From an uncultured Acidimicrobiales bacterium (GTDB taxonomy: Bacteria > Actinomycetota > Acidimicrobiia > Acidimicrobiales > Aldehydirespiratoraceae): DNA of 64,000 nucleotides. The notes under the pieces were generated by a model. That model had not been told where the DNA came from. It did not search any database and saw only the letters and a program-made list of their open reading frames with translations. Location of the stretch: positions 3,636 to 67,635 of the forward strand of contig CATOTC010000004.1 in NCBI GenBank assembly GCA_951812975.1. Reading direction: 5' to 3'. Below are positions 1 through 64,000 of the stretch, piece after piece (positions within the stretch are counted from its first letter, which is position 1; the number at the start of each line of letters is the position of its first letter). The position numbers and the translations under genes are program-made.

Positions 1-2
1 TC

Positions 3-59
3 TTCGCGTCGACCACCGTCGCCGAGGCCGCCGCAACGGTTCTGGGCCAGCCGGACTAA
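3..59 (+). CDS. 3' end of an unidentified CDS entering from the left edge (partial)
   Basis: Frame 3 reads FASTTVAEAAATVLGQPD* open from the window edge to TAA at 57-59. Third codon positions are almost all G/C, as in the confirmed genes. Confidence 0.35.
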   Translation, partial: FASTTVAEAAATVLGQPD

Positions 60-96
60 GGCAGATCCTGGCGCGAACCGGTTCTCCGCGGCCCGG

Positions 97-155
97 AACC
101 AACTCCCCGCGCTAGACCAACACCACCGCCCACAACCAACTCCCCGCGCTAGACC
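97..155. repeat. 22-bp perfect direct repeat aaccaactccccgcgctagacc (97-118 and 134-155)
   Basis: Read directly. The second copy contains the stop codon (cta, 149-151) of the acyl-CoA dehydrogenase gene. Confidence 0.9.
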
Positions 156-1387
156 GGCAGGTTGCCGGTTGCAGACTTGGTCGTGCCGTGGTCCTTGTAG
201 GCAGCGATCGTGCGCTGAGCTATCCGCATCTGATGGACCTCATCAGCACCATCGGCGAAACGGGCCCAGCGGGCATGCTGGAACATGTGAGCGAGCGGAG
301 TGTCCGTCGAATAGCCCAACGCTCCGTGCACCTGAATGGCGCGGTCAATGATCCGATTCAACGAATTGGCCACAAAGTGCTTCGCCATCGACACCTCCGA
401 CTTGAAATCCTCGTCAGCGTCGATCTTCGAAGCAGCGTGCAGAACCATCAACTTGCACTGATACAACTCCATGGCCGAATCGGCGATCATCCACTGGATC
501 CCCTGCTTCTCCGCAAGGATCGAACCGTGGCTGTAACGATCCAGCGAACGGGCCACCATCATGTCCAGCGCCGTCTCGGCCTGGGCGATCCAACGCATGC
601 AGTGCGCCAGCCGGGCCGGACCGAGACGGTATTGGCCGAGCAGGTGGCCCTGACCCCTACCGCCCAGCATCTGGCTCTCATGCAGGCGTAGATCCTCGAT
701 GAGGATCTCAGAGTGCCCGGTGCTGCCGTGCATCGTCTCGATCTGCCGTACTTCCGTCCAACCAGGTGTTGGAAGGTCGACGATGAACGCCGTGTTCGCC
801 GCCTGGGGAAGATCCGGGTCGTCCTCGGTCCTCACGATGAGGATGGCGAAGTTGGCGCGATGGGCATTGGAGATGAACCACTTGTGCCCGTTGAGGACCC
901 ATTCCTCACCGTCGGGGTAGCCGCTGCTGCGAATCAGAGTCGGATCAGAACCGGCCACCTCGGGTTCGGTCATCGCGAAGCAGGACCAGACGGTTCCCTG
1001 GCACAGAGGCTTCAAATACTTCTCCGCCTGTGCAGGAGTCGCCCAGTGCAACAGGGTGTGCATGTTGCCCTCATCGGGGGCCTGACAGTTGAGCACCCAG
1101 GGGCCGTAGTACGACTTGGCCGCCTCAGCCTGCACCATCGCCAATGCCACATGGCCCAGTCCCATCCCGCCCCACTCGACAGGCATGTGTGGAAGCCAGA
1201 GTCCCTGAGCGTGGGCCTTCTTGCGCAGGCTGATCAGCCGTTCGACCCTCTCTTTGCCCTCGAGCGCCGGAGCACCACCATGGCCCTCGATCTCTGCTTC
1301 CGCAGGCTTGACCACCTCGTTGATGAACTCACGAACCCGGCCCCGGATCGCCTCGTGCTCCGGACTCAGAGTGAAGTCAATCGCCAC
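149..1387 (-). CDS. acyl-CoA dehydrogenase family protein
   Basis: 412-aa ORF with GTG start. Family-typical blocks are FAMTEPEVAGSDP, WFISNA and a C-terminal helical domain (QVHGALGYS). Confidence 0.9.
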   Translation of the reverse strand: MAIDFTLSPEHEAIRGRVREFINEVVKPAEAEIEGHGGAPALEGKERVERLISLRKKAHAQGLWLPHMPVEWGGMGLGHVALAMVQAEAAKSYYGPWVLNCQAPDEGNMHTLLHWATPAQAEKYLKPLCQGTVWSCFAMTEPEVAGSDPTLIRSSGYPDGEEWVLNGHKWFISNAHRANFAILIVRTEDDPDLPQAANTAFIVDLPTPGWTEVRQIETMHGSTGHSEILIEDLRLHESQMLGGRGQGHLLGQYRLGPARLAHCMRWIAQAETALDMMVARSLDRYSHGSILAEKQGIQWMIADSAMELYQCKLMVLHAASKIDADEDFKSEVSMAKHFVANSLNRIIDRAIQVHGALGYSTDTPLAHMFQHARWARFADGADEVHQMRIAQRTIAAYKDHGTTKSATGNLPV

Positions 1388-1393
1388 GACGCA

Positions 1394-1423
1394 CCTCAGA
1401 CATCCGGATCTCAGACATCCAGA
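1394..1423. repeat. 15-nt tandem duplication (13/15 identical) copying the ftsX stop codon and last codons
   Basis: cctcagacatccgga / tctcagacatccaga. The minus strand reads ..L D V TGA gat ccg gat gtc TGA. Confidence 0.85.
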
Positions 1424-2307
1424 TACCGCGTCACGGCCACCGCAGAACCAATACCCGACACCACGATGGCGATCCCCAGGACCAGCAGGCTCGTGGAGTA
1501 GAACTCGCCCTGATCGACCCTGAAGCCCTGCATGAGCTGGAGGCTGTCCGGTTCGCTCAGCCCCTTGATGACCGTGTCGTCGAGAACCCGCAGACCGACC
1601 CAGGCCCCCATCGCCCCCAGGACCGCCTGAACCAGACCCTCGAGCATGAACGGCACGCGAATGAACCAGTTGGTCGCTCCCACCACCTTCATGATCTCGA
1701 TCTCGGCACCGCGACTGCGGATCGCGCTCACGATGTTGGTCAAGATCAACAATGTGGCCGCCGTGAGCAGGATCACCGAACCCACCAGGAACACCCTGGT
1801 CACCTTGTCGGCGAGGCGCTGAATGTCACGGATCGTCTGATCAGCGGAAACAACCTCCTCCACACCCGGGCGTCCGACAAACTGGTCCGACAGCTCCGCG
1901 ACCACATCGGCATCGGGGTTCTCGGGCACAACCCGATACGACGGAGGCAGAACATCCGGAGAGACGACCTCTATCAACTCGGGGGTGTCGGCGAAGATCT
2001 CCCGGAACTCCTCATAGGTCTGACTCTGGTCGACGTAGATCCATTCCTTGATCGCCGGGCTCGTGTCGATGCTGTCGCGGATGTTCGCGTCCTGTTCGGC
2101 AGTCGCGTCGGGTTGCATCCAGACCACGAACTCGATCCCGCCCTCCCAGCGGGCCGTGGCGTTGTCGACCGCATAGTTGAACAGGAAGAACCCGCCGAAG
2201 AGCCATAACGACACACCGATGGTGATGATCGCGGCTGCCGACGACAGGACGTTGCGCCACAGGTTCTGGCCGGTCTCACGGAGGACGTACCTCGGACTCA
2301 GCGCCAT
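1411..2307 (-). CDS. ftsX: cell division permease FtsX
   Basis: 298 aa: N-terminal TM, extracellular domain, three C-terminal TMs. It lies immediately downstream of ftsE. Confidence 0.9.
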   Translation of the reverse strand: MALSPRYVLRETGQNLWRNVLSSAAAIITIGVSLWLFGGFFLFNYAVDNATARWEGGIEFVVWMQPDATAEQDANIRDSIDTSPAIKEWIYVDQSQTYEEFREIFADTPELIEVVSPDVLPPSYRVVPENPDADVVAELSDQFVGRPGVEEVVSADQTIRDIQRLADKVTRVFLVGSVILLTAATLLILTNIVSAIRSRGAEIEIMKVVGATNWFIRVPFMLEGLVQAVLGAMGAWVGLRVLDDTVIKGLSEPDSLQLMQGFRVDQGEFYSTSLLVLGIAIVVSGIGSAVAVTRYLDV

Positions 2308-2331
2308 ACCGACCTACCCATAGACACAGAC

Positions 2332-3009
2332 CTACTCATAGACACCGCGGGCCTGGTCGCGGACGATCTCGCCCCGGTCGAGCTCGATGACTCTGCGACG
2401 CATCGTGTCGACGATGCTGCGGTCATGCGTCGCCATCACCACGGTCGTGCCCGTGCGGTTGATTCGATCGAGCAGTTTCATGATCCCGACGGAGGTCTGC
2501 GGATCAAGGTTGCCGGTGGGCTCGTCCGCCAACAGAATCGGCGGTCGATTGACGAACGCCCGCGCCACCGACACACGCTGCTGCTCACCACCGGACAGCT
2601 CGTGGGGAAAATTGTCTATCTTCTCAGCAAGGCCGACCAGTTCGAGGATGGCGGGAACCTGCTTGCGGACCACCTGTCGGGGCTTGCCGATCACCTCGAG
2701 GGCGAAAGCAACGTTCTCGGCCACCGTCTTCTTCGGGAGCAGCTTGAAATCCTGGAATATGAAGCCGATGTTGCGGCGCAGGAAGGGCACCCGCCAGGTA
2801 CCGAGCGTACCGATGTCCTTGCCGGCCACATAGATGGTCCCGTGTTCGGGGAGTTCCTCCCGGTTCAGGAGCCGAATGAACGTGGACTTGCCCGATCCCG
2901 ACGGTCCGACGAGGAACACGAACTCGCCCTTGGCGATGTCCACGGTGACATCACGGACCGCGACAACGGTGCCCTTGTAGACCTTGGTGACGTTGTTGAG
3001 TTTGATCAT
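2332..3009 (-). CDS. ftsE: cell division ATP-binding protein FtsE
   Basis: Walker [13 protein letters not shown] signature LSGGEQQR, Walker [13 protein letters not shown]. Paired with ftsX. Confidence 0.95.
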
Positions 3010-3110
3010 TGTTGTTCAGTCTTTTTTGTTCGTGAACGATGCGGTCCTCGGACGCTGGGCGCGCGTCAGCCGACCGCGGGACATTACCAGCGACCGGGGG
3101 TCAAACCGAG

Positions 3111-4223
3111 TCAATCGCTTGAGTTCTGGGCTCTCGTCCAACGAAGCCAGGCCTCCATGAACGCTTCGATCTCTCCGCCTAGCACCGACTCGATCTGTGA
3201 AGTCTCGAAATCGGTGCGAAGATCCTTGACCATCTGGTACGGCTGCATCACGTAGCTGCGTATTTGACTGCCGAAACCCACGTTGTCCTGTTCGCCGGTG
3301 ATTCCGGCGATCTCGGCCTCGCGCTTCTTGCGTTCACGATCCAAGAGTTTGGCGGCCATCATCTGTATGGCACGGTCCTTGTTCTGGTGCTGGCTCCGCT
3401 CGTTCTGACAGCTCGTCACCAGGCCGGTCGGCAGGTGGGTGATGCGCACAGCCGAGTCGGTGACGTTGACATGCTGGCCACCCGCACCTGAAGAACGATA
3501 CGTGTCGATCCGAAGCTCCTTCTCGTCGATGTCGATCTCGTTGGCCACCTCCTCGAAGAACGGGGCGACCTGAACCGCGGAGAACGCTGTCTGGCGTTTG
3601 CCCTCGTTGTTGAACGGCGAGATCCGCACCAGCCGGTGCACACCATGTTCGGCCTGCATCAACCCGTAGGCGTGGCGTCCCTTCAGGATGAACTCGACGC
3701 TCGAGAGACCTGCTTCGGTGCCCTCCGACACCGCCGTGATCTCGACTTCGAAACCCTTGCGGTCCGCCCAGCGGTTGTACATCCGCATGAGCATCTCCGC
3801 CCAGTCCTGAGCGTCGGTCCCGCCCTCCCCCGACTTGATCTGACAAACGGCGTCGCCCTGATCGAACTCACCGGTGAACAATGATCGCACTTCCAGGTCG
3901 TCGAGCTTGGCTTCAAGGGCTGCGGTCCCCAAGGTGATCTCATCGGCGAGCAACTCGTCGCCCTCCTCGCGGGCGAGTTGATGCAACGTCTCCACATCGT
4001 CGAGGTCTGCACACAGGCGGCTGAACATCGTCAGGTCCTCGTTGAGAGCCGCGAACTCGGAGGTGATCCTGCGTGCCGAGTCCTGGTCGTCCCAGAGATC
4101 GGCGCGCGAGGCCTCAGCTTCGAGCTGCGGGCGGCGAGCCTCAAGATCAGCGATTCTCAAGTACTGCGACGCTTCCTCGACCCGACTCCTGATCGCGGCT
4201 AGCTGGTCGGTGAAGTCCTGCAT
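3111..4223 (-). CDS. prfB: peptide chain release factor 2
   Basis: 370 aa with the SPF tripeptide (RISPFNN) and GGQ motif (SGAGGQHVN). The ORF is uninterrupted, with no in-frame UGA or +1 frameshift site. Confidence 0.95.
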   Translation of the reverse strand: MQDFTDQLAAIRSRVEEASQYLRIADLEARRPQLEAEASRADLWDDQDSARRITSEFAALNEDLTMFSRLCADLDDVETLHQLAREEGDELLADEITLGTAALEAKLDDLEVRSLFTGEFDQGDAVCQIKSGEGGTDAQDWAEMLMRMYNRWADRKGFEVEITAVSEGTEAGLSSVEFILKGRHAYGLMQAEHGVHRLVRISPFNNEGKRQTAFSAVQVAPFFEEVANEIDIDEKELRIDTYRSSGAGGQHVNVTDSAVRITHLPTGLVTSCQNERSQHQNKDRAIQMMAAKLLDRERKKREAEIAGITGEQDNVGFGSQIRSYVMQPYQMVKDLRTDFETSQIESVLGGEIEAFMEAWLRWTRAQNSSD

Positions 4224-4238
4224 CGTTACCAGTCCCAG

Positions 4239-4253
4239 TTACCAGTCCTGCAT
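4239..4253 (-). other. 4-codon upstream mini-ORF (ATG CAG GAC TGG TAA) duplicating the prfB start
   Basis: Lies 8 nt after the secA stop. It is in frame with the prfB ATG and 15 nt upstream of it. Its first 3 codons are identical to prfB codons 1-3. Confidence 0.3.
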
Positions 4254-4261
4254 CGTCGGCG

Positions 4262-7003
4262 TTAAAGAGCAGCCCTTGCAGCTGCCCGGCCGTGGCACAT
4301 CTTGAACTTCTTGCCGCTGCCACAGGGGCAGGGCTCGTTCCGACCAACCTTCTCGAGCTCGCTCTTGACGATCGGGGTGCGCGAAGCGGCTTGGTTGGGT
4401 TTCACCAGCGGCGCAGCCGCCGAGGGGATCGCCGCGGCTGAAGTGCCCGCGTCGGCGGTCTGCTTCTGTTCGGTGACCCCGACGAGCTGCTGCTCGTCGA
4501 GTTCGCTCTCGGGTTCGGCGGGCTGATCATCGGGTGGGCGGGCCGCCTGCACATGCATGACGTACTTCACGAAGTCGATCGAGATGGCGGTCATCATCTG
4601 GGCGAACATCTGGAATCCCTCGCGTTGCCATTCCGTCGCCGGGTCCTTCTGGCCCATGGCACGCAGGTGGATGCCCTCGCGCAGCAGATCCATCTCCGAG
4701 AGGTGCTGACGCCAACGCTGGTCGATTACCAGGAGCATCACCTGCCGTTCCACCTGGCGGAGAACCTCTTCGGTCAGATCTGCCTCGCGTTCCTCGTAGA
4801 TCTCGACGGCTTCGCTGAAGACCAGTTCGGCCAGCTCATTGGGGTCGCGAACACCGCCGAGGGACAGCTTGGTGAGCTTCGAGGGCCACAACGTGGAGAT
4901 CTCGGTAATAAACCCCTCGAGGTCCCACTCTTCAAAGATGTCGGATCCGCAGTAGGTGTCGACCAGACCGTCGACGGCCTGTTGAATGTACTCGAACGCC
5001 TCGCCGCGGAGATCGGCCCCGTCGAGGATCTGGCTGCGGCGCTCGTAGATGACCTTGCGCTGCTCGTTCATCACCTCGTCGTACTTGAGAACGTTCTTGC
5101 GCGTCTCAGCGTTGCGCTGCTCAACGGTGTTCTGCGCACGCTCGATCGCCTTGGTCACCATGTTGGCCTCGATCGGTGCATCCTCGGGCAGTGCCCGATC
5201 CATCACCCAGTTCATCGCACCCGTAGCGAAGAGGCGCATCAGGTCGTCTTCGAGCGACAGATAGAAGCGGCTCTGTCCCGGATCACCCTGCCGACCGGAA
5301 CGGCCCCGGAGCTGATTGTCAATGCGGCGACTCTCGTGACGTTCCGTGCCGAGCACGTAGAGGCCCCCGAGTTCGATGACCTTCTGGCGCTCACGCTCAG
5401 TCGTCTCGGTATGGAGTGCGAGACGCTCGTTGTAGAAGTCTCGGCCCTCCTCGGTCAACGGATCGCAACCCTTGGCCAACACGTCACGCTCCGCGAGCCC
5501 CTCGGGATTGCCTCCCAACAGGACGTCGACACCGCGACCCGCCATGTTGGTGGCCACCGTGATCGCCCCGAGCCGCCCAGCCTGAGCAACAATCTCGGCT
5601 TCCCGGTCATGCTGCTTGGCGTTGAGGACCTCATGGGGAATGCCGCGCTTGTCGAGCGCACGGGAGAGCTTCTCGGACTTCTCCACCGAGATCGTGCCCA
5701 CCAGCACCGGTTGACCCGACTCGTGACGAGCGGCCAGATCCTCGACGCAGGCCGAGAACTTGCCTTCCTCGCTCTTGTAGATCAGATCGGCTTCGTCGTC
5801 CCGGGCGAGCGGGCGATTAGTGGGAATGGGGACCACATGCAGCCCGTAGGTGCCGACGAACTCCGAAGCCTCGGTCTCGGCCGTGCCGGTCATCCCCGCG
5901 AGGCGCTTATAGAGCCGGTAATAGTTCTGAAGCGTGATAGTGGCGAGGGTCTGGTTCTCCTCTTTGATCGCAACCCCCTCCTTCGCCTCCACCGCCTGAT
6001 GGAGGCCGTCGGACCAGCGGCGTCCGTCGAGGACCCGCCCGGTGAACTCGTCGACGATCTTCACCGCGCCCTTCTCGACGATGTACTCCTTGTCGCGCTT
6101 GTACAGCTCCTTGGCCCGCAGCGCCGCTTGGAGCTGGTGCACCAGATTGGCCGAGACCTGGTCGTACAGGTTCTCGATCCCCAGAGCCCTCTCGACGGCA
6201 TGGACCCCTTCCTCGAGCGGGGCGACCGTGCGCTTCTCCTCGTCGACTTCGTAGTGCAGGTCGCGGCGCAGACCTCTGGCCACCGAAGCGAACTTGGTGT
6301 AGAGCTTGGCCGCGTCGGCCACACGGCCCGAGATGATGAGCGGCGTGCGCGCCTCGTCGATCAGGATCGAGTCGATCTCGTCGACGATGCAGTAGTGGTG
6401 GCCCCGCTGGACCTGACGGGCACGGCTGGTGGCCATGTTGTCGCGCAGATAGTCGAAACCGAACTCGTTGTTGGTCCCGTAGGTGATGTCCGCGGCGTAC
6501 TGGACCCGTTTGAAACTGGAGTCCCGGTTGCCGGGGACGATCAGCCCGACCTCAAGGCCCAGCCAACGGTAGACCTGACCCATCCATTCGGAGTCGCGGC
6601 GGGCCAGATAGTCGTTGACGGTCACAATGTGAACGCCGTTGCCGGTGAGCCCGTTGAGATAGATCGGGAGCGTGGAGGTGAGAGTTTTGCCCTCCCCCGT
6701 CTTCATCTCCGCAACCCAACCCAAATGCAGTGCGGCGCCGCCCACCAGCTGTACGTCGTAGTGCCGTTGACCGAGCACCCGCCGCGCCGCCTCACGTACT
6801 ACAGCAAAGGCTTCCATCAGCAGGTTGTCGAGTTCTTCACCGTTGTCGAGGCGGGTCCGGAACTCGGCGGTGCGGGCTCGAAGAGCATCGTCTGACAACG
6901 CCTCTGTGGCCGGTTCCAAGGCGTTGATGTCTGGTACCAGATCCTGAAGGTACTTGAGTTTCCGCCCCTCGCCGCTTCGAAGAACCCGCTTGAATACGCT
7001 CAT
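4262..7003 (-). CDS. secA: preprotein translocase ATPase SecA
   Basis: DEAD-like motor motifs ([28 protein letters not shown]) and a C-terminal zinc motif [14 protein letters not shown]. Start chosen at [13 protein letters not shown] (ATG 7003); the ORF track extends 12 codons further to 7039. Confidence 0.95.
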
Positions 7004-7079
7004 AGGTACCCAAGACTCTACCGACCTGCAGTCCCACAATTGGGACAGAAATCGATCGTGTGAGCCCTTCGAGCCGGTA

Positions 7080-7667
7080 TCACCCGGCTTCGTCTATCAG
7101 GCCGACGTCGCCGTCGTCGCGGCGGTAGACCACGGCTGAACGGTCGGTTTCCTTGTTGATGAAGAAGAAGAAGCCGTGGTCCATGTTCTCCATCTTCTCG
7201 ACCGCCTCGTCGGGAGTCAGCGGACCGAGATGAAACCGCTTCGTCTTGACGATCTGAGGCGTCCGCTCCTCGCCACCGTCGATTTCGGGCATCTCCGCCT
7301 CGATCACCGCCACGTTGCTGAGCGGAGCATCGGTTCCCGAACGGATGGTAGCTCCGGTGCCGTGGTGTCGACGTTGGAGCTTCGTCCGCAGCTTGCGAAT
7401 CTGCCGCATCAACTTGTCTTCAGCCAGGTCGATCGCAGTGAAGGGATCAGGCGCGCGCACCTTGCAACGCAGATGATGACCTCGGCCTCTCAAGACGATC
7501 TCACAGAACTCCTTGTCTGCGATCCGAGGATTCTGCGCTTGGTCGAAGTGCACGCTCGCATAGTCGAGCACGTCAAGGTACCGGTCCAACTGACCGATTT
7601 TCTCGTGGATCACCTCCTCCAGTCGCGGCGTGACATTCACATGCCGGGCGCTGATGGAGACGTCCAT
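7080..7667 (-). CDS. hpf: ribosome hibernation promoting factor, long form
   Basis: 195 aa. N-terminal RaiA/S30AE-type domain ([14 protein letters not shown]) plus a C-terminal dimerisation domain. GGAGG lies upstream of the ATG. Confidence 0.85.
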
Positions 7668-7737
7668 TACCTACCTCCTGATTGTGGTGTGGTCCGATAG
7701 TAGATCGTCAACGGACCCCTGTTGCAAGCCGACATTA

Positions 7738-7792
7738 GGAGACCCGTCGGTTCGCCGCCGCCATACCTGTCCAATAACTTGCACGGGTCTCC
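7738..7792 (-). promoter_or_regulatory. 10-bp perfect inverted repeat (GGAGACCCGT N35 ACGGGTCTCC) between the ComF-like gene and hpf
   Basis: Arms at 7738-7747 and 7783-7792 read directly. No U-tract follows, so its role (processing site, attenuator or operator) is unknown. Confidence 0.3.
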
Positions 7793-7826
7793 GCGAGCAC
7801 GCCCGCGGCCTCACCGGCACGCGCTC

Positions 7827-8330
7827 TCATGGCGAAACCGCCTGCGTGGCCTGTGTGGCTACCAGGCCGAACACTGTGCCGGCTCCACGAGACCGGAGCA
7901 CCGAGGCGGCACAGCGCAGTGTCGTACCCGTCGTGGATACGTCGTCCACGACCAGGACCCTGGGCTCGCAGCGCAGTCGCGGCCCGCACGACACGAGGTC
8001 GGGCCCGGCGACACGACCATCGAGATCGCGCCCGGTCTGAGGATCGTCGTCTGATCGCCGCAGCAACCGCCTCACCCGGATCCGCCGACGACGGGCCAGC
8101 GCACGAGCCAGCAACTCGCCCTGATCGAACCCCCTCTGCCGACGACGCGAAGGAGACGCCGGCACCCAGGTCACCACGTCGACATCAGGCGACACTTCAG
8201 CCATGGCCGCGGCCAACTCGGAAACCGCAGCAGTAGCCCTGCCGTACTTCAACCTGCACACCAACTCTGCGGCGCGCCCCTCATGGGGCCAGACCGAGAT
8301 CAACTCATGCAACGAACCGTCGACTGCCAT
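7827..8330 (-). CDS. ComF-family phosphoribosyltransferase-like protein (short form)
   Basis: PRTase loop VLVVDDVSTTGTTL. It lacks the N-terminal Cys-rich region usual for ComF. Confidence 0.7.
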   Translation of the reverse strand: MAVDGSLHELISVWPHEGRAAELVCRLKYGRATAAVSELAAAMAEVSPDVDVVTWVPASPSRRRQRGFDQGELLARALARRRRIRVRRLLRRSDDDPQTGRDLDGRVAGPDLVSCGPRLRCEPRVLVVDDVSTTGTTLRCAASVLRSRGAGTVFGLVATQATQAVSP

Positions 8331-8381
8331 GGGCTCACCCTAAGCACGGCCTGTGACAGTCAGGCCGAATCTTCGCCAAGG

Positions 8382-9420
8382 TCAAGCATCGGCGAGGTCG
8401 CCCACCTTCTCGGCGCTCACACGGCCGGTTTCATACATCCAGCGAGCCATGTCGCGAAAGGTCTCCACCAACGGGCGGAACTGCACCCCAGTGGCCTCAA
8501 CGGTGGCAGAGTCGTCGCCGGGCTTGCAGTTGAACAGATAGTCGTAGCCATCGCTGGTCATCACGATGTCCTTGCCGAAACGCCTGGTGAAGTCACCGAT
8601 TTGGGACCAGGTCCACATGAACCAACGCGGCGTCGGGAAGGTCTTGATCTTGGCTCCGGTCGCCTCGGTCAGCGCGGCCACATGTGCCCGGGCATCAACA
8701 TGGGTGCCGAACGCCAGCAAGCGCTTCGGGCCCCGACCCGGCTCCAGCGACGCCGAGACGACCGCGGCGACATCACGGACGTCGACATAGTTACCACTGA
8801 GCCCCTTAGCGATCGGAAAGCCCTTCTCAAACCACATGATCGCAGATGACAGATTGATCGACTCCGTCCAGTCGTCGGGGCCGATGATCCCCGAGGGGTA
8901 CACCGTCACAACCGGGTTCCCCTCGTCCTGGAGACTCCGGGCATAACGCTCGCAGGCCGCCTTGCTGCGGCCGTAGGCCTCGTCGTTGCCCATCACCGGA
9001 TGGTCCGCAGTCACCGGATCGGCCCGGAACGGGAACAGCGCCGCCGCCGATGAGATATGCACGATCGGATCGCAGCCCGCCGCAACCGCAGCCCGCCGCA
9101 ACCGCAGCCCCCAGCACGTTGCGAGCACCGGCGAGGTTGGTCTCGTCCATTGCCTCGGACTGCGCCGGGTCGGTCGCCACGATCGCCGCACAGTGAACCA
9201 CGGCCTCACAGTCCTGTACCGCCGCATTCACGGAATCCTCGTCGGTGATGTCACCCTGAGCCACATCGAGATCCGACGGGTCGACAGCGAGCTTCTCCAT
9301 CAGGGGGGCGACCTTGGCCGGGGTCCTGACAAAGACCCGTACGTCGTGACTATCGAGCAGCAGCCGCCTGGTGATCAGGCTTCCCAGATAGCCCGTCGCT
9401 CCCGTCACCAGAACTTTCAT
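8382..9420 (-). pseudogene. NAD-dependent epimerase/dehydratase (extended SDR), frameshifted by a 16-bp tandem duplication
   Basis: The N-terminal ORF (8827-9420, MKVLVTGATGYLGS...) and C-terminal ORF (8382-9227) both read AAVAAGC at the junction. Deleting one 16-mer gives a continuous ..NVLGAAVAAGCDPIVHISS.. Confidence 0.75.
9071..9110. repeat. 2.5 copies of the 16-mer cgcagcccgccgcaac
   Basis: Copies at 9071-9086 and 9087-9102, partial copy at 9103-9110. The unit length is not a multiple of 3. Confidence 0.9.
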
Positions 9421-10322
9421 GAGTCTCCCTTTAGCATCATCAACTCCACAAGATGCGTGCGCTTGGTCGGTGTCGCCCTCCGTTCGATGTCGGCGTGGCG
9501 CTCCCGGATCATACCGTCCGCCAAGCTGTCGGTGAAAAGCCAGAACTGGTTCGTCTTGATCGCGTCGACGACCTGCTCTGCGACTCTCGCCGGGTCCATC
9601 TGTGCGACATACAGGTCCGCGATGGCAGAGGAGGTGTCTCCCAGCGCCGTGCCGTCCAGATCGTCCCCCGCATCAAGGTCCAGATCAGGGCCAGGGTCGC
9701 GGTACCGCTCCTGGCGGTTCCGTTCGCTGTTGATGATGTTGGTGGCAACGAATCCAGGGCACAGACAGGTGACCCCGACACCGGTGTCACCCTCGAGCAT
9801 CTCCTGTTGCAGCGTCTCGCTGAAACCGACAACGGCATGTTTGCTGGTGTTGTAGGCGCCCATGCCCGTGGACGTGAGGTGACCGGCGATCGAGGCGGTG
9901 TTGATCACATGGCCTTCGCCGCGCTCGATCAAGGCAGGCAGAAAGGCCTTCACGCCGTAGATGACACCCCAGAGGTTCACTGCCAGGGTCCACTCCCAAG
10001 CCTTGAGATCGACCTCGGAAATCGAAGCGCCGCCGGCGACGCCTGCGTTGTTCATCACAACATCCGCCAGCCCGAACTCCTCGGTGCAGCGTGCCCGCAG
10101 AGCGTCCACCGACTCCCAATCGGAAACGTCGCAGACAACGCCGACAGCGACACCGCCGGCCGACTCGATCTCAGCGACGGTTGCGTCGAGTGGCGGCTGC
10201 TCAATGTCGGCGACCACGACTTTCATCGACTCTGCCGCCAGCGCCAGCGCCACAGCCCTGCCGATACCGCTGGCTCCACCGGTGACCACCGCGACCTTGC
10301 CGTTCAGGTGCTCCATGATCAA
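9417..10322 (-). CDS. short-chain dehydrogenase/reductase (classical SDR)
   Basis: TGGASGIG cofactor motif and YNTSK catalytic motif. The stop overlaps the next gene's start. Confidence 0.9.
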   Translation of the reverse strand: MIMEHLNGKVAVVTGGASGIGRAVALALAAESMKVVVADIEQPPLDATVAEIESAGGVAVGVVCDVSDWESVDALRARCTEEFGLADVVMNNAGVAGGASISEVDLKAWEWTLAVNLWGVIYGVKAFLPALIERGEGHVINTASIAGHLTSTGMGAYNTSKHAVVGFSETLQQEMLEGDTGVGVTCLCPGFVATNIINSERNRQERYRDPGPDLDLDAGDDLDGTALGDTSSAIADLYVAQMDPARVAEQVVDAIKTNQFWLFTDSLADGMIRERHADIERRATPTKRTHLVELMMLKGDS

Positions 10323-11203
10323 CTCGCAGTCGCTGAGGGAGCGAGCGCGGCCAGCACCGCATCGTCGACGGCACCCTGGCCGGAGTCGGGATGCAGCGGA
10401 TGGATGCAGACGTGCGACGCGCCCGCCTCTGCGTGTTCGGTCAGGCGGGCCTCGATCGCTTCGACATCACCCCAGGCCACCAGACCATCCACGAGCCGGG
10501 GGCTGAGAGCGTCGATGTCGTCTTCGGAGAAACCCATCTTCAACCAGGCGTTGCGGTATCCCGGTGCCCGGGAATAGAACTTCAAGACCTTCGCCCCAGT
10601 TTCGCGGGCCACCGAAGCGTCGCTGGTGAGCATCACCTTCTGTTCCACGTAGAGACCTGATTCGGGTCCGATGATTGCGCGGGTCCATGCCGTGTGTTCC
10701 GGTGTGGTGTTGTAGGAATGGGCCCCCGCACAGCGTTGTGCTGCGAGTTCCAGCATCCTCGGGCCGAGCGCGGCGAGCACCCGAGGCACCTGTTGTGGAG
10801 GCGCGACCGAGGTGTACAGAGCGCTGTCCATCGCCTCGAGGTAGTCGCGCATGAACGACAACGGCTTGTCGTAGGAAATGCCGCGTACCCGCTGCACAAT
10901 CGCCGGAGTCGAGACCCCCAACCCCAGAATCATGCGCCCACCGGTCTGCTCGGCCACGGTGTTGGCACCCTGGAGCATCACGCCCGGATGCCGGTTGTAG
11001 ATGTTGGCGATGCCCGACGCCAACATCAGAGTGGAGGTCTGTGCACCGACCGAAGCCAACTGGGCGAAAGGGTCGCGTCCGAAAGTCTCGCCGACCCAGA
11101 GCGTCGAGTAACCGAGCTCCTCGACCCGCCTGCCGAGTTCGGCCACCTGCGAGCCCGTCAGCCCCTCAGGAGCGACCCAGACACCTCTGTCACATGAAGT
11201 CAT
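10319..11203 (-). CDS. luciferase-like (LLM class) oxidoreductase, probably F420-dependent
   Basis: 294 aa with an LLM-type TIM-barrel sequence pattern (LWVGETFGRDPF, ILGLGVS). F420 dependence is inferred from the family and the cofD/cofE genes in the window. Confidence 0.7.
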   Translation of the reverse strand: MTSCDRGVWVAPEGLTGSQVAELGRRVEELGYSTLWVGETFGRDPFAQLASVGAQTSTLMLASGIANIYNRHPGVMLQGANTVAEQTGGRMILGLGVSTPAIVQRVRGISYDKPLSFMRDYLEAMDSALYTSVAPPQQVPRVLAALGPRMLELAAQRCAGAHSYNTTPEHTAWTRAIIGPESGLYVEQKVMLTSDASVARETGAKVLKFYSRAPGYRNAWLKMGFSEDDIDALSPRLVDGLVAWGDVEAIEARLTEHAEAGASHVCIHPLHPDSGQGAVDDAVLAALAPSATAS

Positions 11204-11291
11204 CCGGCGAATCTAGTGCGGTCTACACCGGAACGTCGGTGAAGACACTAGTGGCGCTGCTCACACAGCGGATTCCTGCTTGTGCTTGCGC

Positions 11292-12029
11292 TCAGTCGAG
11301 GAGGCCTCCCTCAGCTGCTCTGCGAATGCCCTCCTTGCGATCCGGCACGCCGAGCTTGTGCCACAACTGCGCCAGCAATCGGTACATGGAACGCTCCGAG
11401 TAGCCCAAGTCTGCGGCCATATCTACAATCGCTGTTCCGGCGTTCAGTTGGATCAACATCTGACGCTCGACATCATCAAGCGCCGGTAGTGAGAGCTCCA
11501 CATGGTCGCGAACGGTGACTGCCGCACGCTCCAGTCGCCTCGCGCCTTCGCTGGTGGTCAACTGTGCCAACAGATCGAATCGGATTACCATCGGCAAGGA
11601 CTCGCCGATAGCAAATTCTCCCGAGGACGAGACGTCAGGCTTGGACCTAACGGACGCGAGAGCCGCATAGTGGGCCGACATGGCAGAACCCGCCGAGATC
11701 ATGTAACTCCTGACGATCATCCAGTCCTCCACAAGGTGCCCCGGGACCGTCTCGCCCGCCATCACCTCTGCGCTGTCACGGAAGAGATCTCTGACGCAGA
11801 GCTGGTACAAAGCTGGAAGAGACGTTGCGTAGACGCGTACCGCATCCCGGTGATATTCGGCTGTCCAAGGCAGTTCGTGGTGACCCTCAACTACACCTAG
11901 CTTGTGCGCCTCGAGGATCGCCCTCGCAAACCCGACGATGCGCCCACAAGCCACGCGCACGAACGAACGCGGCCGATCCCCGACGAACCGAGCAACATCA
12001 TGGACAGCAAATGTACCCGTCATAGACAA
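11292..12029 (-). CDS. LuxR/GerE-type HTH transcriptional regulator
   Basis: C-terminal GerE-like HTH (LDDVERQMLIQLNAGTAIVDMAADLGYSERSMYRLL). The N-terminal 170 aa is not recognisable. G+C is lower than the flanks. Confidence 0.7.
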   Translation of the reverse strand: MSMTGTFAVHDVARFVGDRPRSFVRVACGRIVGFARAILEAHKLGVVEGHHELPWTAEYHRDAVRVYATSLPALYQLCVRDLFRDSAEVMAGETVPGHLVEDWMIVRSYMISAGSAMSAHYAALASVRSKPDVSSSGEFAIGESLPMVIRFDLLAQLTTSEGARRLERAAVTVRDHVELSLPALDDVERQMLIQLNAGTAIVDMAADLGYSERSMYRLLAQLWHKLGVPDRKEGIRRAAEGGLLD

Positions 12030-12060
12030 TAAACGTATCCGTCACTCAACCTGTCATGAC

Positions 12061-12114
12061 CTGCCAGGACGTTGGCATACGTCTGCCACAAGTCTGGCAG
12101 TTCATGGCAGACGT
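12061..12114. promoter_or_regulatory. candidate operator cluster in the divergent LuxR/metzincin promoter region
   Basis: TGCCA-N6-TGGCA occurs twice (12062-12077, 12084-12099). There is also a 10-bp perfect inverted repeat ACGTCTGCCA (12079-12088) / TGGCAGACGT (12105-12114). Confidence 0.4.
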
Positions 12115-12227
12115 CGCCCGGCACCTGCCTGATAGTCATGTGAAATGCACGAGAAGGGAACCAGGCGGTTGATTCTGAGGGTACTCGCAGCCACGCGGTG
12201 CATCACTAGAAATGGGGCGTAAGCAGC

Positions 12228-12848
12228 ATGAACTTTGATCAAGATATCTTCCGGCGTCGCTCCAAGAGTTCCGGAAAGCCCCGATGGCGTGTCGGCGTCG
12301 GCGTATTAGCCGTCCTGGCCCTCTCCCTGTCAGCCGGGAGTGTGGCGCAAGCCAACAACTTCGGGAGTCGCTATGCCGACAACGCTGATCACTATTTTGC
12401 GCGCGTAAACCTGACCTACGATGGGATCACCGCCTCTAACTGGGGCATCGCTGAACTTGACTCGAGTACCGATATCGAAACCTTCGATGACGTCACATGT
12501 AAGAGCCACACAGACATCTGTTTCTATGATGCAGATTACGAGACGACGCCATGGATCAAGTCTGTGTCATGGTGGAATACGCATAACGGTCTCGCGCACT
12601 GCAATCGAGGTTCGGGCCTGTTCGGACTAGGCAACCGTTGCGATCGATGGTACGTGCTGTTCGACATTGCCGACATGAACGACATGACTACGTCGGAAGT
12701 GCAGGAACTCGGTTGCCACGAAGTCGGCCATACCGTCGGACTCAAACACACTGACAACGATGATTCATGCATGAAGACTGACGCGGCCGGTCGATCAAGC
12801 AAGGTCCTGAGTCAGCATGACATAGGCCATGTGGACAATCGATACTGA
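12228..12848 (+). CDS. secreted zinc metalloprotease (metzincin-type)
   Basis: Signal peptide (..LSLSAGSVAQA), HEVGHTVGLKH = HExxHxxGxxH, downstream SCM Met-turn candidate. About 52% G+C in a spot count. Confidence 0.75.
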   Translation: MNFDQDIFRRRSKSSGKPRWRVGVGVLAVLALSLSAGSVAQANNFGSRYADNADHYFARVNLTYDGITASNWGIAELDSSTDIETFDDVTCKSHTDICFYDADYETTPWIKSVSWWNTHNGLAHCNRGSGLFGLGNRCDRWYVLFDIADMNDMTTSEVQELGCHEVGHTVGLKHTDNDDSCMKTDAAGRSSKVLSQHDIGHVDNRY

Positions 12849-12875
12849 CCTATAGGTACCAATAGGAGGGATGCG

Positions 12876-13622
12876 ATGAATTTCTCAAGATGCGTCACAA
12901 GGATTGCCGCTCTGGTCCTGGTAACTGCCTCTCTCGGGGTCGGTTGCAGCAGCGGCAACAACACGGCGAGCCGAAGCACAGCCACACGTCTTGAGCCAGG
13001 AGTGGAGATGTTCTCAGCGGCTCTGGGCGCCGGCTGGTTCGCAGACTCTTCGAGCACAGCCCAAAGCCTTGAGGACTATGTCGAAGCTTCGGACGCTGTG
13101 GTTGAAGCCCGACTCATCGGCGTGAGCGAGGGTCCGGTGATACCGGTCGACGAGCAACCGGGCAGCCCAACTATTTCGTTCGTGTATGTCCGATTCCGGC
13201 CGGTAGATACCCTGGCCGGCGAACTGCGTCCCGACGCAGCAACCGAAGTCCGCATCGAGTACCCGAGGCCCCCAGGTACCACAGCCGCGGACCTGGAGGA
13301 GTTGATACCGGGACAACCCAACTCCATACTGTTCGTTGTGGACCCGAGGGCGACGCTGACCGGCTTCTCGGTGCCGCAGGTCTACCTAGCGACGGGGGAT
13401 GCCGGAATAGTGCTCGAGAGCGACAGCCAGAACTCACCACTGGTGGCTCTCGCCAACGACGAACCCGTGAATACCGGCACAGCCTTCGGGCACGCGACGC
13501 TCTCTGGACTCCGCGGCGCGATCGCCGTCACCAGCGAAGACCACAGCACGCTGCCACCAGCCAACTCGGTCGGCCCCGGGTCCTCGGACACCAGCGGTGG
13601 CACCCGGAATGTCTTCGAATAG
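12876..13622 (+). CDS. lipoprotein, unknown function
   Basis: Lipobox LGVGC after a hydrophobic h-region. No recognisable domain. Confidence 0.6.
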   Translation: MNFSRCVTRIAALVLVTASLGVGCSSGNNTASRSTATRLEPGVEMFSAALGAGWFADSSSTAQSLEDYVEASDAVVEARLIGVSEGPVIPVDEQPGSPTISFVYVRFRPVDTLAGELRPDAATEVRIEYPRPPGTTAADLEELIPGQPNSILFVVDPRATLTGFSVPQVYLATGDAGIVLESDSQNSPLVALANDEPVNTGTAFGHATLSGLRGAIAVTSEDHSTLPPANSVGPGSSDTSGGTRNVFE

Positions 13623-14091
13623 CGTCCTTCGGCTTCTGAGGTGCGTGTTGTGCCTTGCATTGGCTCTGACGACTGTGGGTTGCTCCGAAGATGCAGACAG
13701 AGCCGCTTGTGAACGGGATCTTGAGGAACTGGAAGTTAACTATTCCGTTCAGTGGCAGAACAGCAACGGCGATTGTGTCGCAGACGTCTCAGGCTCAATC
13801 ATGTTCGAGTTCCAATGCGAGCCTGGAAACCCCTACTATTTCAGGCTCGGACTCACCGAAGACGGGACGCCAGCGCCGTTCAAGCGATCCGATGTAAGGA
13901 ATCTGTACTACCAGAGAACGGACTCAACCCTCGCAGAATTGCCACCGGACGCCATACACACGGGACTGTTCAGCAGAGGCCGAGAACTCTTCGTCGCGCA
14001 GGACCGAGAGTCGGCTTATGTGCGACACGAACAAGGGATTGAGATTTGGCAAAGACACAACAACCTTTCCTGTTCGTCCCCAAATCCTTGA
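13609..14091 (+). CDS. small Cys-containing lipoprotein, unknown function
   Basis: Lipobox TTVGC. The start is ambiguous (13597 or ATG 13609) and overlaps the upstream stop. Confidence 0.55.
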   Translation: MSSNSVLRLLRCVLCLALALTTVGCSEDADRAACERDLEELEVNYSVQWQNSNGDCVADVSGSIMFEFQCEPGNPYYFRLGLTEDGTPAPFKRSDVRNLYYQRTDSTLAELPPDAIHTGLFSRGRELFVAQDRESAYVRHEQGIEIWQRHNNLSCSSPNP

Positions 14092-14224
14092 ACCGGCAGA
14101 CCAAGCGTTCACGGATCCCCGGTAGGTACACCAGCGACGACTTCGCACTGCGCCACGGCGACACGCGCAGAATCGACAGTCCGGCCATGGCGGTCCGACC
14201 AACGGCGACTCGACGAAAACCCGG

Positions 14225-15667
<1,443 letters not shown>

Positions 15668-15774
15668 TGCACAACACTCCTAAAGAAACAACGGGTATCA
15701 GCGGGCGGGGGTCGACTGACACCATCTCTGCGCAGCCCGCACGCCCAGCCTACCGGCCCTAGGGCCTGCCGGCT

Positions 15775-16962
15775 CTATGGTCCGGAGTCGGTGCCGGGAC
15801 CAACCCCCGCGCGGAACACGGTTGCGGTGCCGGCGAGGTTTGCAGGGCCCTCGGAGGCCGCCATCCAGGCCGCTGCGCCCCGTCCGAGGGGGTGAGAACC
15901 GGCTCGACTCTCTAAACGCGCATTGCCTGAAGTACACAGCAGGATGGCGGGGCCCGGCTCGATCCGTGCATGGCCGTTGAGGTCGATCCTCTGCAACGAG
16001 AACTCATCGACCGGACTCCGGTAGCTGACCACCCCGTCAACAGCTGACGGCCGCTGAACGTCAACTGTCATCGGGTCGGTTTCGACAATGTCGAGCAGCG
16101 TCCCCACATCCACGTGCTTGCTCGTCAGACCGGCGCGCACAACATTGTCGGAACTGGCCATCACCTCCACACCCGTGCCCCGCAGATAGCAGTGCAGGTT
16201 GCCCGGTCCGAAGAAGATCGACTCCCCCGGCTGCAGCGTCACCAGATTCAACAGCAGAGCGATCAGCACAGCGGGGTCCTGGCGATACCGGCGGCCGAGA
16301 TCGCCCACCACCTGCCGTTCCGCTGCGAACGGCAGCGAGGACCGCGCGGCGCACGCAGCAACCACAGACCCCACCAGATCCGCAGTCGCCTGTCGATCCT
16401 GCCGCAGCAGCCACTCCAGAAGGCCGCCGATACCATTCGGCGTCGGCTCCGCAGTGAGCCTCGCCCTGATCGGATCAAGAGCAACAGTCGGGACAGTCCC
16501 AAGCAGTTCAAGCGTCTCGGTCGGTTCACGGAATCCGCACAGAGCGCTGAACTCGCTGAGCGCGCAGATCAACTCCGGTTTGTGGTGCCGATCACGGAAA
16601 CAGCGGTGCTCGCCGTCCCGGTCGATTCCCAGGGACTCCTCGCGTTCGTATCCCCTTCGGGCCTGCTCGGTCGACGGATGCGTCTGCAACGAGAGCGGGG
16701 CGTCGGCGGCCAGCACCTTCAACAGGAAGGGAAGCGAACCGAAACGGTCTGCCACCGTGGCACCCAGCGCCGCGCGGCGGTCGGCGTCGATGTGTTCATC
16801 AAGACGGACACCTGACCCGCGCAACTCCGCCGACCCTGCCCAATGCGCTCCGAACCACACCTCCGCAACGGGCTCACCTGTCCCACGCCGGCCCAGCAGC
16901 TCAGGGATCGCGGTCGGCGAGCCCCAGTCGTAGTTCTTCAGCGCCCCGTCGATCAACACCAT
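15775..16962 (-). CDS. manA: mannose-6-phosphate isomerase, class I
   Basis: PLSLQTHPS metal-site block and cupin architecture; 395 aa. Confidence 0.85.
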   Translation of the reverse strand: MVLIDGALKNYDWGSPTAIPELLGRRGTGEPVAEVWFGAHWAGSAELRGSGVRLDEHIDADRRAALGATVADRFGSLPFLLKVLAADAPLSLQTHPSTEQARRGYEREESLGIDRDGEHRCFRDRHHKPELICALSEFSALCGFREPTETLELLGTVPTVALDPIRARLTAEPTPNGIGGLLEWLLRQDRQATADLVGSVVAACAARSSLPFAAERQVVGDLGRRYRQDPAVLIALLLNLVTLQPGESIFFGPGNLHCYLRGTGVEVMASSDNVVRAGLTSKHVDVGTLLDIVETDPMTVDVQRPSAVDGVVSYRSPVDEFSLQRIDLNGHARIEPGPAILLCTSGNARLESRAGSHPLGRGAAAWMAASEGPANLAGTATVFRAGVGPGTDSGP

Positions 16963-17127
16963 GGTCGGATCCCAGACTCGTCAACCGGTGAAGTCATGCG
17001 CCAGCCCGGAGCTGACAGCCGCGGCCAGCACCAACAGGTCCAGCATCTGGCGCGACAGTCACCTCACGCACTTGGTTCGGAAGACGGCTCACCGCACCGA
17101 GCAGTCCCAAAGAAGGCATGGCTGCAC

Positions 17128-17367
17128 TCAGTTCCGGGAAGTCTCCGCGACCCCGTCCGTCTCGGCTTTGGCGAGCAGGCGGGAATGCTCCTGTGAATTC
17201 ACATCGCTTGCTTCGTCGGGCAGCATCACCGGAATGTCACCCTCATGGATGCGATAGAGCTTCTGAAGGCGCGGGTTGTACAGCACTGATTCGTCGGCGA
17301 AATAGAGCAGCGGGCCGCGGTCGATGGGGCAGACCAGAATCTCAAGGAGGCGGATATCGAGGGTCAT
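17128..17367 (-). CDS. Trm112-family small protein
   Basis: 79 aa with LLEILVCPIDRGPL and GDIPVMLPDEA signatures. Confidence 0.75.
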   Translation of the reverse strand: MTLDIRLLEILVCPIDRGPLLYFADESVLYNPRLQKLYRIHEGDIPVMLPDEASDVNSQEHSRLLAKAETDGVAETSRN

Positions 17368-17409
17368 GTGTCCCAGTCAACCAGAAAACTGCCCGCACAC
17401 AGACAACGG

Positions 17410-18753
17410 TCAGGCGAACAGGGCGAGGACTTCATTGACACGAACGTCAACCTCGGCTTGAGTGCCTGCTTCGAGGTTGAGACGAAGCAGCGGCTCGGTG
17501 TTCGAGGGACGCAGATTGAACCACCAGTCACCGAGATCGACGGTCAGCCCGTCCATTCGGTCCACCGAGGCGCCGGCGAAGGCACGGGCAACCCTTTCGA
17601 TCACCGCGGCGGTGTCGTCCACCCTGGTGTTGATCTCTCCCGACGCGGCATAGCGACCGAGCGACGACACGAGGTCCGAGAGCCCGGCTGGATGCCGCCC
17701 CAACGCTTCAAGCACTACGAGCGCGGCGATCAGCCCACTGTCGGCGCCAAAGTTGTCACGGAAGTAGTAGTGCCCCGAATGTTCACCACCGAAAGCGGCC
17801 CCGGTCTGGAGCATCACCTGCTTGATGAACGAATGGCCGACCCGCGTTCGAACGGGTGTTCCACCGCCCTCGGCAATGACCTCGGGCACCGTCTTGGAGC
17901 AGATCAGGTTGTGGACGATGGTCGCGCCCGGCTGACGCTCCAGGATGGAGCGGGCAACCAGCGCGGTGGTCAACGACCCGGACACAGCCCTGGCGTTCTC
18001 ATCGACGAGGAACACCCGGTCTGCGTCGCCGTCGAAAGCCAGACCGATGTCGGCACCGTCGCGCAGAACCCTGGCCATCAAGTCTCTGCAGTTCTCGGGC
18101 TGGATCGGGTCAGCCGGGTGGTTCGGGAACGTGCCGTCGAGTTCGGGATATATGTGGTCGAGTTCAAATGGCAGCCCAGCGAACACTGCAGGGACCACCA
18201 GACCGCCCATTCCGTTGGCCGTGTCGGCCACCACCCGCAGAGGTTTCAGGGCATCGAGGTCGACGAAGGAGTGCACATGGGGGACGTATCCAGCAAGCAG
18301 GTCAAGCTGCGTGAGCCGCCCCCGCGTGCCGACAGGATCGGGGCCCGAAATCGCCATCTGCTTGATCTCGGAAAGTCCCGAATCAGAGCCGATGGGCGCT
18401 GCGCGGGCGAGGCACATCTTGATTCCGTTGTAGCCCGCCGGGTTGTGCGAAGCCGTGAAGACGGCCCCTGGGACTCCCAGGTGACCCGACCCGTAGTACA
18501 GCATGTCGGTGGCGCACAGACCCACATCGACCACGTCGAGCCCGTGGTCCATCGCCCCCTGCGCGAAGGCAGCCGCCATCTCCTCGCCGTCAGGCCGCAT
18601 GTCGCGCCCCACGAGAATCGAGGTATCGCCCCGGTTCCGGACGAATCGGGCGAACGCCCCGCCGATGGCTCGGGATCCGTCAGTGTCGAACTGGTCCGGG
18701 ACGGTGCCGCGAATATCGTAAGCCTTGAAGATCGTGTCGAAGTCTGTGCTCAC
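17410..18753 (-). CDS. manB: phosphomannomutase/phosphoglucomutase
   Basis: Phosphoserine loop TASHNPAGYNGIK and metal loop FDGDADR. Confidence 0.92.
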   Translation of the reverse strand: MSTDFDTIFKAYDIRGTVPDQFDTDGSRAIGGAFARFVRNRGDTSILVGRDMRPDGEEMAAAFAQGAMDHGLDVVDVGLCATDMLYYGSGHLGVPGAVFTASHNPAGYNGIKMCLARAAPIGSDSGLSEIKQMAISGPDPVGTRGRLTQLDLLAGYVPHVHSFVDLDALKPLRVVADTANGMGGLVVPAVFAGLPFELDHIYPELDGTFPNHPADPIQPENCRDLMARVLRDGADIGLAFDGDADRVFLVDENARAVSGSLTTALVARSILERQPGATIVHNLICSKTVPEVIAEGGGTPVRTRVGHSFIKQVMLQTGAAFGGEHSGHYYFRDNFGADSGLIAALVVLEALGRHPAGLSDLVSSLGRYAASGEINTRVDDTAAVIERVARAFAGASVDRMDGLTVDLGDWWFNLRPSNTEPLLRLNLEAGTQAEVDVRVNEVLALFA

Positions 18754-18823
18754 ACCACGAAACTAAACCGCGAAATCCCTTTTGGGACATTCGACTGCCG
18801 GCCGCCCGACAGATTGCTGGGCG

Positions 18824-19723
18824 TCAGTACTTCTCAGGTACGAAAGTCTGATCCGACATCGGCGGCCGCACATAGCCCACAGCCGACTGTTTCTCGGGCA
18901 GCTCAACTTCCTCCCACGGGACCGGTTCGTAGGGGATCTGCGACAGGAGGTGAGAAATGCAGTTCAGTCTGGCCCTCTTCTTGGAGTCGGCGTTGACCAC
19001 ATACCAGGGGGCCTGCTTGATGTCGGTGTGGGCGAACAGCGTGTCCTTGGCCTTCGAGAAGTCCACCCAGCGCTCTCTGCTCTGCAGATCAACCGGTGAC
19101 AGCTTCCAGCGCCTCAACGGATCGGAGATTCGACTCTGGAAGCGGGCCTCCTGTTCTGCGTCGCTGACCGAGAACCAGTACTTGATCAAGATGATCCCCG
19201 AGCGGACGAGCATCCGCTCGAACTCGGGGCAGGACCGCAGAAACTCGCGGTACTCCTCATCAGTACAGAAGCCCATCACAGGCTCAACCAGACCGCGGTT
19301 GTACCAGCTTCGGTCGAACAGCACCATCTCCCCCGCCGCCGGCAACTCGGCCACATAACGCTGGAACCACCACTGGGACTTCTCCCGGTCGCTCGGCGTG
19401 CCGAGCGCCACGACCCGAACGACCCGGGGGTTGAGCCGTTCAGTTATCCGCTTGATCACTCCACCCTTGCCAGCGGCGTCACGTCCTTCGAAGACGACAA
19501 CCACCTTGAGGCCCTTGTGGCGGATCCACCGCTGCAATAGCACCAGCTCCTCCTGTAGGAGGGCCAGCTCGCGGTTGTAGACCTTCGTCTTGATCTTCTT
19601 CGGTATCGCAGGTTCCGATTTGAGGGACTCCATCTCTATGGGAGTCCGCTGCTCGTCCATGCTGCCAAGACTAGCCGAGGACAGGATCGCAGTCTCGGGT
19701 GAAGACGGATGAGTTCGGCTCAC
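18824..19723 (-). CDS. ppk2: polyphosphate kinase 2
   Basis: PPK2 Walker-like FEGRDAAGKGG and FDRSWYNR. An alternative start at M22 (19660) is possible. Confidence 0.9.
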   Translation of the reverse strand: MSRTHPSSPETAILSSASLGSMDEQRTPIEMESLKSEPAIPKKIKTKVYNRELALLQEELVLLQRWIRHKGLKVVVVFEGRDAAGKGGVIKRITERLNPRVVRVVALGTPSDREKSQWWFQRYVAELPAAGEMVLFDRSWYNRGLVEPVMGFCTDEEYREFLRSCPEFERMLVRSGIILIKYWFSVSDAEQEARFQSRISDPLRRWKLSPVDLQSRERWVDFSKAKDTLFAHTDIKQAPWYVVNADSKKRARLNCISHLLSQIPYEPVPWEEVELPEKQSAVGYVRPPMSDQTFVPEKY

Positions 19724-19768
19724 CAGCGAAGATCTTGTCCGGTGAACTCACCGGCCTGAAGTGAAAGG

Positions 19769-20722
19769 TCAAGTGGGAGTGAACTCTTCGACCGCTAGAG
19801 GTGCAAGGTTGTCCAGTTCCGTCACGCCGAGACTCGACTCTTCGGGCAGATCCGGCACCTCGATGTCCCACTCACCGAACAGTCCCTCCAGAACCGACGG
19901 ATCGTCGAACAAGTCCAGAGCGAACAACTCAGCCAACAACCCGGGACCGAGTCCACCGAAGTAACCGTCACCCTCGGCGAACGGCAGCAAATCCGGCAGT
20001 GCCGCACCAGCGCCGAATCCCGGTCCTGGAGAACCGAACCCCCCTGCGTAGCCCCAGCCACCGGGACCTCCGAGCACCACCACAACTACGGGTCCGCTGC
20101 CGGCACCAAAGCCGAAGGTTCTCCCCCAGACATCGCATTCCGATGAGGAACACGGTTTGGCGAAGTAATCCTTCTCGGCCCATTCCCAACGCTTGTCCCA
20201 CTGTTGGTCATAGTCGAACGGACCGTACGGTTGGTCACGCCAGAATCCGTCGAGGTGATCGGCGAGCTCCGAGGGTTCCACGCATTGCAACCATCCGTCG
20301 TCTGAACCCCGCCGTTCGTAGTAGTCATCGTCGTCTGAACCCCGCCGTTCGTAATCTTCGTAGTCGTCTGAATCCCGCCGTTCGTAATAGCCGTCGTCTG
20401 AGTCCCGCCGTTCGTAATAGCCGTCGTCGTATTCGTGCTCGCCATCGTCGTCGGATTCATCGGTGATGGCGGAGACGGCCCACACCGTGGCGACGACGAT
20501 CACCGCGACCAGCAGCGCAGCGAGCACTCCGATCCCGGCCAGCTTTGCGGCGCGATGAGGAGTCAGATGCTCCTTCTGGTCAACAGGCGCCTCCACAGAG
20601 GGCGCGACCGACTCACCCGTCTCGTCGAAAGCGGCGTTCTGCTCTGGTGGCTCAGAGATTTCGCCGTCATTCGACTCCGGCGCGGCAGCGGGGGTCTCCT
20701 CAGGGCTTTCGTCATCTGCCAT
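19769..20722 (-). CDS. single-pass membrane protein with acidic YYERR(D/G)SDD repeats and a Gly/Phe-rich tail, unknown function
   Basis: One TM (LAGIGVLAALLVAVIVVATVWAV) and four repeats. Its start overlaps the upstream gene's stop by 11 nt (ATGGCAGATGA). Confidence 0.6.
   Translation of the reverse strand: MADDESPEETPAAAPESNDGEISEPPEQNAAFDETGESVAPSVEAPVDQKEHLTPHRAAKLAGIGVLAALLVAVIVVATVWAVSAITDESDDDGEHEYDDGYYERRDSDDGYYERRDSDDYEDYERRGSDDDDYYERRGSDDGWLQCVEPSELADHLDGFWRDQPYGPFDYDQQWDKRWEWAEKDYFAKPCSSSECDVWGRTFGFGAGSGPVVVVVLGGPGGWGYAGGFGSPGPGFGAGAALPDLLPFAEGDGYFGGLGPGLLAELFALDLFDDPSVLEGLFGEWDIEVPDLPEESSLGVTELDNLAPLAVEEFTPT
20294..20437 (-). repeat. in-frame 30-33-nt tandem repeats encoding (G/D)YYERR(D/G)SDD x4
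   Basis: Visible in both DNA and translation. Confidence 0.85.
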
Positions 20723-23700
20723 GCGACGAGTCTACGGCCACCGGGTACTGCCCACGTCTGCTGAGACGACTGATCATCGCGGTGTCACGCACAACCCTGA
20801 ACCCGTCTGTCAATGCCCGAACAGTCGAGGAGTCGCTGTTGACGACCCTCACCGGAACCTCGGCGACCGCAAATCCACAGCGTTCTGCCAGATGAAGCAG
20901 TTCGATGTCGAAAGCGAAACCATCGATCCGTCCCGCGGCCATCAGAGTCTTGGCCACATCGGCGCGAAACGCCTTGCAACCGCACTGGGTGTCCCGGTAG
21001 CGGCCGGATAAGACGGTTCGGGCAAAAACGTTCACCGCCCGGCTGCCCATACGGCGCAGACCCGACACGCTGCGGTCAGCCACCGAGAGCTCCGCGTACC
21101 GATTGCCGATCACCACCTCGCAGCCGGCCTCCACCGCGGCGAGCAGTCCCAACAACTGATCCGGCGAGTAGGCCAGATCCGCGTCGGTGAACGCCACAGT
21201 CCGTCCTCTGCTCGCCAGCACGCCAGCGCGGACCGCAGCGCCCTTCCCCTGGTTGGCGGGCAGTTCGATCACCAGGTCGGCTCCCGCCTCGGTTGCCTGT
21301 CGGGCAGTGTCGTCAGGTGATCCGTCATCGACGACCACGATCTCCAGATCGCCGGCGGCGTCCAGAGAATCCAGCTCGGAGCGGATCTCGGAGATCGTCG
21401 ATGCGATCCGCTGCGCTTCGCAATACGCCGGCACCACTACCGACAGGCGCAATTCATCGGTCGGGTCGGCTTCGGCAACCGATCCCTTTGCCAATTCAAC
21501 CAGCGCCGGTTCAGCCTGTGGCGATTCCTGTCCCGATTCAATGAGTGCCGATTCAGCCTGTGCCGATTCAGCCTGTGGCGATTCCTGTGCCGATTCAACC
21601 TGTGCCGATTCAACCTGTGCCGATTCAACCTGTGCCGATTCAACAAGTGCCGAATCTGGGGATCCAGAGTCAGCGGATCCAGAATCAGCGGATCCAGAAT
21701 CAGGGGGATCCTCGGCGTTGAGTGCATCATCGGGCGCTGCAGAACGCGAAGGCACCGCCGCGGTCAGCGCAGTCGGATCCCGGAATGCAGTCGGGCCGTC
21801 ATCGCGGCGATCCCGTTTGCGACGGGTCAACGCGACGGCCAGCACGAGTCCGAGCAGGGTCGCCAACAGACCGATCCACTGCACCGCTGAGCGGGTGTAG
21901 CTCAGACTCACCGATGTCTCGGTCGGCACGACCACCATCAGATTGGGAGCCACTCGGAACGGCCCCTGCGCGCCGGACACCGTCCAGTTGGGAAAATAGC
22001 TGGCCCTCACCAGAACCGGGGTTCCAATCCGGTCCACGCTGAAACTGATCGAATCGTTGTCGACAGCAAGGTCGAACACGTCCGCCGTCCCGGTGGGTAC
22101 TCGCTCGAGCCAGTCCGGCAGAACATCCGCCAACGCGCGCATCTCCGACACCCGTTCGCCGCTGCGGACCGCGGCAGCGAACCCGGCCTCCTGTAGAACC
22201 AGGTCGTCAAGGGACATGCGAGGCCAGTCAGCGGGTCCGTCCGCTGCGATCAGCGGGATCTTCTCTGTGCTCTCCCACGCGGCAACGGTGGGCACCAACC
22301 ACTGCTCCCCGCCCGCTGACAACCCCTCAATCACCACAGGCAACTGCTCGAGACCCACCGCAATCCGTTGATCCTTGACCAGAAAGACCACCCACGGCCC
22401 GCTCGCCGCTATCTCCTCGAACGCTTCGAGCTCGCGCGCCTGGGCAATCGCCGACTCGGACACGGCCAGGTAGTAGCGCACACCGAGGGTCTCAAGCCCC
22501 CCGACGCCCTTCTCCACGTCGAGTCTCGAATACGGAAGGTCGCGCTGGGCGCGAGAGGGGCTCGCCGAAAGTTCCGACTGCAACAGGAAGTGGTAGGGGG
22601 TCGTGGCCGACGCCTCGAAATAGAGTCCCTCCATTGAACCGATACAGCCGTCGGTCCAGTGAGGAAGCAACATCGGTGCCATGGTCGTGCCGTAAGTCCC
22701 GAGACGCTCACTGTCGAACTCCCAGAGCGACCGCCCACAACCGAACTCCTCTCCGACCTCCACCATGGTCGACACCAACTCGTTGTACTCCACAGTCCCC
22801 GATTTCTGCTCGTACCCCGTGAAGTTGTATCTCACCCACCCAGGACCCTGGTTGAACTGGGCCGTCGCAAGACCGTTCCAACCCCGGATCGACTCGATCC
22901 CGAAGAAACTCGAGAAGCCGTAGAGGGTGGTGACTCCACCGGCCGCGTCGGTCCTCTGGAAGGTCGTGGCGAACGGAACGGACCGGAGCGGAAAGGCCAG
23001 GGCGATCAGAATCACCAGAGTGAACAGACCCGCAGGAACCGCCGCCCAGACAGCAGGGGCGCGCGCGCCCGAGCCGCCGGGGTCCAGCGGCGCCGGCCCG
23101 AGCATTCGGATCGCGCCCCGGCTGATCTCGGCCACCGCGATACCGGACAACAGATAGACCGACAGGTAGTAGAATGGCAGGATCCGCACGTTCCAGAGCC
23201 GGCTCTCGGGGAGCAGCACAAAAGCAACCGCGAAGACCGCCGCAACGATCCCCAGGGCGATACCGATCCGGACCCGGCGAAGCGCGCACACCAACGCGCC
23301 GACGACTCCGAGAACCACGAACACCTGCAACGGCAAGTCGTTGACCAGAAAGCTCTGGTTCCCGAGATCATCTCCCCGATGCCAGAGCGCCGCCGCGTAA
23401 CGACGCTCCTTTCCCCAACCCATGTCGTTGAGGTAGGCAACGTTCCACGCAAAGGGCAGCACCCAGAACGCCGACAGCAGCGCGGCGACAGGACCGACGA
23501 CCGCAACCCAGCAGACCTCGCGTCGCCCCACCCGAATGACCAGCAGAGCGAACAACGCCACGAGCGCGAAAAATGCCGCGAACAGGTGCAGCAGGCCGGT
23601 CAGAGCCAGCAACACGGCGGCCACGACCCGGTCTGAACCGCTCGCCAACCCCCGGGCTGCGAAACCGATGAACAGCAGAGCAACCGACAGAGCCAAGCTG

Positions 23701-24635
23701 TAGGCGAACTCGCCTGCCATCGTCGACATCAGATTCCCGCCGTAGATGTTGAACGAACGGTCGAAAATGAATGGCAGGGTCATCAGCGCCATCAGCGCGG
23801 GCCCGGGAAATGCCAGACCGCTCAGACGGCCCGCGAGGAATGCCGACAACGGCAGGCTAACGATCCCCGCGATCACCACCAGTTTCATGGCGACCCCGTA
23901 GGGAGTGGGGACTATCAGGACCGTCGCCACCAACGCGGCGGCAGTGACCGCGGCCCGCCACCGCTCGACCGCAGCGGTGACAGACCATACGAGCGCGCCG
24001 ACCGCTGCCGGCGCCAACAGAGCAGCGATCGCCAGGTCAACGGATGTGTCGTTGAACGTGAAGGGTTCCAGCGGCGACCAGCCCAACCAGTCCGTGACGA
24101 AGACGCGGCCGTCGGCAACCGCCCCGAACAGCGCACTGCCAACACCGAATCCGAGAGCGACAATCACCCTCGAGCTCCGCTCGGCCCAGAACCTGCCGGC
24201 AACGAAGAACACCGCAACCGCGACCCCGAACGCCGAGAGCAGATCGACCGGGATGCCCAGACCGACGTTGACCATCACTATCAGCAGCGAAGGAACGACC
24301 ATGTAGAACGTGAAGGCCGGGAAACCCGCATACCAGTCGGGCGACCAGCCCGTCAACCGGAAGTCCGGCAGCAGCTCGTCACGCAGATAAGCCGGTGACC
24401 ACACATGAGCGCCCAAGTCTCCACCGGTCGGAGTCGTGTCGGTGAACCACAGCCAAGGTGACAGATTCCAAACAACGAACAGAGTGACCCCACCCACAAT
24501 CACCGCGGTGAACGCCGCCTGCACATCGAGGGACCGATCGGTGATCAACCGCCGCCAACCCGGGCGCTGGATCAGCGCACGTCCAGCCTCAGACAGCCGC
24601 GCGAGCGGAATGGGACTGTCGGGGGACGGACTCAT
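20712..24635 (-). CDS. fusion protein: large GT-C-like polytopic membrane protein + repeat linker + C-terminal GT2 (polyprenyl-phosphate hexose synthase-like)
   Basis: N-terminus GGDLGAHVWSPAYL..GWSPDWYAGFPAF with many TMs, a large soluble domain and a final TM. The C-terminal 246 aa carries VVVPAYCE, VVDDGSPDDT, NQGKGAA and FTDADL. Confidence 0.8.
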   Translation of the reverse strand: MSPSPDSPIPLARLSEAGRALIQRPGWRRLITDRSLDVQAAFTAVIVGGVTLFVVWNLSPWLWFTDTTPTGGDLGAHVWSPAYLRDELLPDFRLTGWSPDWYAGFPAFTFYMVVPSLLIVMVNVGLGIPVDLLSAFGVAVAVFFVAGRFWAERSSRVIVALGFGVGSALFGAVADGRVFVTDWLGWSPLEPFTFNDTSVDLAIAALLAPAAVGALVWSVTAAVERWRAAVTAAALVATVLIVPTPYGVAMKLVVIAGIVSLPLSAFLAGRLSGLAFPGPALMALMTLPFIFDRSFNIYGGNLMSTMAGEFAYSLALSVALLFIGFAARGLASGSDRVVAAVLLALTGLLHLFAAFFALVALFALLVIRVGRREVCWVAVVGPVAALLSAFWVLPFAWNVAYLNDMGWGKERRYAAALWHRGDDLGNQSFLVNDLPLQVFVVLGVVGALVCALRRVRIGIALGIVAAVFAVAFVLLPESRLWNVRILPFYYLSVYLLSGIAVAEISRGAIRMLGPAPLDPGGSGARAPAVWAAVPAGLFTLVILIALAFPLRSVPFATTFQRTDAAGGVTTLYGFSSFFGIESIRGWNGLATAQFNQGPGWVRYNFTGYEQKSGTVEYNELVSTMVEVGEEFGCGRSLWEFDSERLGTYGTTMAPMLLPHWTDGCIGSMEGLYFEASATTPYHFLLQSELSASPSRAQRDLPYSRLDVEKGVGGLETLGVRYYLAVSESAIAQARELEAFEEIAASGPWVVFLVKDQRIAVGLEQLPVVIEGLSAGGEQWLVPTVAAWESTEKIPLIAADGPADWPRMSLDDLVLQEAGFAAAVRSGERVSEMRALADVLPDWLERVPTGTADVFDLAVDNDSISFSVDRIGTPVLVRASYFPNWTVSGAQGPFRVAPNLMVVVPTETSVSLSYTRSAVQWIGLLATLLGLVLAVALTRRKRDRRDDGPTAFRDPTALTAAVPSRSAAPDDALNAEDPPDSGSADSGSADSGSPDSALVESAQVESAQVESAQVESAQESPQAESAQAESALIESGQESPQAEPALVELAKGSVAEADPTDELRLSVVVPAYCEAQRIASTISEIRSELDSLDAAGDLEIVVVDDGSPDDTARQATEAGADLVIELPANQGKGAAVRAGVLASRGRTVAFTDADLAYSPDQLLGLLAAVEAGCEVVIGNRYAELSVADRSVSGLRRMGSRAVNVFARTVLSGRYRDTQCGCKAFRADVAKTLMAAGRIDGFAFDIELLHLAERCGFAVAEVPVRVVNSDSSTVRALTDGFRVVRDTAMISRLSRRGQYPVAVDSSHGR
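21496..21712 (-). repeat. in-frame 15-nt tandem repeats in the interdomain linker (ESAQV x4 perfect, plus SGSAD-type units)
   Basis: ctgtgccgattcaac x4 at 21585-21644; gatccaga(a/g)tcagcg units at 21661-21705; degenerate copies upstream. Confidence 0.9.
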
Positions 24636-24724
24636 GGCGCTTCATTGTGCCATCTCCTCAGCCGCGCCGTACCTTCCCAGCGCCGTGCGGGCCCAGAGCT
24701 CCGGGGACTCGATTCGCTCGGCCC

Positions 24725-25519
24725 CTAGAGAAGCTGAGCAAGCAGGACGACCACGCTGGTCGCGTTGAATCCCACATGGATCCACAGCGGGGTGCCGAGA
24801 CGGCCTGTCATCTGAAACGCCACCGCGGTGACAATGCCGACCGTCAACAGACCCGGAAACTGGAGAACCTGGAAATGCGACGCCGCAAACAACGTCGAGG
24901 ACCCCAGCACCGCCACAACGGTGCCCACCCGGCCACACCGAGACAGCAACTCTGCAAGACCCCGATGCAGCAGACCCCGATACAGGAACTCCTCGGCAAT
25001 CGGAGCTCCCACCACGGTGAGCACCACCAACGCCAGGATCCCCAGAGACGAATCAGCCGAAGCAACAAGATTCCGTGCCGGAGCCTCGAGCGACTCGCTG
25101 TCGATGAAACGGCTCATCGGCAGATAGACCAGCGGAACGAGCACAACCTGGGTGGCAATCCCCACAGAGAGACCCACGCCAACGTCGCGTCCCGTCATTC
25201 CCCAGCCGAGATCCCGCCGCAGATCGAGCTTGCGGCGCCGGGACAACAGGAACGGAACGCCCACCAGACACAACCACAACGGCACCGTCAGCAACACTCG
25301 AGCCACCAGCGGAACACGCTTGTGGTCAAGGGGAAGCCCGGCCGCCACCTGCCCAGCCACCCGGCCGAAATCGTCGCCCAGACCAGAGGGAACGTCGAAG
25401 GACCAACCCGCTGCACTGACGACAGAGGCGCCGATCAATGCCGACACCACGATCCCTGTCGGAATCGCTACAAGAGCCAGCGCCACCCGACGACCAGGCG
25501 TCGGTGCGCGCTCCGACAC
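24725..25519 (-). CDS. CPBP-family intramembrane metalloprotease (CAAX protease-like)
   Basis: Motifs EEFLYRG, FAASH and HVGFN. Start set at GTG 25519 to avoid overlap with the upstream gene; this is uncertain. Confidence 0.75.
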   Translation of the reverse strand: MSERAPTPGRRVALALVAIPTGIVVSALIGASVVSAAGWSFDVPSGLGDDFGRVAGQVAAGLPLDHKRVPLVARVLLTVPLWLCLVGVPFLLSRRRKLDLRRDLGWGMTGRDVGVGLSVGIATQVVLVPLVYLPMSRFIDSESLEAPARNLVASADSSLGILALVVLTVVGAPIAEEFLYRGLLHRGLAELLSRCGRVGTVVAVLGSSTLFAASHFQVLQFPGLLTVGIVTAVAFQMTGRLGTPLWIHVGFNATSVVVLLAQLL

Positions 25520-25527
25520 CGCCGGTC

Positions 25528-25809
25528 CTAACCAGCCCGACGAAGGCGACCCGACCCGTCGCCCAGCACGGCAGCACCCACCTGCGGTTCGAGGACCGAC
25601 ACCGCAGCACCGCGTCGATCGCTCAACTCCCAACCGCGCGGAGGCCGCGTCCGGTCAGCGTGGGGTGTGCACAGATCGTGGTTGGCGGGTGAATCCTCGA
25701 CATGCAGATCATCGATCCACACAATCTGTTGCGGGTAGAGAAAAGACAGGGTCGCAGCGGCGAGTTGATGACAGCCCGGTCGGGCACAGCGACGGTTCAC
25801 GCTGGGCAC
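25528..25809 (-). CDS. DUF3499-like small Cys/His protein
   Basis: RCARPGCHQLAAATL...DLCTPHADR pattern typical of the actinobacterial DUF3499 family (recalled, not searched). Confidence 0.6.
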   Translation of the reverse strand: MPSVNRRCARPGCHQLAAATLSFLYPQQIVWIDDLHVEDSPANHDLCTPHADRTRPPRGWELSDRRGAAVSVLEPQVGAAVLGDGSGRLRRAG

Positions 25810-25867
25810 CGTACCCTCTCGACACGATCAAGACAGGGATATCCCGCAGCGGGGCTACGCTTTACCC

Positions 25868-27850
25868 ATGGCGTCCACCCCCCCTCCACCGCCTCCACCG
25901 CCACCGCCCCCGAATTCGGGCGACCGGAAAAAGCCCGAGGACAAGGGCGCAACCCGACGCGACAGTCCGAGTTGGTCGCGTTACATACTGTGGATAGCCG
26001 TCGGCACCCTGCTCACGGTGATGCTCGTCAACTACCTGACCGGCGGCGAGTCCCGCGAGCAGGTCACCTACTCCAACTTCTTGGAGAGCGTCGACCAGGG
26101 CGAGGTTGAAGAGGTCACCTACGACAACAACGACGGCGGGATCGTCTTTGCGACTGAACTGGGCGACTTCGAGACCACCGGTCCCACACCGCTGCCCGAC
26201 GCCGACCACGACCTGATCGGCGAGAACACCAAGCTCGAGTTCGAGACGCCCAAGCCGAACTTCTTCACCTCGATCTTCCCGATTCTGCTCCCTGTGCTGC
26301 TGCTCATCGGATTCTTCTTCTGGATGCAACGCCGAGCGCAGGGGCAACTGGGCAACATCATGTCGGTCGGCCGAAGCAAAGCCAAGACCTACTCGACCGA
26401 ACGCCCCGGGACCACCTTCGACGACGTGGCGGGTTACGACGGCGTCAAACAGGAGATCACCGAGATCGTCGAGTTCTTGAAACACCCCGCCCCATTCGCC
26501 GAGATCGGCGCGCGCGTCCCCAAGGGAGTGATGTTGGTCGGCCCTCCAGGCACCGGCAAAACCCTCATCGCCAAAGCGGTGGCAGGCGAGGCAGGCGTTC
26601 CCTTCCTCTCCGTCACGGGTTCGGACTTCATGGAGATGTTCGTGGGAGTCGGCGCGAGCCGTGTACGAGACCTCTTCGACTCGGCCCGCAAGATGGGCAA
26701 GGCAATCATCTTCATAGACGAGATCGACTCGATCGGGCGCAAACGCGGTGCCGGTCTCGGCGGCGGGCACGACGAACGCGAACAGACCCTCAATCAGATG
26801 CTGGCTGAAATGGACGGTTTCGAGCCAACCGACGGAATCGTGATGATGGCGGCCACCAACCGACCCGACATTCTCGATCCGGCACTGTTGCGGCCGGGCC
26901 GCTTCGATCGCCAGGTGGTCGTGCCGCTGCCCGAACTCGACGACCGCAAGAAGATCCTCGCGGTCCACCTCAAGGGCAAGCGCACCAGCGACAACGTCGA
27001 TGTCGACCTGGTCGCCCGAGGCGCCCCCGGCATGAGCGGCGCCGACCTCGCCAACCTCGTCAACGAGGCGGCACTGTTCGCGGTTCGTCGCGGTCGGGAC
27101 CAGATCGATGCCGTGGACTTCGACTCTGCGAGAGACCGGGTGATCCTCGGAATCGAGCGATTGTCGGTCGCCCAGAGCCCGGAGAACCTGGAACGCACGG
27201 CCTACCACGAAGCGGGCCACGCCCTGTGCGCGGCGGTGCAGGACAACCACGATCCCGTCCACAAGGTCACGATCATTCCCACCGGCATGGCCCTCGGCGT
27301 GACCATGACCCTGCCCACCGAGGACCGCCACACCCTCGACAAGGCCGAGGCTGAGTCACGAATGGTCATGGCCATGGGCGGCAGAGTGGCGGAGTCCCTG
27401 GTGTTCGACGAGTTCTCCTCAGGAGCTGCCAACGACCTCGCACAAGCAACCAGCATCGCCCGTCTGATGGTCACCGAATGGGGCATGAGCCCCGCGGTCG
27501 GGCCCATGTCTCTGGCCGACGGCGGACCGGTCTTCCTCGGCGCCGACATGATGCAGTCGAAGAACTACTCACCCGACACCGCCAAGCTCGTCGACACCGA
27601 GATCCGCCGGATCCTCACCGAGTCCGAGGATCGCTGTCGGGAGATCCTCACCGAATACCGCAAGGGCCTCGACCTCGTAGCCAGGGCCCTGTTGGAGCAC
27701 GAGACCATCTCGGGCGACGAAGTGGAACGCCTCATCGCACTGGCGCGTTCAGGACCGGTAACCGTGCACAACACCCAGACTGAGCTGGAGCCAGAGACAG
27801 GCCTCCAACGGCCGATCCCGGCTGAAGTGACTGTTTCCGAAGACTCCTGA
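25868..27850 (+). CDS. ftsH: ATP-dependent zinc metalloprotease FtsH
   Basis: Walker [12 protein letters not shown] region, zinc site HEAGHAL. The N-terminus carries 11 consecutive Pro codons. Confidence 0.97.
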
Positions 27851-27862
27851 CCGACGCCCGGC

Positions 27863-28342
27863 ATGGACCGCCTGATCCTGGTCTTGGGTGGTGTCGCTAT
27901 AGCTCTGCTGGTTGCGTCGCTGCTCAGAGGCAGGAGACACCCGGCGCCGGCAGCCAACACCGGTACGATCCCCCGACAACTCGACCGCAAAGACTTCAAG
28001 GGCACAGATCGGCCGTGGCTCGTCGCCGTGTTCACCGCGTCGAGCTGTGCAACCTGTGCCGGGGTGATGGAGCGGGCCAAGCATCTCACCAGCAGCCAAG
28101 TATGCGTTCAAGAACTGGAACTGAGCGCTGAGGCGGCCCTGCACGAACGCTACGGCATTGATGCGGTGCCCATGCTGCTCATCGCAGACCAGACGGGTGC
28201 GGTGCGGCGCGCTTTCGTCGGTCCCACCACCGCTACCGACCTCTGGGCCTCGTTGGCCGACCTTCGCGAACCGCGCCGTCGCGAACCGCACAGCGGTACG
28301 AACGAACACGACTCAGACGAAACCGTTCCCGGCGGGGACTGA
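27863..28342 (+). CDS. membrane-anchored thioredoxin-like protein
   Basis: N-terminal TM, then the CxxC motif SSCATCAGV in a thioredoxin-fold-like context. Confidence 0.5.
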   Translation: MDRLILVLGGVAIALLVASLLRGRRHPAPAANTGTIPRQLDRKDFKGTDRPWLVAVFTASSCATCAGVMERAKHLTSSQVCVQELELSAEAALHERYGIDAVPMLLIADQTGAVRRAFVGPTTATDLWASLADLREPRRREPHSGTNEHDSDETVPGGD

Positions 28343-28355
28343 CACCACCCAAGAT

Positions 28356-28384
28356 GCCGTGGGACCATCCCGGGATCCCACGGC
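28356..28384. terminator. GC-rich hairpin between convergent genes (9-bp stem gccgtggga / tcccacggc, 11-nt loop)
   Basis: Read directly. Sits between stops at 28342 (+) and 28415 (-). No clear U-tract. Confidence 0.4.
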
Positions 28385-28414
28385 AGCATGAACGGCGAAC
28401 CGGGTCTCTGGGTA

Positions 28415-29956
28415 TCACGGAGCGGCCGCGGGGCGCGGCTCGGCGGCCACGACTCCGGGCAGCAACTGATGCTGGGACACGCCGGTCAGATCCCGGCTGA
28501 CCACCACCGGCGAGCGGGAGACAACCTCCACGATCGGGCGCTCAGATCCCAGTTCTGACGCACGCAGCGAGACCCGCCGCAGCGGAGCCACCTCTATGGA
28601 CGCAACCAGATCGCGACCCCGGTCATCAAGGACCGCCACCTCGACGGTGGCGATCGATTCAGCGGAAGGATTGAAGATCGCAACTGAGTGCGACCCGCTG
28701 CCCAAGGGAGCCAACCATCTCGTTGAGCTCGCGTCCAGGCCCGTGGTTGCGGCCACCGAAACGTTCACCGGCCCAAGGTCCTGTGTCGGCTCGGGATCAA
28801 CCGAATCCCCACCGTCGACCGCTTCGTCGAGGCGAGTCTCGGCGAACAGGTCACTGCTCTCGTGCATCACCGCGATCGGAAGGCCCGTCAACGACCTCGC
28901 AGTAATGCCGTACGAGCCCAGTCCCCTGAGCCTGCTCACGTCGCTCAGACGAACCTGGCTCATGGCGCCGGCAGCGATCGTCAACTCGATCGGGTCACGG
29001 CTCAAGCCCTCCCCGGAGATGATCTCAAGATCAACCTCGGCCGTCTGCTCCGCCGAAGGGTTGACCACACTCACGACATCGAAGCGATCGTTGCTGTCGA
29101 GGTCCAGAAGGTGCCAGACCGGAGCTGTAGTGGATGCAAGCGGTGCAACCGACAAGCCGACAGGAAAATCATGGTCCGCCTGCGTGACGAGACCCTGTGA
29201 CTGCACCCGAGACGCCGCGATCCGGCCGACGACGACATCGATCACCGCGCTCACCCGACTCGCCGCCGGCACCACGTCGGTGACATCGAGGGCAACCACC
29301 CGTCGGGCTGGAACCACCACGCCGTTGAGGGTGTCGACTCCCACGTCGGAATAGAAGCGAATGTCGAGAACCGCATCATGGGGGAAAGGGTTGAGCAGCA
29401 ACAACACCATCTCCTCACCCTTCGTCGCGAACTCAGTAGATCCCGAGGCCACCACCCACAGATCAGAGGTGCGGGTATGACACAGAGCCCGATCAGTGGT
29501 CCCCGATGCACCCAGATAAGTCTGCTCCACGATCACGTCGGCGGAGCCGACCTCAACCACGGCACCCATCCACTCCGAGTCGGCTACGAGGTCCGCCAAT
29601 CGTACGCGGGTACGCCCACCGGCTTCGATCATCACCACGACATCCGTGGGAGCAGCGCCGAGCCCGCTTCGGACCCCCGAGACGAAGGCCTGCACACCCT
29701 CGACCGAGGCATTGATGATCTCCAGGGACACATCGGCTCGCCCACCGGGAGCAGAGCCTCCCGGGCAGAACCAGGTTCCGATCTCTCTGGACGACTCAGG
29801 GACGGAATAAGCAGCCGGAACCACCAACTGTTCAATGTCCCGCCCGAAAACCTCCGAAGCGCCGATCTCGTCCAGCGTGTCTGACCCGTCGAGCAACAAC
29901 GCGGCCGCGAGCACGCAACCGAGCAGCATCGCCACGAACACGCGGGTCAACCTCAC
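28415..29956 (-). CDS. DUF5719-like secreted/anchored protein
   Basis: N-terminal TM then a long beta-rich region. Its GTG start overlaps the upstream stop (GTGA at 29953-29956). Family name recalled from actinobacterial neighbourhoods, not searched. Confidence 0.6.
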   Translation of the reverse strand: MRLTRVFVAMLLGCVLAAALLLDGSDTLDEIGASEVFGRDIEQLVVPAAYSVPESSREIGTWFCPGGSAPGGRADVSLEIINASVEGVQAFVSGVRSGLGAAPTDVVVMIEAGGRTRVRLADLVADSEWMGAVVEVGSADVIVEQTYLGASGTTDRALCHTRTSDLWVVASGSTEFATKGEEMVLLLLNPFPHDAVLDIRFYSDVGVDTLNGVVVPARRVVALDVTDVVPAASRVSAVIDVVVGRIAASRVQSQGLVTQADHDFPVGLSVAPLASTTAPVWHLLDLDSNDRFDVVSVVNPSAEQTAEVDLEIISGEGLSRDPIELTIAAGAMSQVRLSDVSRLRGLGSYGITARSLTGLPIAVMHESSDLFAETRLDEAVDGGDSVDPEPTQDLGPVNVSVAATTGLDASSTRWLAPLGSGSHSVAIFNPSAESIATVEVAVLDDRGRDLVASIEVAPLRRVSLRASELGSERPIVEVVSRSPVVVSRDLTGVSQHQLLPGVVAAEPRPAAAP

Positions 29957-32900
29957 CGCCTGTGTCCAATCACCGGGCGGATTGCAACCACGCCGATCAA
30001 CAGCACGATCGCCGACAGTTGCACGATCAACACCCATCGCCTCCAGGGCGCTGTCAAGTAGTTCAGTTCACCGGTGCCACCATCTTGGGGCACGAAAGCG
30101 GTGGCATAGCCGACTGAATGTCGTTGCGGAGCTCTAGAACCGTCAACTTCAAAGGTCCATGACGGATCCGCGGTCTGCGCCAGGAATACCTCCGTGCCGT
30201 CCGGGATCGAACCCGAGAGGCTGTCACCCCGGCCTGACATGACACCCGCGGTTCCCGATATGGGCACCGCGGCCAGATCCGCGATCTGCTCGACACCACT
30301 GTCGAAACCCGGAGACGCAGCAGCGCGAACCGAAGTCCATTCAGTGTTGTCGTACACCTCGACAGCGCTGTTGATCCCCTCCAGACGCCTCAAGTCGAGT
30401 TGAGACGCAATCGCACCCCGCACACCCGCCGGTATCGAGACCGCATCATCGGGGTCGCTGAAAGGAGCCGGGGCAAGCCGGTCCAGCAACACCACGTAAC
30501 GGACGCCGAGCCCACCGAGTTCCCTTCCCAGACGTATCGTCTCGCCGTTGAGCGCACGCAGAACCGCCTCGGAAACCAGAGGCGCAGCCCCGCCCTCGAC
30601 CGCCGGAAGACGGTCGGACAACCTCGGAAACCCGTCAATGGACGCAACCCAGGCAAGGTCGGCAACCAACGGGCGGCCTTCGGACAGGATGGTTTCGGGT
30701 GATCCGATCCACAGGACTCGATAACTGCCGTCTCGCAACGGGTCGGCGAAGGGCAACACGTCCTCGTAGTCGCCGCGAGGCATCCCCCAACGCCCGGACT
30801 CTGCCAGCGCAAGCGCCGGAATCGAACTGGCCACCGCAGCCACCACCGCCAACGGCAGCAATGCCTGACGCCAACCGAATCCCGCGGCGGGCAGATCGTG
30901 TTCGAACGCAACTATCGCGACACCGCAGGTCAGCGCCACCCCTACTGCCGCGGCCGCCAACAGGACGCTGTCGTCGGGCATGCCGAACGGCAGCCAACCC
31001 AGAGCCGCGACCCACGTCAGACCCCAACTGAGGATCGCCACCGACCAGCCGCGGACCGCCAACTCGAACCGCCATGAACGGCCGGTCAGCATCGGGATGA
31101 CCATCAGAACCCCGAGAGCCCAGACAAAGACCCCCGGTTCGGTCGGCCCGATGTTGAAACTGATGATGTCGCTGAGCGGTATTGCAGAAGCCGAGCCGTC
31201 ACGCCCCCCGGCCAACGGCTCCCAGGTCGCACCGCCGACGAGCTGGTCCACCAGGAAGGGCAGGGCAAGCACCGATACCACCGGCAGAGCCACGACCACG
31301 CAGACAAGCATGCGCAACGTTCCGGAGAGGTTGAAGCTGAGAACCGCCCCGAGCAGCAACCCGGCGACCATCGGAGCCAGGATCAGGCTCGCCGACAGAT
31401 CGAACAGGGCAGTCACACCGACAACCGCACCGATGGTCCCACCGATTGGAACCAACCGATGCCAGGTCTCGTCCGACGAACGCGTCGACCACACCGACTG
31501 TGCTCTCAGCAGCGCCGCGAGCAGCCACGGCGCCAACGAATAGGCATAGACGCCGGCGATACTCGCAGTAGCAAGCGCAGCCCAGGGCAGGGGAATCACC
31601 GCGTACACGAACAGCGAACCAAGCTGAGCCCGCCGAGAGCCCGTGGGCCGGAGCATCCGCCAAGCCCCCACCAGACCCACCACGATCGGCAACAGCACCC
31701 ACAGGGTGCGCACCAGACCCACCGCACCACCCGAGAGGATCGAGAACAATCCGAGCAGACCCACGACACTGGCCCCAGCTCCGGAACTGCCCATGTCACG
31801 CTCCCGCCATCCGCTCCACCACTCGCCGATCATCTCTGAACCTGAACCGCCGAATGGCAGGTAGTCGCCGATCACAGGAACGCCGCCGGCGATCAGCGAC
31901 CGAGAGCCGAACAACACGAACAACCCGATCAACGCCAAGACCACAGCAGAGATCCGGGCCGTGCCCGTACGCATCGCGGACGCCAGTTCCCGGCCCACGA
32001 CGTGCGCCCTGTCCGGACCGAAGCGTCCCCTGATCGCCGCGTTCAACCGCACACTCCCGCCCTGCTGAAGAGCTCGGACGTCGGCATAGCGAGTCCTTCT
32101 CAGACGTCTCAACGCCTTGCGCCGCGAGTGGATCTCCCCCAGACGGGCGACATTCCAGAGCCACGCCCCCCAGATGTCCCGGAACCGGCCGAACCGCCGA
32201 CCGAACAGGGCGACCATCGACTCCCCGAACGAGAAGACCAGCGCTGCCGGCAGCAGATAACACAATGACGGATAACTCGACGTGACCAGCACGGTGCGGA
32301 GTTGGTGACGGGCACCAAGGCGCTCCTCGTCTGTGCTTTTCCGTGTCGAGAGTGCCTGGCGGTGCCGCACTCGGGCATCGGGAACCGCCATCACCCTCGC
32401 TCCGGCCAGTTGTGCCCTGAAACAGAGGTCCACGTCTTCACAGTGGTAGGGCATCTCGGGATCAAAACCGTCGAGGCTCCTGAACAGGTCAGTGCGTATC
32501 AGGATGCACGCCGAGGGCACCGCAAAGACGTCCACGACAGCGTCGTACTGCTCCTGGTCGATCTCTCCGGGATCCACAACCTCGGCAGCCGCGGCGAAGC
32601 GGTCGACAATGTAGGCGACCTGCTGCAACCGGTCGGGATTGTCCCAATCAACCAGCTTCGGACCGACGATCCCAGCGTTGGAACGCAACGACTCAACCAC
32701 GAGCAGCCGCACCGCGTCCGGTTCGGGGGCGATGTCGTCGTGGCAGATCATCAAGAACAAAGGGTCGACATTCGTGTCGAGCAGCGCATTCGCCGCGGCC
32801 GAGAATCCCTCCGTGTCAGACGCATCGAGTACCGACGCCTCCGGCAGAAGCGCCTCCACCCGAGCGGGCATCGACGGATCACCCGCAGCGTCCACCACCA

Positions 32901-33099
32901 TGACCTCAAGACGCGGATAGTCCTGCGTGGCGAGGCTCTCCAAGGTCTCGGAGAACCAGTCACCGGGGGCGTGGGCGACGACCACCGCAAGGACCGACGG
33001 GGTCGTGTCCCGCGCGCCCGACGTCAAGACCTCGGAGCCGGACTCGGTCCCGGTCGCCTGGTCACCACTCAGCAGAGATTGGTCCGTACTGTCTGCCAC
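29953..33099 (-). CDS. GT2 glycosyltransferase fused to a large polytopic membrane domain
   Basis: N-terminal GT2 (VVVAHAPGDWFSETLESLATQDYPRLEVMVVD, CHDD), followed by about 700 aa with many TM segments. Confidence 0.8.
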   Translation of the reverse strand: MADSTDQSLLSGDQATGTESGSEVLTSGARDTTPSVLAVVVAHAPGDWFSETLESLATQDYPRLEVMVVDAAGDPSMPARVEALLPEASVLDASDTEGFSAAANALLDTNVDPLFLMICHDDIAPEPDAVRLLVVESLRSNAGIVGPKLVDWDNPDRLQQVAYIVDRFAAAAEVVDPGEIDQEQYDAVVDVFAVPSACILIRTDLFRSLDGFDPEMPYHCEDVDLCFRAQLAGARVMAVPDARVRHRQALSTRKSTDEERLGARHQLRTVLVTSSYPSLCYLLPAALVFSFGESMVALFGRRFGRFRDIWGAWLWNVARLGEIHSRRKALRRLRRTRYADVRALQQGGSVRLNAAIRGRFGPDRAHVVGRELASAMRTGTARISAVVLALIGLFVLFGSRSLIAGGVPVIGDYLPFGGSGSEMIGEWWSGWRERDMGSSGAGASVVGLLGLFSILSGGAVGLVRTLWVLLPIVVGLVGAWRMLRPTGSRRAQLGSLFVYAVIPLPWAALATASIAGVYAYSLAPWLLAALLRAQSVWSTRSSDETWHRLVPIGGTIGAVVGVTALFDLSASLILAPMVAGLLLGAVLSFNLSGTLRMLVCVVVALPVVSVLALPFLVDQLVGGATWEPLAGGRDGSASAIPLSDIISFNIGPTEPGVFVWALGVLMVIPMLTGRSWRFELAVRGWSVAILSWGLTWVAALGWLPFGMPDDSVLLAAAAVGVALTCGVAIVAFEHDLPAAGFGWRQALLPLAVVAAVASSIPALALAESGRWGMPRGDYEDVLPFADPLRDGSYRVLWIGSPETILSEGRPLVADLAWVASIDGFPRLSDRLPAVEGGAAPLVSEAVLRALNGETIRLGRELGGLGVRYVVLLDRLAPAPFSDPDDAVSIPAGVRGAIASQLDLRRLEGINSAVEVYDNTEWTSVRAAASPGFDSGVEQIADLAAVPISGTAGVMSGRGDSLSGSIPDGTEVFLAQTADPSWTFEVDGSRAPQRHSVGYATAFVPQDGGTGELNYLTAPWRRWVLIVQLSAIVLLIGVVAIRPVIGHRR

Positions 33100-33262
33100 A
33101 ATCGACCGAGGTTACCGCCACTGGCGCTGCGGCGGGTGACGGCGCGGGCGGGGTGTGTTGAGAGCCGGGCCGCTCGGGCCTAGAGTCTACGACGATGCGC
33201 GGTCGACCGGCGAACAACAACGGTGGACCGACCGCTGCGAGCACCGCGAACCGGGAACCGAT

Positions 33263-35177
<1,915 letters not shown>

Positions 35178-35192
35178 GACACGGGGACTGGC

Positions 35193-36128
35193 TTGAAACA
35201 CACTGTTCTCGCCGGAGGGGTTGGTGCGGCACGATATCTGCAGGGTGCCGTCGAAGCGTTCGATCCCGCTGACGTCACCGCTGTGGTCAACGTCGCCGAC
35301 GACGTGACGCTGCACGGACTGCGCGTCTGCCCCGATCTCGACACCTGCACCTACACCCTCGCCGAGGCGATCGACCCCAAGAGGGGCTGGGGCCTCGTCA
35401 ACGAGAGTTTCAAGGCGATGGCCGCGCTCAGGCGCTACGGAGGGCTCGACTGGTTCTCGCTCGGCGATCAGGACCTCGGCACGCACCTCTACCGCACCCA
35501 GCGACTGATCGAAGGCGCCACCCTGACCGAAGTGACCGCGGAAATATGCGACGGGTGGGGAGTCAGAGCAACGCTCCTGCCCGTCAGCGACGACCCGATC
35601 GAGACCAGAGTCACGCTCGGGACCGGCGAGGAGATCGGATTCCAGGAGTATTTCGTCCGTCTCGCCCACAGCGTGGAGATCTCATCGGTGCGTTTCGTCG
35701 GCGCAGAACGGGCGAAACCCTCAGCCGAGGCTCTTAAGGCGATCGAATCGGCGGAGACGCTGGTGATCGCGCCGAGCAACCCGGCAGTGTCGATTCAGCC
35801 GGTGCTCGCCGTGGGTGGGATTGAAGCCGTCGTGCGCGCCCGCCGCTCCCAGAATGTCGCCGTCTCGCCGATAGTCGGCGGCAGGGCGCTGAAGGGTCCT
35901 GCCGACAGGATGCTGCGGGAACTGGGCGAACAGGCGACCGTCGTCGGTGTGGCTCGCCGCTACCAGGCACTGGCCGCAACGCTGGTGATCGACGAGATCG
36001 ACTCCGAGTTCGCAGGCGAGATCGAGGATCTGGGGATGCGGGTGATTGCGGTACCGACCGTGATGTCGGAACCGGGGGTGGCGCGGGCTCTGGCCGAGAC
36101 CTGCCATCGAGCGGGAGTGCCCCGGTGA
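35193..36128 (+). CDS. cofD: 2-phospho-L-lactate (or enolpyruvyl) transferase of F420 biosynthesis
   Basis: VLAGGVGAARYL N-terminus and CofD/FbiA-typical length and blocks. Its stop overlaps the cofE start. Confidence 0.88.
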   Translation: MKHTVLAGGVGAARYLQGAVEAFDPADVTAVVNVADDVTLHGLRVCPDLDTCTYTLAEAIDPKRGWGLVNESFKAMAALRRYGGLDWFSLGDQDLGTHLYRTQRLIEGATLTEVTAEICDGWGVRATLLPVSDDPIETRVTLGTGEEIGFQEYFVRLAHSVEISSVRFVGAERAKPSAEALKAIESAETLVIAPSNPAVSIQPVLAVGGIEAVVRARRSQNVAVSPIVGGRALKGPADRMLRELGEQATVVGVARRYQALAATLVIDEIDSEFAGEIEDLGMRVIAVPTVMSEPGVARALAETCHRAGVPR

Positions 36129-36826
36129 GCGCGCTGGAGATCTTTGCAGTGAACGGCATCGGAGAGGTTCGACCCGGCGACGACCTGGCCTCGTTGATAC
36201 TCGACGCAGATGCCGACCTGCGAGACCGCGACTGCCTGGTGATCACCCAGAAGGTCGTCTCCAAGGCTGAGAACCGGCTCGTCGAGGTGGACCCCACCGA
36301 TCCGCTGTCGCACAAGCCGTTGGTGGAGCGTGAATCGGTGCGGGTGCTGAGACGGCGGGGCGATCTGATAATCAGTGAGACAAGCCACGGGTTCGTGTGT
36401 GCCAACGCCGGGATTGACCTGTCGAACGTCGAGCGGGGCCAGGCTGCTCTGCTGCCGATCGACAGCGACCGCTCCGCACGCGGGATCCGCGACAGACTGA
36501 AGGCGGGGGCCGGCGTCGACGTGGGGGTGGTGGTGAGCGACACCTTCGGGCGCCCCTGGCGGAGGGGGGTGACCGATGTCGCCATCGGCTGTGCAGGGAT
36601 CGCGGCCATTGTCGATCTTCGCGGGTCAACCGACACTTTCGGCCGTGAACTGATGGTGACCGAAGTCGCCGCAGTAGACGAAATCGCTGCTGCGGCCGAT
36701 TTGGTGATGGGCAAGGCTGAAGGCACCCCCGTGGCCATCGTTCGAGGGCTCCGCGAGGAGTGGTTCAGACCCAGCAGCGTGGTCGCCGAGATCATCCGCT
36801 CCCCCGCCGAAGACCTGTTCCGCTAA
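36125..36826 (+). CDS. cofE: coenzyme F420-0:L-glutamate ligase, stand-alone CofE domain
   Basis: 233 aa with ITQKVVSKAE, HGFVCANAGID and SDTFGRPWR blocks. No C-terminal nitroreductase-like domain. Confidence 0.88.
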   Translation: MSALEIFAVNGIGEVRPGDDLASLILDADADLRDRDCLVITQKVVSKAENRLVEVDPTDPLSHKPLVERESVRVLRRRGDLIISETSHGFVCANAGIDLSNVERGQAALLPIDSDRSARGIRDRLKAGAGVDVGVVVSDTFGRPWRRGVTDVAIGCAGIAAIVDLRGSTDTFGRELMVTEVAAVDEIAAAADLVMGKAEGTPVAIVRGLREEWFRPSSVVAEIIRSPAEDLFR

Positions 36827-37101
36827 CTCACGCTCTTGTTCGCTGCGCTTGACTCCCGCTCTTGTTCGCTGCGCTTGACTCCCGCTCTTGTTCGCTGCGC
36901 TCACGGGCCGCTTTGGGCCGCGGACGGGCAGCTTTGGGCCGCGGACGGGCAGCTTTGGGCCGCGGCCTCCTTCGGTCGCGCCCGTGCGGGTCAATCCGCT
37001 CGGCCTCTGTTGTCTCCCGCTCTTGTTCGCTGCGCTCACGGACCCTTGGGCCGCTGCCTCGTTCGGTCGCGGCCGTGTGCGGGTCAATCCGCTCGGTCTC
37101 T
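36827..37101 (+). repeat. modular intergenic repeat element, two tandem copies with internal module expansions
   Basis: Module A ctc(a/c)cgctcttgttcgctgcgct at 36827, 36853, 36879, 37014. Module B is a 21-nt unit x3 at 36903-36965. Module C ends ccgctcgg(c/t)ctct at 36996-37008 and 37089-37101. Confidence 0.9.
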
Positions 37102-38113
37102 AGCGGCCGTAGCCGTCGGGGTTCTGGCACTGCCAGCGCCAGTGGTCCCGCATCATGTCGTCGATGTCTCGTGTCGCCCGCCAGCCGAGCAGCTCCGCAG
37201 CCAGGTCCGTGGCCGCCCAGGTTTTGGCGATGTCGCCGGCTCGACGCTCGCAGATCTCGTACGGAATCGCCGCACCTGTCGCCCGCCTGGCCGCCTCTAT
37301 CAATTCGAGCACGCTGGTGCCGGTGCCCGTGCCCACATTGACGGCGACGGCTCCCCGATGCCCCCCGACCAGCACGTCGAGGGCCGCGACATGGGCCTCC
37401 GCCAGATCCACGACATGTATGTAGTCGCGGACTCCAGACCCGTCGACGGTGTCGTAGTCGCCGCCGAACACCTGCAGCGTCTCACGCCTGCCGCAGGCCA
37501 CCTCCATCACCAGCGGCACGAGATTGTTGGGAATGTCGTTGGGGTCTTCGCCGAGGGTTCCAGAGGGGTGCGCTCCGACCGGATTGAAGTAGCGCAAAAT
37601 CATCGCGTCCATCGGCCGAACCGCGCAGACGTCGGTGATGATCTGCTCGCTCATCAGCTTCGTCCAACCGTAGGGACTCTCCGCTCCCACGGGTGCCGAC
37701 TCGCTGACCGGCAGGACTTCTGGCTGTCCGTACACGGTGCACGACGATGAGTGGACCAGGCTACCGACTCCATTGTCGAGCATCGCCTCCAGCAGCCCGA
37801 GCAGCGAATCCAAGTTGTTGCGGTAGTACGCGACGGGTTTCTCAACGGACTCCGCCACGGCCTTGTGGGCAGCGAAATGCACCACCTCGGTGATCGGATA
37901 CTGCGCAAAGACCCTGCGGACCGCTTCGCCGTCACACAGGTCGACTTCGACGAGGGCGACCTCCGCTGTGGTGAGCGCCCTTACCGCCTCCACCGCGCGG
38001 GGCGAAGAATTGACGAAGTTGTCGACGATGACGACGTCACGACCCGTCTCACCGAGGGCGACCGCTGTGTGAGAACCGATGTACCCGGCTCCACCGGTGA
38101 CCAGAACAGCCAC
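37100..38113 (-). CDS. galE: UDP-glucose 4-epimerase
   Basis: VTGGAGYIGSH and SPYGWTK (YxxxK); 337 aa. Confidence 0.9.
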   Translation of the reverse strand: MAVLVTGGAGYIGSHTAVALGETGRDVVIVDNFVNSSPRAVEAVRALTTAEVALVEVDLCDGEAVRRVFAQYPITEVVHFAAHKAVAESVEKPVAYYRNNLDSLLGLLEAMLDNGVGSLVHSSSCTVYGQPEVLPVSESAPVGAESPYGWTKLMSEQIITDVCAVRPMDAMILRYFNPVGAHPSGTLGEDPNDIPNNLVPLVMEVACGRRETLQVFGGDYDTVDGSGVRDYIHVVDLAEAHVAALDVLVGGHRGAVAVNVGTGTGTSVLELIEAARRATGAAIPYEICERRAGDIAKTWAATDLAAELLGWRATRDIDDMMRDHWRWQCQNPDGYGR

Positions 38114-38114
38114 G

Positions 38115-39119
38115 TCAGTCGCTCATCGGGATCTTCAGTCCGTCGACGAGCTGACCGGCACCGACGTTCTGGCCATCGCCGAGGATCGACATGCCGGTGA
38201 TCTTGGCGCCCTCCCCGACACGGGCCCGAGGACCCACGATCGAACCGTCGACGAGGGCATCGGCAGCAATCACCGCGCCACCCATGATGATGCTGTCGCG
38301 CACGACTGCGCCGCCGGCGACGGTCGCGGCCGCCATCACCACTGACCTCTCGACTTCGGCGTCGGCATCGACACTGGCCTCAGGCGATTCGGCGGGCAAC
38401 GCCGCGCCGCGAACGCCGTCGATCAGGTCCAACTGTGCATGCATGTAGGTGGCCGGGGTTCCGATATCGATCCAGTAGGCATCGGAATGCACGGCCCAGA
38501 GGCCGCGCTCGGCAACAATCTCCGGGAATACCTCCCGTTCGATGGAGACCCGGCGGCCGCTGGCGATCCGCTCAAGAATCTCGGGTTCAAGCACGTATAT
38601 TCCGGCGTTGATCCAGTCCGTTGGAGCTTCATCACGGCTCGGCTTCTCGATGAACCCCAACACCCGGCCTTCAGCGTCGGTCGGCACGACCCCGAAACGC
38701 GACGGGTCCTCCACGCGGGTCAGTGCAATCGTGGCCATCGCGCCGAGGGCGTGGTGACGGTCCCACAACGACCCGATGTCGAAATCGGTCAGGACATCGC
38801 CGTTCACGACGATGAACGGCTCGTCTAGGCCCGCCGCATCGGCGGCGAAACGGACCGCGCCGGCCGTGTCGAGCGGTTCCGGCTCAACGGCATAGCTGAG
38901 CGACACGCCGCCGCATTCGGCGTCAGGGTAGGCGGCACGAAAAAGATCCTCCTTGTAGCCCAAGGCGAGGACCACCTCACTGACCCCGGCCCGTTTCAGC
39001 GTGCTGACGACATATTCGATCATCGGGCGGTCCACGACCGGCAACATCTGTTTCGGAGTAGTCACCGTCAACGGTCGCAGCCTCGTTCCGAAGCCACCAA
39101 CCAGTACAACGGCCTTCAT
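38115..39119 (-). CDS. manC: mannose-1-phosphate guanylyltransferase (GDP-mannose pyrophosphorylase-type nucleotidyltransferase)
   Basis: GGFGTRLRPLT signature plus a C-terminal left-handed beta-helix-like region. The sugar specificity is inferred from context. Confidence 0.8.
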   Translation of the reverse strand: MKAVVLVGGFGTRLRPLTVTTPKQMLPVVDRPMIEYVVSTLKRAGVSEVVLALGYKEDLFRAAYPDAECGGVSLSYAVEPEPLDTAGAVRFAADAAGLDEPFIVVNGDVLTDFDIGSLWDRHHALGAMATIALTRVEDPSRFGVVPTDAEGRVLGFIEKPSRDEAPTDWINAGIYVLEPEILERIASGRRVSIEREVFPEIVAERGLWAVHSDAYWIDIGTPATYMHAQLDLIDGVRGAALPAESPEASVDADAEVERSVVMAAATVAGGAVVRDSIIMGGAVIAADALVDGSIVGPRARVGEGAKITGMSILGDGQNVGAGQLVDGLKIPMSD

Positions 39120-39128
39120 GACATTCCC

Positions 39129-39890
39129 CTAGCCGTCGCTCCCGTCAGATTCTTCAACGTCCGCGGGAGCATCGCCGCCGGTTTCGTCGCTGAGCGGATC
39201 CAGCGTGGTGGTCGTCAACGGAGCGGGGCCCTGCCATTCGATCTCGGCACCGACACCGATGAGCGAGCCGACAGCAGCTTGCGCGGGAGGCGGCGGATCA
39301 TCACCGACCGCCACCAGAGCGAAGCTGAAACCCTCGCCGTCTTCAAGCAGGCGAATGTCATCGAAGTCGTCTTCGTAGACCTCGATGAGCTCAGGGTCGG
39401 CGTTGAGCGTAAGGTGCCAGCGCGCCACCTTGATCACACCGGGCTCGCCGTCGCAACCGTCCTCAGCCAGGATCGGGGCGAACTCTCCGTTGTCCGCGAA
39501 GATTCCGTCAACTCCGATGGATGCGTCCATCGTGTCGAGGAAGACGCCGAGGCGCGCGTCCTCGCCCGTCGCTGAGCTGTTGTACGGGTGAATATGAATC
39601 AGGGAGTCCCCGTGGCTGTGGATGCCGTCAGGGTCGACCTGGCTTTGGAATAGCGGCATCTGTTGGCCACAGTTGTAGATCGTGTAGGCCGAGTGCCAAT
39701 GGTCCTCCGTCGTCGGAGACGTCAAGGGGTCACGAGAACCGCGGGCCAGTATCACCAGCACAACCCCGAGCACCACGACCAATGCCACCACGAGGGGAAA
39801 CCCGATATTCCGGCGTTCCGAAGCACCTCTCGACGAGGCTGCGGCTCTAGCCGCGCGTTGAACCTTCTTGGACGAACTTGCTTTTGCCAC
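39129..39890 (-). CDS. membrane-anchored hypothetical protein with a His-rich motif
   Basis: Basic N-terminus, one TM, then HWHSAYTIYNCG...GIHSHGDSLIHIHP and an acidic tail. Confidence 0.55.
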   Translation of the reverse strand: MAKASSSKKVQRAARAAASSRGASERRNIGFPLVVALVVVLGVVLVILARGSRDPLTSPTTEDHWHSAYTIYNCGQQMPLFQSQVDPDGIHSHGDSLIHIHPYNSSATGEDARLGVFLDTMDASIGVDGIFADNGEFAPILAEDGCDGEPGVIKVARWHLTLNADPELIEVYEDDFDDIRLLEDGEGFSFALVAVGDDPPPPAQAAVGSLIGVGAEIEWQGPAPLTTTTLDPLSDETGGDAPADVEESDGSDG

Positions 39891-39931
39891 GAGCCATTAC
39901 GCTAGCGCTCAAGCGGCGACGAACGGCGCGA

Positions 39932-41239
39932 TCAACGTCCGATTCGCCGGTCGGGTCGGCTCCACCGCCGACTCCTGGTAGCGCGGGGCCTTCTCAGCTC
40001 CTCGAAGAGCTCGCCATAGGCCGCCGCTACACCCGTCGGCGAAGCACACCGCGACACGAACTCCCTACCCGCAGATCCCATTGCCACCAGATCAGCATCG
40101 TCGACCAGTGCCAGCACCGCCGCGGTAAACAGCGACTGGTCCTCCGCGGCGACCACGAGGCCTGCACCCTGCGACGCCACGACATTGGCCACCTCAGTGC
40201 CGGAGTCGAGCGCCGCCAACACGGGCCGGCCGGCTGCGAGAATCGAATAGAGCTTCGAGGGAACCGACGATGCCGCGAGTCCGCGACGCAGCGCAATTAC
40301 ATGCACGTCAGCGGCGGCAAGCACCTCGGCGAGCCGTTCCGCCGGCTGGAAGTCGACGAAGACGACGTTGTCGAGTCCGTCGGCGAGCGACTCGAGTTCC
40401 TGGCGCCTTGAGCCCTCACCGTTGATCACGAACACGACGTCGTCACGGTCACTCAGCTCACGGGCGGCTTCGACCATCAGTTCGAGCGGCTGAGAGAACC
40501 CCAGATTGCCCGCATACATGACCACGCTCCGAGTGCCGAGCCCGAACTCGGACCGGTAGGAGTTGTCGCGGTCCTGCGGTCGAATCCGCTCGGTATCGAC
40601 AAAGTTCGGGATCACACGGACCCTGGCGGCAGCCGATCCCGGACCCACAGTGTCGACAAGCTTCGCCTCAACGTTGCTGCGGAGATCCTCGGACAGCACG
40701 GTCACAACCGCAGACCGGCGGTACACGAACCGCTCGAGCCCCTCGAGCAGTCTGATCACGCCCCGATTCGTGATCGCTCCGAGAGCCACCGCCACATCGG
40801 GGAAGACGTCCTGGACATTGAACACAAGAGGAGCCCGACGCAACCGGGAAGTGAACCAGGCGGCCAACCCGAGCGTGAGCGGCGGCGACATCGCCAAGAC
40901 CACATCGGGGCGCCGTTTGAACAGCGAACAGAGGCCGGCCAACGCGGTGAACCCACCGAAACCCGCCGCACGCGCGGCGAAGTTGCGCTTGTTCGTGGGG
41001 AACGGATAGACGCGGCTGATCGAACCCCAAACGGTCTTCTCGGAGCGGATGATCCGACCCTTCCAGGCTTCATCAACCGCATGAGAGGCGTACCACGGCA
41101 GCGAAGTGACCACGTCGACTGTGTGGCCCTGTGCCACCAGACCACGAACAATCTCGCTTATCACCAACCCGGTCGGCGCGACATCGGGCTCGAAATGGGG
41201 ACAGATGATCTGAATCCGCACCTGACCAGTCTCTCTCAT
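39932..41239 (-). CDS. GT4-family glycosyltransferase
   Basis: GT-B fold pattern with a C-terminal E(x7)E-like region. ATGA start/stop overlap with the upstream GT4 (41236-41239). Confidence 0.8.
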   Translation of the reverse strand: MRETGQVRIQIICPHFEPDVAPTGLVISEIVRGLVAQGHTVDVVTSLPWYASHAVDEAWKGRIIRSEKTVWGSISRVYPFPTNKRNFAARAAGFGGFTALAGLCSLFKRRPDVVLAMSPPLTLGLAAWFTSRLRRAPLVFNVQDVFPDVAVALGAITNRGVIRLLEGLERFVYRRSAVVTVLSEDLRSNVEAKLVDTVGPGSAAARVRVIPNFVDTERIRPQDRDNSYRSEFGLGTRSVVMYAGNLGFSQPLELMVEAARELSDRDDVVFVINGEGSRRQELESLADGLDNVVFVDFQPAERLAEVLAAADVHVIALRRGLAASSVPSKLYSILAAGRPVLAALDSGTEVANVVASQGAGLVVAAEDQSLFTAAVLALVDDADLVAMGSAGREFVSRCASPTGVAAAYGELFEELRRPRATRSRRWSRPDRRIGR

Positions 41240-42366
41240 TCGCCTCGACTGTGGGCCTCGCGCCAAGCCCCGATCAACCGTCGCGCAGAAACAGCCGGGG
41301 CGTAGGCTTCGGCCCGGACCCGGCCCGCAGCACTCAATCGATCGGCCAAAGACCGGTTTGCAACGATCTCATCGATTGCGTCAGCCCACCCGTCCGGGTC
41401 ATCGACGTCGAGCAGCAGTCCGGCACCGGCCACGACTTCAGGCATCGCGCTGTTGTCGCCGGCGATCACAGGAGTGCCTGCATGCATCGCCTCGAGCAGG
41501 GGCAGCCCGAACCCCTCATAGCGCGACGGAAAAGCCAGCACATCCGCCCGTCGGGTCAATGCCGACAACATCGATCCACTGACGCGGCCAAGGCGCAACA
41601 CCCGGGCCCGCAGGTGGCGCAGCTTCGACGCGACCAGGGCCTCGGCCCGGCCCTGACCACCGGTCAGCACCAGGGTCAGGTCATCTCCGCGATCAGCCAG
41701 GCGGTCGACCGCCTCGAGCAGAACCAGATGGTTCTTGTGGGGATGGGTAGCAGCCGGATACAGGACCACCGGTCCCGAGCCGAGCCGATCCGCCAGACCG
41801 TCTACAGCGAGCGATTCTGTATCCTCGGCGTCGCCCCGCTGTGGACTCCAGGTGGACGACACCACCCGAACCTTGTCCGGGTTGACACCGAGCCGTTCGA
41901 CAACCGACTGAGCGACCCAGGCAGAGGGAGTGCAGATCAGCGATGCAGCCGCCGCGGACCGTTGCACCGCCCAGGAGAGGTACTGCCGTTTCGCGCGGCT
42001 GAAGTTCGCAGGCATGTCCAGGGGTTGCAGGTCGTGGATCGTCACAACGGCACGCGGGTTTCGTAGCGCGGGCAGGCGCCCGCCGAAGTGGTGCACCACG
42101 TCCGCGTTTCGGGTTGCTCGGTGAACCTGCGTCGATTCCGCCAGAATCCGGTATCCACGGATACCCACAGGACCCGCGACAACCGAGAACGGCAGGGTCG
42201 CCATCCAAGGATAGCTCTGTGTCAGACGCTTCGAAGCGACGATCCTCAGTGAAATGTCCTCAGGTGCGGCGCTGAGGACCGAAGCGAGCAGGCGGGTGGT
42301 GTACTCCTCGCTCCCACCAACATCGCCAGGCACCAGCCAGGCGAGATTCACAGCAACCGAGATCAC
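41236..42366 (-). CDS. GT4-family glycosyltransferase
   Basis: FPSRYEGFGLPLLEAM motif. GTGA overlap with the upstream GT4 (42363-42366). Confidence 0.85.
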   Translation of the reverse strand: MISVAVNLAWLVPGDVGGSEEYTTRLLASVLSAAPEDISLRIVASKRLTQSYPWMATLPFSVVAGPVGIRGYRILAESTQVHRATRNADVVHHFGGRLPALRNPRAVVTIHDLQPLDMPANFSRAKRQYLSWAVQRSAAAASLICTPSAWVAQSVVERLGVNPDKVRVVSSTWSPQRGDAEDTESLAVDGLADRLGSGPVVLYPAATHPHKNHLVLLEAVDRLADRGDDLTLVLTGGQGRAEALVASKLRHLRARVLRLGRVSGSMLSALTRRADVLAFPSRYEGFGLPLLEAMHAGTPVIAGDNSAMPEVVAGAGLLLDVDDPDGWADAIDEIVANRSLADRLSAAGRVRAEAYAPAVSARRLIGAWREAHSRGE

Positions 42367-43460
42367 CGGCTCACCTCGTCGTAGACCGCGGCGATACCCT
42401 CGGCAGTGCGTGCCCAAGACATGGCCCCGGCCCTCTCAAAAGCCGCGGCCCCAAACTCCTCACGCAGCTTCACATCGCTCACGAGTGAATCAATGCCCGC
42501 GGCAATCGAGTCGACGTCAGTCGGGTCGACCAGCACACCGGCCGAGCCCGCGACCTCACCGGTGGCGGTACCGGCGCTAGTGACAACCGCGGTACCCTGA
42601 GCCATCGCCTCGAGCACCGGCATGCCGAAGCCCTCCATGAGACTCGGGTAGACGAACACATCGGCCAGGTCGTAGAGGACACTGAGCTCGTCGCTCGGAA
42701 CCTGGCCGAGGTGACGCGCCTCGACTGTTGAGTTGGCAATCAACTCATTCAGATCCAGGCCCCAGCCACCAGGACCCACCAGCAGCAACGGCAGGCGCGT
42801 CCCGCTTCGGGCCACAGCTGAGATCAAAGACTCGAGGTTCTTCCGGGGTTCCGCAGTGCCGACCCACAGCAGGAACCTCGAAGGCAGACGGTAACGGAGC
42901 CGCACATCGTCACGCGCCTGTTCGCTGACCGACCTCGCGGACACACCCCACGGCACTACACGCAGCCGGTCGGCGTCCAGGCCGTGAGAAACGCAATCCT
43001 CCAACGTATGCCGCGACGGCACCACGACGAGCCCGGCGTGGCGCTTCGCCAGCGCCCAGGCGCGGCTCATGAAAGCCACTCCCCGCTTGGAGAAATATTG
43101 GGGATAGCGAAGAAACGCAAGGTCGTGCACAGTCACGACCAAGGCGGCATCACCAGCCGGCGGAACCACCCCTCCGGTTGCGTGGACAACGTCGAGTCGT
43201 CCTGTTGAGGCCTGGATGCTCGGCCTGCGAACCCGATGCCAGGCCTCGTACAAAACAACACGGGGCAGACCCATGTGACAAACCTCGACGGGCGGTACTG
43301 CCAAGACGTTGGGCGGGCCTCTGTGCGCGGCAGCTACTCCGACAACCTCCCAGTCGGTGCGCTGCGCCAAAGCCTCCAGACTGCGGACTGCGGAGGCAGC
43401 CGTGCCTCCTGGAACACGATGCCAGCATTGTTCGACGACGGCACCGACACGACCCCCCAC
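42363..43460 (-). CDS. GT4-family glycosyltransferase
   Basis: YPSLMEGFGMPVLEAM motif. The start lies 3 nt after the histidine kinase stop. Confidence 0.85.
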   Translation of the reverse strand: MGGRVGAVVEQCWHRVPGGTAASAVRSLEALAQRTDWEVVGVAAAHRGPPNVLAVPPVEVCHMGLPRVVLYEAWHRVRRPSIQASTGRLDVVHATGGVVPPAGDAALVVTVHDLAFLRYPQYFSKRGVAFMSRAWALAKRHAGLVVVPSRHTLEDCVSHGLDADRLRVVPWGVSARSVSEQARDDVRLRYRLPSRFLLWVGTAEPRKNLESLISAVARSGTRLPLLLVGPGGWGLDLNELIANSTVEARHLGQVPSDELSVLYDLADVFVYPSLMEGFGMPVLEAMAQGTAVVTSAGTATGEVAGSAGVLVDPTDVDSIAAGIDSLVSDVKLREEFGAAAFERAGAMSWARTAEGIAAVYDEVSR

Positions 43461-43463
43461 CGT

Positions 43464-45677
43464 CTAGCTGGCCTCAGCCGAGTCGGTTTGTTCGGATGGA
43501 CCGCCGGCAGGCCCCTCCGACAGTTCTTCAGGCATCCCCGTAGGCAGGGTGATGAGCATTTCGGTGTACTCGCCGATCTTGGAGTCAACGTTGATGGTCC
43601 CGCCATGCTGGCGAACTATGTCGCTCGATATCGCAAGACCGAGCCCGGTGCCGCGATCCGTTGGTTTCGTTGTGAAGAACGGGTTGAAGATCTTGTCGGC
43701 CACATCGGGGGGAATGCCGTTGCCGTTGTCCTTGATCCGAATCTCAACCTGCTCGTCTGTGCGTCTGGTGCTGAGCCAGAGCATCGGCGAATACGACGCT
43801 CCATAGGGTTCGTCCTCCTCAGTCGCACCCCAGATCTCGCGACGTTTCTCGTCGGTGGCGTCACAGGCATTCCCGACCATGTTGAGGAACACTCGACTCA
43901 GGTCTCGGGGAATGACCCGCATCTCACCCACATCCGGGTCGAGGTCGTGTTGCAGATCAAGCTGGAACTCCGAATCGGTGGCGCGAGCTGAGTGGTAGGC
44001 CAGACGGGCGTGCTCCTCCAGCAGGTTGTTGATGTCGGCCATCTGCCACTCACCCGTGTCGCGGCCCATCGAGAGCATGTCGGTGACGATCCGGTTGGCA
44101 CGGTCCCCATGTGAACGAATCCGTTCGAGATTGCCGCTCAGATCACCCTTTATCTCAGCGATCCACGACCTCTGCTCCTCTGAGATGCCGTCGCCGATCT
44201 CTTCAAGAATCTCGTTCAGTTCTTCGATCAGCTCCTCTGACGCCTCCGAGAAGTTCTTCACAAAGTTCAGGGGATTCTTGATCTCGTGTGCGACACCTGC
44301 GGTGAGCTCACCGAGCGCCGCCAACTTCTCACGCATGACGATCTGGTCCTGCGCGCGCTGCAAGTCCTCGAGCACCTCCTCGAGCTGAGCGTTCTTCTCC
44401 TGCAGTTCCTCGGCCATCTTCTCGACCAGGTTGAGACGTTGAACCTCAAGGGCGTGCCGCCGGAACACCTCCAGGGCCGCGGCCATGTCCGCCACTTCGT
44501 CGCGTCCCCCCACATCGGCGGTGAGCTCCAAGTTGCCTCCGGCCATACGCCGCATCCAGTCCGAAAGGCGGGCCAGACGACGCAGCAGCATCCGTCCGAT
44601 CTGATAGATGATCAGCAGACCGCCACCGATGCTTATCCCGCTGATTATCAACAGCAGCAGCCGGCCGGTCAGTATCGCATCCTCCGATGCCGCGGTCGCT
44701 TCCTGAACACTGTCCTCCGCGGCGCTGACCAGCGAATTCACATTCTCGAGAAGATCTGCCGCGACCTCTCGGCTGCGCTGCAGCAGTTCCTCCTGGGACT
44801 GCAGCAGTCGAAGCTCAGACTCGCGCAGGTCGAATCCGCCCTGTTCACCCCCCAAGATGAACAATCGTTCGAACAGCAGGTCGAAATCATCGGCTAAGAG
44901 CGGATCGCTCTCCCTCAGCTGGGAGATGCTCCGCTGGATCCGTCCGGCCGCCGCCTCGAACCGCTCGCGCAGCGGCTCAATGGTCGACGCGTCCGACAAT
45001 CCGAAGGCGCTCGCCAGCAACTGGGTCGAGATGTTGGCGTTGGCCTGCAGCTCGGCCAGGAAGCGGTACTTTCGGATCTCTTCCTCCGAAAGGTGCTCAG
45101 CGCGCGAACTGGGCGGCTCCTCGACGTCTTGATAACCCGTCAACAAGAAGAAGAACTGATCGTCGAGAGCCGGGATGAGAGCCGCGTCGATCTCAGCGCG
45201 CAGTCCATCGAGCTGTGCCTGGAGGTTCGACTTCAGGTCATCAAGCTGGAACAGCTCGACCCGATCAAACTTGATCTCCTCGATGTTCGAGCGGAGGGTG
45301 ACCCCGAGACCTCGGACCAGCTGATTCTGGCCAGGCCTCGTGGCCGTAGACTCCAGAACCACCAGCCCCGAATCGAACGCCGCGTACGTCTCGTTGATGT
45401 CCTCAACGACGGCGTCAAGGTCCTCCGGCGTGGCCGCGACGATGCGCGGCGCAGCCGCAACCAACTCGCCGCTGTACTGGGCGACGCTGAACGCCACCGC
45501 CATAGCCGGGACACTGCCCTCGTTGACCCGCTCCTGAACGTCACCCACCCGATTAATGGAGAACCAGCCGACAAGACTGGCTGCGACGGTCAGCACCACC
45601 GCCGCGCCGATCGCCGAATACAGGCGGGTCGAGATGCGGAAACGGCTCTCCGCGATTCGTCGGAACCAGTCTCTCAC
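43464..45677 (-). CDS. sensor histidine kinase (two TMs, about 300-aa extracytoplasmic helical domain, HAMP, HisKA, HATPase_c)
   Basis: H-box AGVAHEIKNPLNF, N-box NMVGNACDA, G-boxes DNGNGIP and GTGLGL. Confidence 0.9.
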   Translation of the reverse strand: MRDWFRRIAESRFRISTRLYSAIGAAVVLTVAASLVGWFSINRVGDVQERVNEGSVPAMAVAFSVAQYSGELVAAAPRIVAATPEDLDAVVEDINETYAAFDSGLVVLESTATRPGQNQLVRGLGVTLRSNIEEIKFDRVELFQLDDLKSNLQAQLDGLRAEIDAALIPALDDQFFFLLTGYQDVEEPPSSRAEHLSEEEIRKYRFLAELQANANISTQLLASAFGLSDASTIEPLRERFEAAAGRIQRSISQLRESDPLLADDFDLLFERLFILGGEQGGFDLRESELRLLQSQEELLQRSREVAADLLENVNSLVSAAEDSVQEATAASEDAILTGRLLLLIISGISIGGGLLIIYQIGRMLLRRLARLSDWMRRMAGGNLELTADVGGRDEVADMAAALEVFRRHALEVQRLNLVEKMAEELQEKNAQLEEVLEDLQRAQDQIVMREKLAALGELTAGVAHEIKNPLNFVKNFSEASEELIEELNEILEEIGDGISEEQRSWIAEIKGDLSGNLERIRSHGDRANRIVTDMLSMGRDTGEWQMADINNLLEEHARLAYHSARATDSEFQLDLQHDLDPDVGEMRVIPRDLSRVFLNMVGNACDATDEKRREIWGATEEDEPYGASYSPMLWLSTRRTDEQVEIRIKDNGNGIPPDVADKIFNPFFTTKPTDRGTGLGLAISSDIVRQHGGTINVDSKIGEYTEMLITLPTGMPEELSEGPAGGPSEQTDSAEAS

Positions 45678-46978
45678 CGCGGCATCTCCGTGAGTGCGTC
45701 GAGCGGGCGATACTCGCCGTTCTCGTCGATGATCGACCAGAACACCTGGTCCGAACCCTGGTTGTCCTGATCTCCATAACTCAGCATGAACCCGTCGATG
45801 TCTATGGGTTCTGAAGAAGCGAAGCGTTCCGAGAAGCAGCCCCTGTCAACGGTCGCCCCGCAGCTCTGCAGACCAGCGATGGCCAGACGGCCCGCAAGAT
45901 AGCCCTCGAGGGAGACGAACCCCGGCACGCCGTTCGGGTTGTAGGCCTCCAGGGCGTCGAGGTAGCTCGCCACGACTGGAACATCCGCGTCGGTCGGGAA
46001 GGGCACAACCTGGGTGGTCAGGACTCCGGCACCGTCGGGACCCAACTCCTGTGCCAACGCATTGCTGCCGACGAACGAGATGGTGACGAACACCGCGTCC
46101 ATTCCCATCTCGCGTGCCCAGCGGATAAACCATGCGACCGGTTGGTAGGCCCCGATCACGATCACCCCTTCGGGGTCGCCCTGCTTGAGATCCAGCAGTC
46201 CCGTCTTGACCGCGGTCGTGTTGCGCGGGTACAGGCCCACAGACACCGCCTCCATCCCACGGCGCTCGAGCGCGGCGCGCGCGCCGTTGTATCCCGCCCG
46301 TCCGAAGGAGTCGTCCTGGTACATGACGCCTATCCGGTCGATACCCAACTCTGAGACGAACCGTTCCACCATTTCTTCGGTCTCCTGGTTGTAGGAGGCC
46401 CGCAGGTTGATCACATTGGTTTGTTGGGGGTCCCGCAGGAACGCGGCACCGGTGAAGGGAGCGATGTAGGGAATGTCGGCAGCCGTCGCTACGGGCACGG
46501 CAGACCGCGAGGTGGGTGTACCGACCGCACCGATCAAGGCGAACACATCACCCGAATTGATCAACTGCTGGGTGTTGTCGATGGCAGCCTCGGGTTCGTA
46601 GGCATCGTCGTAGGAGATGAGTTCAAGACGTCTCCCATGGACTCCACCGGTCCGGTTAACCTCCTCGAAAGCCGCCGCGATGCCCAGGCGCATCCCGTCA
46701 CCGAGATCTCGGGCAGGACCGGTGAACGCCGCTGACTGACCGAAGACGACAAGATCGTCGTGGACCCCGGGTGTTGCGTCCGATCCGAGTCCGCCCGGGT
46801 CGTCAGGAGACGTCTCCTCACCGAGGTCCGGCGTCGAACCGGTCGATTCGGTTGTAGAAGTGGTTCCGTTACCGGAGCCGGGGACATCAGACGACGAGGA
46901 GCAAGCGGAAATGCACAGCGCCAAGACCAGGAACAGAACGGCGAGCTTGCGTGTCGAAGAGCAGCGATTCTTGCGCAT
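45674..46978 (-). CDS. lipoprotein, type-I periplasmic binding protein (LivJ/AmiC-like)
   Basis: Lipobox LCISAC and a Ser/Thr/Gly-rich linker. The body resembles branched-chain amino acid/amide binding proteins. Its stop overlaps the kinase start (GTGA). Confidence 0.8.
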   Translation of the reverse strand: MRKNRCSSTRKLAVLFLVLALCISACSSSSDVPGSGNGTTSTTESTGSTPDLGEETSPDDPGGLGSDATPGVHDDLVVFGQSAAFTGPARDLGDGMRLGIAAAFEEVNRTGGVHGRRLELISYDDAYEPEAAIDNTQQLINSGDVFALIGAVGTPTSRSAVPVATAADIPYIAPFTGAAFLRDPQQTNVINLRASYNQETEEMVERFVSELGIDRIGVMYQDDSFGRAGYNGARAALERRGMEAVSVGLYPRNTTAVKTGLLDLKQGDPEGVIVIGAYQPVAWFIRWAREMGMDAVFVTISFVGSNALAQELGPDGAGVLTTQVVPFPTDADVPVVASYLDALEAYNPNGVPGFVSLEGYLAGRLAIAGLQSCGATVDRGCFSERFASSEPIDIDGFMLSYGDQDNQGSDQVFWSIIDENGEYRPLDALTEMPR

Positions 46979-46996
46979 CTCCGTCTCGATATCGGT

Positions 46997-47401
46997 CTAG
47001 CTCTTCGGAGTCGTCATGGTCAGGTGGTTCCTGCCTGGTTCCCGCCGATAGTTGACATCGTCCATCATTGTGCGCACCAGGTGCACCCCCAGACCCCCTA
47101 CATGGCGGTCTTCAATAGATCCCGTGGTCTCCGGCTCGGGGGCATCGGTCAGAGGGTCGAACGCCACTCCATTGTCCGAGATCGCGATCGAGATGAGATC
47201 GTCGCTCGATGTGACCGTCACATCGATTTCTGCATGCCCCTGTTGGCCCCCGTGAGTCATGACGTTGATCACCAACTCCTCGAGCACGAGGTTGACCTTG
47301 AAGACGACTCCATCAGGCCAGCCCTGCTGTTCAGCGAATTCCTCCACCGCGGCCGCCATCCGCTCAAGTTCTGCACGATCGCTGCCCAACTCGAGAGACA
47401 A
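46997..47401 (-). CDS. anti-sigma-factor-type Ser/Thr kinase (RsbW/SpoIIAB-like HATPase_c)
   Basis: 134 aa. N-box EELVINVMTHG, G1 DNGVAFDP, G2 GGLGVHLV. Confidence 0.8.
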   Translation of the reverse strand: MSLELGSDRAELERMAAAVEEFAEQQGWPDGVVFKVNLVLEELVINVMTHGGQQGHAEIDVTVTSSDDLISIAISDNGVAFDPLTDAPEPETTGSIEDRHVGGLGVHLVRTMMDDVNYRREPGRNHLTMTTPKS

Positions 47402-47408
47402 GACGGCG

Positions 47409-48584
47409 CTAATGATCTCGTCCTCCTGCTCGCAGCGTCATACAGGTGATGTCATCGGACTGCGCCGCATCGCCGGCGAACTCCATCACCGCGTCGAAGA
47501 TGAAATCGTTCACGGCGCGTGCCTCGGACGGGCGGGACTCCGAGAAGAGACTCTCGAGGCGCTCCATACCGAATTCCTCTTCGTTCTCATTCATGGCTTC
47601 GGTCACGCCGTCGGTGTACAGGATCACATTGTCGCCGGGTGAGAGCGTGATGCTCGACTGTGCATACTCCATGCCTGGCACCAGACCCAAGGCAACACCC
47701 CCGGTGAGGGGCAACCGGGTGGCGTTGCCGTCACTGTCGATCACGACCGGAGTGTTGTGGCCGCCGTTGGCGAACGTCAGCTTGCGTGTCGACGGGTCGT
47801 ACACGGCGTATATGAGAGTCACGAACATTGCTGTCTCGTTGTCCTCGCACAACAGGTCGTTGACCTCCTTCAACACCTCCCCGGGCGTGCCGAGGCCTAT
47901 CGCGGCCCCTTTCAGCAGAGTGCGGCTCGACATCATGAACAACGCAGCCGGAACACCCTTGTCGGACACGTCGGCGACTGCCAGGCCGAGCACCCCTCCT
48001 TCGAGGCGCATGACATCGAAGAAGTCCCCGCCCACCGAACGCGCCGGTTTCATGCTGGCGAATACCTCGTAGGAGGGATCCTGGGGAAAGCTCTTGGGCA
48101 GGATCGACTGCTGCATCTGCGAGGCGACGCTGAGCTCGTTCTGCAATGCCACGAGCCGATCACGCGCGCCGAGGGCGTCTCGCCACTCCAGGAGCTGTTG
48201 CAATGTTCGATCTATGGTGAGTTTCAGGTCGTCGAAATCCACCGGCTTGGTGACGAAGTCGAACGCCCCCCGATTCATCGCAGTGCGGATGTTCTTCATG
48301 TCGCCATAGGCGGAGATGATCACAGACCGGATATTGGGATTGACCTTGGGGATCTGGTCGAGCAACGCCAACCCGTCCATCTTGGGCATGTTGATGTCCG
48401 ACAGGACGATCACGATCTCGTCGTCCTCCCGCAGGCGCTCGAGTGCCTCAACACCGTTCTGAGCAAACACGAACTGATACTGGCCGGAACGCACGTAGCG
48501 ACGCATCCGCTGTTGGACGAGTGGCTGCAGGTCCGGCTCATCGTCTACTACCAGAATCTTATAGGGGGGTTGTATGCCGCTCAT
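47409..48584 (-). CDS. response regulator receiver fused to a PP2C/SpoIIE phosphatase (RsbY/RsbU-like)
   Basis: REC (ILVVDDEPD, LSDINMPKMDG) plus PP2C blocks (GGDFFD, LAVADVSDKG, LYTDGVTEA). ATG 48584 is preferred over TTG 48599. Confidence 0.85.
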   Translation of the reverse strand: MSGIQPPYKILVVDDEPDLQPLVQQRMRRYVRSGQYQFVFAQNGVEALERLREDDEIVIVLSDINMPKMDGLALLDQIPKVNPNIRSVIISAYGDMKNIRTAMNRGAFDFVTKPVDFDDLKLTIDRTLQQLLEWRDALGARDRLVALQNELSVASQMQQSILPKSFPQDPSYEVFASMKPARSVGGDFFDVMRLEGGVLGLAVADVSDKGVPAALFMMSSRTLLKGAAIGLGTPGEVLKEVNDLLCEDNETAMFVTLIYAVYDPSTRKLTFANGGHNTPVVIDSDGNATRLPLTGGVALGLVPGMEYAQSSITLSPGDNVILYTDGVTEAMNENEEEFGMERLESLFSESRPSEARAVNDFIFDAVMEFAGDAAQSDDITCMTLRAGGRDH

Positions 48585-48668
48585 GGCGTTCTGCTCCAAC
48601 TATTGAGATCAACCTCGGGCACGCAACGTTTCCCGGAGTATTTCGGCGGCCGTCAAGTCAAGCGGAAC

Positions 48669-49007
48669 TCACAGCCCGAGGCCGGACACAGCTTCGCCCG
48701 TGTCTGCGTACACAGGCACGATCTTGTCGAAACCGCTGATCTCAAACACTTCTCGGATCGAGTCCGACAGTGAACAGACAGCCAGCTTGGCGTTCTTTTG
48801 TTGAAGTGTCTTGGCAACAAGGAGAACCACGCGGAGACCAGCACTACTGATGTACGACAATCCCTCGAAGTCCAAGACCATCGACTCGCCATCGGCGCCG
48901 ATACTGGCCTCCAGGCCTTCATGGAAGTCACGAGCGTTGGCGCCGTCAACCCGGCCGACCGCCTTGACGATCACCGCTCCACCCGTATTGTCACTTGTTA
49001 ATTCCAT
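48669..49007 (-). CDS. STAS-domain anti-sigma-factor antagonist (RsbV/SpoIIAA-like)
   Basis: 112 aa with a conserved phosphorylatable serine context LSYISSAGLRV. Confidence 0.85.
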   Translation of the reverse strand: MELTSDNTGGAVIVKAVGRVDGANARDFHEGLEASIGADGESMVLDFEGLSYISSAGLRVVLLVAKTLQQKNAKLAVCSLSDSIREVFEISGFDKIVPVYADTGEAVSGLGL

Positions 49008-49057
49008 TAGGTTTCATTCCCTCATATCGCCGGACTGACGATCGGCTGGATTGCGTC

Positions 49058-49088
49058 TGGCGGCGCTCTCGTTGCCGAGTCGCCGCCA
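49058..49088 (-). other. 8-bp GC stem-loop (tggcggcg N15 cgccgcca) between amt and the STAS gene
   Basis: Read directly. No U-tract, so it could be a weak terminator or attenuator. Confidence 0.3.
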
Positions 49089-49146
49089 ATCGTACACGGG
49101 TCTGTTGACCTATGTCATGTTCGAACCAAGAAAGCCTGCCGGGCCA

Positions 49147-50520
49147 TCAGTCCTCCTCGGGCATGAGTACGAACTCGGGGTAGCTCTCGATTCCCAATTC
49201 CCCTGCATCTTGGCCCAAGCGTTCGACCTGAGCCGAGATGCGGATGCCCAACAGTGAATCCATCGCTCGCCAAAGCACGTAGGAGACGGCGAAAACAAAC
49301 ACGCCGATCGAGACGACCCCGAGCAACTGAATATGGAAACGGCCTCCCGCCGCGATCGTCACTGCCAGCGTTCCCCAGATGCCCGACACGAGGTGGGCAG
49401 GAATAGCACCGACAACATCGTCGATCTTCAACCTCTCCAGCAGTTTCGTAGCCAGCGTGCAGACCAGGCCTCCTACCGCTCCGATGATGATCGCCCACCG
49501 GTGGTCGGTGATTGCCGGACCCGCGGTGATCGCTACAAGCCCGGCGATGGCACCGTTCATCCCTGCGAACAGGTCCATTCGGCCCAACAGGGGCCGTGAG
49601 ACCGCCAGCGCCGCCAGCACGCCCGCTGAAGCCGACAGGTTGGTGTTGACCAGCACGTTGCTCATCGATACTGCGTCGGCTGCGGTTCCCAACGCCAACT
49701 GCGACCCGCCGTTGAAAGCAAACCACCCGAGCCAGAGGATGAACACGCCCAACGTGAAGATCAGGACGTTCGAAGGCGGCGTCGGCTTGACAGTGCCGTC
49801 TGCGCGGAACTTGCCGAGGCGCGGTCCCACGACGATCACGCCGGCGAGTGCAGCCCAACCGCCGGTCCCATGGACGATCGTCGAACCCGCAAAGTCGATA
49901 AACCCCTCTTGGTGCAACCAACCTTTCCCCCAAGTCCATGCACCGACCACCGGGTAGATGAACGCGGTGAGCACGAGCGTGAACAAGAAGAACGGCCAGA
50001 TCTTGATCCTCTCTGCAATGGCACCGGACACGATCGAAGCCGCCGTCGCCACGAAGACCATCTGGAAGAACCAGTCCGACATGACCGCGTATCCATTGTC
50101 TACGACAGCAGCCAGAGCGGAATCGTCGCCGTCTAGCAGCGACACCTCCTCTGGAGAAGTTGAGTAGAAGAACTCGAACGTGCCGATGAAGTCGTCGACT
50201 TCCACATACATCAGGTTGTAGCCCACCAGGAAGTAGGCGAGCCCCGCTATCGAGTAGATGCCGATGTTCTTGAGACAGATCATCGATGCGTTCTTGGTTC
50301 GCACCGCGCCCGACTCCAGCATCGTGAAACCGGCGGCCATCCACATGATCAGTGCGCCCCAGACGAGAAACGCGAAAGTGTTGAAGATGAACTGGGTCTC
50401 ATTGTCGACAGCGGAGTCGGCCGCCGAGGCAAGACCCGGCATGACTGCCACTGAAGTGAGCGTCAATGCGGCCAGGCCAACGATCTTGGGTGCCCTCCGT
50501 GCCCGAAAGAGTTTCGACAC
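49147..50520 (-). CDS. amt: ammonium transporter
   Basis: Amt/MEP signatures (FAGSTIVHGTGGWAAL, 11 TMs). Start set at GTG 50520, preceded by GGGAGG. The ORF track extends to 50574. Confidence 0.92.
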   Translation of the reverse strand: MSKLFRARRAPKIVGLAALTLTSVAVMPGLASAADSAVDNETQFIFNTFAFLVWGALIMWMAAGFTMLESGAVRTKNASMICLKNIGIYSIAGLAYFLVGYNLMYVEVDDFIGTFEFFYSTSPEEVSLLDGDDSALAAVVDNGYAVMSDWFFQMVFVATAASIVSGAIAERIKIWPFFLFTLVLTAFIYPVVGAWTWGKGWLHQEGFIDFAGSTIVHGTGGWAALAGVIVVGPRLGKFRADGTVKPTPPSNVLIFTLGVFILWLGWFAFNGGSQLALGTAADAVSMSNVLVNTNLSASAGVLAALAVSRPLLGRMDLFAGMNGAIAGLVAITAGPAITDHRWAIIIGAVGGLVCTLATKLLERLKIDDVVGAIPAHLVSGIWGTLAVTIAAGGRFHIQLLGVVSIGVFVFAVSYVLWRAMDSLLGIRISAQVERLGQDAGELGIESYPEFVLMPEED

Positions 50521-50615
50521 ATTTCCTCCCGTGGTCGCGTTGCACAACCCCGTCAAGACTCTAGCTTCATGCACCGCCGCAGGTGGGAGAAGCGCGAACG
50601 GCTGCGGCTCCGCTG

Positions 50616-50842
50616 AGAGGCCGAGCGGACAGGCGAGCGAGCCCGGCCCATACGGCGCGAGGCCGCGGCCCGAGCGGCCCGTGAGCGCAAGCGAACAAGA
50701 GCGGGGATGAGAGCCCGAGCGGCCCGTGAGCGCAAGCGAACAAGAGCGGGGATGAGAGCCCGAGCGGCCCGTGAGCGCAAGCGAACAAGAGCGGGGATGA
50801 GAGCCCGAGCGGCCCGTGAGCGCAAGCGAACAAGAGCGGGAG
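50616..50842 (-). repeat. second locus of the modular repeat element (inverted relative to 36827-37101), with a 45-nt unit x3.9
   Basis: The unit cccgagcggcccgtgagcgcaagcgaacaagagcggggatgagag starts at 50669, 50714, 50759 and 50804. Its reverse complement shares cccgctcttgttcgct / gcgctcacgggccgct, gggccgcggcctc and ccgctcggcctct with locus 1. Confidence 0.9.
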
Positions 50843-50912
50843 TGGTACCGCTGCCACCCGACAGGCCCTCGCCTGTTCGGCGGGCACTCCGGGAAACGCT
50901 ACGATCACACCG

Positions 50913-51893
50913 ATGGCCCTCGACTCGAAAGCACAGCCGGACTTTGAGAATCAGCGGGTCTTCCTGACCGGGGGAAGCGGGTTTCTCGGACAGGCGGTGC
51001 AAGCTGCTCTGGCTCGGCGCAGAGTACTCGACGTGGTCGCCCCGACGAGTGCCGAAGTCGACTTTCTGAACTTCGACGCGGCCCTCGGAGCGATCACCGG
51101 CCACGCACCCGACGTCGTCATCCATATGGCTGCGCGAGTTGGTGGCATCGGCGCCAACATGGCGAACCCGGCCCAGTTGTACGTCGAGAACCTGATGCTC
51201 GGCACCAATCTGATCGAGGCATGCAGGATCGCCGGGGTGCCCAAGACCGTGGTCGTGGGCACCATCTGCTCGTATCCCAAACACACTCCGGTCCCCTTCC
51301 AGGAGTCCTCGTTGTGGAACGGCTACCCCGAACAGACCAATGCTCCCTACGGCATCGCCAAGTTGGCACAGCTGGTCCATCTTCAGGCCAACCGGGCCCA
51401 GTACGGCCAGCGCGGCGCCTACCTCATGCCCACGAACCTCTACGGTCCGGGCGACAAGTTCCACCCGGACGTTTCGCACGTCATTCCCGCCCTGATTCGA
51501 AAGTGCGTGATCGCCCGTGAAACGGCCGCCGAGGAGATCGAGGTGTGGGGATCGGGTGGTGCGAGTCGTGAGTTCCTCTACGTCGACGACGCCGCTGAAG
51601 GCATAGTGGTGGCTGCCGAGCACTGGGATGGTCCTGAGCCGGTCAACCTCGGGGCGGACCGCGAGATGCTGGTCAAGGAACTCGTGGAGATCATCGTCGA
51701 ACTGACCCGCTATCGGGGCCATGTCCGCTGGGACAGCAGTCGGCCCGACGGCCAACCCAGGCGCGGCGTCGACGCCTCCCGTGCCCGCGAACTGTTCGGT
51801 TTCACCGCCAACACAGATTTCAGAACCGGCCTCCAGGCCACGATCGAATGGTACCTGGCCAATCGCGAACTGGCGGAGTCCCGCCGGAGTTGA
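50913..51893 (+). CDS. fcl: GDP-L-fucose synthase (GDP-4-keto-6-deoxymannose 3,5-epimerase/4-reductase)
   Basis: LTGGSGFLG and NLYGPGDKFHPDVSHVIPALIRK blocks typical of Fcl/WcaG. Confidence 0.85.
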   Translation: MALDSKAQPDFENQRVFLTGGSGFLGQAVQAALARRRVLDVVAPTSAEVDFLNFDAALGAITGHAPDVVIHMAARVGGIGANMANPAQLYVENLMLGTNLIEACRIAGVPKTVVVGTICSYPKHTPVPFQESSLWNGYPEQTNAPYGIAKLAQLVHLQANRAQYGQRGAYLMPTNLYGPGDKFHPDVSHVIPALIRKCVIARETAAEEIEVWGSGGASREFLYVDDAAEGIVVAAEHWDGPEPVNLGADREMLVKELVEIIVELTRYRGHVRWDSSRPDGQPRRGVDASRARELFGFTANTDFRTGLQATIEWYLANRELAESRRS

Positions 51894-51924
51894 GGCGCCC
51901 GCTCGGGATTCAGGACCACCCGGC

Positions 51925-51996
51925 GATCTCAGACTGCCCTCCGACCTCAGACTGCCCGGCGTTCTAAGACCGCCCGACGATCTCAGACTGGAAATA
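51925..51996. repeat. four 18-nt tandem units spanning the stop codon of the UDP-xylose synthase gene
   Basis: Minus strand reads QSEIVG / RS*NAG / QSEVGG / QSEIAG. The TAG differs from GAG in the sister units by one base. Confidence 0.85.
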
Positions 51997-52905
51997 CTCC
52001 GCGGTTCTCTTGACACCTTCACGAAGCGTGACCACGGGCTCCCAACCAAGAATTTCGCGGGCACGGTTGGTGTCGGGGCGACGGCGCCTGGGGTCGTCGA
52101 CCGGTAGTGGTCGGTACTGGAGCGGCGACGACGAACCGGTCACCTCCACAACGATCTGCGCCAACTCAGAGACGGTGAACTCCTCGGGGCTGCCGATGTT
52201 CACCGGTGCGTGCTCGTCGGACTTGAGCAGGGCGAGGATCCCGCGGACCTGATCATCGACATAACAGAAACTGCGCGTCTGGCTGCCGTCACCGTAAACG
52301 GTGACGGGTTCACCGCTCAGCGCCGCCACAATGAAGTTCGACACCACACGCCCGTCGTTGGGACGCATCCGCGGGCCGTAGGTGTTGAAGATCCGCACGA
52401 TCCGAGTGTCCAAGTCGTGATACTGGAAATAAGCCATCGTGATCGCCTCTGCGAAGCGCTTCGCCTCGTCGTAGACGCCGCGGGGTCCGACGGGATTCAC
52501 GTTGCCCCAATAACTCTCAGCCTGCGGGTGCACCAACGGGTCTCCGTAGACCTCTGATGTCGACGCCAACAAGAATGCGGCCTGTTTCGCCTTGGCCAAA
52601 CCGAGGCTGTTGTGAGTGCCGAGCGAACCGACCTTCAGGGTCTGGATCGGCATCTCCAGATAGTCAACCGGCGAGGCCGGGCTGGCGAAGTGAAGTACCG
52701 CGTCCACCGCGCCGTCGACGTCCACATGGTTAGAAACGTCTTGTTCAACCAGCCTGAACCCACGATGCTCGCTGAGATGGGCGATGTTCGACCGAGCACC
52801 GGTAGCGAAATTGTCGATACAGACGACCTCGTCACCACGGGCGAGCAGACGGTCGCACAGATGCGAGCCGAGGAAGCCTGCGCCACCGGTGACAACCACG
52901 CGCAC
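51964..52905 (-). CDS. UDP-glucuronate decarboxylase (UDP-xylose synthase)
   Basis: [26 protein letters not shown] and YDEAKR blocks. Start at GTG 52905, just after the ugd stop. Confidence 0.88.
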
Positions 52906-52909
52906 CGTG

Positions 52910-54178
52910 CTAATTCCTCCCGATCCCCTGATAGCTGAAACCCCGGCTGAGCAACGCCTCGCGGTCCATGATGTTGCGAGCATCGACTACGTGGCGCGCA
53001 GCCATGGATTCTGCGACCTTGTCAAGGTCCAGCAGGGAGAACTCGTCCCATTCGGTGGCCACGACGAGGGCCTCGGCAGCTTCTGTGGCCGCGTAGGGAT
53101 CGTCGACCACGACGATCCCGTCAATGTCAACGGTAGTGACGGCGGGATCGTAGGCCTGGACCTTGGCGCCCCGTGCCAACAACAGCTTCGCCACCTCCAG
53201 CGCGGGCGAGTTGCGGGTGTCGTCGGTCCCGGCTTTGAAGGCCAGACCGAGCAGGCCGACAGTGGCTCCCGGCAGTGGGATAACGGACGCAACCTTGCCG
53301 ACGACACGTCTGAACTGTTCGTCGTTGGCTTCGAGGACTCCTCGCATGAGCGAGAAGTCGTATCCCGCGTCCTGTGCCATCGAGATGATCGCCGCCGCGT
53401 CCTTGGGGAGACACGAACCACCCCAACCAGGGCCCGGACGCAGAAACCCCTTGCCGATCCGCTCGTCACAGCCCATCGCTGCGAGCACGTCGGCGACATC
53501 GGCGTCAACAGCCTCACACACCGCAGCTATCGTGTTGACGAAACTGAGCTTGGTGGCCAGAAAGGCATTGGCCGCGTACTTGGTGGTCTCCGCCGAAGCA
53601 GGGTCGGTGATCATGACCGGGGCGCCGATACCACCGTGCAGTTCCGCAACGAGACCAGCCGCGGCCGGATCGTCCGCACCGATCACCACTCGATCAGGGT
53701 TGAGAAAGTCCGCTATCGCGGATCCCTCGCGAAGGAACTCAGGGTTTGACACAACCGCAATGTCTGAGCGACCCATCGCCTGTTCCACCAGCAGCGTCGA
53801 GCCGACCGGAACTGTCGACTTGTTGACGACGACCGCGCCGGGCTTTACGTGCGTGCTGATCTCTGCCGCGGCTGCCTTCAAATAATTCAGATCGACCGAA
53901 CCATCATCGGATTGAGGCGTCGGTACGCAGAGATAGACGAAGTCGGCTTCACCAACAGCATTGGCGCCACCCACAACAAACGACAGACGCCCAGATTCGA
54001 GGCCCTCCGCGACCAACTCGGCGAGACCGGCTTCATGGATCGGCACATCACCGGCTCGCAGACGTTGCACCTTGTCGACATCGATGTCAGCGCACACCAC
54101 ATCGTGGCCGAGATGCGCGAAGCAGGCTCCGGTCGTGAGGCCGACGTACCCCGTTCCGATCACCGCGATCCTGCTCAT
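52910..54178 (-). CDS. ugd: UDP-glucose 6-dehydrogenase
   Basis: [14 protein letters not shown] and catalytic GGSCLPKD. Start at ATG 54178; the 104-codon upstream extension in the ORF track is repeat-derived. Confidence 0.93.
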
Positions 54179-54206
54179 GGAACGCCAAGTGTAGAGGGGG
54201 TGCTGT

Positions 54207-54328
54207 GTTGTCGCCGGGCGTCGCTGGTCCCCGGGCGCAACCGGAGCCCCACAGGCCGCGCGGTGCCGGTCGCCGGGCGTTGCTTGTCGCCGGGCGTTGC
54301 TTGTCGCCGAGCGTAACCGGAGCCCCAC
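54207..54328. repeat. degenerate short repeats in the LCP-ugd spacer
   Basis: gtcgccgggcgttgctt x2 tandem (54269-54302) plus partial copies at 54210 and 54303. aaccggagccccac occurs at 54239 and 54315. Confidence 0.85.
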
Positions 54329-54389
54329 CGAAACCCGGAGGAGTGCCCTGGTCGCGAACCGTGCCGGAGGAGCCGGGGTCTGGATGATC

Positions 54390-55961
54390 TCAGGGGCATG
54401 ATTGTCCCTCTGGGGGCCGACCGATGACGCGATCAGGTTCCGCGGAGGTCCCGTCACCGGCGCTCGGCGCGTCCGTCGCCGACTTAGCATCCGTAGCCAC
54501 GCTCGACCCAGCGCCCGACGCAGAGCCTGTCGAACTGGGAACCGCGGCTGACAGGTCCGGGACGGTCACGTTGGTGTGCGCGGCCGCTTCGGTCCGCGTC
54601 TTTTGGAGATCATGCGGGAAGAGGAACGAGATCTGTTCATGGTCGGCACCGAGCACCACACGAATGCCGCTCGATGCAGCATCCTCCACAAGGGCCGGGA
54701 CGGGAATCAGGTAACGCGCAACAGCCTCAGCCTCGGACCGATGACCCGGCGGATACACGACCACGGAGGCTCTGAGGCCGCTCCCGTAGAGGAACCTGGA
54801 GGAAACATTGAACCCGAGGCCGGCGAGCAGGTCGCCGTCCTCGTCGAGCAGGACCTCGTCGGTTGCGTAGAGATCGAAGACCACATCACTCGGGCGGCTC
54901 AGACCGGACGTTCCCCTGAAGATGTCGAACAGCTCCTCGTTGACGTCGGGAACAAGCTCCTCCCCCACATACACACCGTCCTCATCGTGAATCGTGTGGA
55001 CCCGGAGCTCCAGCCGAGTGAGGTTCTCGGGGTTGAAATCGCTGAACACCCTGCCCAGGTCGATCAACTCAAGTGGCGTGAGCTCGCTGTCGAGCACCAC
55101 GCTGCTCGCCCCCGATTCGATCAGACCGGCCAGGGCGGTGGGATTGCGGGCACCCCGGTTGACCGCACGACTCAGCGCGAGAACCAGAAAGTCCTGCTGG
55201 CGTTCAATGCGTCCGAAATCGGAGTTGCCGACCAACACCCAGCGGCCGTCGACAAACTCTTCATAGGAGCGGGACCGCACATAGGCGAGTGCGGAAGCCC
55301 CGTCGAGGACATGACAGCCGCCCTCGACGATATTGAGACCCGAGTTGAGGTCGCGGGCGGGCCGGTCGAACCAGACCGGAACACCGTTCAAAACATCGAC
55401 CAACTCACGAAAGCCCAGGAAGTCGATCTCTACGTAGTGGTTGATCTCGACGCCGAAATGCGAGGTCACCGTCTCGACGAGGGTCTCGGGACCGCCGATC
55501 AACAATGCCGCGTTGATCCGGTACGTGCCTGCTCCGGGGATGTGGTCGGTGATCAGGTCACGCGGGATCGACAACATCCACGCCTGACCAGACGTCGGAT
55601 CAACCCGCAGGATGGTGATGCTGTCGGCGTTGAATGTGCCGCGGGCGTCATAGGTCCGCCCGATGTGTATCGGGTCGTCGGGATCGATTCCCAGAGCGCT
55701 GTCGTTGCCGATCAACAGGAAGTTGACAGGATCGCCCGGCTCGGTATCGGTGATGAGGATCTCACCGGAGATCTCAACGCGTCCGAAACCCGACACCGCG
55801 TCCTGGATGTTCCCGATGACCCAGGCTGCGACGAAAGCGGAGACGATGACGACGAGACACAACACCATGACGATGCGTTGCGGCCAGGAACGGCGCAGTA
55901 CGACCCTTCGTTGGGTTGGGGGCGTTCGTTGGTTGACGGGCGGCGTCGGGACCTCTGACAC
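54390..55961 (-). CDS. LytR-CpsA-Psr (LCP) family glycopolymer ligase
   Basis: N-terminal TM, LCP core (NFLLIGNDS, SITILRVDP, SIPRDL), a LytR_C-like region and a Ser/Ala-rich tail. Confidence 0.88.
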   Translation of the reverse strand: MSEVPTPPVNQRTPPTQRRVVLRRSWPQRIVMVLCLVVIVSAFVAAWVIGNIQDAVSGFGRVEISGEILITDTEPGDPVNFLLIGNDSALGIDPDDPIHIGRTYDARGTFNADSITILRVDPTSGQAWMLSIPRDLITDHIPGAGTYRINAALLIGGPETLVETVTSHFGVEINHYVEIDFLGFRELVDVLNGVPVWFDRPARDLNSGLNIVEGGCHVLDGASALAYVRSRSYEEFVDGRWVLVGNSDFGRIERQQDFLVLALSRAVNRGARNPTALAGLIESGASSVVLDSELTPLELIDLGRVFSDFNPENLTRLELRVHTIHDEDGVYVGEELVPDVNEELFDIFRGTSGLSRPSDVVFDLYATDEVLLDEDGDLLAGLGFNVSSRFLYGSGLRASVVVYPPGHRSEAEAVARYLIPVPALVEDAASSGIRVVLGADHEQISFLFPHDLQKTRTEAAAHTNVTVPDLSAAVPSSTGSASGAGSSVATDAKSATDAPSAGDGTSAEPDRVIGRPPEGQSCP

Positions 55962-56009
55962 ATTGCGGAGCGTAGTGGTGCCGGAGCCGACCGCGATGCT
56001 CCACAGCGG

Positions 56010-56840
56010 CTAGGTGTCGGATCGCAGGTGGATCACGTCTCCGGTCGTGATGGTCATGTTCGTCGCGTCATCGCAGCGGACCAGCAGGTGGCCCTCGTCG
56101 CTGAGCCCGGTCGCCTCCCCCACCACGAATCGGTCCCCTGCCATCTCGACCCTGACCCTGGTTCCGAGGGTCGCCGAGTTGTTGCGAAGTTCCTCGAGGA
56201 CCGAGGTCGGATCAGCGAACCGGGACGCCAACTCAGTCAGCAAGTTGGACAACAACAGGTCGCGGTCCTCGAGACTCCCCCGCTGAACCATCCCGCACTC
56301 CACCATTGAGGTCGCTGCCATCGAGGTCGCCCCCGGCTGGAGCTTGATCGCGCCGACGTTGATCCCGACGCCGACCACCACCGATTCGGCCGGCTCGGCT
56401 ATGTACTCGGCCAGCACGCCGCCGAGTTTGCCCGGAGCGGGACCATCAACGACGACCAGGTCGTTGGGCCATTTCGTCAATACGGTCGAGGTGGTCAGTT
56501 GATCGGCCGCACAGCGCGCCGCCGCACCCACCGCGGCCACAACGCTCGCAGCACGATCCGGACTCGCCACAACACGATCCAGAGGCAGACGAATGCTCAC
56601 CAACAGCGCTTTCCCGGGCTCATCGTCCCACTGGCGCCCCAAACGGCCCCGGCCCGCACTCTGGTGATCGGCAACCAGCACCGCCGGCGACACGGAACCG
56701 GCACGCGCTTCAGCTGCGAGGTCAAGATTCGTGGACCCTGTAACCTCTACGTGGCGCAGGGGTCCCAAGCCCGTAGCGTCGGCAACGCGGCTGCTCGCCG
56801 CCAACAGATCTCCCCTCGATGTCGCAACCTCATGGCTCAT
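56010..56840 (-). CDS. birA: biotin-[acetyl-CoA-carboxylase] ligase (no N-terminal HTH)
   Basis: GRGRLGRQW motif. 276 aa from ATG 56840. The remainder of the 614-aa track ORF is antisense to accA. Confidence 0.88.
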   Translation of the reverse strand: MSHEVATSRGDLLAASSRVADATGLGPLRHVEVTGSTNLDLAAEARAGSVSPAVLVADHQSAGRGRLGRQWDDEPGKALLVSIRLPLDRVVASPDRAASVVAAVGAAARCAADQLTTSTVLTKWPNDLVVVDGPAPGKLGGVLAEYIAEPAESVVVGVGINVGAIKLQPGATSMAATSMVECGMVQRGSLEDRDLLLSNLLTELASRFADPTSVLEELRNNSATLGTRVRVEMAGDRFVVGEATGLSDEGHLLVRCDDATNMTITTGDVIHLRSDT

Positions 56841-58610
56841 TCGACTAACCATTACCCTGTGTTTTCCAAAGTACTTATAGCAAACCGCGGCGAGATCGCG
56901 GTCCGGATCATTCGCGGCTGCCGCGAACTCGGCATAGGAACCGTGGCGGTCTACTCCGATCTCGACCACGACGCGCTGCACGTCCGCCTCGCAGATGAGG
57001 CCTTCAGCCTGGGAGGCAAGACCACCGCCGAGTCCTACCTCAATACCGAGGCGATCCTCGATGTCATCGATCGGAGCGGTGCCGATGCTGTGCACCCCGG
57101 TTACGGATTCTTCTCCGAGAACGCCGACTTCGCGCGCGCCATAACCGAGCGCGGAGTCACCTTCATCGGGCCCGATCCCGAAGCGATCGAAGTGATGGGC
57201 GACAAGATCTCTGCGCGCGAAGCCGCCGAGAAGGTAGGCGTATTCGGCGTCCCCGGGACCACCGAGATAATCACCGACCCCTCCCAGATCATCGACTTCG
57301 GGAACTCCCAGGGCTGGCCGGTGGCCGTGAAGGCGGCATACGGCGGCGGCGGACGCGGCATGAAGGTCGTGAACAGCGCCGAGGAGGTCGCTGAGCAGCT
57401 CGGAGCCGCCCAGAGAGAGGCTCTCGCCTACTTCGGGCGCGACGAGTGTTACATGGAGCGCTATCTCACAAATCCGCGCCATGTGGAAGTCCAGATCCTG
57501 GCCGACAGGCACGGCAACTGCCTCTACCTCGGAACCCGCGACTGCTCGGTCCAGCGCCGACACCAGAAACTCGTCGAAGAGGCACCCGCTCCCGACATAG
57601 ACCCCGACATCATCACCGCGATGGGCGAAGCGGCCGTCGAAGTCGCACGCGGCTGCGACTACGTCAACGCGGGAACCGTCGAGTTCCTGTACGAGGACGG
57701 CAGCTTCCACTACCTGGAAATGAACACTCGCCTCCAGGTCGAGCACCCGGCGACCGAGATGGTCACCGGAATAGATCTCGTCGAAGCGCAGATCCGCGTC
57801 GCCGCCGGTGAAGAACTGCCGTTCAGCCAGGACGACATCGAGATCAGCGGGCACGCCATCGAGATCCGGATCAACGCGGAGGACCCCGCCGGAGGGGCCT
57901 TCCTGCCATCACCGGGGACAATCACCGCCTTGACTTCAGCCGACGGCTTCGGCACTCGATTCGACACGGGCTACGAGGCAGGCGACGAGGTGAGCCAGTA
58001 CTACGACAACCTGATAGGCAAGCTCATTGTCTGGGGCAAGGACCGCCCGACCGCTATCGCTCGGGCTCTTCGAGCGCTCAAAGAAACGACCGTCGAGGGA
58101 GTCGCCACCACTGTTCCAGCAGCCATCGTCGTGTTGGAGTCAGACGACTTTGCCGCGGTCGACCACAGCACCAAGTGGCTGGAGCAGAGCGTCGATCTAA
58201 GCGGGGTGGGCGTTGCCGCGCTCGCCGACGTCGAAGACTCGGACGAGCCGAAGGTCAAGCGCAACGTCGACGTCGAGGTGAACGGCAAGCGATTCTCGGT
58301 GTCGATGTGGGTTCCCGAGAGCGCTGGTGCTCCGAGCTCCCCGAGCGCTCCACGCACCCGCCGATCAGGCCGAGGCGCGACCGGTGGCGGATCCGGCAGC
58401 GGAGACGTCACCGTGCCGATGCAGGGAACGATCGTGAAGGTCCTCGTCGGCGTCGGCGACACTGTCGAGGCGGGCGACGTCGTCGTTGTCCTGGAGGCGA
58501 TGAAGATGGAGAACAACGTCACCGCCGAGAAGGCGGGAACGATCAAAGAAGTCCGTGTCGCCGAGGGTGACTCCGTCGGCGGAGGGGACATCGTCGCAGT
58601 GATCGAGTAG
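56832..58610 (+). CDS. accA: acetyl/propionyl-CoA carboxylase alpha subunit (biotin carboxylase + BCCP)
   Basis: KVLIANRGEIA, ATP-grasp blocks and the biotinylation site EAMKME. Start is ATG 56832 or GTG 56859. Confidence 0.93.
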   Translation: MAHSTNHYPVFSKVLIANRGEIAVRIIRGCRELGIGTVAVYSDLDHDALHVRLADEAFSLGGKTTAESYLNTEAILDVIDRSGADAVHPGYGFFSENADFARAITERGVTFIGPDPEAIEVMGDKISAREAAEKVGVFGVPGTTEIITDPSQIIDFGNSQGWPVAVKAAYGGGGRGMKVVNSAEEVAEQLGAAQREALAYFGRDECYMERYLTNPRHVEVQILADRHGNCLYLGTRDCSVQRRHQKLVEEAPAPDIDPDIITAMGEAAVEVARGCDYVNAGTVEFLYEDGSFHYLEMNTRLQVEHPATEMVTGIDLVEAQIRVAAGEELPFSQDDIEISGHAIEIRINAEDPAGGAFLPSPGTITALTSADGFGTRFDTGYEAGDEVSQYYDNLIGKLIVWGKDRPTAIARALRALKETTVEGVATTVPAAIVVLESDDFAAVDHSTKWLEQSVDLSGVGVAALADVEDSDEPKVKRNVDVEVNGKRFSVSMWVPESAGAPSSPSAPRTRRSGRGATGGGSGSGDVTVPMQGTIVKVLVGVGDTVEAGDVVVVLEAMKMENNVTAEKAGTIKEVRVAEGDSVGGGDIVAVIE

Positions 58611-58641
58611 CACCTCTGCGGCGCTGCGGCCAGTCGGATGG

Positions 58642-58677
58642 GCGCTATTCGGCGGCTTCGCCCTATTCGGCAGCTTC
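58642..58677. repeat. 18-nt tandem duplication (16/18) copying the stop codon and last four codons of the flavoprotein gene
   Basis: Minus strand reads gaa gct gcc gaa TAG ggc gaa gcc gcc gaa TAG. Confidence 0.85.
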
Positions 58678-60027
58678 ACGCAGCGCTTCGGCGAGAGTCG
58701 GATGCACCAGCGCGCTCTCGTGTATGTCAGCAACGGTGAGGCCGTTGCTGACCGCCACGGCAATGACCGAGATCAGTTCGGCCGCGTGGCGACCGACGAT
58801 CGAACCACCGAGCACAACCCCGGTGGCCGGGTCCGAGACGATCTTCACGAAACCGCGGGGATCGTCGTTGATCTGGGCCTTGGCAGAAGCAGCGAACGGG
58901 ACTTTGGTGACCCGGACCTTGCGCCCCTCGGAGAACGCGTCCGCCTCGGCAAGACCGACGTCGGCGATCTCCGGCTCGGTGAAGATCGCAGATGACGCCT
59001 TGTCGTAATCGATAACTCGGCGCCGAGACACCGAAAGCGCACCGAGAGCATGTTCAGCGATCTTCTGACCCTGAATGCTCGCCACCGAAGACAGCGGAAG
59101 GCGTCCACTCAGGTCTCCCGCGGCATATATGTGCTCGATGTTGGAACGCAGGTTCACATCCACCGGCACGTATCCGTCCTCTGAGTGAACCCCGGCCCTG
59201 TCGAGACCGAGAGTCTCGCTGTTGGGAACCGAACCGATCGCCAGCAGCGCATGCGTCCCGGTCACCACCCGACCGTCGTCGCAGTCGACGGTGACCTCGT
59301 CGCCCTCCCTGCGTATCTCGACGGCGCGTGCCCCTTTGAGCAGCCGAACCCCTCGACGCAGGAAATCCTCCTCCAGAGCAGCCGCAACCTCGGGGTCCTT
59401 GGCCGGCAACACCTGTTGACGACTGACGATCAAGGTTACCTCAGACCCCATCGACTGGAACATGTGGACGAACTCCACGCCGGTGACACCCGAACCGATC
59501 ACGACCAGATGCTCCGGCAGTGTCGGAGGTGGATAGGCATCCCGGGTGGTGAGCACGCGGACACCGTCAATCGGCGCCCAATCAGGCAGGCGGGGGCGGC
59601 TTCCGGTGGCCAACACGATCACGTCGGCCTCGAAGTCGATCGTCTCGTCCGCGGTGGTCGCGCGCACCGTGTGGGGATCGATCAGGGTGCCGGTGCCGTG
59701 GGCGAACTGAACCTGCTGGCTGGCCAAAAGGCTTCGAATCTGGCCTTCAAGGCGCCCTTCGAGGGTCGACAGCCGTTCCCGCAGCTGGTCGAGGTCGACA
59801 TCGGTCGCAACCTCAGAGAGCCCCATGCGCATCGAGCGTTGCACGAACGATCGGGCGTTCCCCGCTGCGATCATCGCCTTGGAAGGGATGCAGTCCCACA
59901 GGTGGGCCGCTCCGCCTATCGTGTCCCGCTCGATCAGCACCACCTCAGCGCCCAATCGTGCTGCTGTGGTGGCGCAGCTGTTGCCCGCGGGACCCCCACC
60001 GATAATCACCATGCGAGTCGTCATCAA
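58663..60027 (-). CDS. pyridine nucleotide-disulfide oxidoreductase, LpdA-like NAD(P)H quinone reductase type
   Basis: IIGGGPAG FAD motif. The redox-centre region GGAAHLWDCIPSK has only one Cys, versus GGTCLNVGCIPSK in true Lpd. Confidence 0.8.
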   Translation of the reverse strand: MMTTRMVIIGGGPAGNSCATTAARLGAEVVLIERDTIGGAAHLWDCIPSKAMIAAGNARSFVQRSMRMGLSEVATDVDLDQLRERLSTLEGRLEGQIRSLLASQQVQFAHGTGTLIDPHTVRATTADETIDFEADVIVLATGSRPRLPDWAPIDGVRVLTTRDAYPPPTLPEHLVVIGSGVTGVEFVHMFQSMGSEVTLIVSRQQVLPAKDPEVAAALEEDFLRRGVRLLKGARAVEIRREGDEVTVDCDDGRVVTGTHALLAIGSVPNSETLGLDRAGVHSEDGYVPVDVNLRSNIEHIYAAGDLSGRLPLSSVASIQGQKIAEHALGALSVSRRRVIDYDKASSAIFTEPEIADVGLAEADAFSEGRKVRVTKVPFAASAKAQINDDPRGFVKIVSDPATGVVLGGSIVGRHAAELISVIAVAVSNGLTVADIHESALVHPTLAEALREAAE

Positions 60028-60166
60028 ACGGAAATGCTACCTGTCGCGAGGTGGGTTGTGGGCTCAAAGCGGGGTTCGCTCCACTCTGGGTTCGCCCCAG
60101 GCGTGCTGGAGCCCCAACGGCCACCGCATGGGGCTCTGTCGCCGTTGACGGCTAGATTCAGCGGCT

Positions 60167-61735
60167 GTGGCACCCGCCGCGCAAGAAGCTGACCCCGGCG
60201 TTGATCTCGGTTTCGATACCGATTGCGACGACGCGCCTGCGCCACTGCGCTGGAACCGGACGGCTCTGACGTTCGCTGTCATCGCCGTGGCCGCGGGAGT
60301 CGCATTGCGTCTGGCCGCCCCCTCGCCGTTGTGGCTCGATGAGGCGCTCTCGGTCAACATCGCGGCGTTGGACTTCGACCAGATGGTGGAGGCGCTCCGA
60401 CACGACGGCCACCCCGCCCTCTACTACCTGCTGCTCGGCTGGTGGATCGACGCCTTCGGTGACAGCGATCTGGCTGTGCGTTCGTTGTCCGGCGTGTTCT
60501 CGCTCCTCTCAGTCTGGGTGCTCTACCGAATCGCTGGCCGATACGGAGCCACAACCGCGCAGGTGACTCTGATGGTTGCCGCCGCGTCGCCGTTCCTGAT
60601 CCGCTACGCAACCGAAGCTCGGATGTATGCCCTTCTGGTTCTGCTGTGCTGTGTCGGTTGGCTGTGTGTGGAGCGGGCGATCGAGCGTCCGTCGCCTGCT
60701 CGGCTGATGCTCTTGACACTCACCGTCGCGGCCCTCGTACACACGCACTACTGGAGTCTCTACCTGATCGGCGCGGCGCTGACCGTCGCGGCCTACAACA
60801 TCGTCTTTCGAGACGACGGCACGCGGGCGGCCGCGGTTCGCATCGGCGCTGCGATCGTCGCGGGCGGCGCCACCCTGCTGGTCTGGTTGAGCGTGTTTGG
60901 AGAACAGCTTCGAACCACCGGAACGCCGTGGGCCGACCGTGCACGACCCGCGGAAGTCGTTATTGAGACGATTCAAGCGATCGGAGGCAACAACCGGTTC
61001 GAGGGAGAACTGTTGGGGGTCGTGTTGGCTGTGGCCGCGATTCTGGGTGTGCTGGCCTGCCGCATCGGCGGGCGAGATCTGGTGCTCCGTTTCGGCACCG
61101 GAAGAATCGACCGCGCCGCGCTGTGCGTCGTGTTGACGCTCGGGCTCGGCGGAGGTGCCGCAGCGTTGACCGCCGGCGCTTTCGAGGCACGCTACGCCGC
61201 GGTCGTGGTGGGATCCTTGCTGGTCCTGGCCGCCAGGGGAATATCAATGCTCCCAGCGAGGCCGAGGATGGTGGTGCTGGTGGTGGTCGTAGCTCTCGGA
61301 CTCGCGATCAGCGTCGATGAGGCGCGCCGCGACCGGACCCAGGGTGCAGACGTCGCTGCACTGATCGACGAACAGCGCGAATCCGGGGACGTGGTCGTCT
61401 TCTGCCCCGACCAGGTCGGGCCTGCGACCCTTCGGGAGATTTCCGAGCCTGTGACTTCGTTCGCGTATCCCCGCGGCAACGGTCGTTTCGTCGACTGGCA
61501 GGACTACGCCGACACGATCGCCGATACTGGGGTCGACCGCTTCGTCAGCGACGTGCTCACCGAGGCCCGGAACCACGATGTCTGGTTGGTGAGCGGATTC
61601 GGCTACAAGAACTTCGACGACCGCTGTGAAGCCGTGATCAACGAGTTGGGACGAGATCGCCGGGCACACCGACTCCTGGTTCCCAGCGATGTCTTTGAAC
61701 CGATGCTGCTCACCCGTTACGAGGCGCTGCAGTGA
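60167..61735 (+). CDS. GT-C membrane glycosyltransferase, GT39/ArnT-like
   Basis: First-loop acidic motif LWLDEALS, about 11 TMs and a C-terminal soluble domain. Confidence 0.65.
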   Translation: MAPAAQEADPGVDLGFDTDCDDAPAPLRWNRTALTFAVIAVAAGVALRLAAPSPLWLDEALSVNIAALDFDQMVEALRHDGHPALYYLLLGWWIDAFGDSDLAVRSLSGVFSLLSVWVLYRIAGRYGATTAQVTLMVAAASPFLIRYATEARMYALLVLLCCVGWLCVERAIERPSPARLMLLTLTVAALVHTHYWSLYLIGAALTVAAYNIVFRDDGTRAAAVRIGAAIVAGGATLLVWLSVFGEQLRTTGTPWADRARPAEVVIETIQAIGGNNRFEGELLGVVLAVAAILGVLACRIGGRDLVLRFGTGRIDRAALCVVLTLGLGGGAAALTAGAFEARYAAVVVGSLLVLAARGISMLPARPRMVVLVVVVALGLAISVDEARRDRTQGADVAALIDEQRESGDVVVFCPDQVGPATLREISEPVTSFAYPRGNGRFVDWQDYADTIADTGVDRFVSDVLTEARNHDVWLVSGFGYKNFDDRCEAVINELGRDRRAHRLLVPSDVFEPMLLTRYEALQ

Positions 61736-62823
61736 CCGTCCTGCTCAACTGGCGGCGGGACTTCACCGCGGCTCTGGCCGGCTGGATCGAGGCCAGGATC
61801 TATGTGGCTGCGGCCTATGTCACCACCTTGGCGATCGTCGACCGCCTCGAGCCCTCACCGGCCTTCTCTCCCGTCGACGACGGATTGATCCCCTGGGACG
61901 GTACCTGGTACCGAGACCTGGCGGGCGGGGGTTACGACTCACCCGGGCTCGAGGAGGGAATTCGCTTCTTTCCGCTGTGGCCCCTGGTGGGTCGAGCCCT
62001 CGGGGCCGTTGGAGACCGACCCGACATCGCCCTGGTGGTCGCGGCCAACCTGCTCGCTCTGGTTGCGGGCATGCTGATGCACCGCGTGGCTCTGCAGGAG
62101 ACCGACGACCCGGAGACCTCCAGACACGTCGTGCGAATCTTCTCACTTTTCCCGTCTGCTTTCGTATTGGTTCTCGGCTACAGCGAGGCGCTCTTTGTGA
62201 CCTTGGCTCTGGGTTTCGTCCTCTGCGCCCGCTCACGCAACTGGTGGGCCACAGTCCTGTTGGGCTTCCTGGCCGGTCTGACACGACCAATCGGGGGACT
62301 GCTGGCCCTGCCCGCTGCGGTGCGAGCCGCCAGAGAGGACCGACGCTCTCCGACGGCCTGGCTTGCCGTTGCTTCGGCACCGCTGGGCACTCTCAGCTTT
62401 CTTGGGTGGGCGGAACGCGCCCAGGGGGGTTGGCGCGTCCCGATCGACGCGCAGGAAGAACTCAGGGGTTCCGCTGTTGAGCCGATCACCCGGATCAGCC
62501 GAGCGCTCGTCGACGGCGCTCGTGGTGACGCGGGCGAACTGTTGCATGGGAGCGCCGCAGTGATCCTGGTGTTTCTGCTGGTAGTTGCGGTGCGCAAGCT
62601 GTCGACCGATTTGTGGGTGTACGCGGTTCCCTCGACGGTGTTGCTATTCGCCGCCGAAAACCTGAACTCGATGGAACGCTACGCGTTGGCGGTTTTTCCA
62701 CTCGTGATCGCTGCGGGGATCGTGAGCGACACTTCGATGCTCCGACGTTGGCTGCCCACGGTCTCGGCTGTTGCGATGACGTCCTTGACGATCTTGGCTC
62801 TGAACGGCACCTATGTCCCCTGA
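61732..62823 (+). CDS. GT-C membrane mannosyltransferase-like protein (PIG-V-like)
   Basis: PWDGTWYRDLAGGGYD motif in a polytopic protein. GTGA overlap with the upstream gene. Confidence 0.6.
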   Translation: MTVLLNWRRDFTAALAGWIEARIYVAAAYVTTLAIVDRLEPSPAFSPVDDGLIPWDGTWYRDLAGGGYDSPGLEEGIRFFPLWPLVGRALGAVGDRPDIALVVAANLLALVAGMLMHRVALQETDDPETSRHVVRIFSLFPSAFVLVLGYSEALFVTLALGFVLCARSRNWWATVLLGFLAGLTRPIGGLLALPAAVRAAREDRRSPTAWLAVASAPLGTLSFLGWAERAQGGWRVPIDAQEELRGSAVEPITRISRALVDGARGDAGELLHGSAAVILVFLLVVAVRKLSTDLWVYAVPSTVLLFAAENLNSMERYALAVFPLVIAAGIVSDTSMLRRWLPTVSAVAMTSLTILALNGTYVP

Positions 62824-64000
62824 ACACAACGACAACCCCGCGCCCCGCGCTGCCGCGGCTCCGGACACGCCCGGAGACAACACAGTGCCCCGCGCTACCA
62901 CGGCTCCGGCTACCCCCGGCAAGAGCACAACACCCCGCGCTGCCACAGCTCCGGCTACGCCCGGCAAGAGCACAGCTCCGGCCACGTCCGGAGACAGGCC
63001 CCGCGTCGGGATTGACGTCACTGCCCTGGTCGGACCGCCCAGCGGAATCCACCAGACGACGCGGGCCCTCGTGAATGCGCTTGGGGTGGTTGACGGGATC
63101 GATGTCCGAGGCTGGCTCTTGACCCTCCGCGGAGACCGGCCGGACATAGAAGTTCCGGTCCGTCGGTCGCGAATGCCCGCCCGAGTCGCCCATCAACTGT
63201 GGCAGCGCAACATATGCGGACTGGACCGACTGATCGTCGGATCCGTCGACGTCGTCCATGGAACGAACTTCACCGCTCCACCGACCGAGCGTTCGGTCAT
63301 CACAGTCCAAGACCTTTCGCTGCTTCACCATCCGCAATGGTGTCGACCCGAAGTGGTCGCCATGGTTCAACCGTTGAGAGCCGCTGTCGCCGCCGGTGCG
63401 ACGGTCCACGTTACCTCAAGCGCTGTCGCCAAGGAGGTGCACGCACATCTCGGAGTACCAGAAGACAGGGTCGCGCTGGTCCCCCACGGAGTCGGCCCCA
63501 TCGTCGCCGGGGACGCCGAGACCGGGCGCAGACTCGCCGGTTACGACACGTACGTTCTCGTGCTGGGAACCGTGGAACATCGCAAGAACGTCGCCCTGAT
63601 CGCCGATTCGCTGAGCTCGTTTCCCAACGATGTGGGCCTCGTGGTGGCCGGGCCGCCGGGAAACGCTGAATCGACACTGCGCGCCGCGGCCGGTGATCGG
63701 AGGTTCGTGAGGCTCCCCACGGTCACTGACGCCCAGAGGGCGTCGCTGCTGCGGGGAGCCACAGTGCTGGCTTTCCCGTCCCGCTACGAGGGGTTCGGAC
63801 TGCCCCCGCTCGAAGCACTGTCGGTGGGCACTCCTGTCGTGGCCACCTCGGTCGGGGCGCTACCAGAGTTGATCGGTGACCAAGTAACGCTGGTACCCGA
63901 CAACAACGATGCGGCATTCATCGAACAGCTTCACGCGGGAATATCAACGCCATCAGTGGTGGCAACAGAGCTTCAGGCCCGCATCTCTGCGATGACCTGG
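62813..64000 (+). CDS. GT4-family glycosyltransferase with a Pro/Thr/Ala-rich repeat N-terminus (3' partial, runs off the window)
   Basis: My own translation of the frame starting at ATG 62813, which overlaps the upstream stop: ...GIDVTALVGPPSGIHQTT...FPSRYEGFGLPPLEAL... Not in the ORF track because no stop falls inside the window. Confidence 0.8.
   Translation, partial: MSPEHNDNPAPRAAAAPDTPGDNTVPRATTAPATPGKSTTPRAATAPATPGKSTAPATSGDRPRVGIDVTALVGPPSGIHQTTRALVNALGVVDGIDVRGWLLTLRGDRPDIEVPVRRSRMPARVAHQLWQRNICGLDRLIVGSVDVVHGTNFTAPPTERSVITVQDLSLLHHPQWCRPEVVAMVQPLRAAVAAGATVHVTSSAVAKEVHAHLGVPEDRVALVPHGVGPIVAGDAETGRRLAGYDTYVLVLGTVEHRKNVALIADSLSSFPNDVGLVVAGPPGNAESTLRAAAGDRRFVRLPTVTDAQRASLLRGATVLAFPSRYEGFGLPPLEALSVGTPVVATSVGALPELIGDQVTLVPDNNDAAFIEQLHAGISTPSVVATELQARISAMTW
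62843..62977 (+). repeat. three in-frame 45-nt tandem units encoding PRA(A/T)xAPxTPG(K/D)xTx
   Basis: Units at 62843-62887, 62888-62932 and 62933-62977, read directly. Confidence 0.85.

Follow-up and report, generated by a model that had tools for sequence, protein, structure and literature searches.

An open reading frame (ORF) from an uncultured marine actinobacterium encodes, in one 1307-residue chain, a polytopic membrane region with a GT-C-like fold, a 355-residue extracytoplasmic domain, a last TM helix, an acidic tandem-repeat linker of about 119 residues and a TM-less GT2 domain, in that order. On balance, we favour the reading that this chain is an extracytoplasmic glycosylation system of the three-component type collapsed into a single polypeptide, probably using mannose; its activities, sugar, flipping step and acceptor are what we infer from the evidence set out below. 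The frame lies within the window, that is, the whole 64,000-nucleotide stretch of DNA analysed, starts with ATG and has no internal stop. The first-pass annotation was right that it exists and is intact, and the strand is here corrected to minus. The motifs quoted there are all present, at aa 68-79 and 96-106 in the membrane part and, as VVDDGSPDDT (aa 1101-1110), NQGKGAA (aa 1128-1134) and TDADL (aa 1150-1154), in the GT2 domain. Its description of aa 1 to about 950 as polytopic, with a large extracytoplasmic domain and a final TM helix, agrees with both hydropathy and an AF2 model, which delimit the parts as follows:

20712..24635, minus strand: whole ORF, putative GT-C-like membrane enzyme, then linker, then GT2 domain; 1307 aa plus stop
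24534..24635, minus strand: N-terminal cytoplasmic tail, aa 1-34, with 6 K/R (positive-inside rule) and low pLDDT
22956..24533, minus strand: polytopic membrane core, aa 35-560, GT-C-like fold, about 15 TM helices, their number being odd according to the positive-inside rule
24318..24434, minus strand: signature of the first extracytoplasmic loop, TPTGGDLGAHVW (aa 68-79)...GWSPDWYAGFP (aa 96-106); D73, H77, R85 and D100 invariant
23706..23765, minus strand: conserved extracytoplasmic loop FDRSFNIYGGN...MAGEF, aa 291-310; D292, N296 and E309 invariant
23400..23429, minus strand: conserved extracytoplasmic loop NDMGWGKERR, aa 403-412
23166..23210, minus strand: conserved loop/TM boundary PESRLWNVRILPFYY, aa 476-490; E477, R479 and R484 invariant
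21894..22955, minus strand: extracytoplasmic soluble domain, aa 561-914, acidic, alpha/beta in its first part and with a beta-sandwich at the C-terminal end
21819..21893, minus strand: last TM helix, aa 915-939, after which the chain is cytoplasmic again and continues with RRKRDRRDD
21462..21818, minus strand: low-complexity acidic linker rich in Ala, Ser, Glu and Asp, aa 940-1058, mostly 15-bp tandem repeats
20715..21461, minus strand: GT2 (GT-A) domain in the cytoplasm, aa 1059-1307, without TM helices, resembling polyprenyl-phosphate-sugar synthases; DDGS and DAD motifs

The GT2 domain matches Pfam PF00535 at aa 1065-1229 with 87.8 bits (gathering cutoff 23.3, E=1e-24). It had been described as carrying the motifs of polyprenyl- or dolichyl-phosphate sugar synthases, and its nearest matches in both NCBIfam and the PDB are of that kind: PpgS (aligned over its full length), AglJ and dolichyl-P-hexose transferase, in that order, among the curated families, and DPMS (5mlz) and ArnC (8vxh) among the solved structures, with whose DDxS and DAD motifs its own align. 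The NCBIfam equivalog cutoffs are missed by far (PpgS, 84.7 vs 370 bits; AglJ, 79.8 vs 325; ArnC, 50.1 vs 529), and glucosyl-3-phosphoglycerate synthase (GpgS) and PglI score just below DPMS and ArnC, within a few bits, the PDB E-values being 1e-12 for DPMS and 7e-11 for PglI (9jma). Because the cutoffs are missed and GpgS and PglI score so near, polyprenyl phosphate as the acceptor is not proven by sequence alone.

The membrane region has the topology of GT-C enzymes (8-13 or more TM helices, N-terminus inside), with about 15 TM helices plus the terminal one, and K/R residues number 18 per 87 inside-loop residues vs 9 per 141 outside-loop residues. The GT-C fold previously proposed for it receives support from a confident AF2 model of aa 1-957 (pLDDT 84, pTM 0.87), whose ten best Foldseek matches in the PDB are all GT-C enzymes, AftA, AglB, STT3, ArnT, DPY19 and PglB among them; the probability is 1.00 for AftA, STT3 and ArnT, and the matches are modest in E-value (1e-3 to 6e-2) and target-normalised TM-score (about 0.4). 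At the sequence level, Pfam and NCBIfam give nothing for the N-domain of the window protein, with no Pfam GT-C match at E<=1, and sequence and family-profile searches against all PDB chains match nothing. In the first-loop signature, D73 (in TPTGGD) is invariant in 91 of 91 sequences, and across 44 diverse ones its conservation is 90% or more. D100 is likewise invariant in the 91, and all 55 of the 55 invariant residues located in loops, D73 included, fall in predicted extracytoplasmic loops. D73, which the topology places in the first of these loops, is a candidate for the catalytic Asp of the GT-C domain. A Ppm1-type Lnt anchor was considered as an identity for the membrane region and rejected, with no CN-hydrolase/Lnt match in Pfam or NCBIfam and a GT-C-like fold.

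The connection made by the first-pass annotation to membrane proteins named as related to 6-pyruvoyl-tetrahydropterin synthase holds for the family and goes undetected in the window protein itself. In a Pfam scan of the family (44 diverse sequences), PF10131 (PTPS_related) is matched by 16 of 43 diverse relatives, with a best E-value of 1.1e-12, and one relative carries the corresponding name in IMG; the match is not detected in the window protein or those closest to it. The same scan gave YfhO for 2/43 (weak) and DUF6541 for 1/43; DUF6541 is mentioned neither in the results of a full-text literature search nor in PMC11127046, PMC8035078 or PMC7389260. HHpred ties PF10131 to the GT-C/PMT clan, with its STT3, PMT and Alg9-type families (PMC7801869). 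Because PF10131 has no member of known function, membership is uninformative on donor or acceptor.

The soluble domain is rich in invariant residues (for example E639, E669, E674 and H682) and its AF2 model (aa 556-915) has a pLDDT of 90. This model has no significant PDB neighbour, the best being AftD at E=0.1, and shows a weak beta-sandwich resemblance to glycosidase accessory domains and to the C-terminal domain of AglB (3vgp, TMt 0.44, probability 0.28); lacking a significant neighbour, it gives no structural clue to the acceptor. The last TM helix is also found in unfused relatives. Much of the linker is encoded by the 15-bp tandem repeats at 21485-21711 and, since each repeat spans a whole number of codons, they keep the frame; linker length differs among relatives.

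The N-domain family comprises 3103 50%-identity clusters at E<=1e-3, and a peptide pattern from the NDMGWGKERR loop recovered 161 genomic relatives. Among 84 related loci surveyed (80 via genome scan; Acidimicrobiia bar one), the membrane gene is immediately followed on the same strand by a GT2 homologue at 79, and in unfused relatives the two genes are usually translationally coupled, the stop of the membrane gene and the start of the GT2 gene often overlapping. The Rosetta-stone logic by which the fusion had been interpreted is thus sound, the two parts being adjacent genes in unfused relatives. At one locus (L002) the GT2 gene is separated from the membrane gene and overlaps the phosphomannomutase gene instead. 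GtrA/DPMS_TM domains accompany polyprenyl-P-sugar synthases, and one is found N-terminal to the orthologous GT2 at 25 separate and 3 fused loci. Sister lineages have synthase, GtrA and GT-C together, whereas the window has only synthase and GT-C: GtrA is absent from the protein, and tblastn detects no GtrA homologue or flippase candidate within the 64-kb window. Donor synthesis and donor use would be united in one chain if both domains act as their relatives suggest, and it is gene linkage and fusion that point to a polyprenyl-phosphate-linked donor for the GT-C domain.

The proximity of PglI and AglB in these comparisons suggests another reading, in which the GT2 domain would be a cytoplasmic transferase extending a polyprenyl-diphosphate-linked oligosaccharide, like PglI or WbbL, and the N-domain a GT-C of oligosaccharyltransferase, ligase or polymerase type that transfers the product en bloc to protein or wall polymer. 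The E-value of PglI for the GT2 domain is near that of DPMS, yet the top curated matches are polyprenyl-monophosphate sugar synthases and the orthologues are fused to GtrA/DPMS_TM, a companion of monophosphate-sugar systems. Many TM helices followed by a large C-terminal extracytoplasmic domain recall STT3, PglB and AglB, which are among the top Foldseek matches, and the periplasmic domain has its weak likeness to that of AglB; however, inspection by eye of the invariant residues revealed no WWDxG-type OST motif, and no initiating phosphoglycosyltransferase, Wzx or ABC exporter adjoins the pair in conserved synteny. We regard en bloc transfer as unlikely.

It is very unlikely that the N-terminal membrane protein is a mere anchor or stabiliser of a TM-less synthase, like Ppm1-D1/Ppm2, the product of which it does not consume. 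An anchor would have no need of some 80 invariant residues lying mostly in outward loops, of a conserved 355-residue extracytoplasmic domain or of a GT-C fold, and the membrane protein is kept where the GT2 gene lies 3.8 kb off or is missing at the locus. These features weigh against the precedent of Ppm1, where D1 stabilises D2 (PMC3485146), and against the circumstance that the fusion took the place of a GtrA membrane domain anchoring the synthase in sister lineages.

The fusion is no assembly or frameshift artefact, because the same N-domain and GT2 domain are joined in 19 protein clusters at 90% identity (1012-1293 aa) from independent assemblies. A frameshift or stop between the domains, which the first-pass annotation had foreseen as a possible outcome, is not there: the frame is single and open in the window, in these clusters and in 16 species-level genomes with differing linker lengths. 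That two adjacent genes were joined by a mistake of sequencing or assembly in the repeat-rich linker has a negligible chance, for although the 15-bp repeats are misassembly-prone, the linker of a 92%-identical relative contains a stop and a frameshift, and an exact database look-up returned no record of an identical protein, the fused clusters and genomes come from short- and long-read data with the same continuous frame, the fused members form one clade, the repeat length is divisible by three, and between its two domains the window protein's frame shows neither a stop nor a signal for a start site. In a neighbour-joining tree the GtrA-less fusion is one clade made up of the 16 species-level genomes and the window. 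The 92%-identical relative (OZ242337.1), in which the gene is broken in the linker and partly duplicated, is nested in this clade, so that the break is secondary; a break in so close a relative also means that the covalent linkage is dispensable. Other fusions arose separately: N-domain with GtrA and GT2 (at least two origins), N-domain with GT2 and phosphomannomutase (locus L071), and N-domain with phosphomannomutase (P0184, on several contigs). The loci L004 and L007 were rejected as fused, manual inspection showing a broken and duplicated gene.

The surroundings of the ORF bear on the sugar:

17410..18753, minus strand: phosphomannomutase/phosphoglucomutase gene (ManB/PmmA type), 612.5 bits vs cutoff 618
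15775..16962, minus strand: class I mannose-6-phosphate isomerase (ManA) gene
38115..39119, minus strand: mannose-1-phosphate guanylyltransferase-like nucleotidyltransferase gene, below the curated cutoff
24725..25633, minus strand: gene for an Rce1/CPBP-type intramembrane protease, immediately upstream, in a position conserved in relatives

In relatives, the phosphomannomutase gene comes straight after the system or is fused to it. Because ManB, ManA and ManC genes flank the ORF and phosphomannomutase fusions occur in relatives, the donor sugar is most likely mannose, drawn from GDP-mannose. The ManA/ManB neighbourhood is broadly conserved across Actinobacteria and may be partly coincidental.

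In the one-chain glycosylation system that we favour, the cytoplasmic GT2 domain, tethered to the inner membrane face through the long disordered linker on the last TM helix, would first move a sugar, most likely the mannose of GDP-mannose, onto polyprenyl phosphate. The polyprenyl-phosphate-sugar would then be flipped across the membrane, where the N-terminal GT-C-type domain, with its conserved residues facing outward and D73 in the first loop, would spend the flipped donor, and the 355-residue extracytoplasmic domain may help to glycosylate an envelope acceptor such as a cell-wall glycopolymer, a lipoglycan or a protein. As synthase and GT-C are tethered and the fused clade lacks the GtrA of sister lineages, one may ask whether the GT-C membrane domain itself, alone or as a homo-oligomer, translocates the polyprenyl-phosphate-sugar, so that a single polypeptide would make, move and use the donor. 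We think this quite unlikely; if true, it would provide a tractable model, in a single protein, of how polyprenyl-monophosphate sugars are flipped.

The family of the N-domain is large and uncharacterised; it is allied to PF10131 ('function unknown'), and none of its own members has been solved or studied. From the fusions and the near-invariant pairing in operons it gains a first assignment that is specific and testable, as a putative extracytoplasmic glycosyltransferase of Acidimicrobiia envelopes that depends on a polyprenyl-phosphate-sugar, probably with mannose. The independent fusions (GT-C with GT2; with GtrA and GT2; with GT2 and phosphomannomutase; with phosphomannomutase) form a natural series on the coupling of donor synthesis, flipping and use, and the single-chain version is a handy construct for structural work. 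The logic of the pathway is already well known, which makes the finding useful more than startling.

Among known systems, the mycobacterial proteins PpgS (Rv3631), Rv3632 and Rv3779 have roles in the galactosamine decoration of arabinogalactan (PMC3485146). This system too is actinobacterial and combines a large GT-C with a GT2 polyprenyl-P-sugar synthase that lacks TM helices and with a small membrane protein of the GtrA type, and PpgS is the best NCBIfam match of the window C-domain over its full length. It differs in having three separate proteins, with Rv3779 non-adjacent, and GalNAc/GalN as the sugar; moreover, the C-domain scores far below the PpgS cutoff (84.7 vs 370), and the N-domain has no detectable sequence relation to a solved or curated GT-C. 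In Ppm1 (Rv2051c), D1 and D2 are fused in M. tuberculosis and split in M. smegmatis, and D1 stabilises D2 (PMC3485146). As in the window, a polytopic membrane domain is joined covalently to a DPM1-like synthase that has no TM helices, the two are operonic genes elsewhere, and the likely sugar is mannose; in the window, however, the order is membrane domain, repeat linker, synthase, and the membrane domain is a probable enzyme. The D1 of Ppm1 is known as an anchor of the Lnt/Ppm2 type and is not known to be a GT-C or a user of the product, so that Ppm1, cited at the outset as an established precedent, is one for the fusion of a synthase to a membrane domain and not for a consumer of its product.

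In Haloferax volcanii, Dol-P-mannose is made, flipped and used outside by AglD, AglR and AglS, the same three steps with mannose, and among the curated matches of the window C-domain two archaeal GT2s, AglJ and Dol-P-hexose transferase, rank second and third; the proteins are, however, archaeal and separate, and the acceptor is an N-glycan. AglS itself may belong to PF10131. In the three- or multi-component transmembrane systems GtrA/GtrB/GtrC and CsbB-YfhO/GtcA, undecaprenyl phosphate receives its sugar from a GT2 in the cytoplasm; flipping, in which a member of the GtrA family is implicated, follows, and a GT-C then delivers the sugar on the outside (PMC11127046, PMC8035078, PMC7389260). The logic is shared, and two relatives of the window protein weakly match the YfhO Pfam model, whereas the polypeptides are separate and the GT-C is of another family. 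A natural GT-C-GT2 fusion is not mentioned in those three papers, and the full-text literature search, which is weak negative evidence, likewise yielded none and no published description of the arrangement, in line with the impression of the first-pass annotation that it had not been described. Because its two parts are neighbouring genes in most relatives, the window protein amounts to a compact form of a known system for cell-surface glycosylation and not a new kind of machine.

The fusion gene is one open reading frame (20712-24635, minus strand; 1307 aa) with an ATG start, no internal stops and a GC3 of 0.76, typical for genes of the window, and its product carries every motif quoted in the first-pass annotation. 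Hydropathy and an AlphaFold2 model resolve the following layout.

aa 1-34: basic N-terminal tail
aa 35-560: membrane region
aa 561-914: acidic soluble domain
aa 915-939: last TM helix, then RRKRDRRDD
aa 940-1058: Ala/Ser/Glu/Asp-rich linker, its coding DNA consisting largely of 15-bp tandem repeats at 21485-21711
aa 1059-1307: GT2 domain without TM segments

The fusion is real and conserved. A search with the N-domain recovered more than 2000 relatives, and 19 of the 21 nearest clusters (65-96% identity, 929-1293 aa) have a Pfam GT2 match. Scanning a single genome for each GTDB species yielded 80 loci, titled Acidimicrobiia or unclassified Actinomycetota, many as 'Candidatus Aldehydirespiratoraceae', except for one record labelled Gammaproteobacteria. 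That record (CAXMSE010000005.1, 'uncultured Gammaproteobacteria bacterium'; 60% identity) has the typical Acidimicrobiia synteny with GtrA-GT2 downstream, and its title probably reflects a mistake in binning or labelling. In 16 of the 80 loci the N-domain and GT2 share a single open frame, as in the window; these fused loci, which lack GtrA, form a single clade in a neighbour-joining tree of N-domains, and the linker varies in length (SYFPNW-to-DDGS distance of 124-191 residues in relatives, longer in the window protein). Against this continuous frame in 16 species-level genomes, a frameshift or stop between the domains, which the first-pass annotation had raised as a sign of two genes, is found in one close relative, OZ242337.1 (92% identity). 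There, an in-frame TGA and also a frameshift interrupt the gene in the linker, and a 5'-truncated second copy comprising the final beta-strands and TM helix, the linker and GT2, 94.6% identical to the first at the DNA level, lies about 2.8 kb downstream. Since this genome is nested within the fused clade, the break is a secondary disruption. Its called GT2 ORF takes the linker repeat in a different frame, and the duplicate is followed by a 12360-aa ORF.

The Rosetta-stone argument is upheld by the relatives, most of which encode the parts as adjacent separate genes: in 79 of 84 related loci the membrane gene is followed, on its own strand, by a homologue of the window GT2, the five exceptions being two with GT2 at 3.8 kb, one locus that is the second paralogue of its genome, and two truncated contigs. 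The arrangements among the 84 loci are as follows.

Fused without GtrA: 16 loci, plus the window
Fused, GtrA between both parts: 3 loci
Separate, GtrA-GT2 gene beginning on or close to the stop codon: 25 loci
Separate, GT2 without GtrA: 34 loci (32 directly downstream, mostly with stop/start overlap; 2 at 3.8 kb)
N-domain, GT2 and phosphomannomutase in one 1677-aa frame: 1 locus (L071:6001-11034)
Broken and partly duplicated: 2 loci (L004/L007, one genome; L004:8700-12567)
GT2 not detected: 3 loci (second paralogue or truncated contig)

The triple fusion was verified by Pfam. A further type, N-domain plus phosphomannomutase (protein cluster P0184, 1358-1362 aa), occurs on several independent contigs, e.g. 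L085:6001-10077, and is annotated by NCBI merely as phosphomannomutase/phosphoglucomutase; near this L085 locus, from another Acidimicrobiales lineage, lies a 497-aa DUF2079 membrane protein (11656-13149, minus strand). Judging from the tree, fusion occurred independently at least four times. Because family members longer than 1200 aa number only two among the best 150 of the 50%-identity representatives, fusion is the exception and adjacency the rule.

The N-domain has no sequence match in Pfam, NCBIfam or the PDB, whether searched with the window protein or with family profiles. The GT-C-like character proposed at first pass finds support in an AlphaFold2 model built from 91 homologues (pLDDT 84, pTM 0.87), for which the ten top Foldseek PDB matches are all GT-C enzymes (AftA, AglB, STT3, ArnT, DPY19, PglB), with modest E-values (1.4e-3 to 6e-2) and target-normalised TM-scores of about 0.4; the matches that follow are unrelated transporters of low probability. 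The link drawn at first pass to a 6-pyruvoyl-tetrahydropterin synthase-related family is correct at the family level: among 43 diverse relatives, Pfam assigns PF10131 'PTPS_related' to 16 (best E=1.1e-12), YfhO to two and DUF6541 to one, and IMG annotates one relative as 6-pyruvoyl-tetrahydropterin synthase-related. PF10131, an uncharacterised family, has been joined to the GT-C/PMT clan by HHpred (PMC7801869). Under the topology that agrees with the positive-inside rule (K/R in predicted loops: 18 in 87 residues inside, 9 in 141 outside), the 355-aa soluble domain is predicted to be outside and GT2 inside. All 55 loop-located invariant residues then lie outside, among them the first-loop residues D73/H77/R85/D100 as well as D292...E309, NDMGWGK and E477/R479/R484, as would be expected for a GT-C active site. 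Modelled alone (pLDDT 90), the soluble domain has no significant structural neighbour.

The C-terminal domain, described at first pass as polyprenyl-phosphate-sugar-synthase-like, is assigned to GT2 by Pfam (E=1e-24). Its best curated families are the mycobacterial polyprenyl-phospho-GalNAc synthase PpgS (84.7 bits, alignment 4-225 of 226 positions), archaeal AglJ and dolichyl-phosphate hexose transferase, all with scores far under the equivalog cutoffs. Among solved structures it comes nearest to the dolichol-phosphate mannose synthase of Pyrococcus and to ArnC, and its DDxS and DAD motifs align with theirs. The sequence favours, without proving, a polyprenyl-phosphate acceptor, because glucosyl-3-phosphoglycerate synthases and PglI score only slightly lower than the last two. 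Weight is added by the sister lineage, whose GT2 orthologue is a protein of its own (405 aa) with an N-terminal GtrA/DPMS_TM domain, a domain not known outside polyprenyl-monophosphate-sugar systems.

The synteny of the locus is preserved in unfused relatives.

29953-33099, minus: large GT2-membrane protein, 1048 aa
28415-30037, minus: 540-aa secreted single-TM protein, overlapping the end of the 1048-aa gene
between the 540-aa protein and the protease, strand opposite to the fusion gene: thioredoxin and FtsH genes
24725-25633, minus: Rce1/CPBP-type intramembrane protease, directly upstream of the fusion gene
20712-24635, minus: fusion gene, between the protease and the 317-aa ORF
19769-20722, minus: 317-aa acidic repeat protein, 11-bp overlap with the fusion gene stop
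18824-19723: PPK2 gene, inserted between the fusion locus and pmm
after PPK2: phosphomannomutase, then mannose-6-phosphate isomerase, then AdoHcy hydrolase

The protease also directly precedes the membrane glycosyltransferase gene in L001, L002, L003, L004 and L085. The 317-aa ORF, whose N-terminus is acidic and which carries a single TM, roughly four DDGYYERRDSDD-like repeats and a Gly-rich tail, has no Pfam family and is absent from the same position in L001 and L002. The 1048-aa protein, with a cytoplasmic GT2 near its N-terminus (aa 34-251), followed by about nine TM helices, an extracytoplasmic domain of about 250 aa and a last TM, likewise joins GT2 to a membrane part but in the opposite order, and has no sequence match in the PDB. 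Its 540-aa partner, without assigned family in the window, has an L085 counterpart annotated DUF5719; in L001, L002 and L085, too, this pair adjoins the fusion locus. At 14225-19723 and 33155-39119 lie sahH, manA, pmm, a GDP-mannose 4,6-dehydratase/epimerase pair, fbiA (CofD), fbiB (F420 ligase) and a ManC-like gene, a set that resembles the mycobacterial Rv3248c-Rv3265c region and suggests old actinobacterial synteny.

These results support a pathway of the three-component type brought together in one chain, in which the cytoplasmic GT2 would make a polyprenyl-phosphate-sugar, the lipid-sugar would be flipped across the membrane, and the GT-C domain would attach the sugar, on the outer side, to an acceptor of the envelope. 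GtrA is absent from the fused-clade gene, and no homologue lies within the 64-kb window. The likeliest sugar, at roughly even odds, is mannose, given the ManB-type mutase (612.5 bits, with the cutoff at 618), ManA and the ManC-like gene nearby (the latter, with GDP-mannose dehydratase, 9-14 kb away), the mutase fusions, and L002, where the GT2 gene is detached from the membrane gene yet still overlaps the mutase gene. The strongest of three alternatives, a lipid-PP-oligosaccharide pathway pairing an ordinary GT2 with an OST- or ligase-like GT-C, is at odds with the conservation pattern. The next, a membrane domain serving purely as an anchor, has a precedent in Ppm1 D1/D2 (PMC3485146) but fits poorly with the GtrA association. 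An assembly artefact is very unlikely in view of the phylogenetic spread, the same frame in 16 genomes of one clade and the variable linkers.

Through the fusion, a large uncharacterised GT-C-like family gains a testable function, and the protein offers a single-chain model coupling donor synthesis with donor use. For the arrangement, not recognised as described at first pass, full-text searches and targeted reading turned up no account of a natural GT-C-GT2 fusion, a weak negative limited to openly accessible papers. The protein scores under the cutoff of every curated synthase equivalog and every curated GT-C family, and we do not file it in a named family; PF10131 is nearest to the N-domain, at the family level only. 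The nearest fusion precedent is M. tuberculosis Ppm1, alike in being a fusion, though its membrane half, unlike the GT-C-like N-domain, is not known to be a GT-C. Functionally closest are mycobacterial PpgS/Rv3632/Rv3779, GtrA/B/C, CsbB-YfhO/GtcA and archaeal AglD/R/S, and by analogy the fusion protein would work as these systems do.

Follow-up and report, generated by a model that had tools for sequence, protein, structure and literature searches.

A predicted nitrogen-sensing partner-switch module without a linked sigma factor, likely inserted before an envelope-glycan operon in an Acidimicrobiales bacterium

Introduction

Several described systems resemble parts of the locus analyzed here, which lies on a 64-kb stretch of DNA (the window) from an uncultured Acidimicrobiales bacterium and comprises genes for a STAS protein, a REC-PP2C phosphatase, an RsbW-like kinase, a binding protein (SBP) and a histidine kinase. 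First, in the RsbK-RsbY-RsbV-RsbW system of Bacillus cereus, which acts on sigma B, a histidine kinase drives a REC-PP2C protein that dephosphorylates a STAS protein, with an RsbW-type kinase acting in the opposite direction. The hybrid kinase RsbK faces the cytoplasm and carries a receiver domain, whereas the TorS-like kinase of the window is non-hybrid and has an SBP as its partner; furthermore, the window cassette lacks a linked sigB and has nitrogen genes as neighbours. Second, the HptB-HsbR-HsbA locus of Pseudomonas aeruginosa is likewise sigma-less, with a REC-PP2C-kinase protein controlling the STAS protein HsbA, which acts on non-sigma partners (PMC5085249, PMC6482189). The HsbR-like order REC-PP2C-HATPase recurs in a fusion protein of the related locus L081, whereas the window has separate genes 7 nt apart. 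The input differs as well, since signals enter by way of an Hpt protein together with several hybrid kinases in place of an adjoining SBP-kinase pair, and the HsbA outputs FlgM and HsbD have no counterpart in the window cassette. Third, the STAS protein SypA of Vibrio fischeri is encoded within a polysaccharide locus, is governed by the receiver-controlled kinase/phosphatase SypE and has a target that is not a sigma factor (PMC8256260, PMC12826045). SypE unites RsbW, REC and PP2C, in this order, in a single protein, in contrast to the separate window genes, and the syp linkage is intrinsic to SypE-SypA, whereas the glycan linkage in the window appears to be a clade-specific insertion. Fourth, in the HenR/All4160/Alr3423 system of Anabaena, a REC-PP2C protein and a serine kinase set STAS phosphorylation without a sigma factor (preprint 10.64898/2026.04.08.717354). 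There, the STAS domain of All4160 is fused to the regulated glycosyltransferase, whereas the window encodes a stand-alone STAS protein of 112 aa and GT4 enzymes devoid of STAS.

On the input side, TorT-TorS and LuxP-LuxQ also combine an orphan binding protein with an adjacent kinase whose long helical outside domain is the expected dock. The mechanism of SBP-dependent sensor kinases has been reviewed, and the table in that review lists no characterised Peripla_BP_6-kinase pair (PMC8050422). TorT, which binds TMAO, belongs to Peripla_BP_1, and TorS is a hybrid kinase with HPt whose signal goes to TorR, a regulator of the OmpR type; in contrast, the window SBP belongs to Peripla_BP_6 and the non-hybrid kinase would signal to a REC-PP2C protein. 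Finally, AmtB-GlnK is a case of a small regulatory protein encoded beside an ammonium transporter, with a modification state that would follow nitrogen status. The small protein is PII in that system and STAS in the window, where an interaction with the transporter is purely hypothetical.

Results

Organization of the locus

Twelve co-directional ORFs were found on the minus strand at 37100-50574 (ORF listing, third-position GC, Pfam/NCBIfam). They are listed in the direction of reading, together with one promoter-like site:

49147-50574, minus strand: ammonium transporter Amt (PF00909, E 1e-94; TIGR03644)
49089-49118, minus strand: promoter-like site in the Amt-STAS spacer (consensus scan: ATGACA, 18 nt, TACGAT)
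48669-49007, minus strand: stand-alone STAS protein, 112 aa (PF01740, E 7.5e-20; TIGR00377)
47409-48599, minus strand: REC-PP2C/SpoIIE response-regulator phosphatase, 396 aa (PF00072, E 1e-23; PF07228, E 2e-52)
46997-47401, minus strand: RsbW/SpoIIAB-type serine kinase (HATPase_c_2), 134 aa (PF13581, E 4e-27)
45674-46978, minus strand: lipoprotein SBP, Peripla_BP_6 (PF13458, E 3e-56)
43464-45677, minus strand: membrane histidine kinase, HAMP-HisKA-HATPase (Pfam)
42363-43460, minus strand: glycosyltransferase GT4a (Pfam, NCBIfam)
41236-42366, minus strand: glycosyltransferase GT4b (Pfam, NCBIfam)
39932-41239, minus strand: glycosyltransferase GT4c, WcaI-like (Pfam, NCBIfam)
39129-39890, minus strand: hypothetical protein, membrane-anchored (ORF listing)
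38115-39119, minus strand: NTP-transferase (Pfam)
37100-38113, minus strand: GalE-like epimerase (Pfam)

As read from the sequence, the SBP and kinase genes share GTGA (45674-45677), the kinase stop codon TAG is followed after 3 nt by the GTG start of GT4a at 43460, and GT4a/GT4b and GT4b/GT4c overlap by GTGA (42363-42366) and ATGA (41236-41239), respectively. The gaps are 69 nt for STAS/REC-PP2C, 7 nt for REC-PP2C/RsbW and 18 nt for RsbW/SBP. Thus, the coordinates, domain calls, overlaps and 3-nt kinase-GT4 gap of the original prediction were all reproduced. The ammonium transporter gene, which immediately precedes STAS in the same orientation, had been overlooked there.

Short or overlapping junctions are the norm in this genome: of the remaining pairs of same-strand neighbours in the window, about half are no more than 25 nt apart and three overlap by 4 nt. 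The promoter-like element at 49089-49118 is conserved in alignments with L081 and L085 and partly with L084, while the total number of sites from the consensus scan was no more than chance.

Components of the partner switch and its putative sensor

Domain profiles bore out the assignment of the STAS, REC-PP2C and RsbW-like partner-switching parts and of the SBP-kinase pair, and the catalytic motifs are intact. The serine context SYISSAGL described earlier is present in STAS, a member of the anti-sigma-antagonist superfamily TIGR00377; S55 aligns with Ser56 of RsbV, so that STAS is a predicted phospho-switch with Ser55 as its predicted phosphorylation site. In the REC-PP2C protein, the PF07228 match spans the full domain, and among solved structures RssB of P. 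aeruginosa (3eq2) comes closest. The N, G1 and G2 boxes can be recognised in the sequence of the RsbW-like kinase, which is matched weakly by the RsbW and SpoIIAB profiles (44 bits versus a cut-off of 145). In the close relative L081, the REC-PP2C and RsbW genes are fused in frame and encode a single protein of 534 aa.

The SBP is a LivJ/urea/amide-family protein that carries the lipobox ISAC and has 4kv7 as its best solved-structure match (E 1e-68); no ABC transporter genes adjoin it. The kinase is composed of TM helix 1, an outside domain of about 295 aa that is helical, TM helix 2, HAMP, HisKA (H-box AHEIKNPLN) and HATPase, and it is non-hybrid, with no REC or HPt domain detected by Pfam. 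Its N-terminal 400 aa alone match positions 2-391 of the TorS model TIGR02956 (E 1.6e-16), with the match running through the whole outside domain. The TorS score of 142 bits compares with an equivalog cut-off of 676, and the kinase gave no sequence match to the solved TorS sensor structures.

Conservation of the cassette across phyla

A cross-phylum set of 27 loci was compared, 26 of which were informative for the five-gene count. The complete cassette (STAS, REC-PP2C, RsbW-like kinase, SBP and kinase) was present in 23 of these 26, REC-PP2C accompanied by a dedicated kinase gene in 25 of 26, and an SBP gene directly upstream of the kinase gene in all 27. The loci belong to at least seven phyla (Actinomycetota, Chloroflexota, Gemmatimonadota, Acidobacteriota, Pseudomonadota, Latescibacterota, Bdellovibrionota), and the alphaproteobacterial genome L011 has the same six-gene order from the ammonium transporter through the kinase. 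Identities across phyla were 36-59% for the kinase, 46-69% for REC-PP2C, with counterparts at 55-69% among them, and 37-52% for RsbW, the least conserved member (56-72% within the clade). By this comparison, the cassette is a conserved unit that has probably spread horizontally. The joint conservation of the five genes across phyla speaks strongly for a functional link between their products; this conservation and the REC-PP2C-RsbW fusion in L081 lend good support to the previously proposed chain from SBP via kinase and REC-PP2C to STAS/RsbW.

In a classical partner switch, the kinase binds a sigma factor as the target, and STAS releases it. Of the approximately 55 ORFs of the window, none encodes a sigma-70 family protein or an HTH regulator, and a search of the window for the sigma region-2 motif gave no match, in line with the earlier description of a locus lacking both. 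Similarly, 26 of the 27 related loci have no linked sigma gene, the exception being L015 with a sigma-70-like gene about 3 kb from the cassette, and neither sigma-70 nor GT families are among the top 25 neighbour families (174 flanking ORFs). The RsbW-like kinase might nevertheless sequester an unlinked sigma factor, either SigB/SigF-like or primary, that would be released by unphosphorylated STAS. Unlinked Rsb-type modules are common in actinobacteria, and the primary sigma factor is reportedly a partner-switch target in Chlamydia. The former speaks for such a target, as do the RsbW/SpoIIAB profile matches, weak as they are, the superfamily of the STAS protein and the gene in L015. However, the cassette appears to cross phyla without a sigma gene and, therefore, a sigma target would need to be universally present or co-transferred. 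The low conservation of RsbW also argues against it, as does the use of non-sigma targets by several characterised STAS systems (PMC8256260, PMC5085249). With linked sigma genes lacking in the window and in nearly all related loci, an unlinked sigma factor as the target is considered doubtful.

The GT4 operon as an older neighbour

The original prediction took the tight coupling to the GT4 genes to mean that envelope glycan synthesis, or a glycosyltransferase itself, is the output. This did not hold across relatives, an outcome that the original prediction itself had named as refuting: a GT4 gene adjoined the kinase in none of the 27 cross-phylum loci, and L082 and L083 (Acidimicrobiia) carry the cassette, with a kinase 67% identical, in an unrelated context without GT4 genes. 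Kinase-GT4 adjacency was confined to one clade of Acidimicrobiia, in which the module sits between fcl and GT4a. Conversely, the more distant Acidimicrobiales L087, L168, L169 and L170 possess the GT4 operon without the cassette and without an ammonium transporter at the site; GT4a-GT4b-GT4c follow directly after fcl in L087, L169 and L170 and after an RCC1-repeat gene in L168, and only 38-78 nt separate the upstream gene from GT4a in all four. The order GT4a-GT4b-GT4c-hyp-NTP-transferase-GalE is kept in the cassette-free relatives, relatives devoid of the kinase share the GT4a/GT4b overlap, and synteny of the hypothetical, NTP-transferase and GalE-like genes extends to each of the nine Acidimicrobiales relatives that were compared.

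Because these four relatives have the GT4 operon without transporter or cassette, the ammonium transporter and cassette (43464-50574) are likely a 7.1-kb insertion before an older envelope-glycan operon, although the module may instead have been lost from the four. As judged by gene order, the locus thus consists of two separable units, the six-gene module at 43464-50574 and the older operon, and the GT4 genes are best read as neighbours by insertion and not as a conserved target of the cassette.

It would still be conceivable that the partner switch controls envelope glycan, with a GT4 protein as partner of the RsbW-like kinase or STAS, or with the GT4 operon as transcriptional payload. Given that only 3 nt separate kinase and GT4a and that no terminator is predicted, the GT4 genes may plausibly be transcribed together with the cassette in the clade, and the continuous run of 12 co-directional genes fits with this. 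The kinase-GT4a junction measures about 0-12 nt throughout the five cassette-bearing clade members (GT4a identity 61-92%); hence, co-expression with the GT4 operon may have been stable for long and could have gained meaning in this lineage. Precedents are SypE/SypA in the syp locus (PMC8256260) and Anabaena HenR/All4160 (10.64898/2026.04.08.717354). However, the clade in question shows synteny of the whole region, short junctions are generic in this genome, and GT4 genes are missing beside the kinase elsewhere while the same operon exists without the cassette. In addition, only GT4/GT1 domains and no STAS domain were detected in GT4a, GT4b and GT4c by Pfam, and these proteins have gained no extra domain compared to cassette-free relatives. 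Control of envelope glycan by the partner switch is therefore regarded as quite improbable.

Nitrogen-related genes beside the cassette

The transporter of the window matched the marine subtype TIGR03644 with 517.4 bits (cut-off 514). An ammonium transporter gene was located within 10 kb of the cassette in 8 of 27 loci, and seven of these eight transporters are of the same marine subtype (508-520 bits). A set of circularly permuted ATP-grasp, Alpha-E and transglutaminase genes lies beside the cassette in eight loci and GlnE in three; taken together, 14 of 27 loci have at least one of the three, and 13 have no nitrogen genes within 10 kb, counts that could be inflated by transfer of larger blocks. 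DAO, GCV_T, FGase, amidase and TauD are further neighbours.

STAS is usually the cassette gene that abuts the nitrogen genes. The arrangements vary from locus to locus: STAS-ATPgrasp-Amt-AlphaE in L012, RsbW-STAS-x-x-Amt-ATPgrasp in L027 and GlnE-RsbW-STAS, then Amt, in L025, while in L014 and L016 the transglutaminase gene overlaps STAS. No PII gene was found by tblastn with E. coli GlnB as query in the window or adjoining the linked transporters; the sole match was an ORF of L088 that lies beside STAS, is PII-like and seems to be frameshifted.

Discussion

With moderate confidence, the locus is proposed to encode a nitrogen-sensing SBP and a TorS-like kinase that feed a sigma-less partner switch, as a module inserted before the GT4 operon. 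The lipoprotein SBP would bind an extracellular nitrogen-containing small molecule and, in the manner of TorT with TorS, dock onto the kinase at its helical, TorS-like outside domain. The kinase would then set the phosphorylation state of REC and thereby the activity of PP2C, which, opposed by the RsbW-like kinase, would determine the phosphorylation of STAS Ser55. Since nitrogen genes recur as neighbours, the cassette is proposed to regulate, as its output, how ammonium is taken up and nitrogen assimilated. The self-contained module appears to have arrived together with the ammonium transporter, and the cassette is thus likely to serve nitrogen sensing and not to control the glycosyltransferases beside it.

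As a tentative extension, which we think rather unlikely to hold, the stand-alone STAS protein could post-translationally regulate the marine-subtype ammonium transporter and possibly also the linked ATP-grasp/Alpha-E/transglutaminase and GlnE functions. If so, STAS would do for marine-subtype transporters what PII/GlnK does for AmtB, and the cassette would represent a previously unrecognised nitrogen-control pathway, shared horizontally by marine, often sponge-associated bacteria of many phyla.

Gene Organization of the Twelve-Gene Run

Twelve co-directional genes were found on the minus strand between positions 37100 and 50574 by ORF listing and assigned with Pfam and NCBIfam.

Genes of the co-directional run, assigned with Pfam and NCBIfam
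49147-50574, minus: ammonium transporter (Amt), first gene of the run
48669-49007, minus: STAS protein
47409-48599, minus: REC-PP2C/SpoIIE phosphatase
46997-47401, minus: RsbW-like HATPase_c_2 kinase
45674-46978, minus: Peripla_BP_6 solute-binding protein (SBP)
43464-45677, minus: HAMP-HisKA-HATPase kinase
42363-43460, minus: GT4a glycosyltransferase
41236-42366, minus: GT4b glycosyltransferase
39932-41239, minus: GT4c glycosyltransferase
39129-39890, minus: hypothetical membrane-anchored protein
38115-39119, minus: NTP-transferase
37100-38113, minus: GalE-like epimerase

The original prediction had described the genes of this locus correctly, but had overlooked the ammonium transporter gene heading the run. 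All junctions that it quoted were confirmed in the sequence, and Ser55 of the STAS protein, in the proposed phospho-serine context SYISSAGL, aligns with the phospho-serine of RsbV. As read from the sequence, the H-box, the N, G1 and G2 boxes, the surroundings of the receiver aspartate and the metal-binding motifs of PP2C are intact. The locus had been called sigma-less, and neither sigma factors nor classical DNA-binding regulators were encoded among the approximately 55 ORFs scanned in the whole window; a search for the sigma region-2 motif was also negative. In this genome, neighbouring genes as a rule overlap or nearly abut, so such junctions carry little weight by themselves.

From about 20 kb to 64 kb, the window is a single large envelope-glycan region. 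It holds GT2 giants, GDP-mannose dehydratase, GDP-fucose synthase (fcl), UDP-glucose dehydrogenase (UGDH), UDP-xylose synthase (UXS), an LCP ligase, PMT_2-type transferases, phosphomannomutase and phosphomannose isomerase. The named kinase homologues belong to Acidimicrobiaceae metagenome-assembled genomes.

Repeats and Other Features of the Window

The 15-nt core GCGAACAAGAGCGGG occurs in eight copies in the window, confined to 36826-37044 and 50623-50885. Four minus-strand copies come shortly after the GalE stop codon, and four plus-strand copies lie between Amt and fcl, where they form a perfect 45-nt tandem of 3.8 copies. The two arrays are inverted to each other, with precisely the 12-gene run between them. 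At these sites, the spacers of relatives are short and lack the repeat, the flanks are syntenic and in the same orientation, and the RNA fold of the upstream array is ordinary (z = 0.38). Therefore, the idea that the arrays delimit a mobile or invertible element was rejected.

In-frame tandem repeats were also found at 21485-21711 (periods of 15 and 57 nt, in the gene of a 1307-aa GT2 protein) and at 62843-62974 (45 nt, about three copies, near the 5' end of the GT4 gene at 62804), and an 18-nt repeat in four copies at 51919-51990 between fcl and the UDP-xylose synthase gene. The stretch 11292-14091 has the lowest GC content of the window (0.58 vs. about 0.63-0.65), and its ORFs lacked Pfam matches except for a weak matrixin-like match at 12228-12848. 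A tRNA-Ala (GGC) called by ARAGORN at 30807-30886 on the minus strand, inside a 1048-aa GT2-domain ORF (29953-33099), is probably a false positive, and Rfam reported nothing there.

Insertion of the Cassette in Front of a GT4 Operon

Homologous loci in other genomes (L numbers) were compared with regard to the five genes from STAS to the histidine kinase, i.e., the cassette. In the close Acidimicrobiia relatives L081, L084, L085 and L086 (kinase 74-87%, GT4a 61-92% identical), the whole synteny is kept, with LCP-UGDH-UXS-fcl, then Amt-cassette-GT4a-GT4b-GT4c-hypothetical gene-NTP-transferase-GalE, then CofE-CofD. In two further Acidimicrobiia loci (L082 and L083), whose kinase is 67% identical, the neighbours of the cassette are a P450 gene on one side and DAO/malate-synthase genes on the other; GT4 and transporter genes are both absent. 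The more distant Acidimicrobiales L087, L168, L169 and L170 (GT4a 54-58% identical) share the envelope synteny without transporter and cassette, and their upstream gene ends 38-78 nt from GT4a. Since the cassette occurs without GT4 genes elsewhere and the GT4 operon without the cassette, the 7.1-kb block 43464-50574, comprising Amt and the cassette, is read as an insertion in front of a pre-existing GT4 operon; its loss on four occasions would explain the same distribution less parsimoniously. The GT4a/GT4b overlap is older than the arrival of the cassette.

Third-position GC of the cassette equals that of its flanks, so composition neither dates nor proves the insertion. All five cassette-bearing clade members have a kinase-GT4a spacer of about 0-12 nt (the GT4a gene called in L081 is truncated to 235 aa and lies about 390 nt past the kinase), which suggests that transcription of the GT4 operon probably starts at promoters that precede the cassette or lie within it. 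A promoter and terminator scan of 36.5-51 kb gave counts at chance level, and the fcl-Amt spacer was too divergent among loci for an alignment to show a regulator site. An Rfam scan of the whole window was empty, so no leader or riboswitch explanation applies.

Envelope glycan synthesis had been proposed as the output because of the tight coupling to the glycosyltransferase genes. The GT4 adjacency proved clade-specific and was not kept in other relatives, an outcome that the original prediction had itself named as speaking against it. GT4 genes adjoined the kinase in none of 27 loci from various phyla, no GT family ranked among the top 25 on either flank when 174 ORFs lying up to 4.5 kb from the cassette were assigned to Pfam families, and the GT4 proteins had gained neither a STAS nor any other Pfam domain. 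The GT4 enzymes or their operon are accordingly an improbable output.

The Cassette as a Portable Unit

To obtain the 27 loci, one genome per species was scanned with a kinase alignment, and tblastn was then run with the window proteins; each locus has a kinase matching over its full length. In all of them, the kinase gene directly follows the SBP gene, and the five cassette genes are complete in 23 of 26 informative loci. Hosts are Chloroflexota (Dehalococcoidia, SAR202, Caldilineaceae), Gemmatimonadota, Acidobacteriota, Alpha- and Gammaproteobacteria, Latescibacterota, Bacteriovoracaceae and other Acidimicrobiia. The identities to the window proteins (REC-PP2C 46-69%, SBP 49-69%, kinase 36-59%) are high for such distances, which suggests that the cassette has spread horizontally.

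Many carriers are metagenome-assembled genomes (L004, L008, L010, L019, L023, L034 and others). Their isolate or Candidatus names point to marine sponge symbionts, so the cassette may be enriched in this habitat. In a metagenome scan with the kinase alignment, matches were almost all to the kinase core, with one additional full cassette (L123); tblastn of the kinase against plasmids yielded no full-length match and thus no plasmid-borne cultured example.

Nitrogen Genes beside the Cassette

An ammonium transporter gene was present within 10 kb in 8 of the 27 loci, seven being of the marine subtype TIGR03644; linked transporters score 508-520 bits with this model, that of the window 517. A set of circularly permuted ATP-grasp, Alpha-E and transglutaminase genes lies equally close in 8/27 loci and GlnE in 3/27, and at least one of the three is found in 14/27. 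In a genome of 3-4 Mb, a gene present in one or two copies would fall within 20 kb of a given point with a rough probability of about 1%. At 8 of 27 loci, the transporter linkage is far above chance, with the loci partly dependent on each other through horizontal co-transfer.

The orders differ: Amt-STAS in the window clade and L011; kinase-Amt in L009 and L022; kinase-SBP2-ATPgrasp-Amt-AlphaE-transglutaminase in L004; and STAS-ATPgrasp-Amt-AlphaE in L012. In L014 and L016, the transglutaminase gene overlaps STAS. Divergent from REC-PP2C-SBP-kinase are RsbW-STAS-x-x-Amt-ATPgrasp-AlphaE-transglutaminase in L027 and a GlnE-RsbW-STAS operon, followed by Amt, in L025. This variation argues for repeated selection of the nitrogen linkage instead of a single inherited block. 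The cassette member adjoining nitrogen genes is usually STAS, and none of the linked ammonium transporter genes is accompanied by a PII gene. Among the other neighbours are genes for the catabolism of organic nitrogen (DAO, GCV_T, FGase, amidase, TauD) and for transport (a Na/H exchanger with CBS domains, a xanthine/uracil-type permease and a SulP-family permease).

Several local arrangements were observed. The marine-subtype Amt gene sits inside the ATP-grasp/Alpha-E/transglutaminase operon, between ATP-grasp and Alpha-E, in L004 (13849-18630), L012 (12302-16698) and L027 (407-7505), and STAS heads this operon in L012 and L027. GlnE (glutamine synthetase adenylyltransferase) adjoins the cassette in L025 (4410-7457), L020 (3329-6052) and L023 (3155-5707). 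The exchanger gene lies between STAS and REC-PP2C in L004 (5434-7104) and near the cassette in L082 (15776-17479); in L022, a xanthine/uracil-family permease gene (5224-6975) separates two half-cassettes. STAS is downstream of the kinase on the opposite strand in L088 (1044-3401), where it adjoins a GPP34-family gene and a PII-like, apparently frameshifted ORF, and in L020 and L023 (about 12.7-13.9 kb), where it adjoins N-formylglutamate amidohydrolase.

Proposed Mechanism and Output

The gene content, intact motifs, linkage, L081 fusion and insertion are observations, and the steps of the mechanism are drawn from the protein families. The SBP is a predicted lipoprotein (lipobox ISAC) without transporter genes beside its gene, from a family binding amino acids, urea and amides. 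In the kinase, two membrane helices flank an outside domain of about 295 aa, which is by itself an end-to-end match to the TorS model (E 1.6e-16); as a sequence search against solved structures gave no match, this likeness stands on the NCBIfam profile. Given both features, the SBP would most likely dock on the sensor domain in the manner of TorT-TorS, a mechanism reviewed in PMC8050422. The PP2C phosphatase carries the sole receiver domain of the cassette, so its activity should depend on that of the histidine kinase, and the phosphatase and the RsbW-like kinase would then set the phosphorylation of STAS Ser55. In L081 (7083-8687), REC-PP2C and the RsbW-like kinase form a single in-frame 534-aa protein with the distinct linker AAGQEQQKDKAANTA and the domain order of Pseudomonas HsbR, which ties both activities to one substrate. 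The signalling chain from SBP via kinase and REC-PP2C to STAS/RsbW, as originally predicted, is supported by this fusion and the conserved linkage.

The cassette logic matches RsbK-RsbY-RsbV-RsbW, HptB-HsbR-HsbA (PMC5085249, PMC6482189), SypE-SypA (PMC8256260) and the recently reported HenR/All4160 switch of Anabaena (preprint 10.64898/2026.04.08.717354). In Anabaena, a glycosyltransferase is regulated via a STAS domain fused to that enzyme (same preprint). In contrast to all four systems, the input here is a Peripla_BP_6 SBP with a non-hybrid TorS-like kinase, and the conserved genomic partners are nitrogen genes. As the output, an unlinked sigma factor is considered unlikely. A non-sigma, nitrogen-related target (the transporter, GlnE or the ATP-grasp system) is tentatively preferred, at slightly below an even chance, and something else accounts for the remainder. 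The cassette is a new form of partner switching with a probable nitrogen role. In full-text literature searches, no partner switch was described in linkage with an ammonium transporter; the one loosely related finding is the correlation of urea-metabolism domains with ATP-grasp/Alpha-E/transglutaminase domains in marine metagenomes (PMC3597751).

For annotation, insertion into an operon can create stop/start overlaps between a regulator and downstream enzymes, and without comparative support such overlaps should not be taken as a sign of functional coupling. If the nitrogen reading is true, partner switching would reach nutrient transport and assimilation, and the cassette would provide a testable regulator for a transporter subtype that is typical of marine bacteria and, at these loci, is without the usual adjacent PII gene. 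A Peripla_BP_6 protein would also join the short list of solute-binding proteins signalling through sensor kinases.
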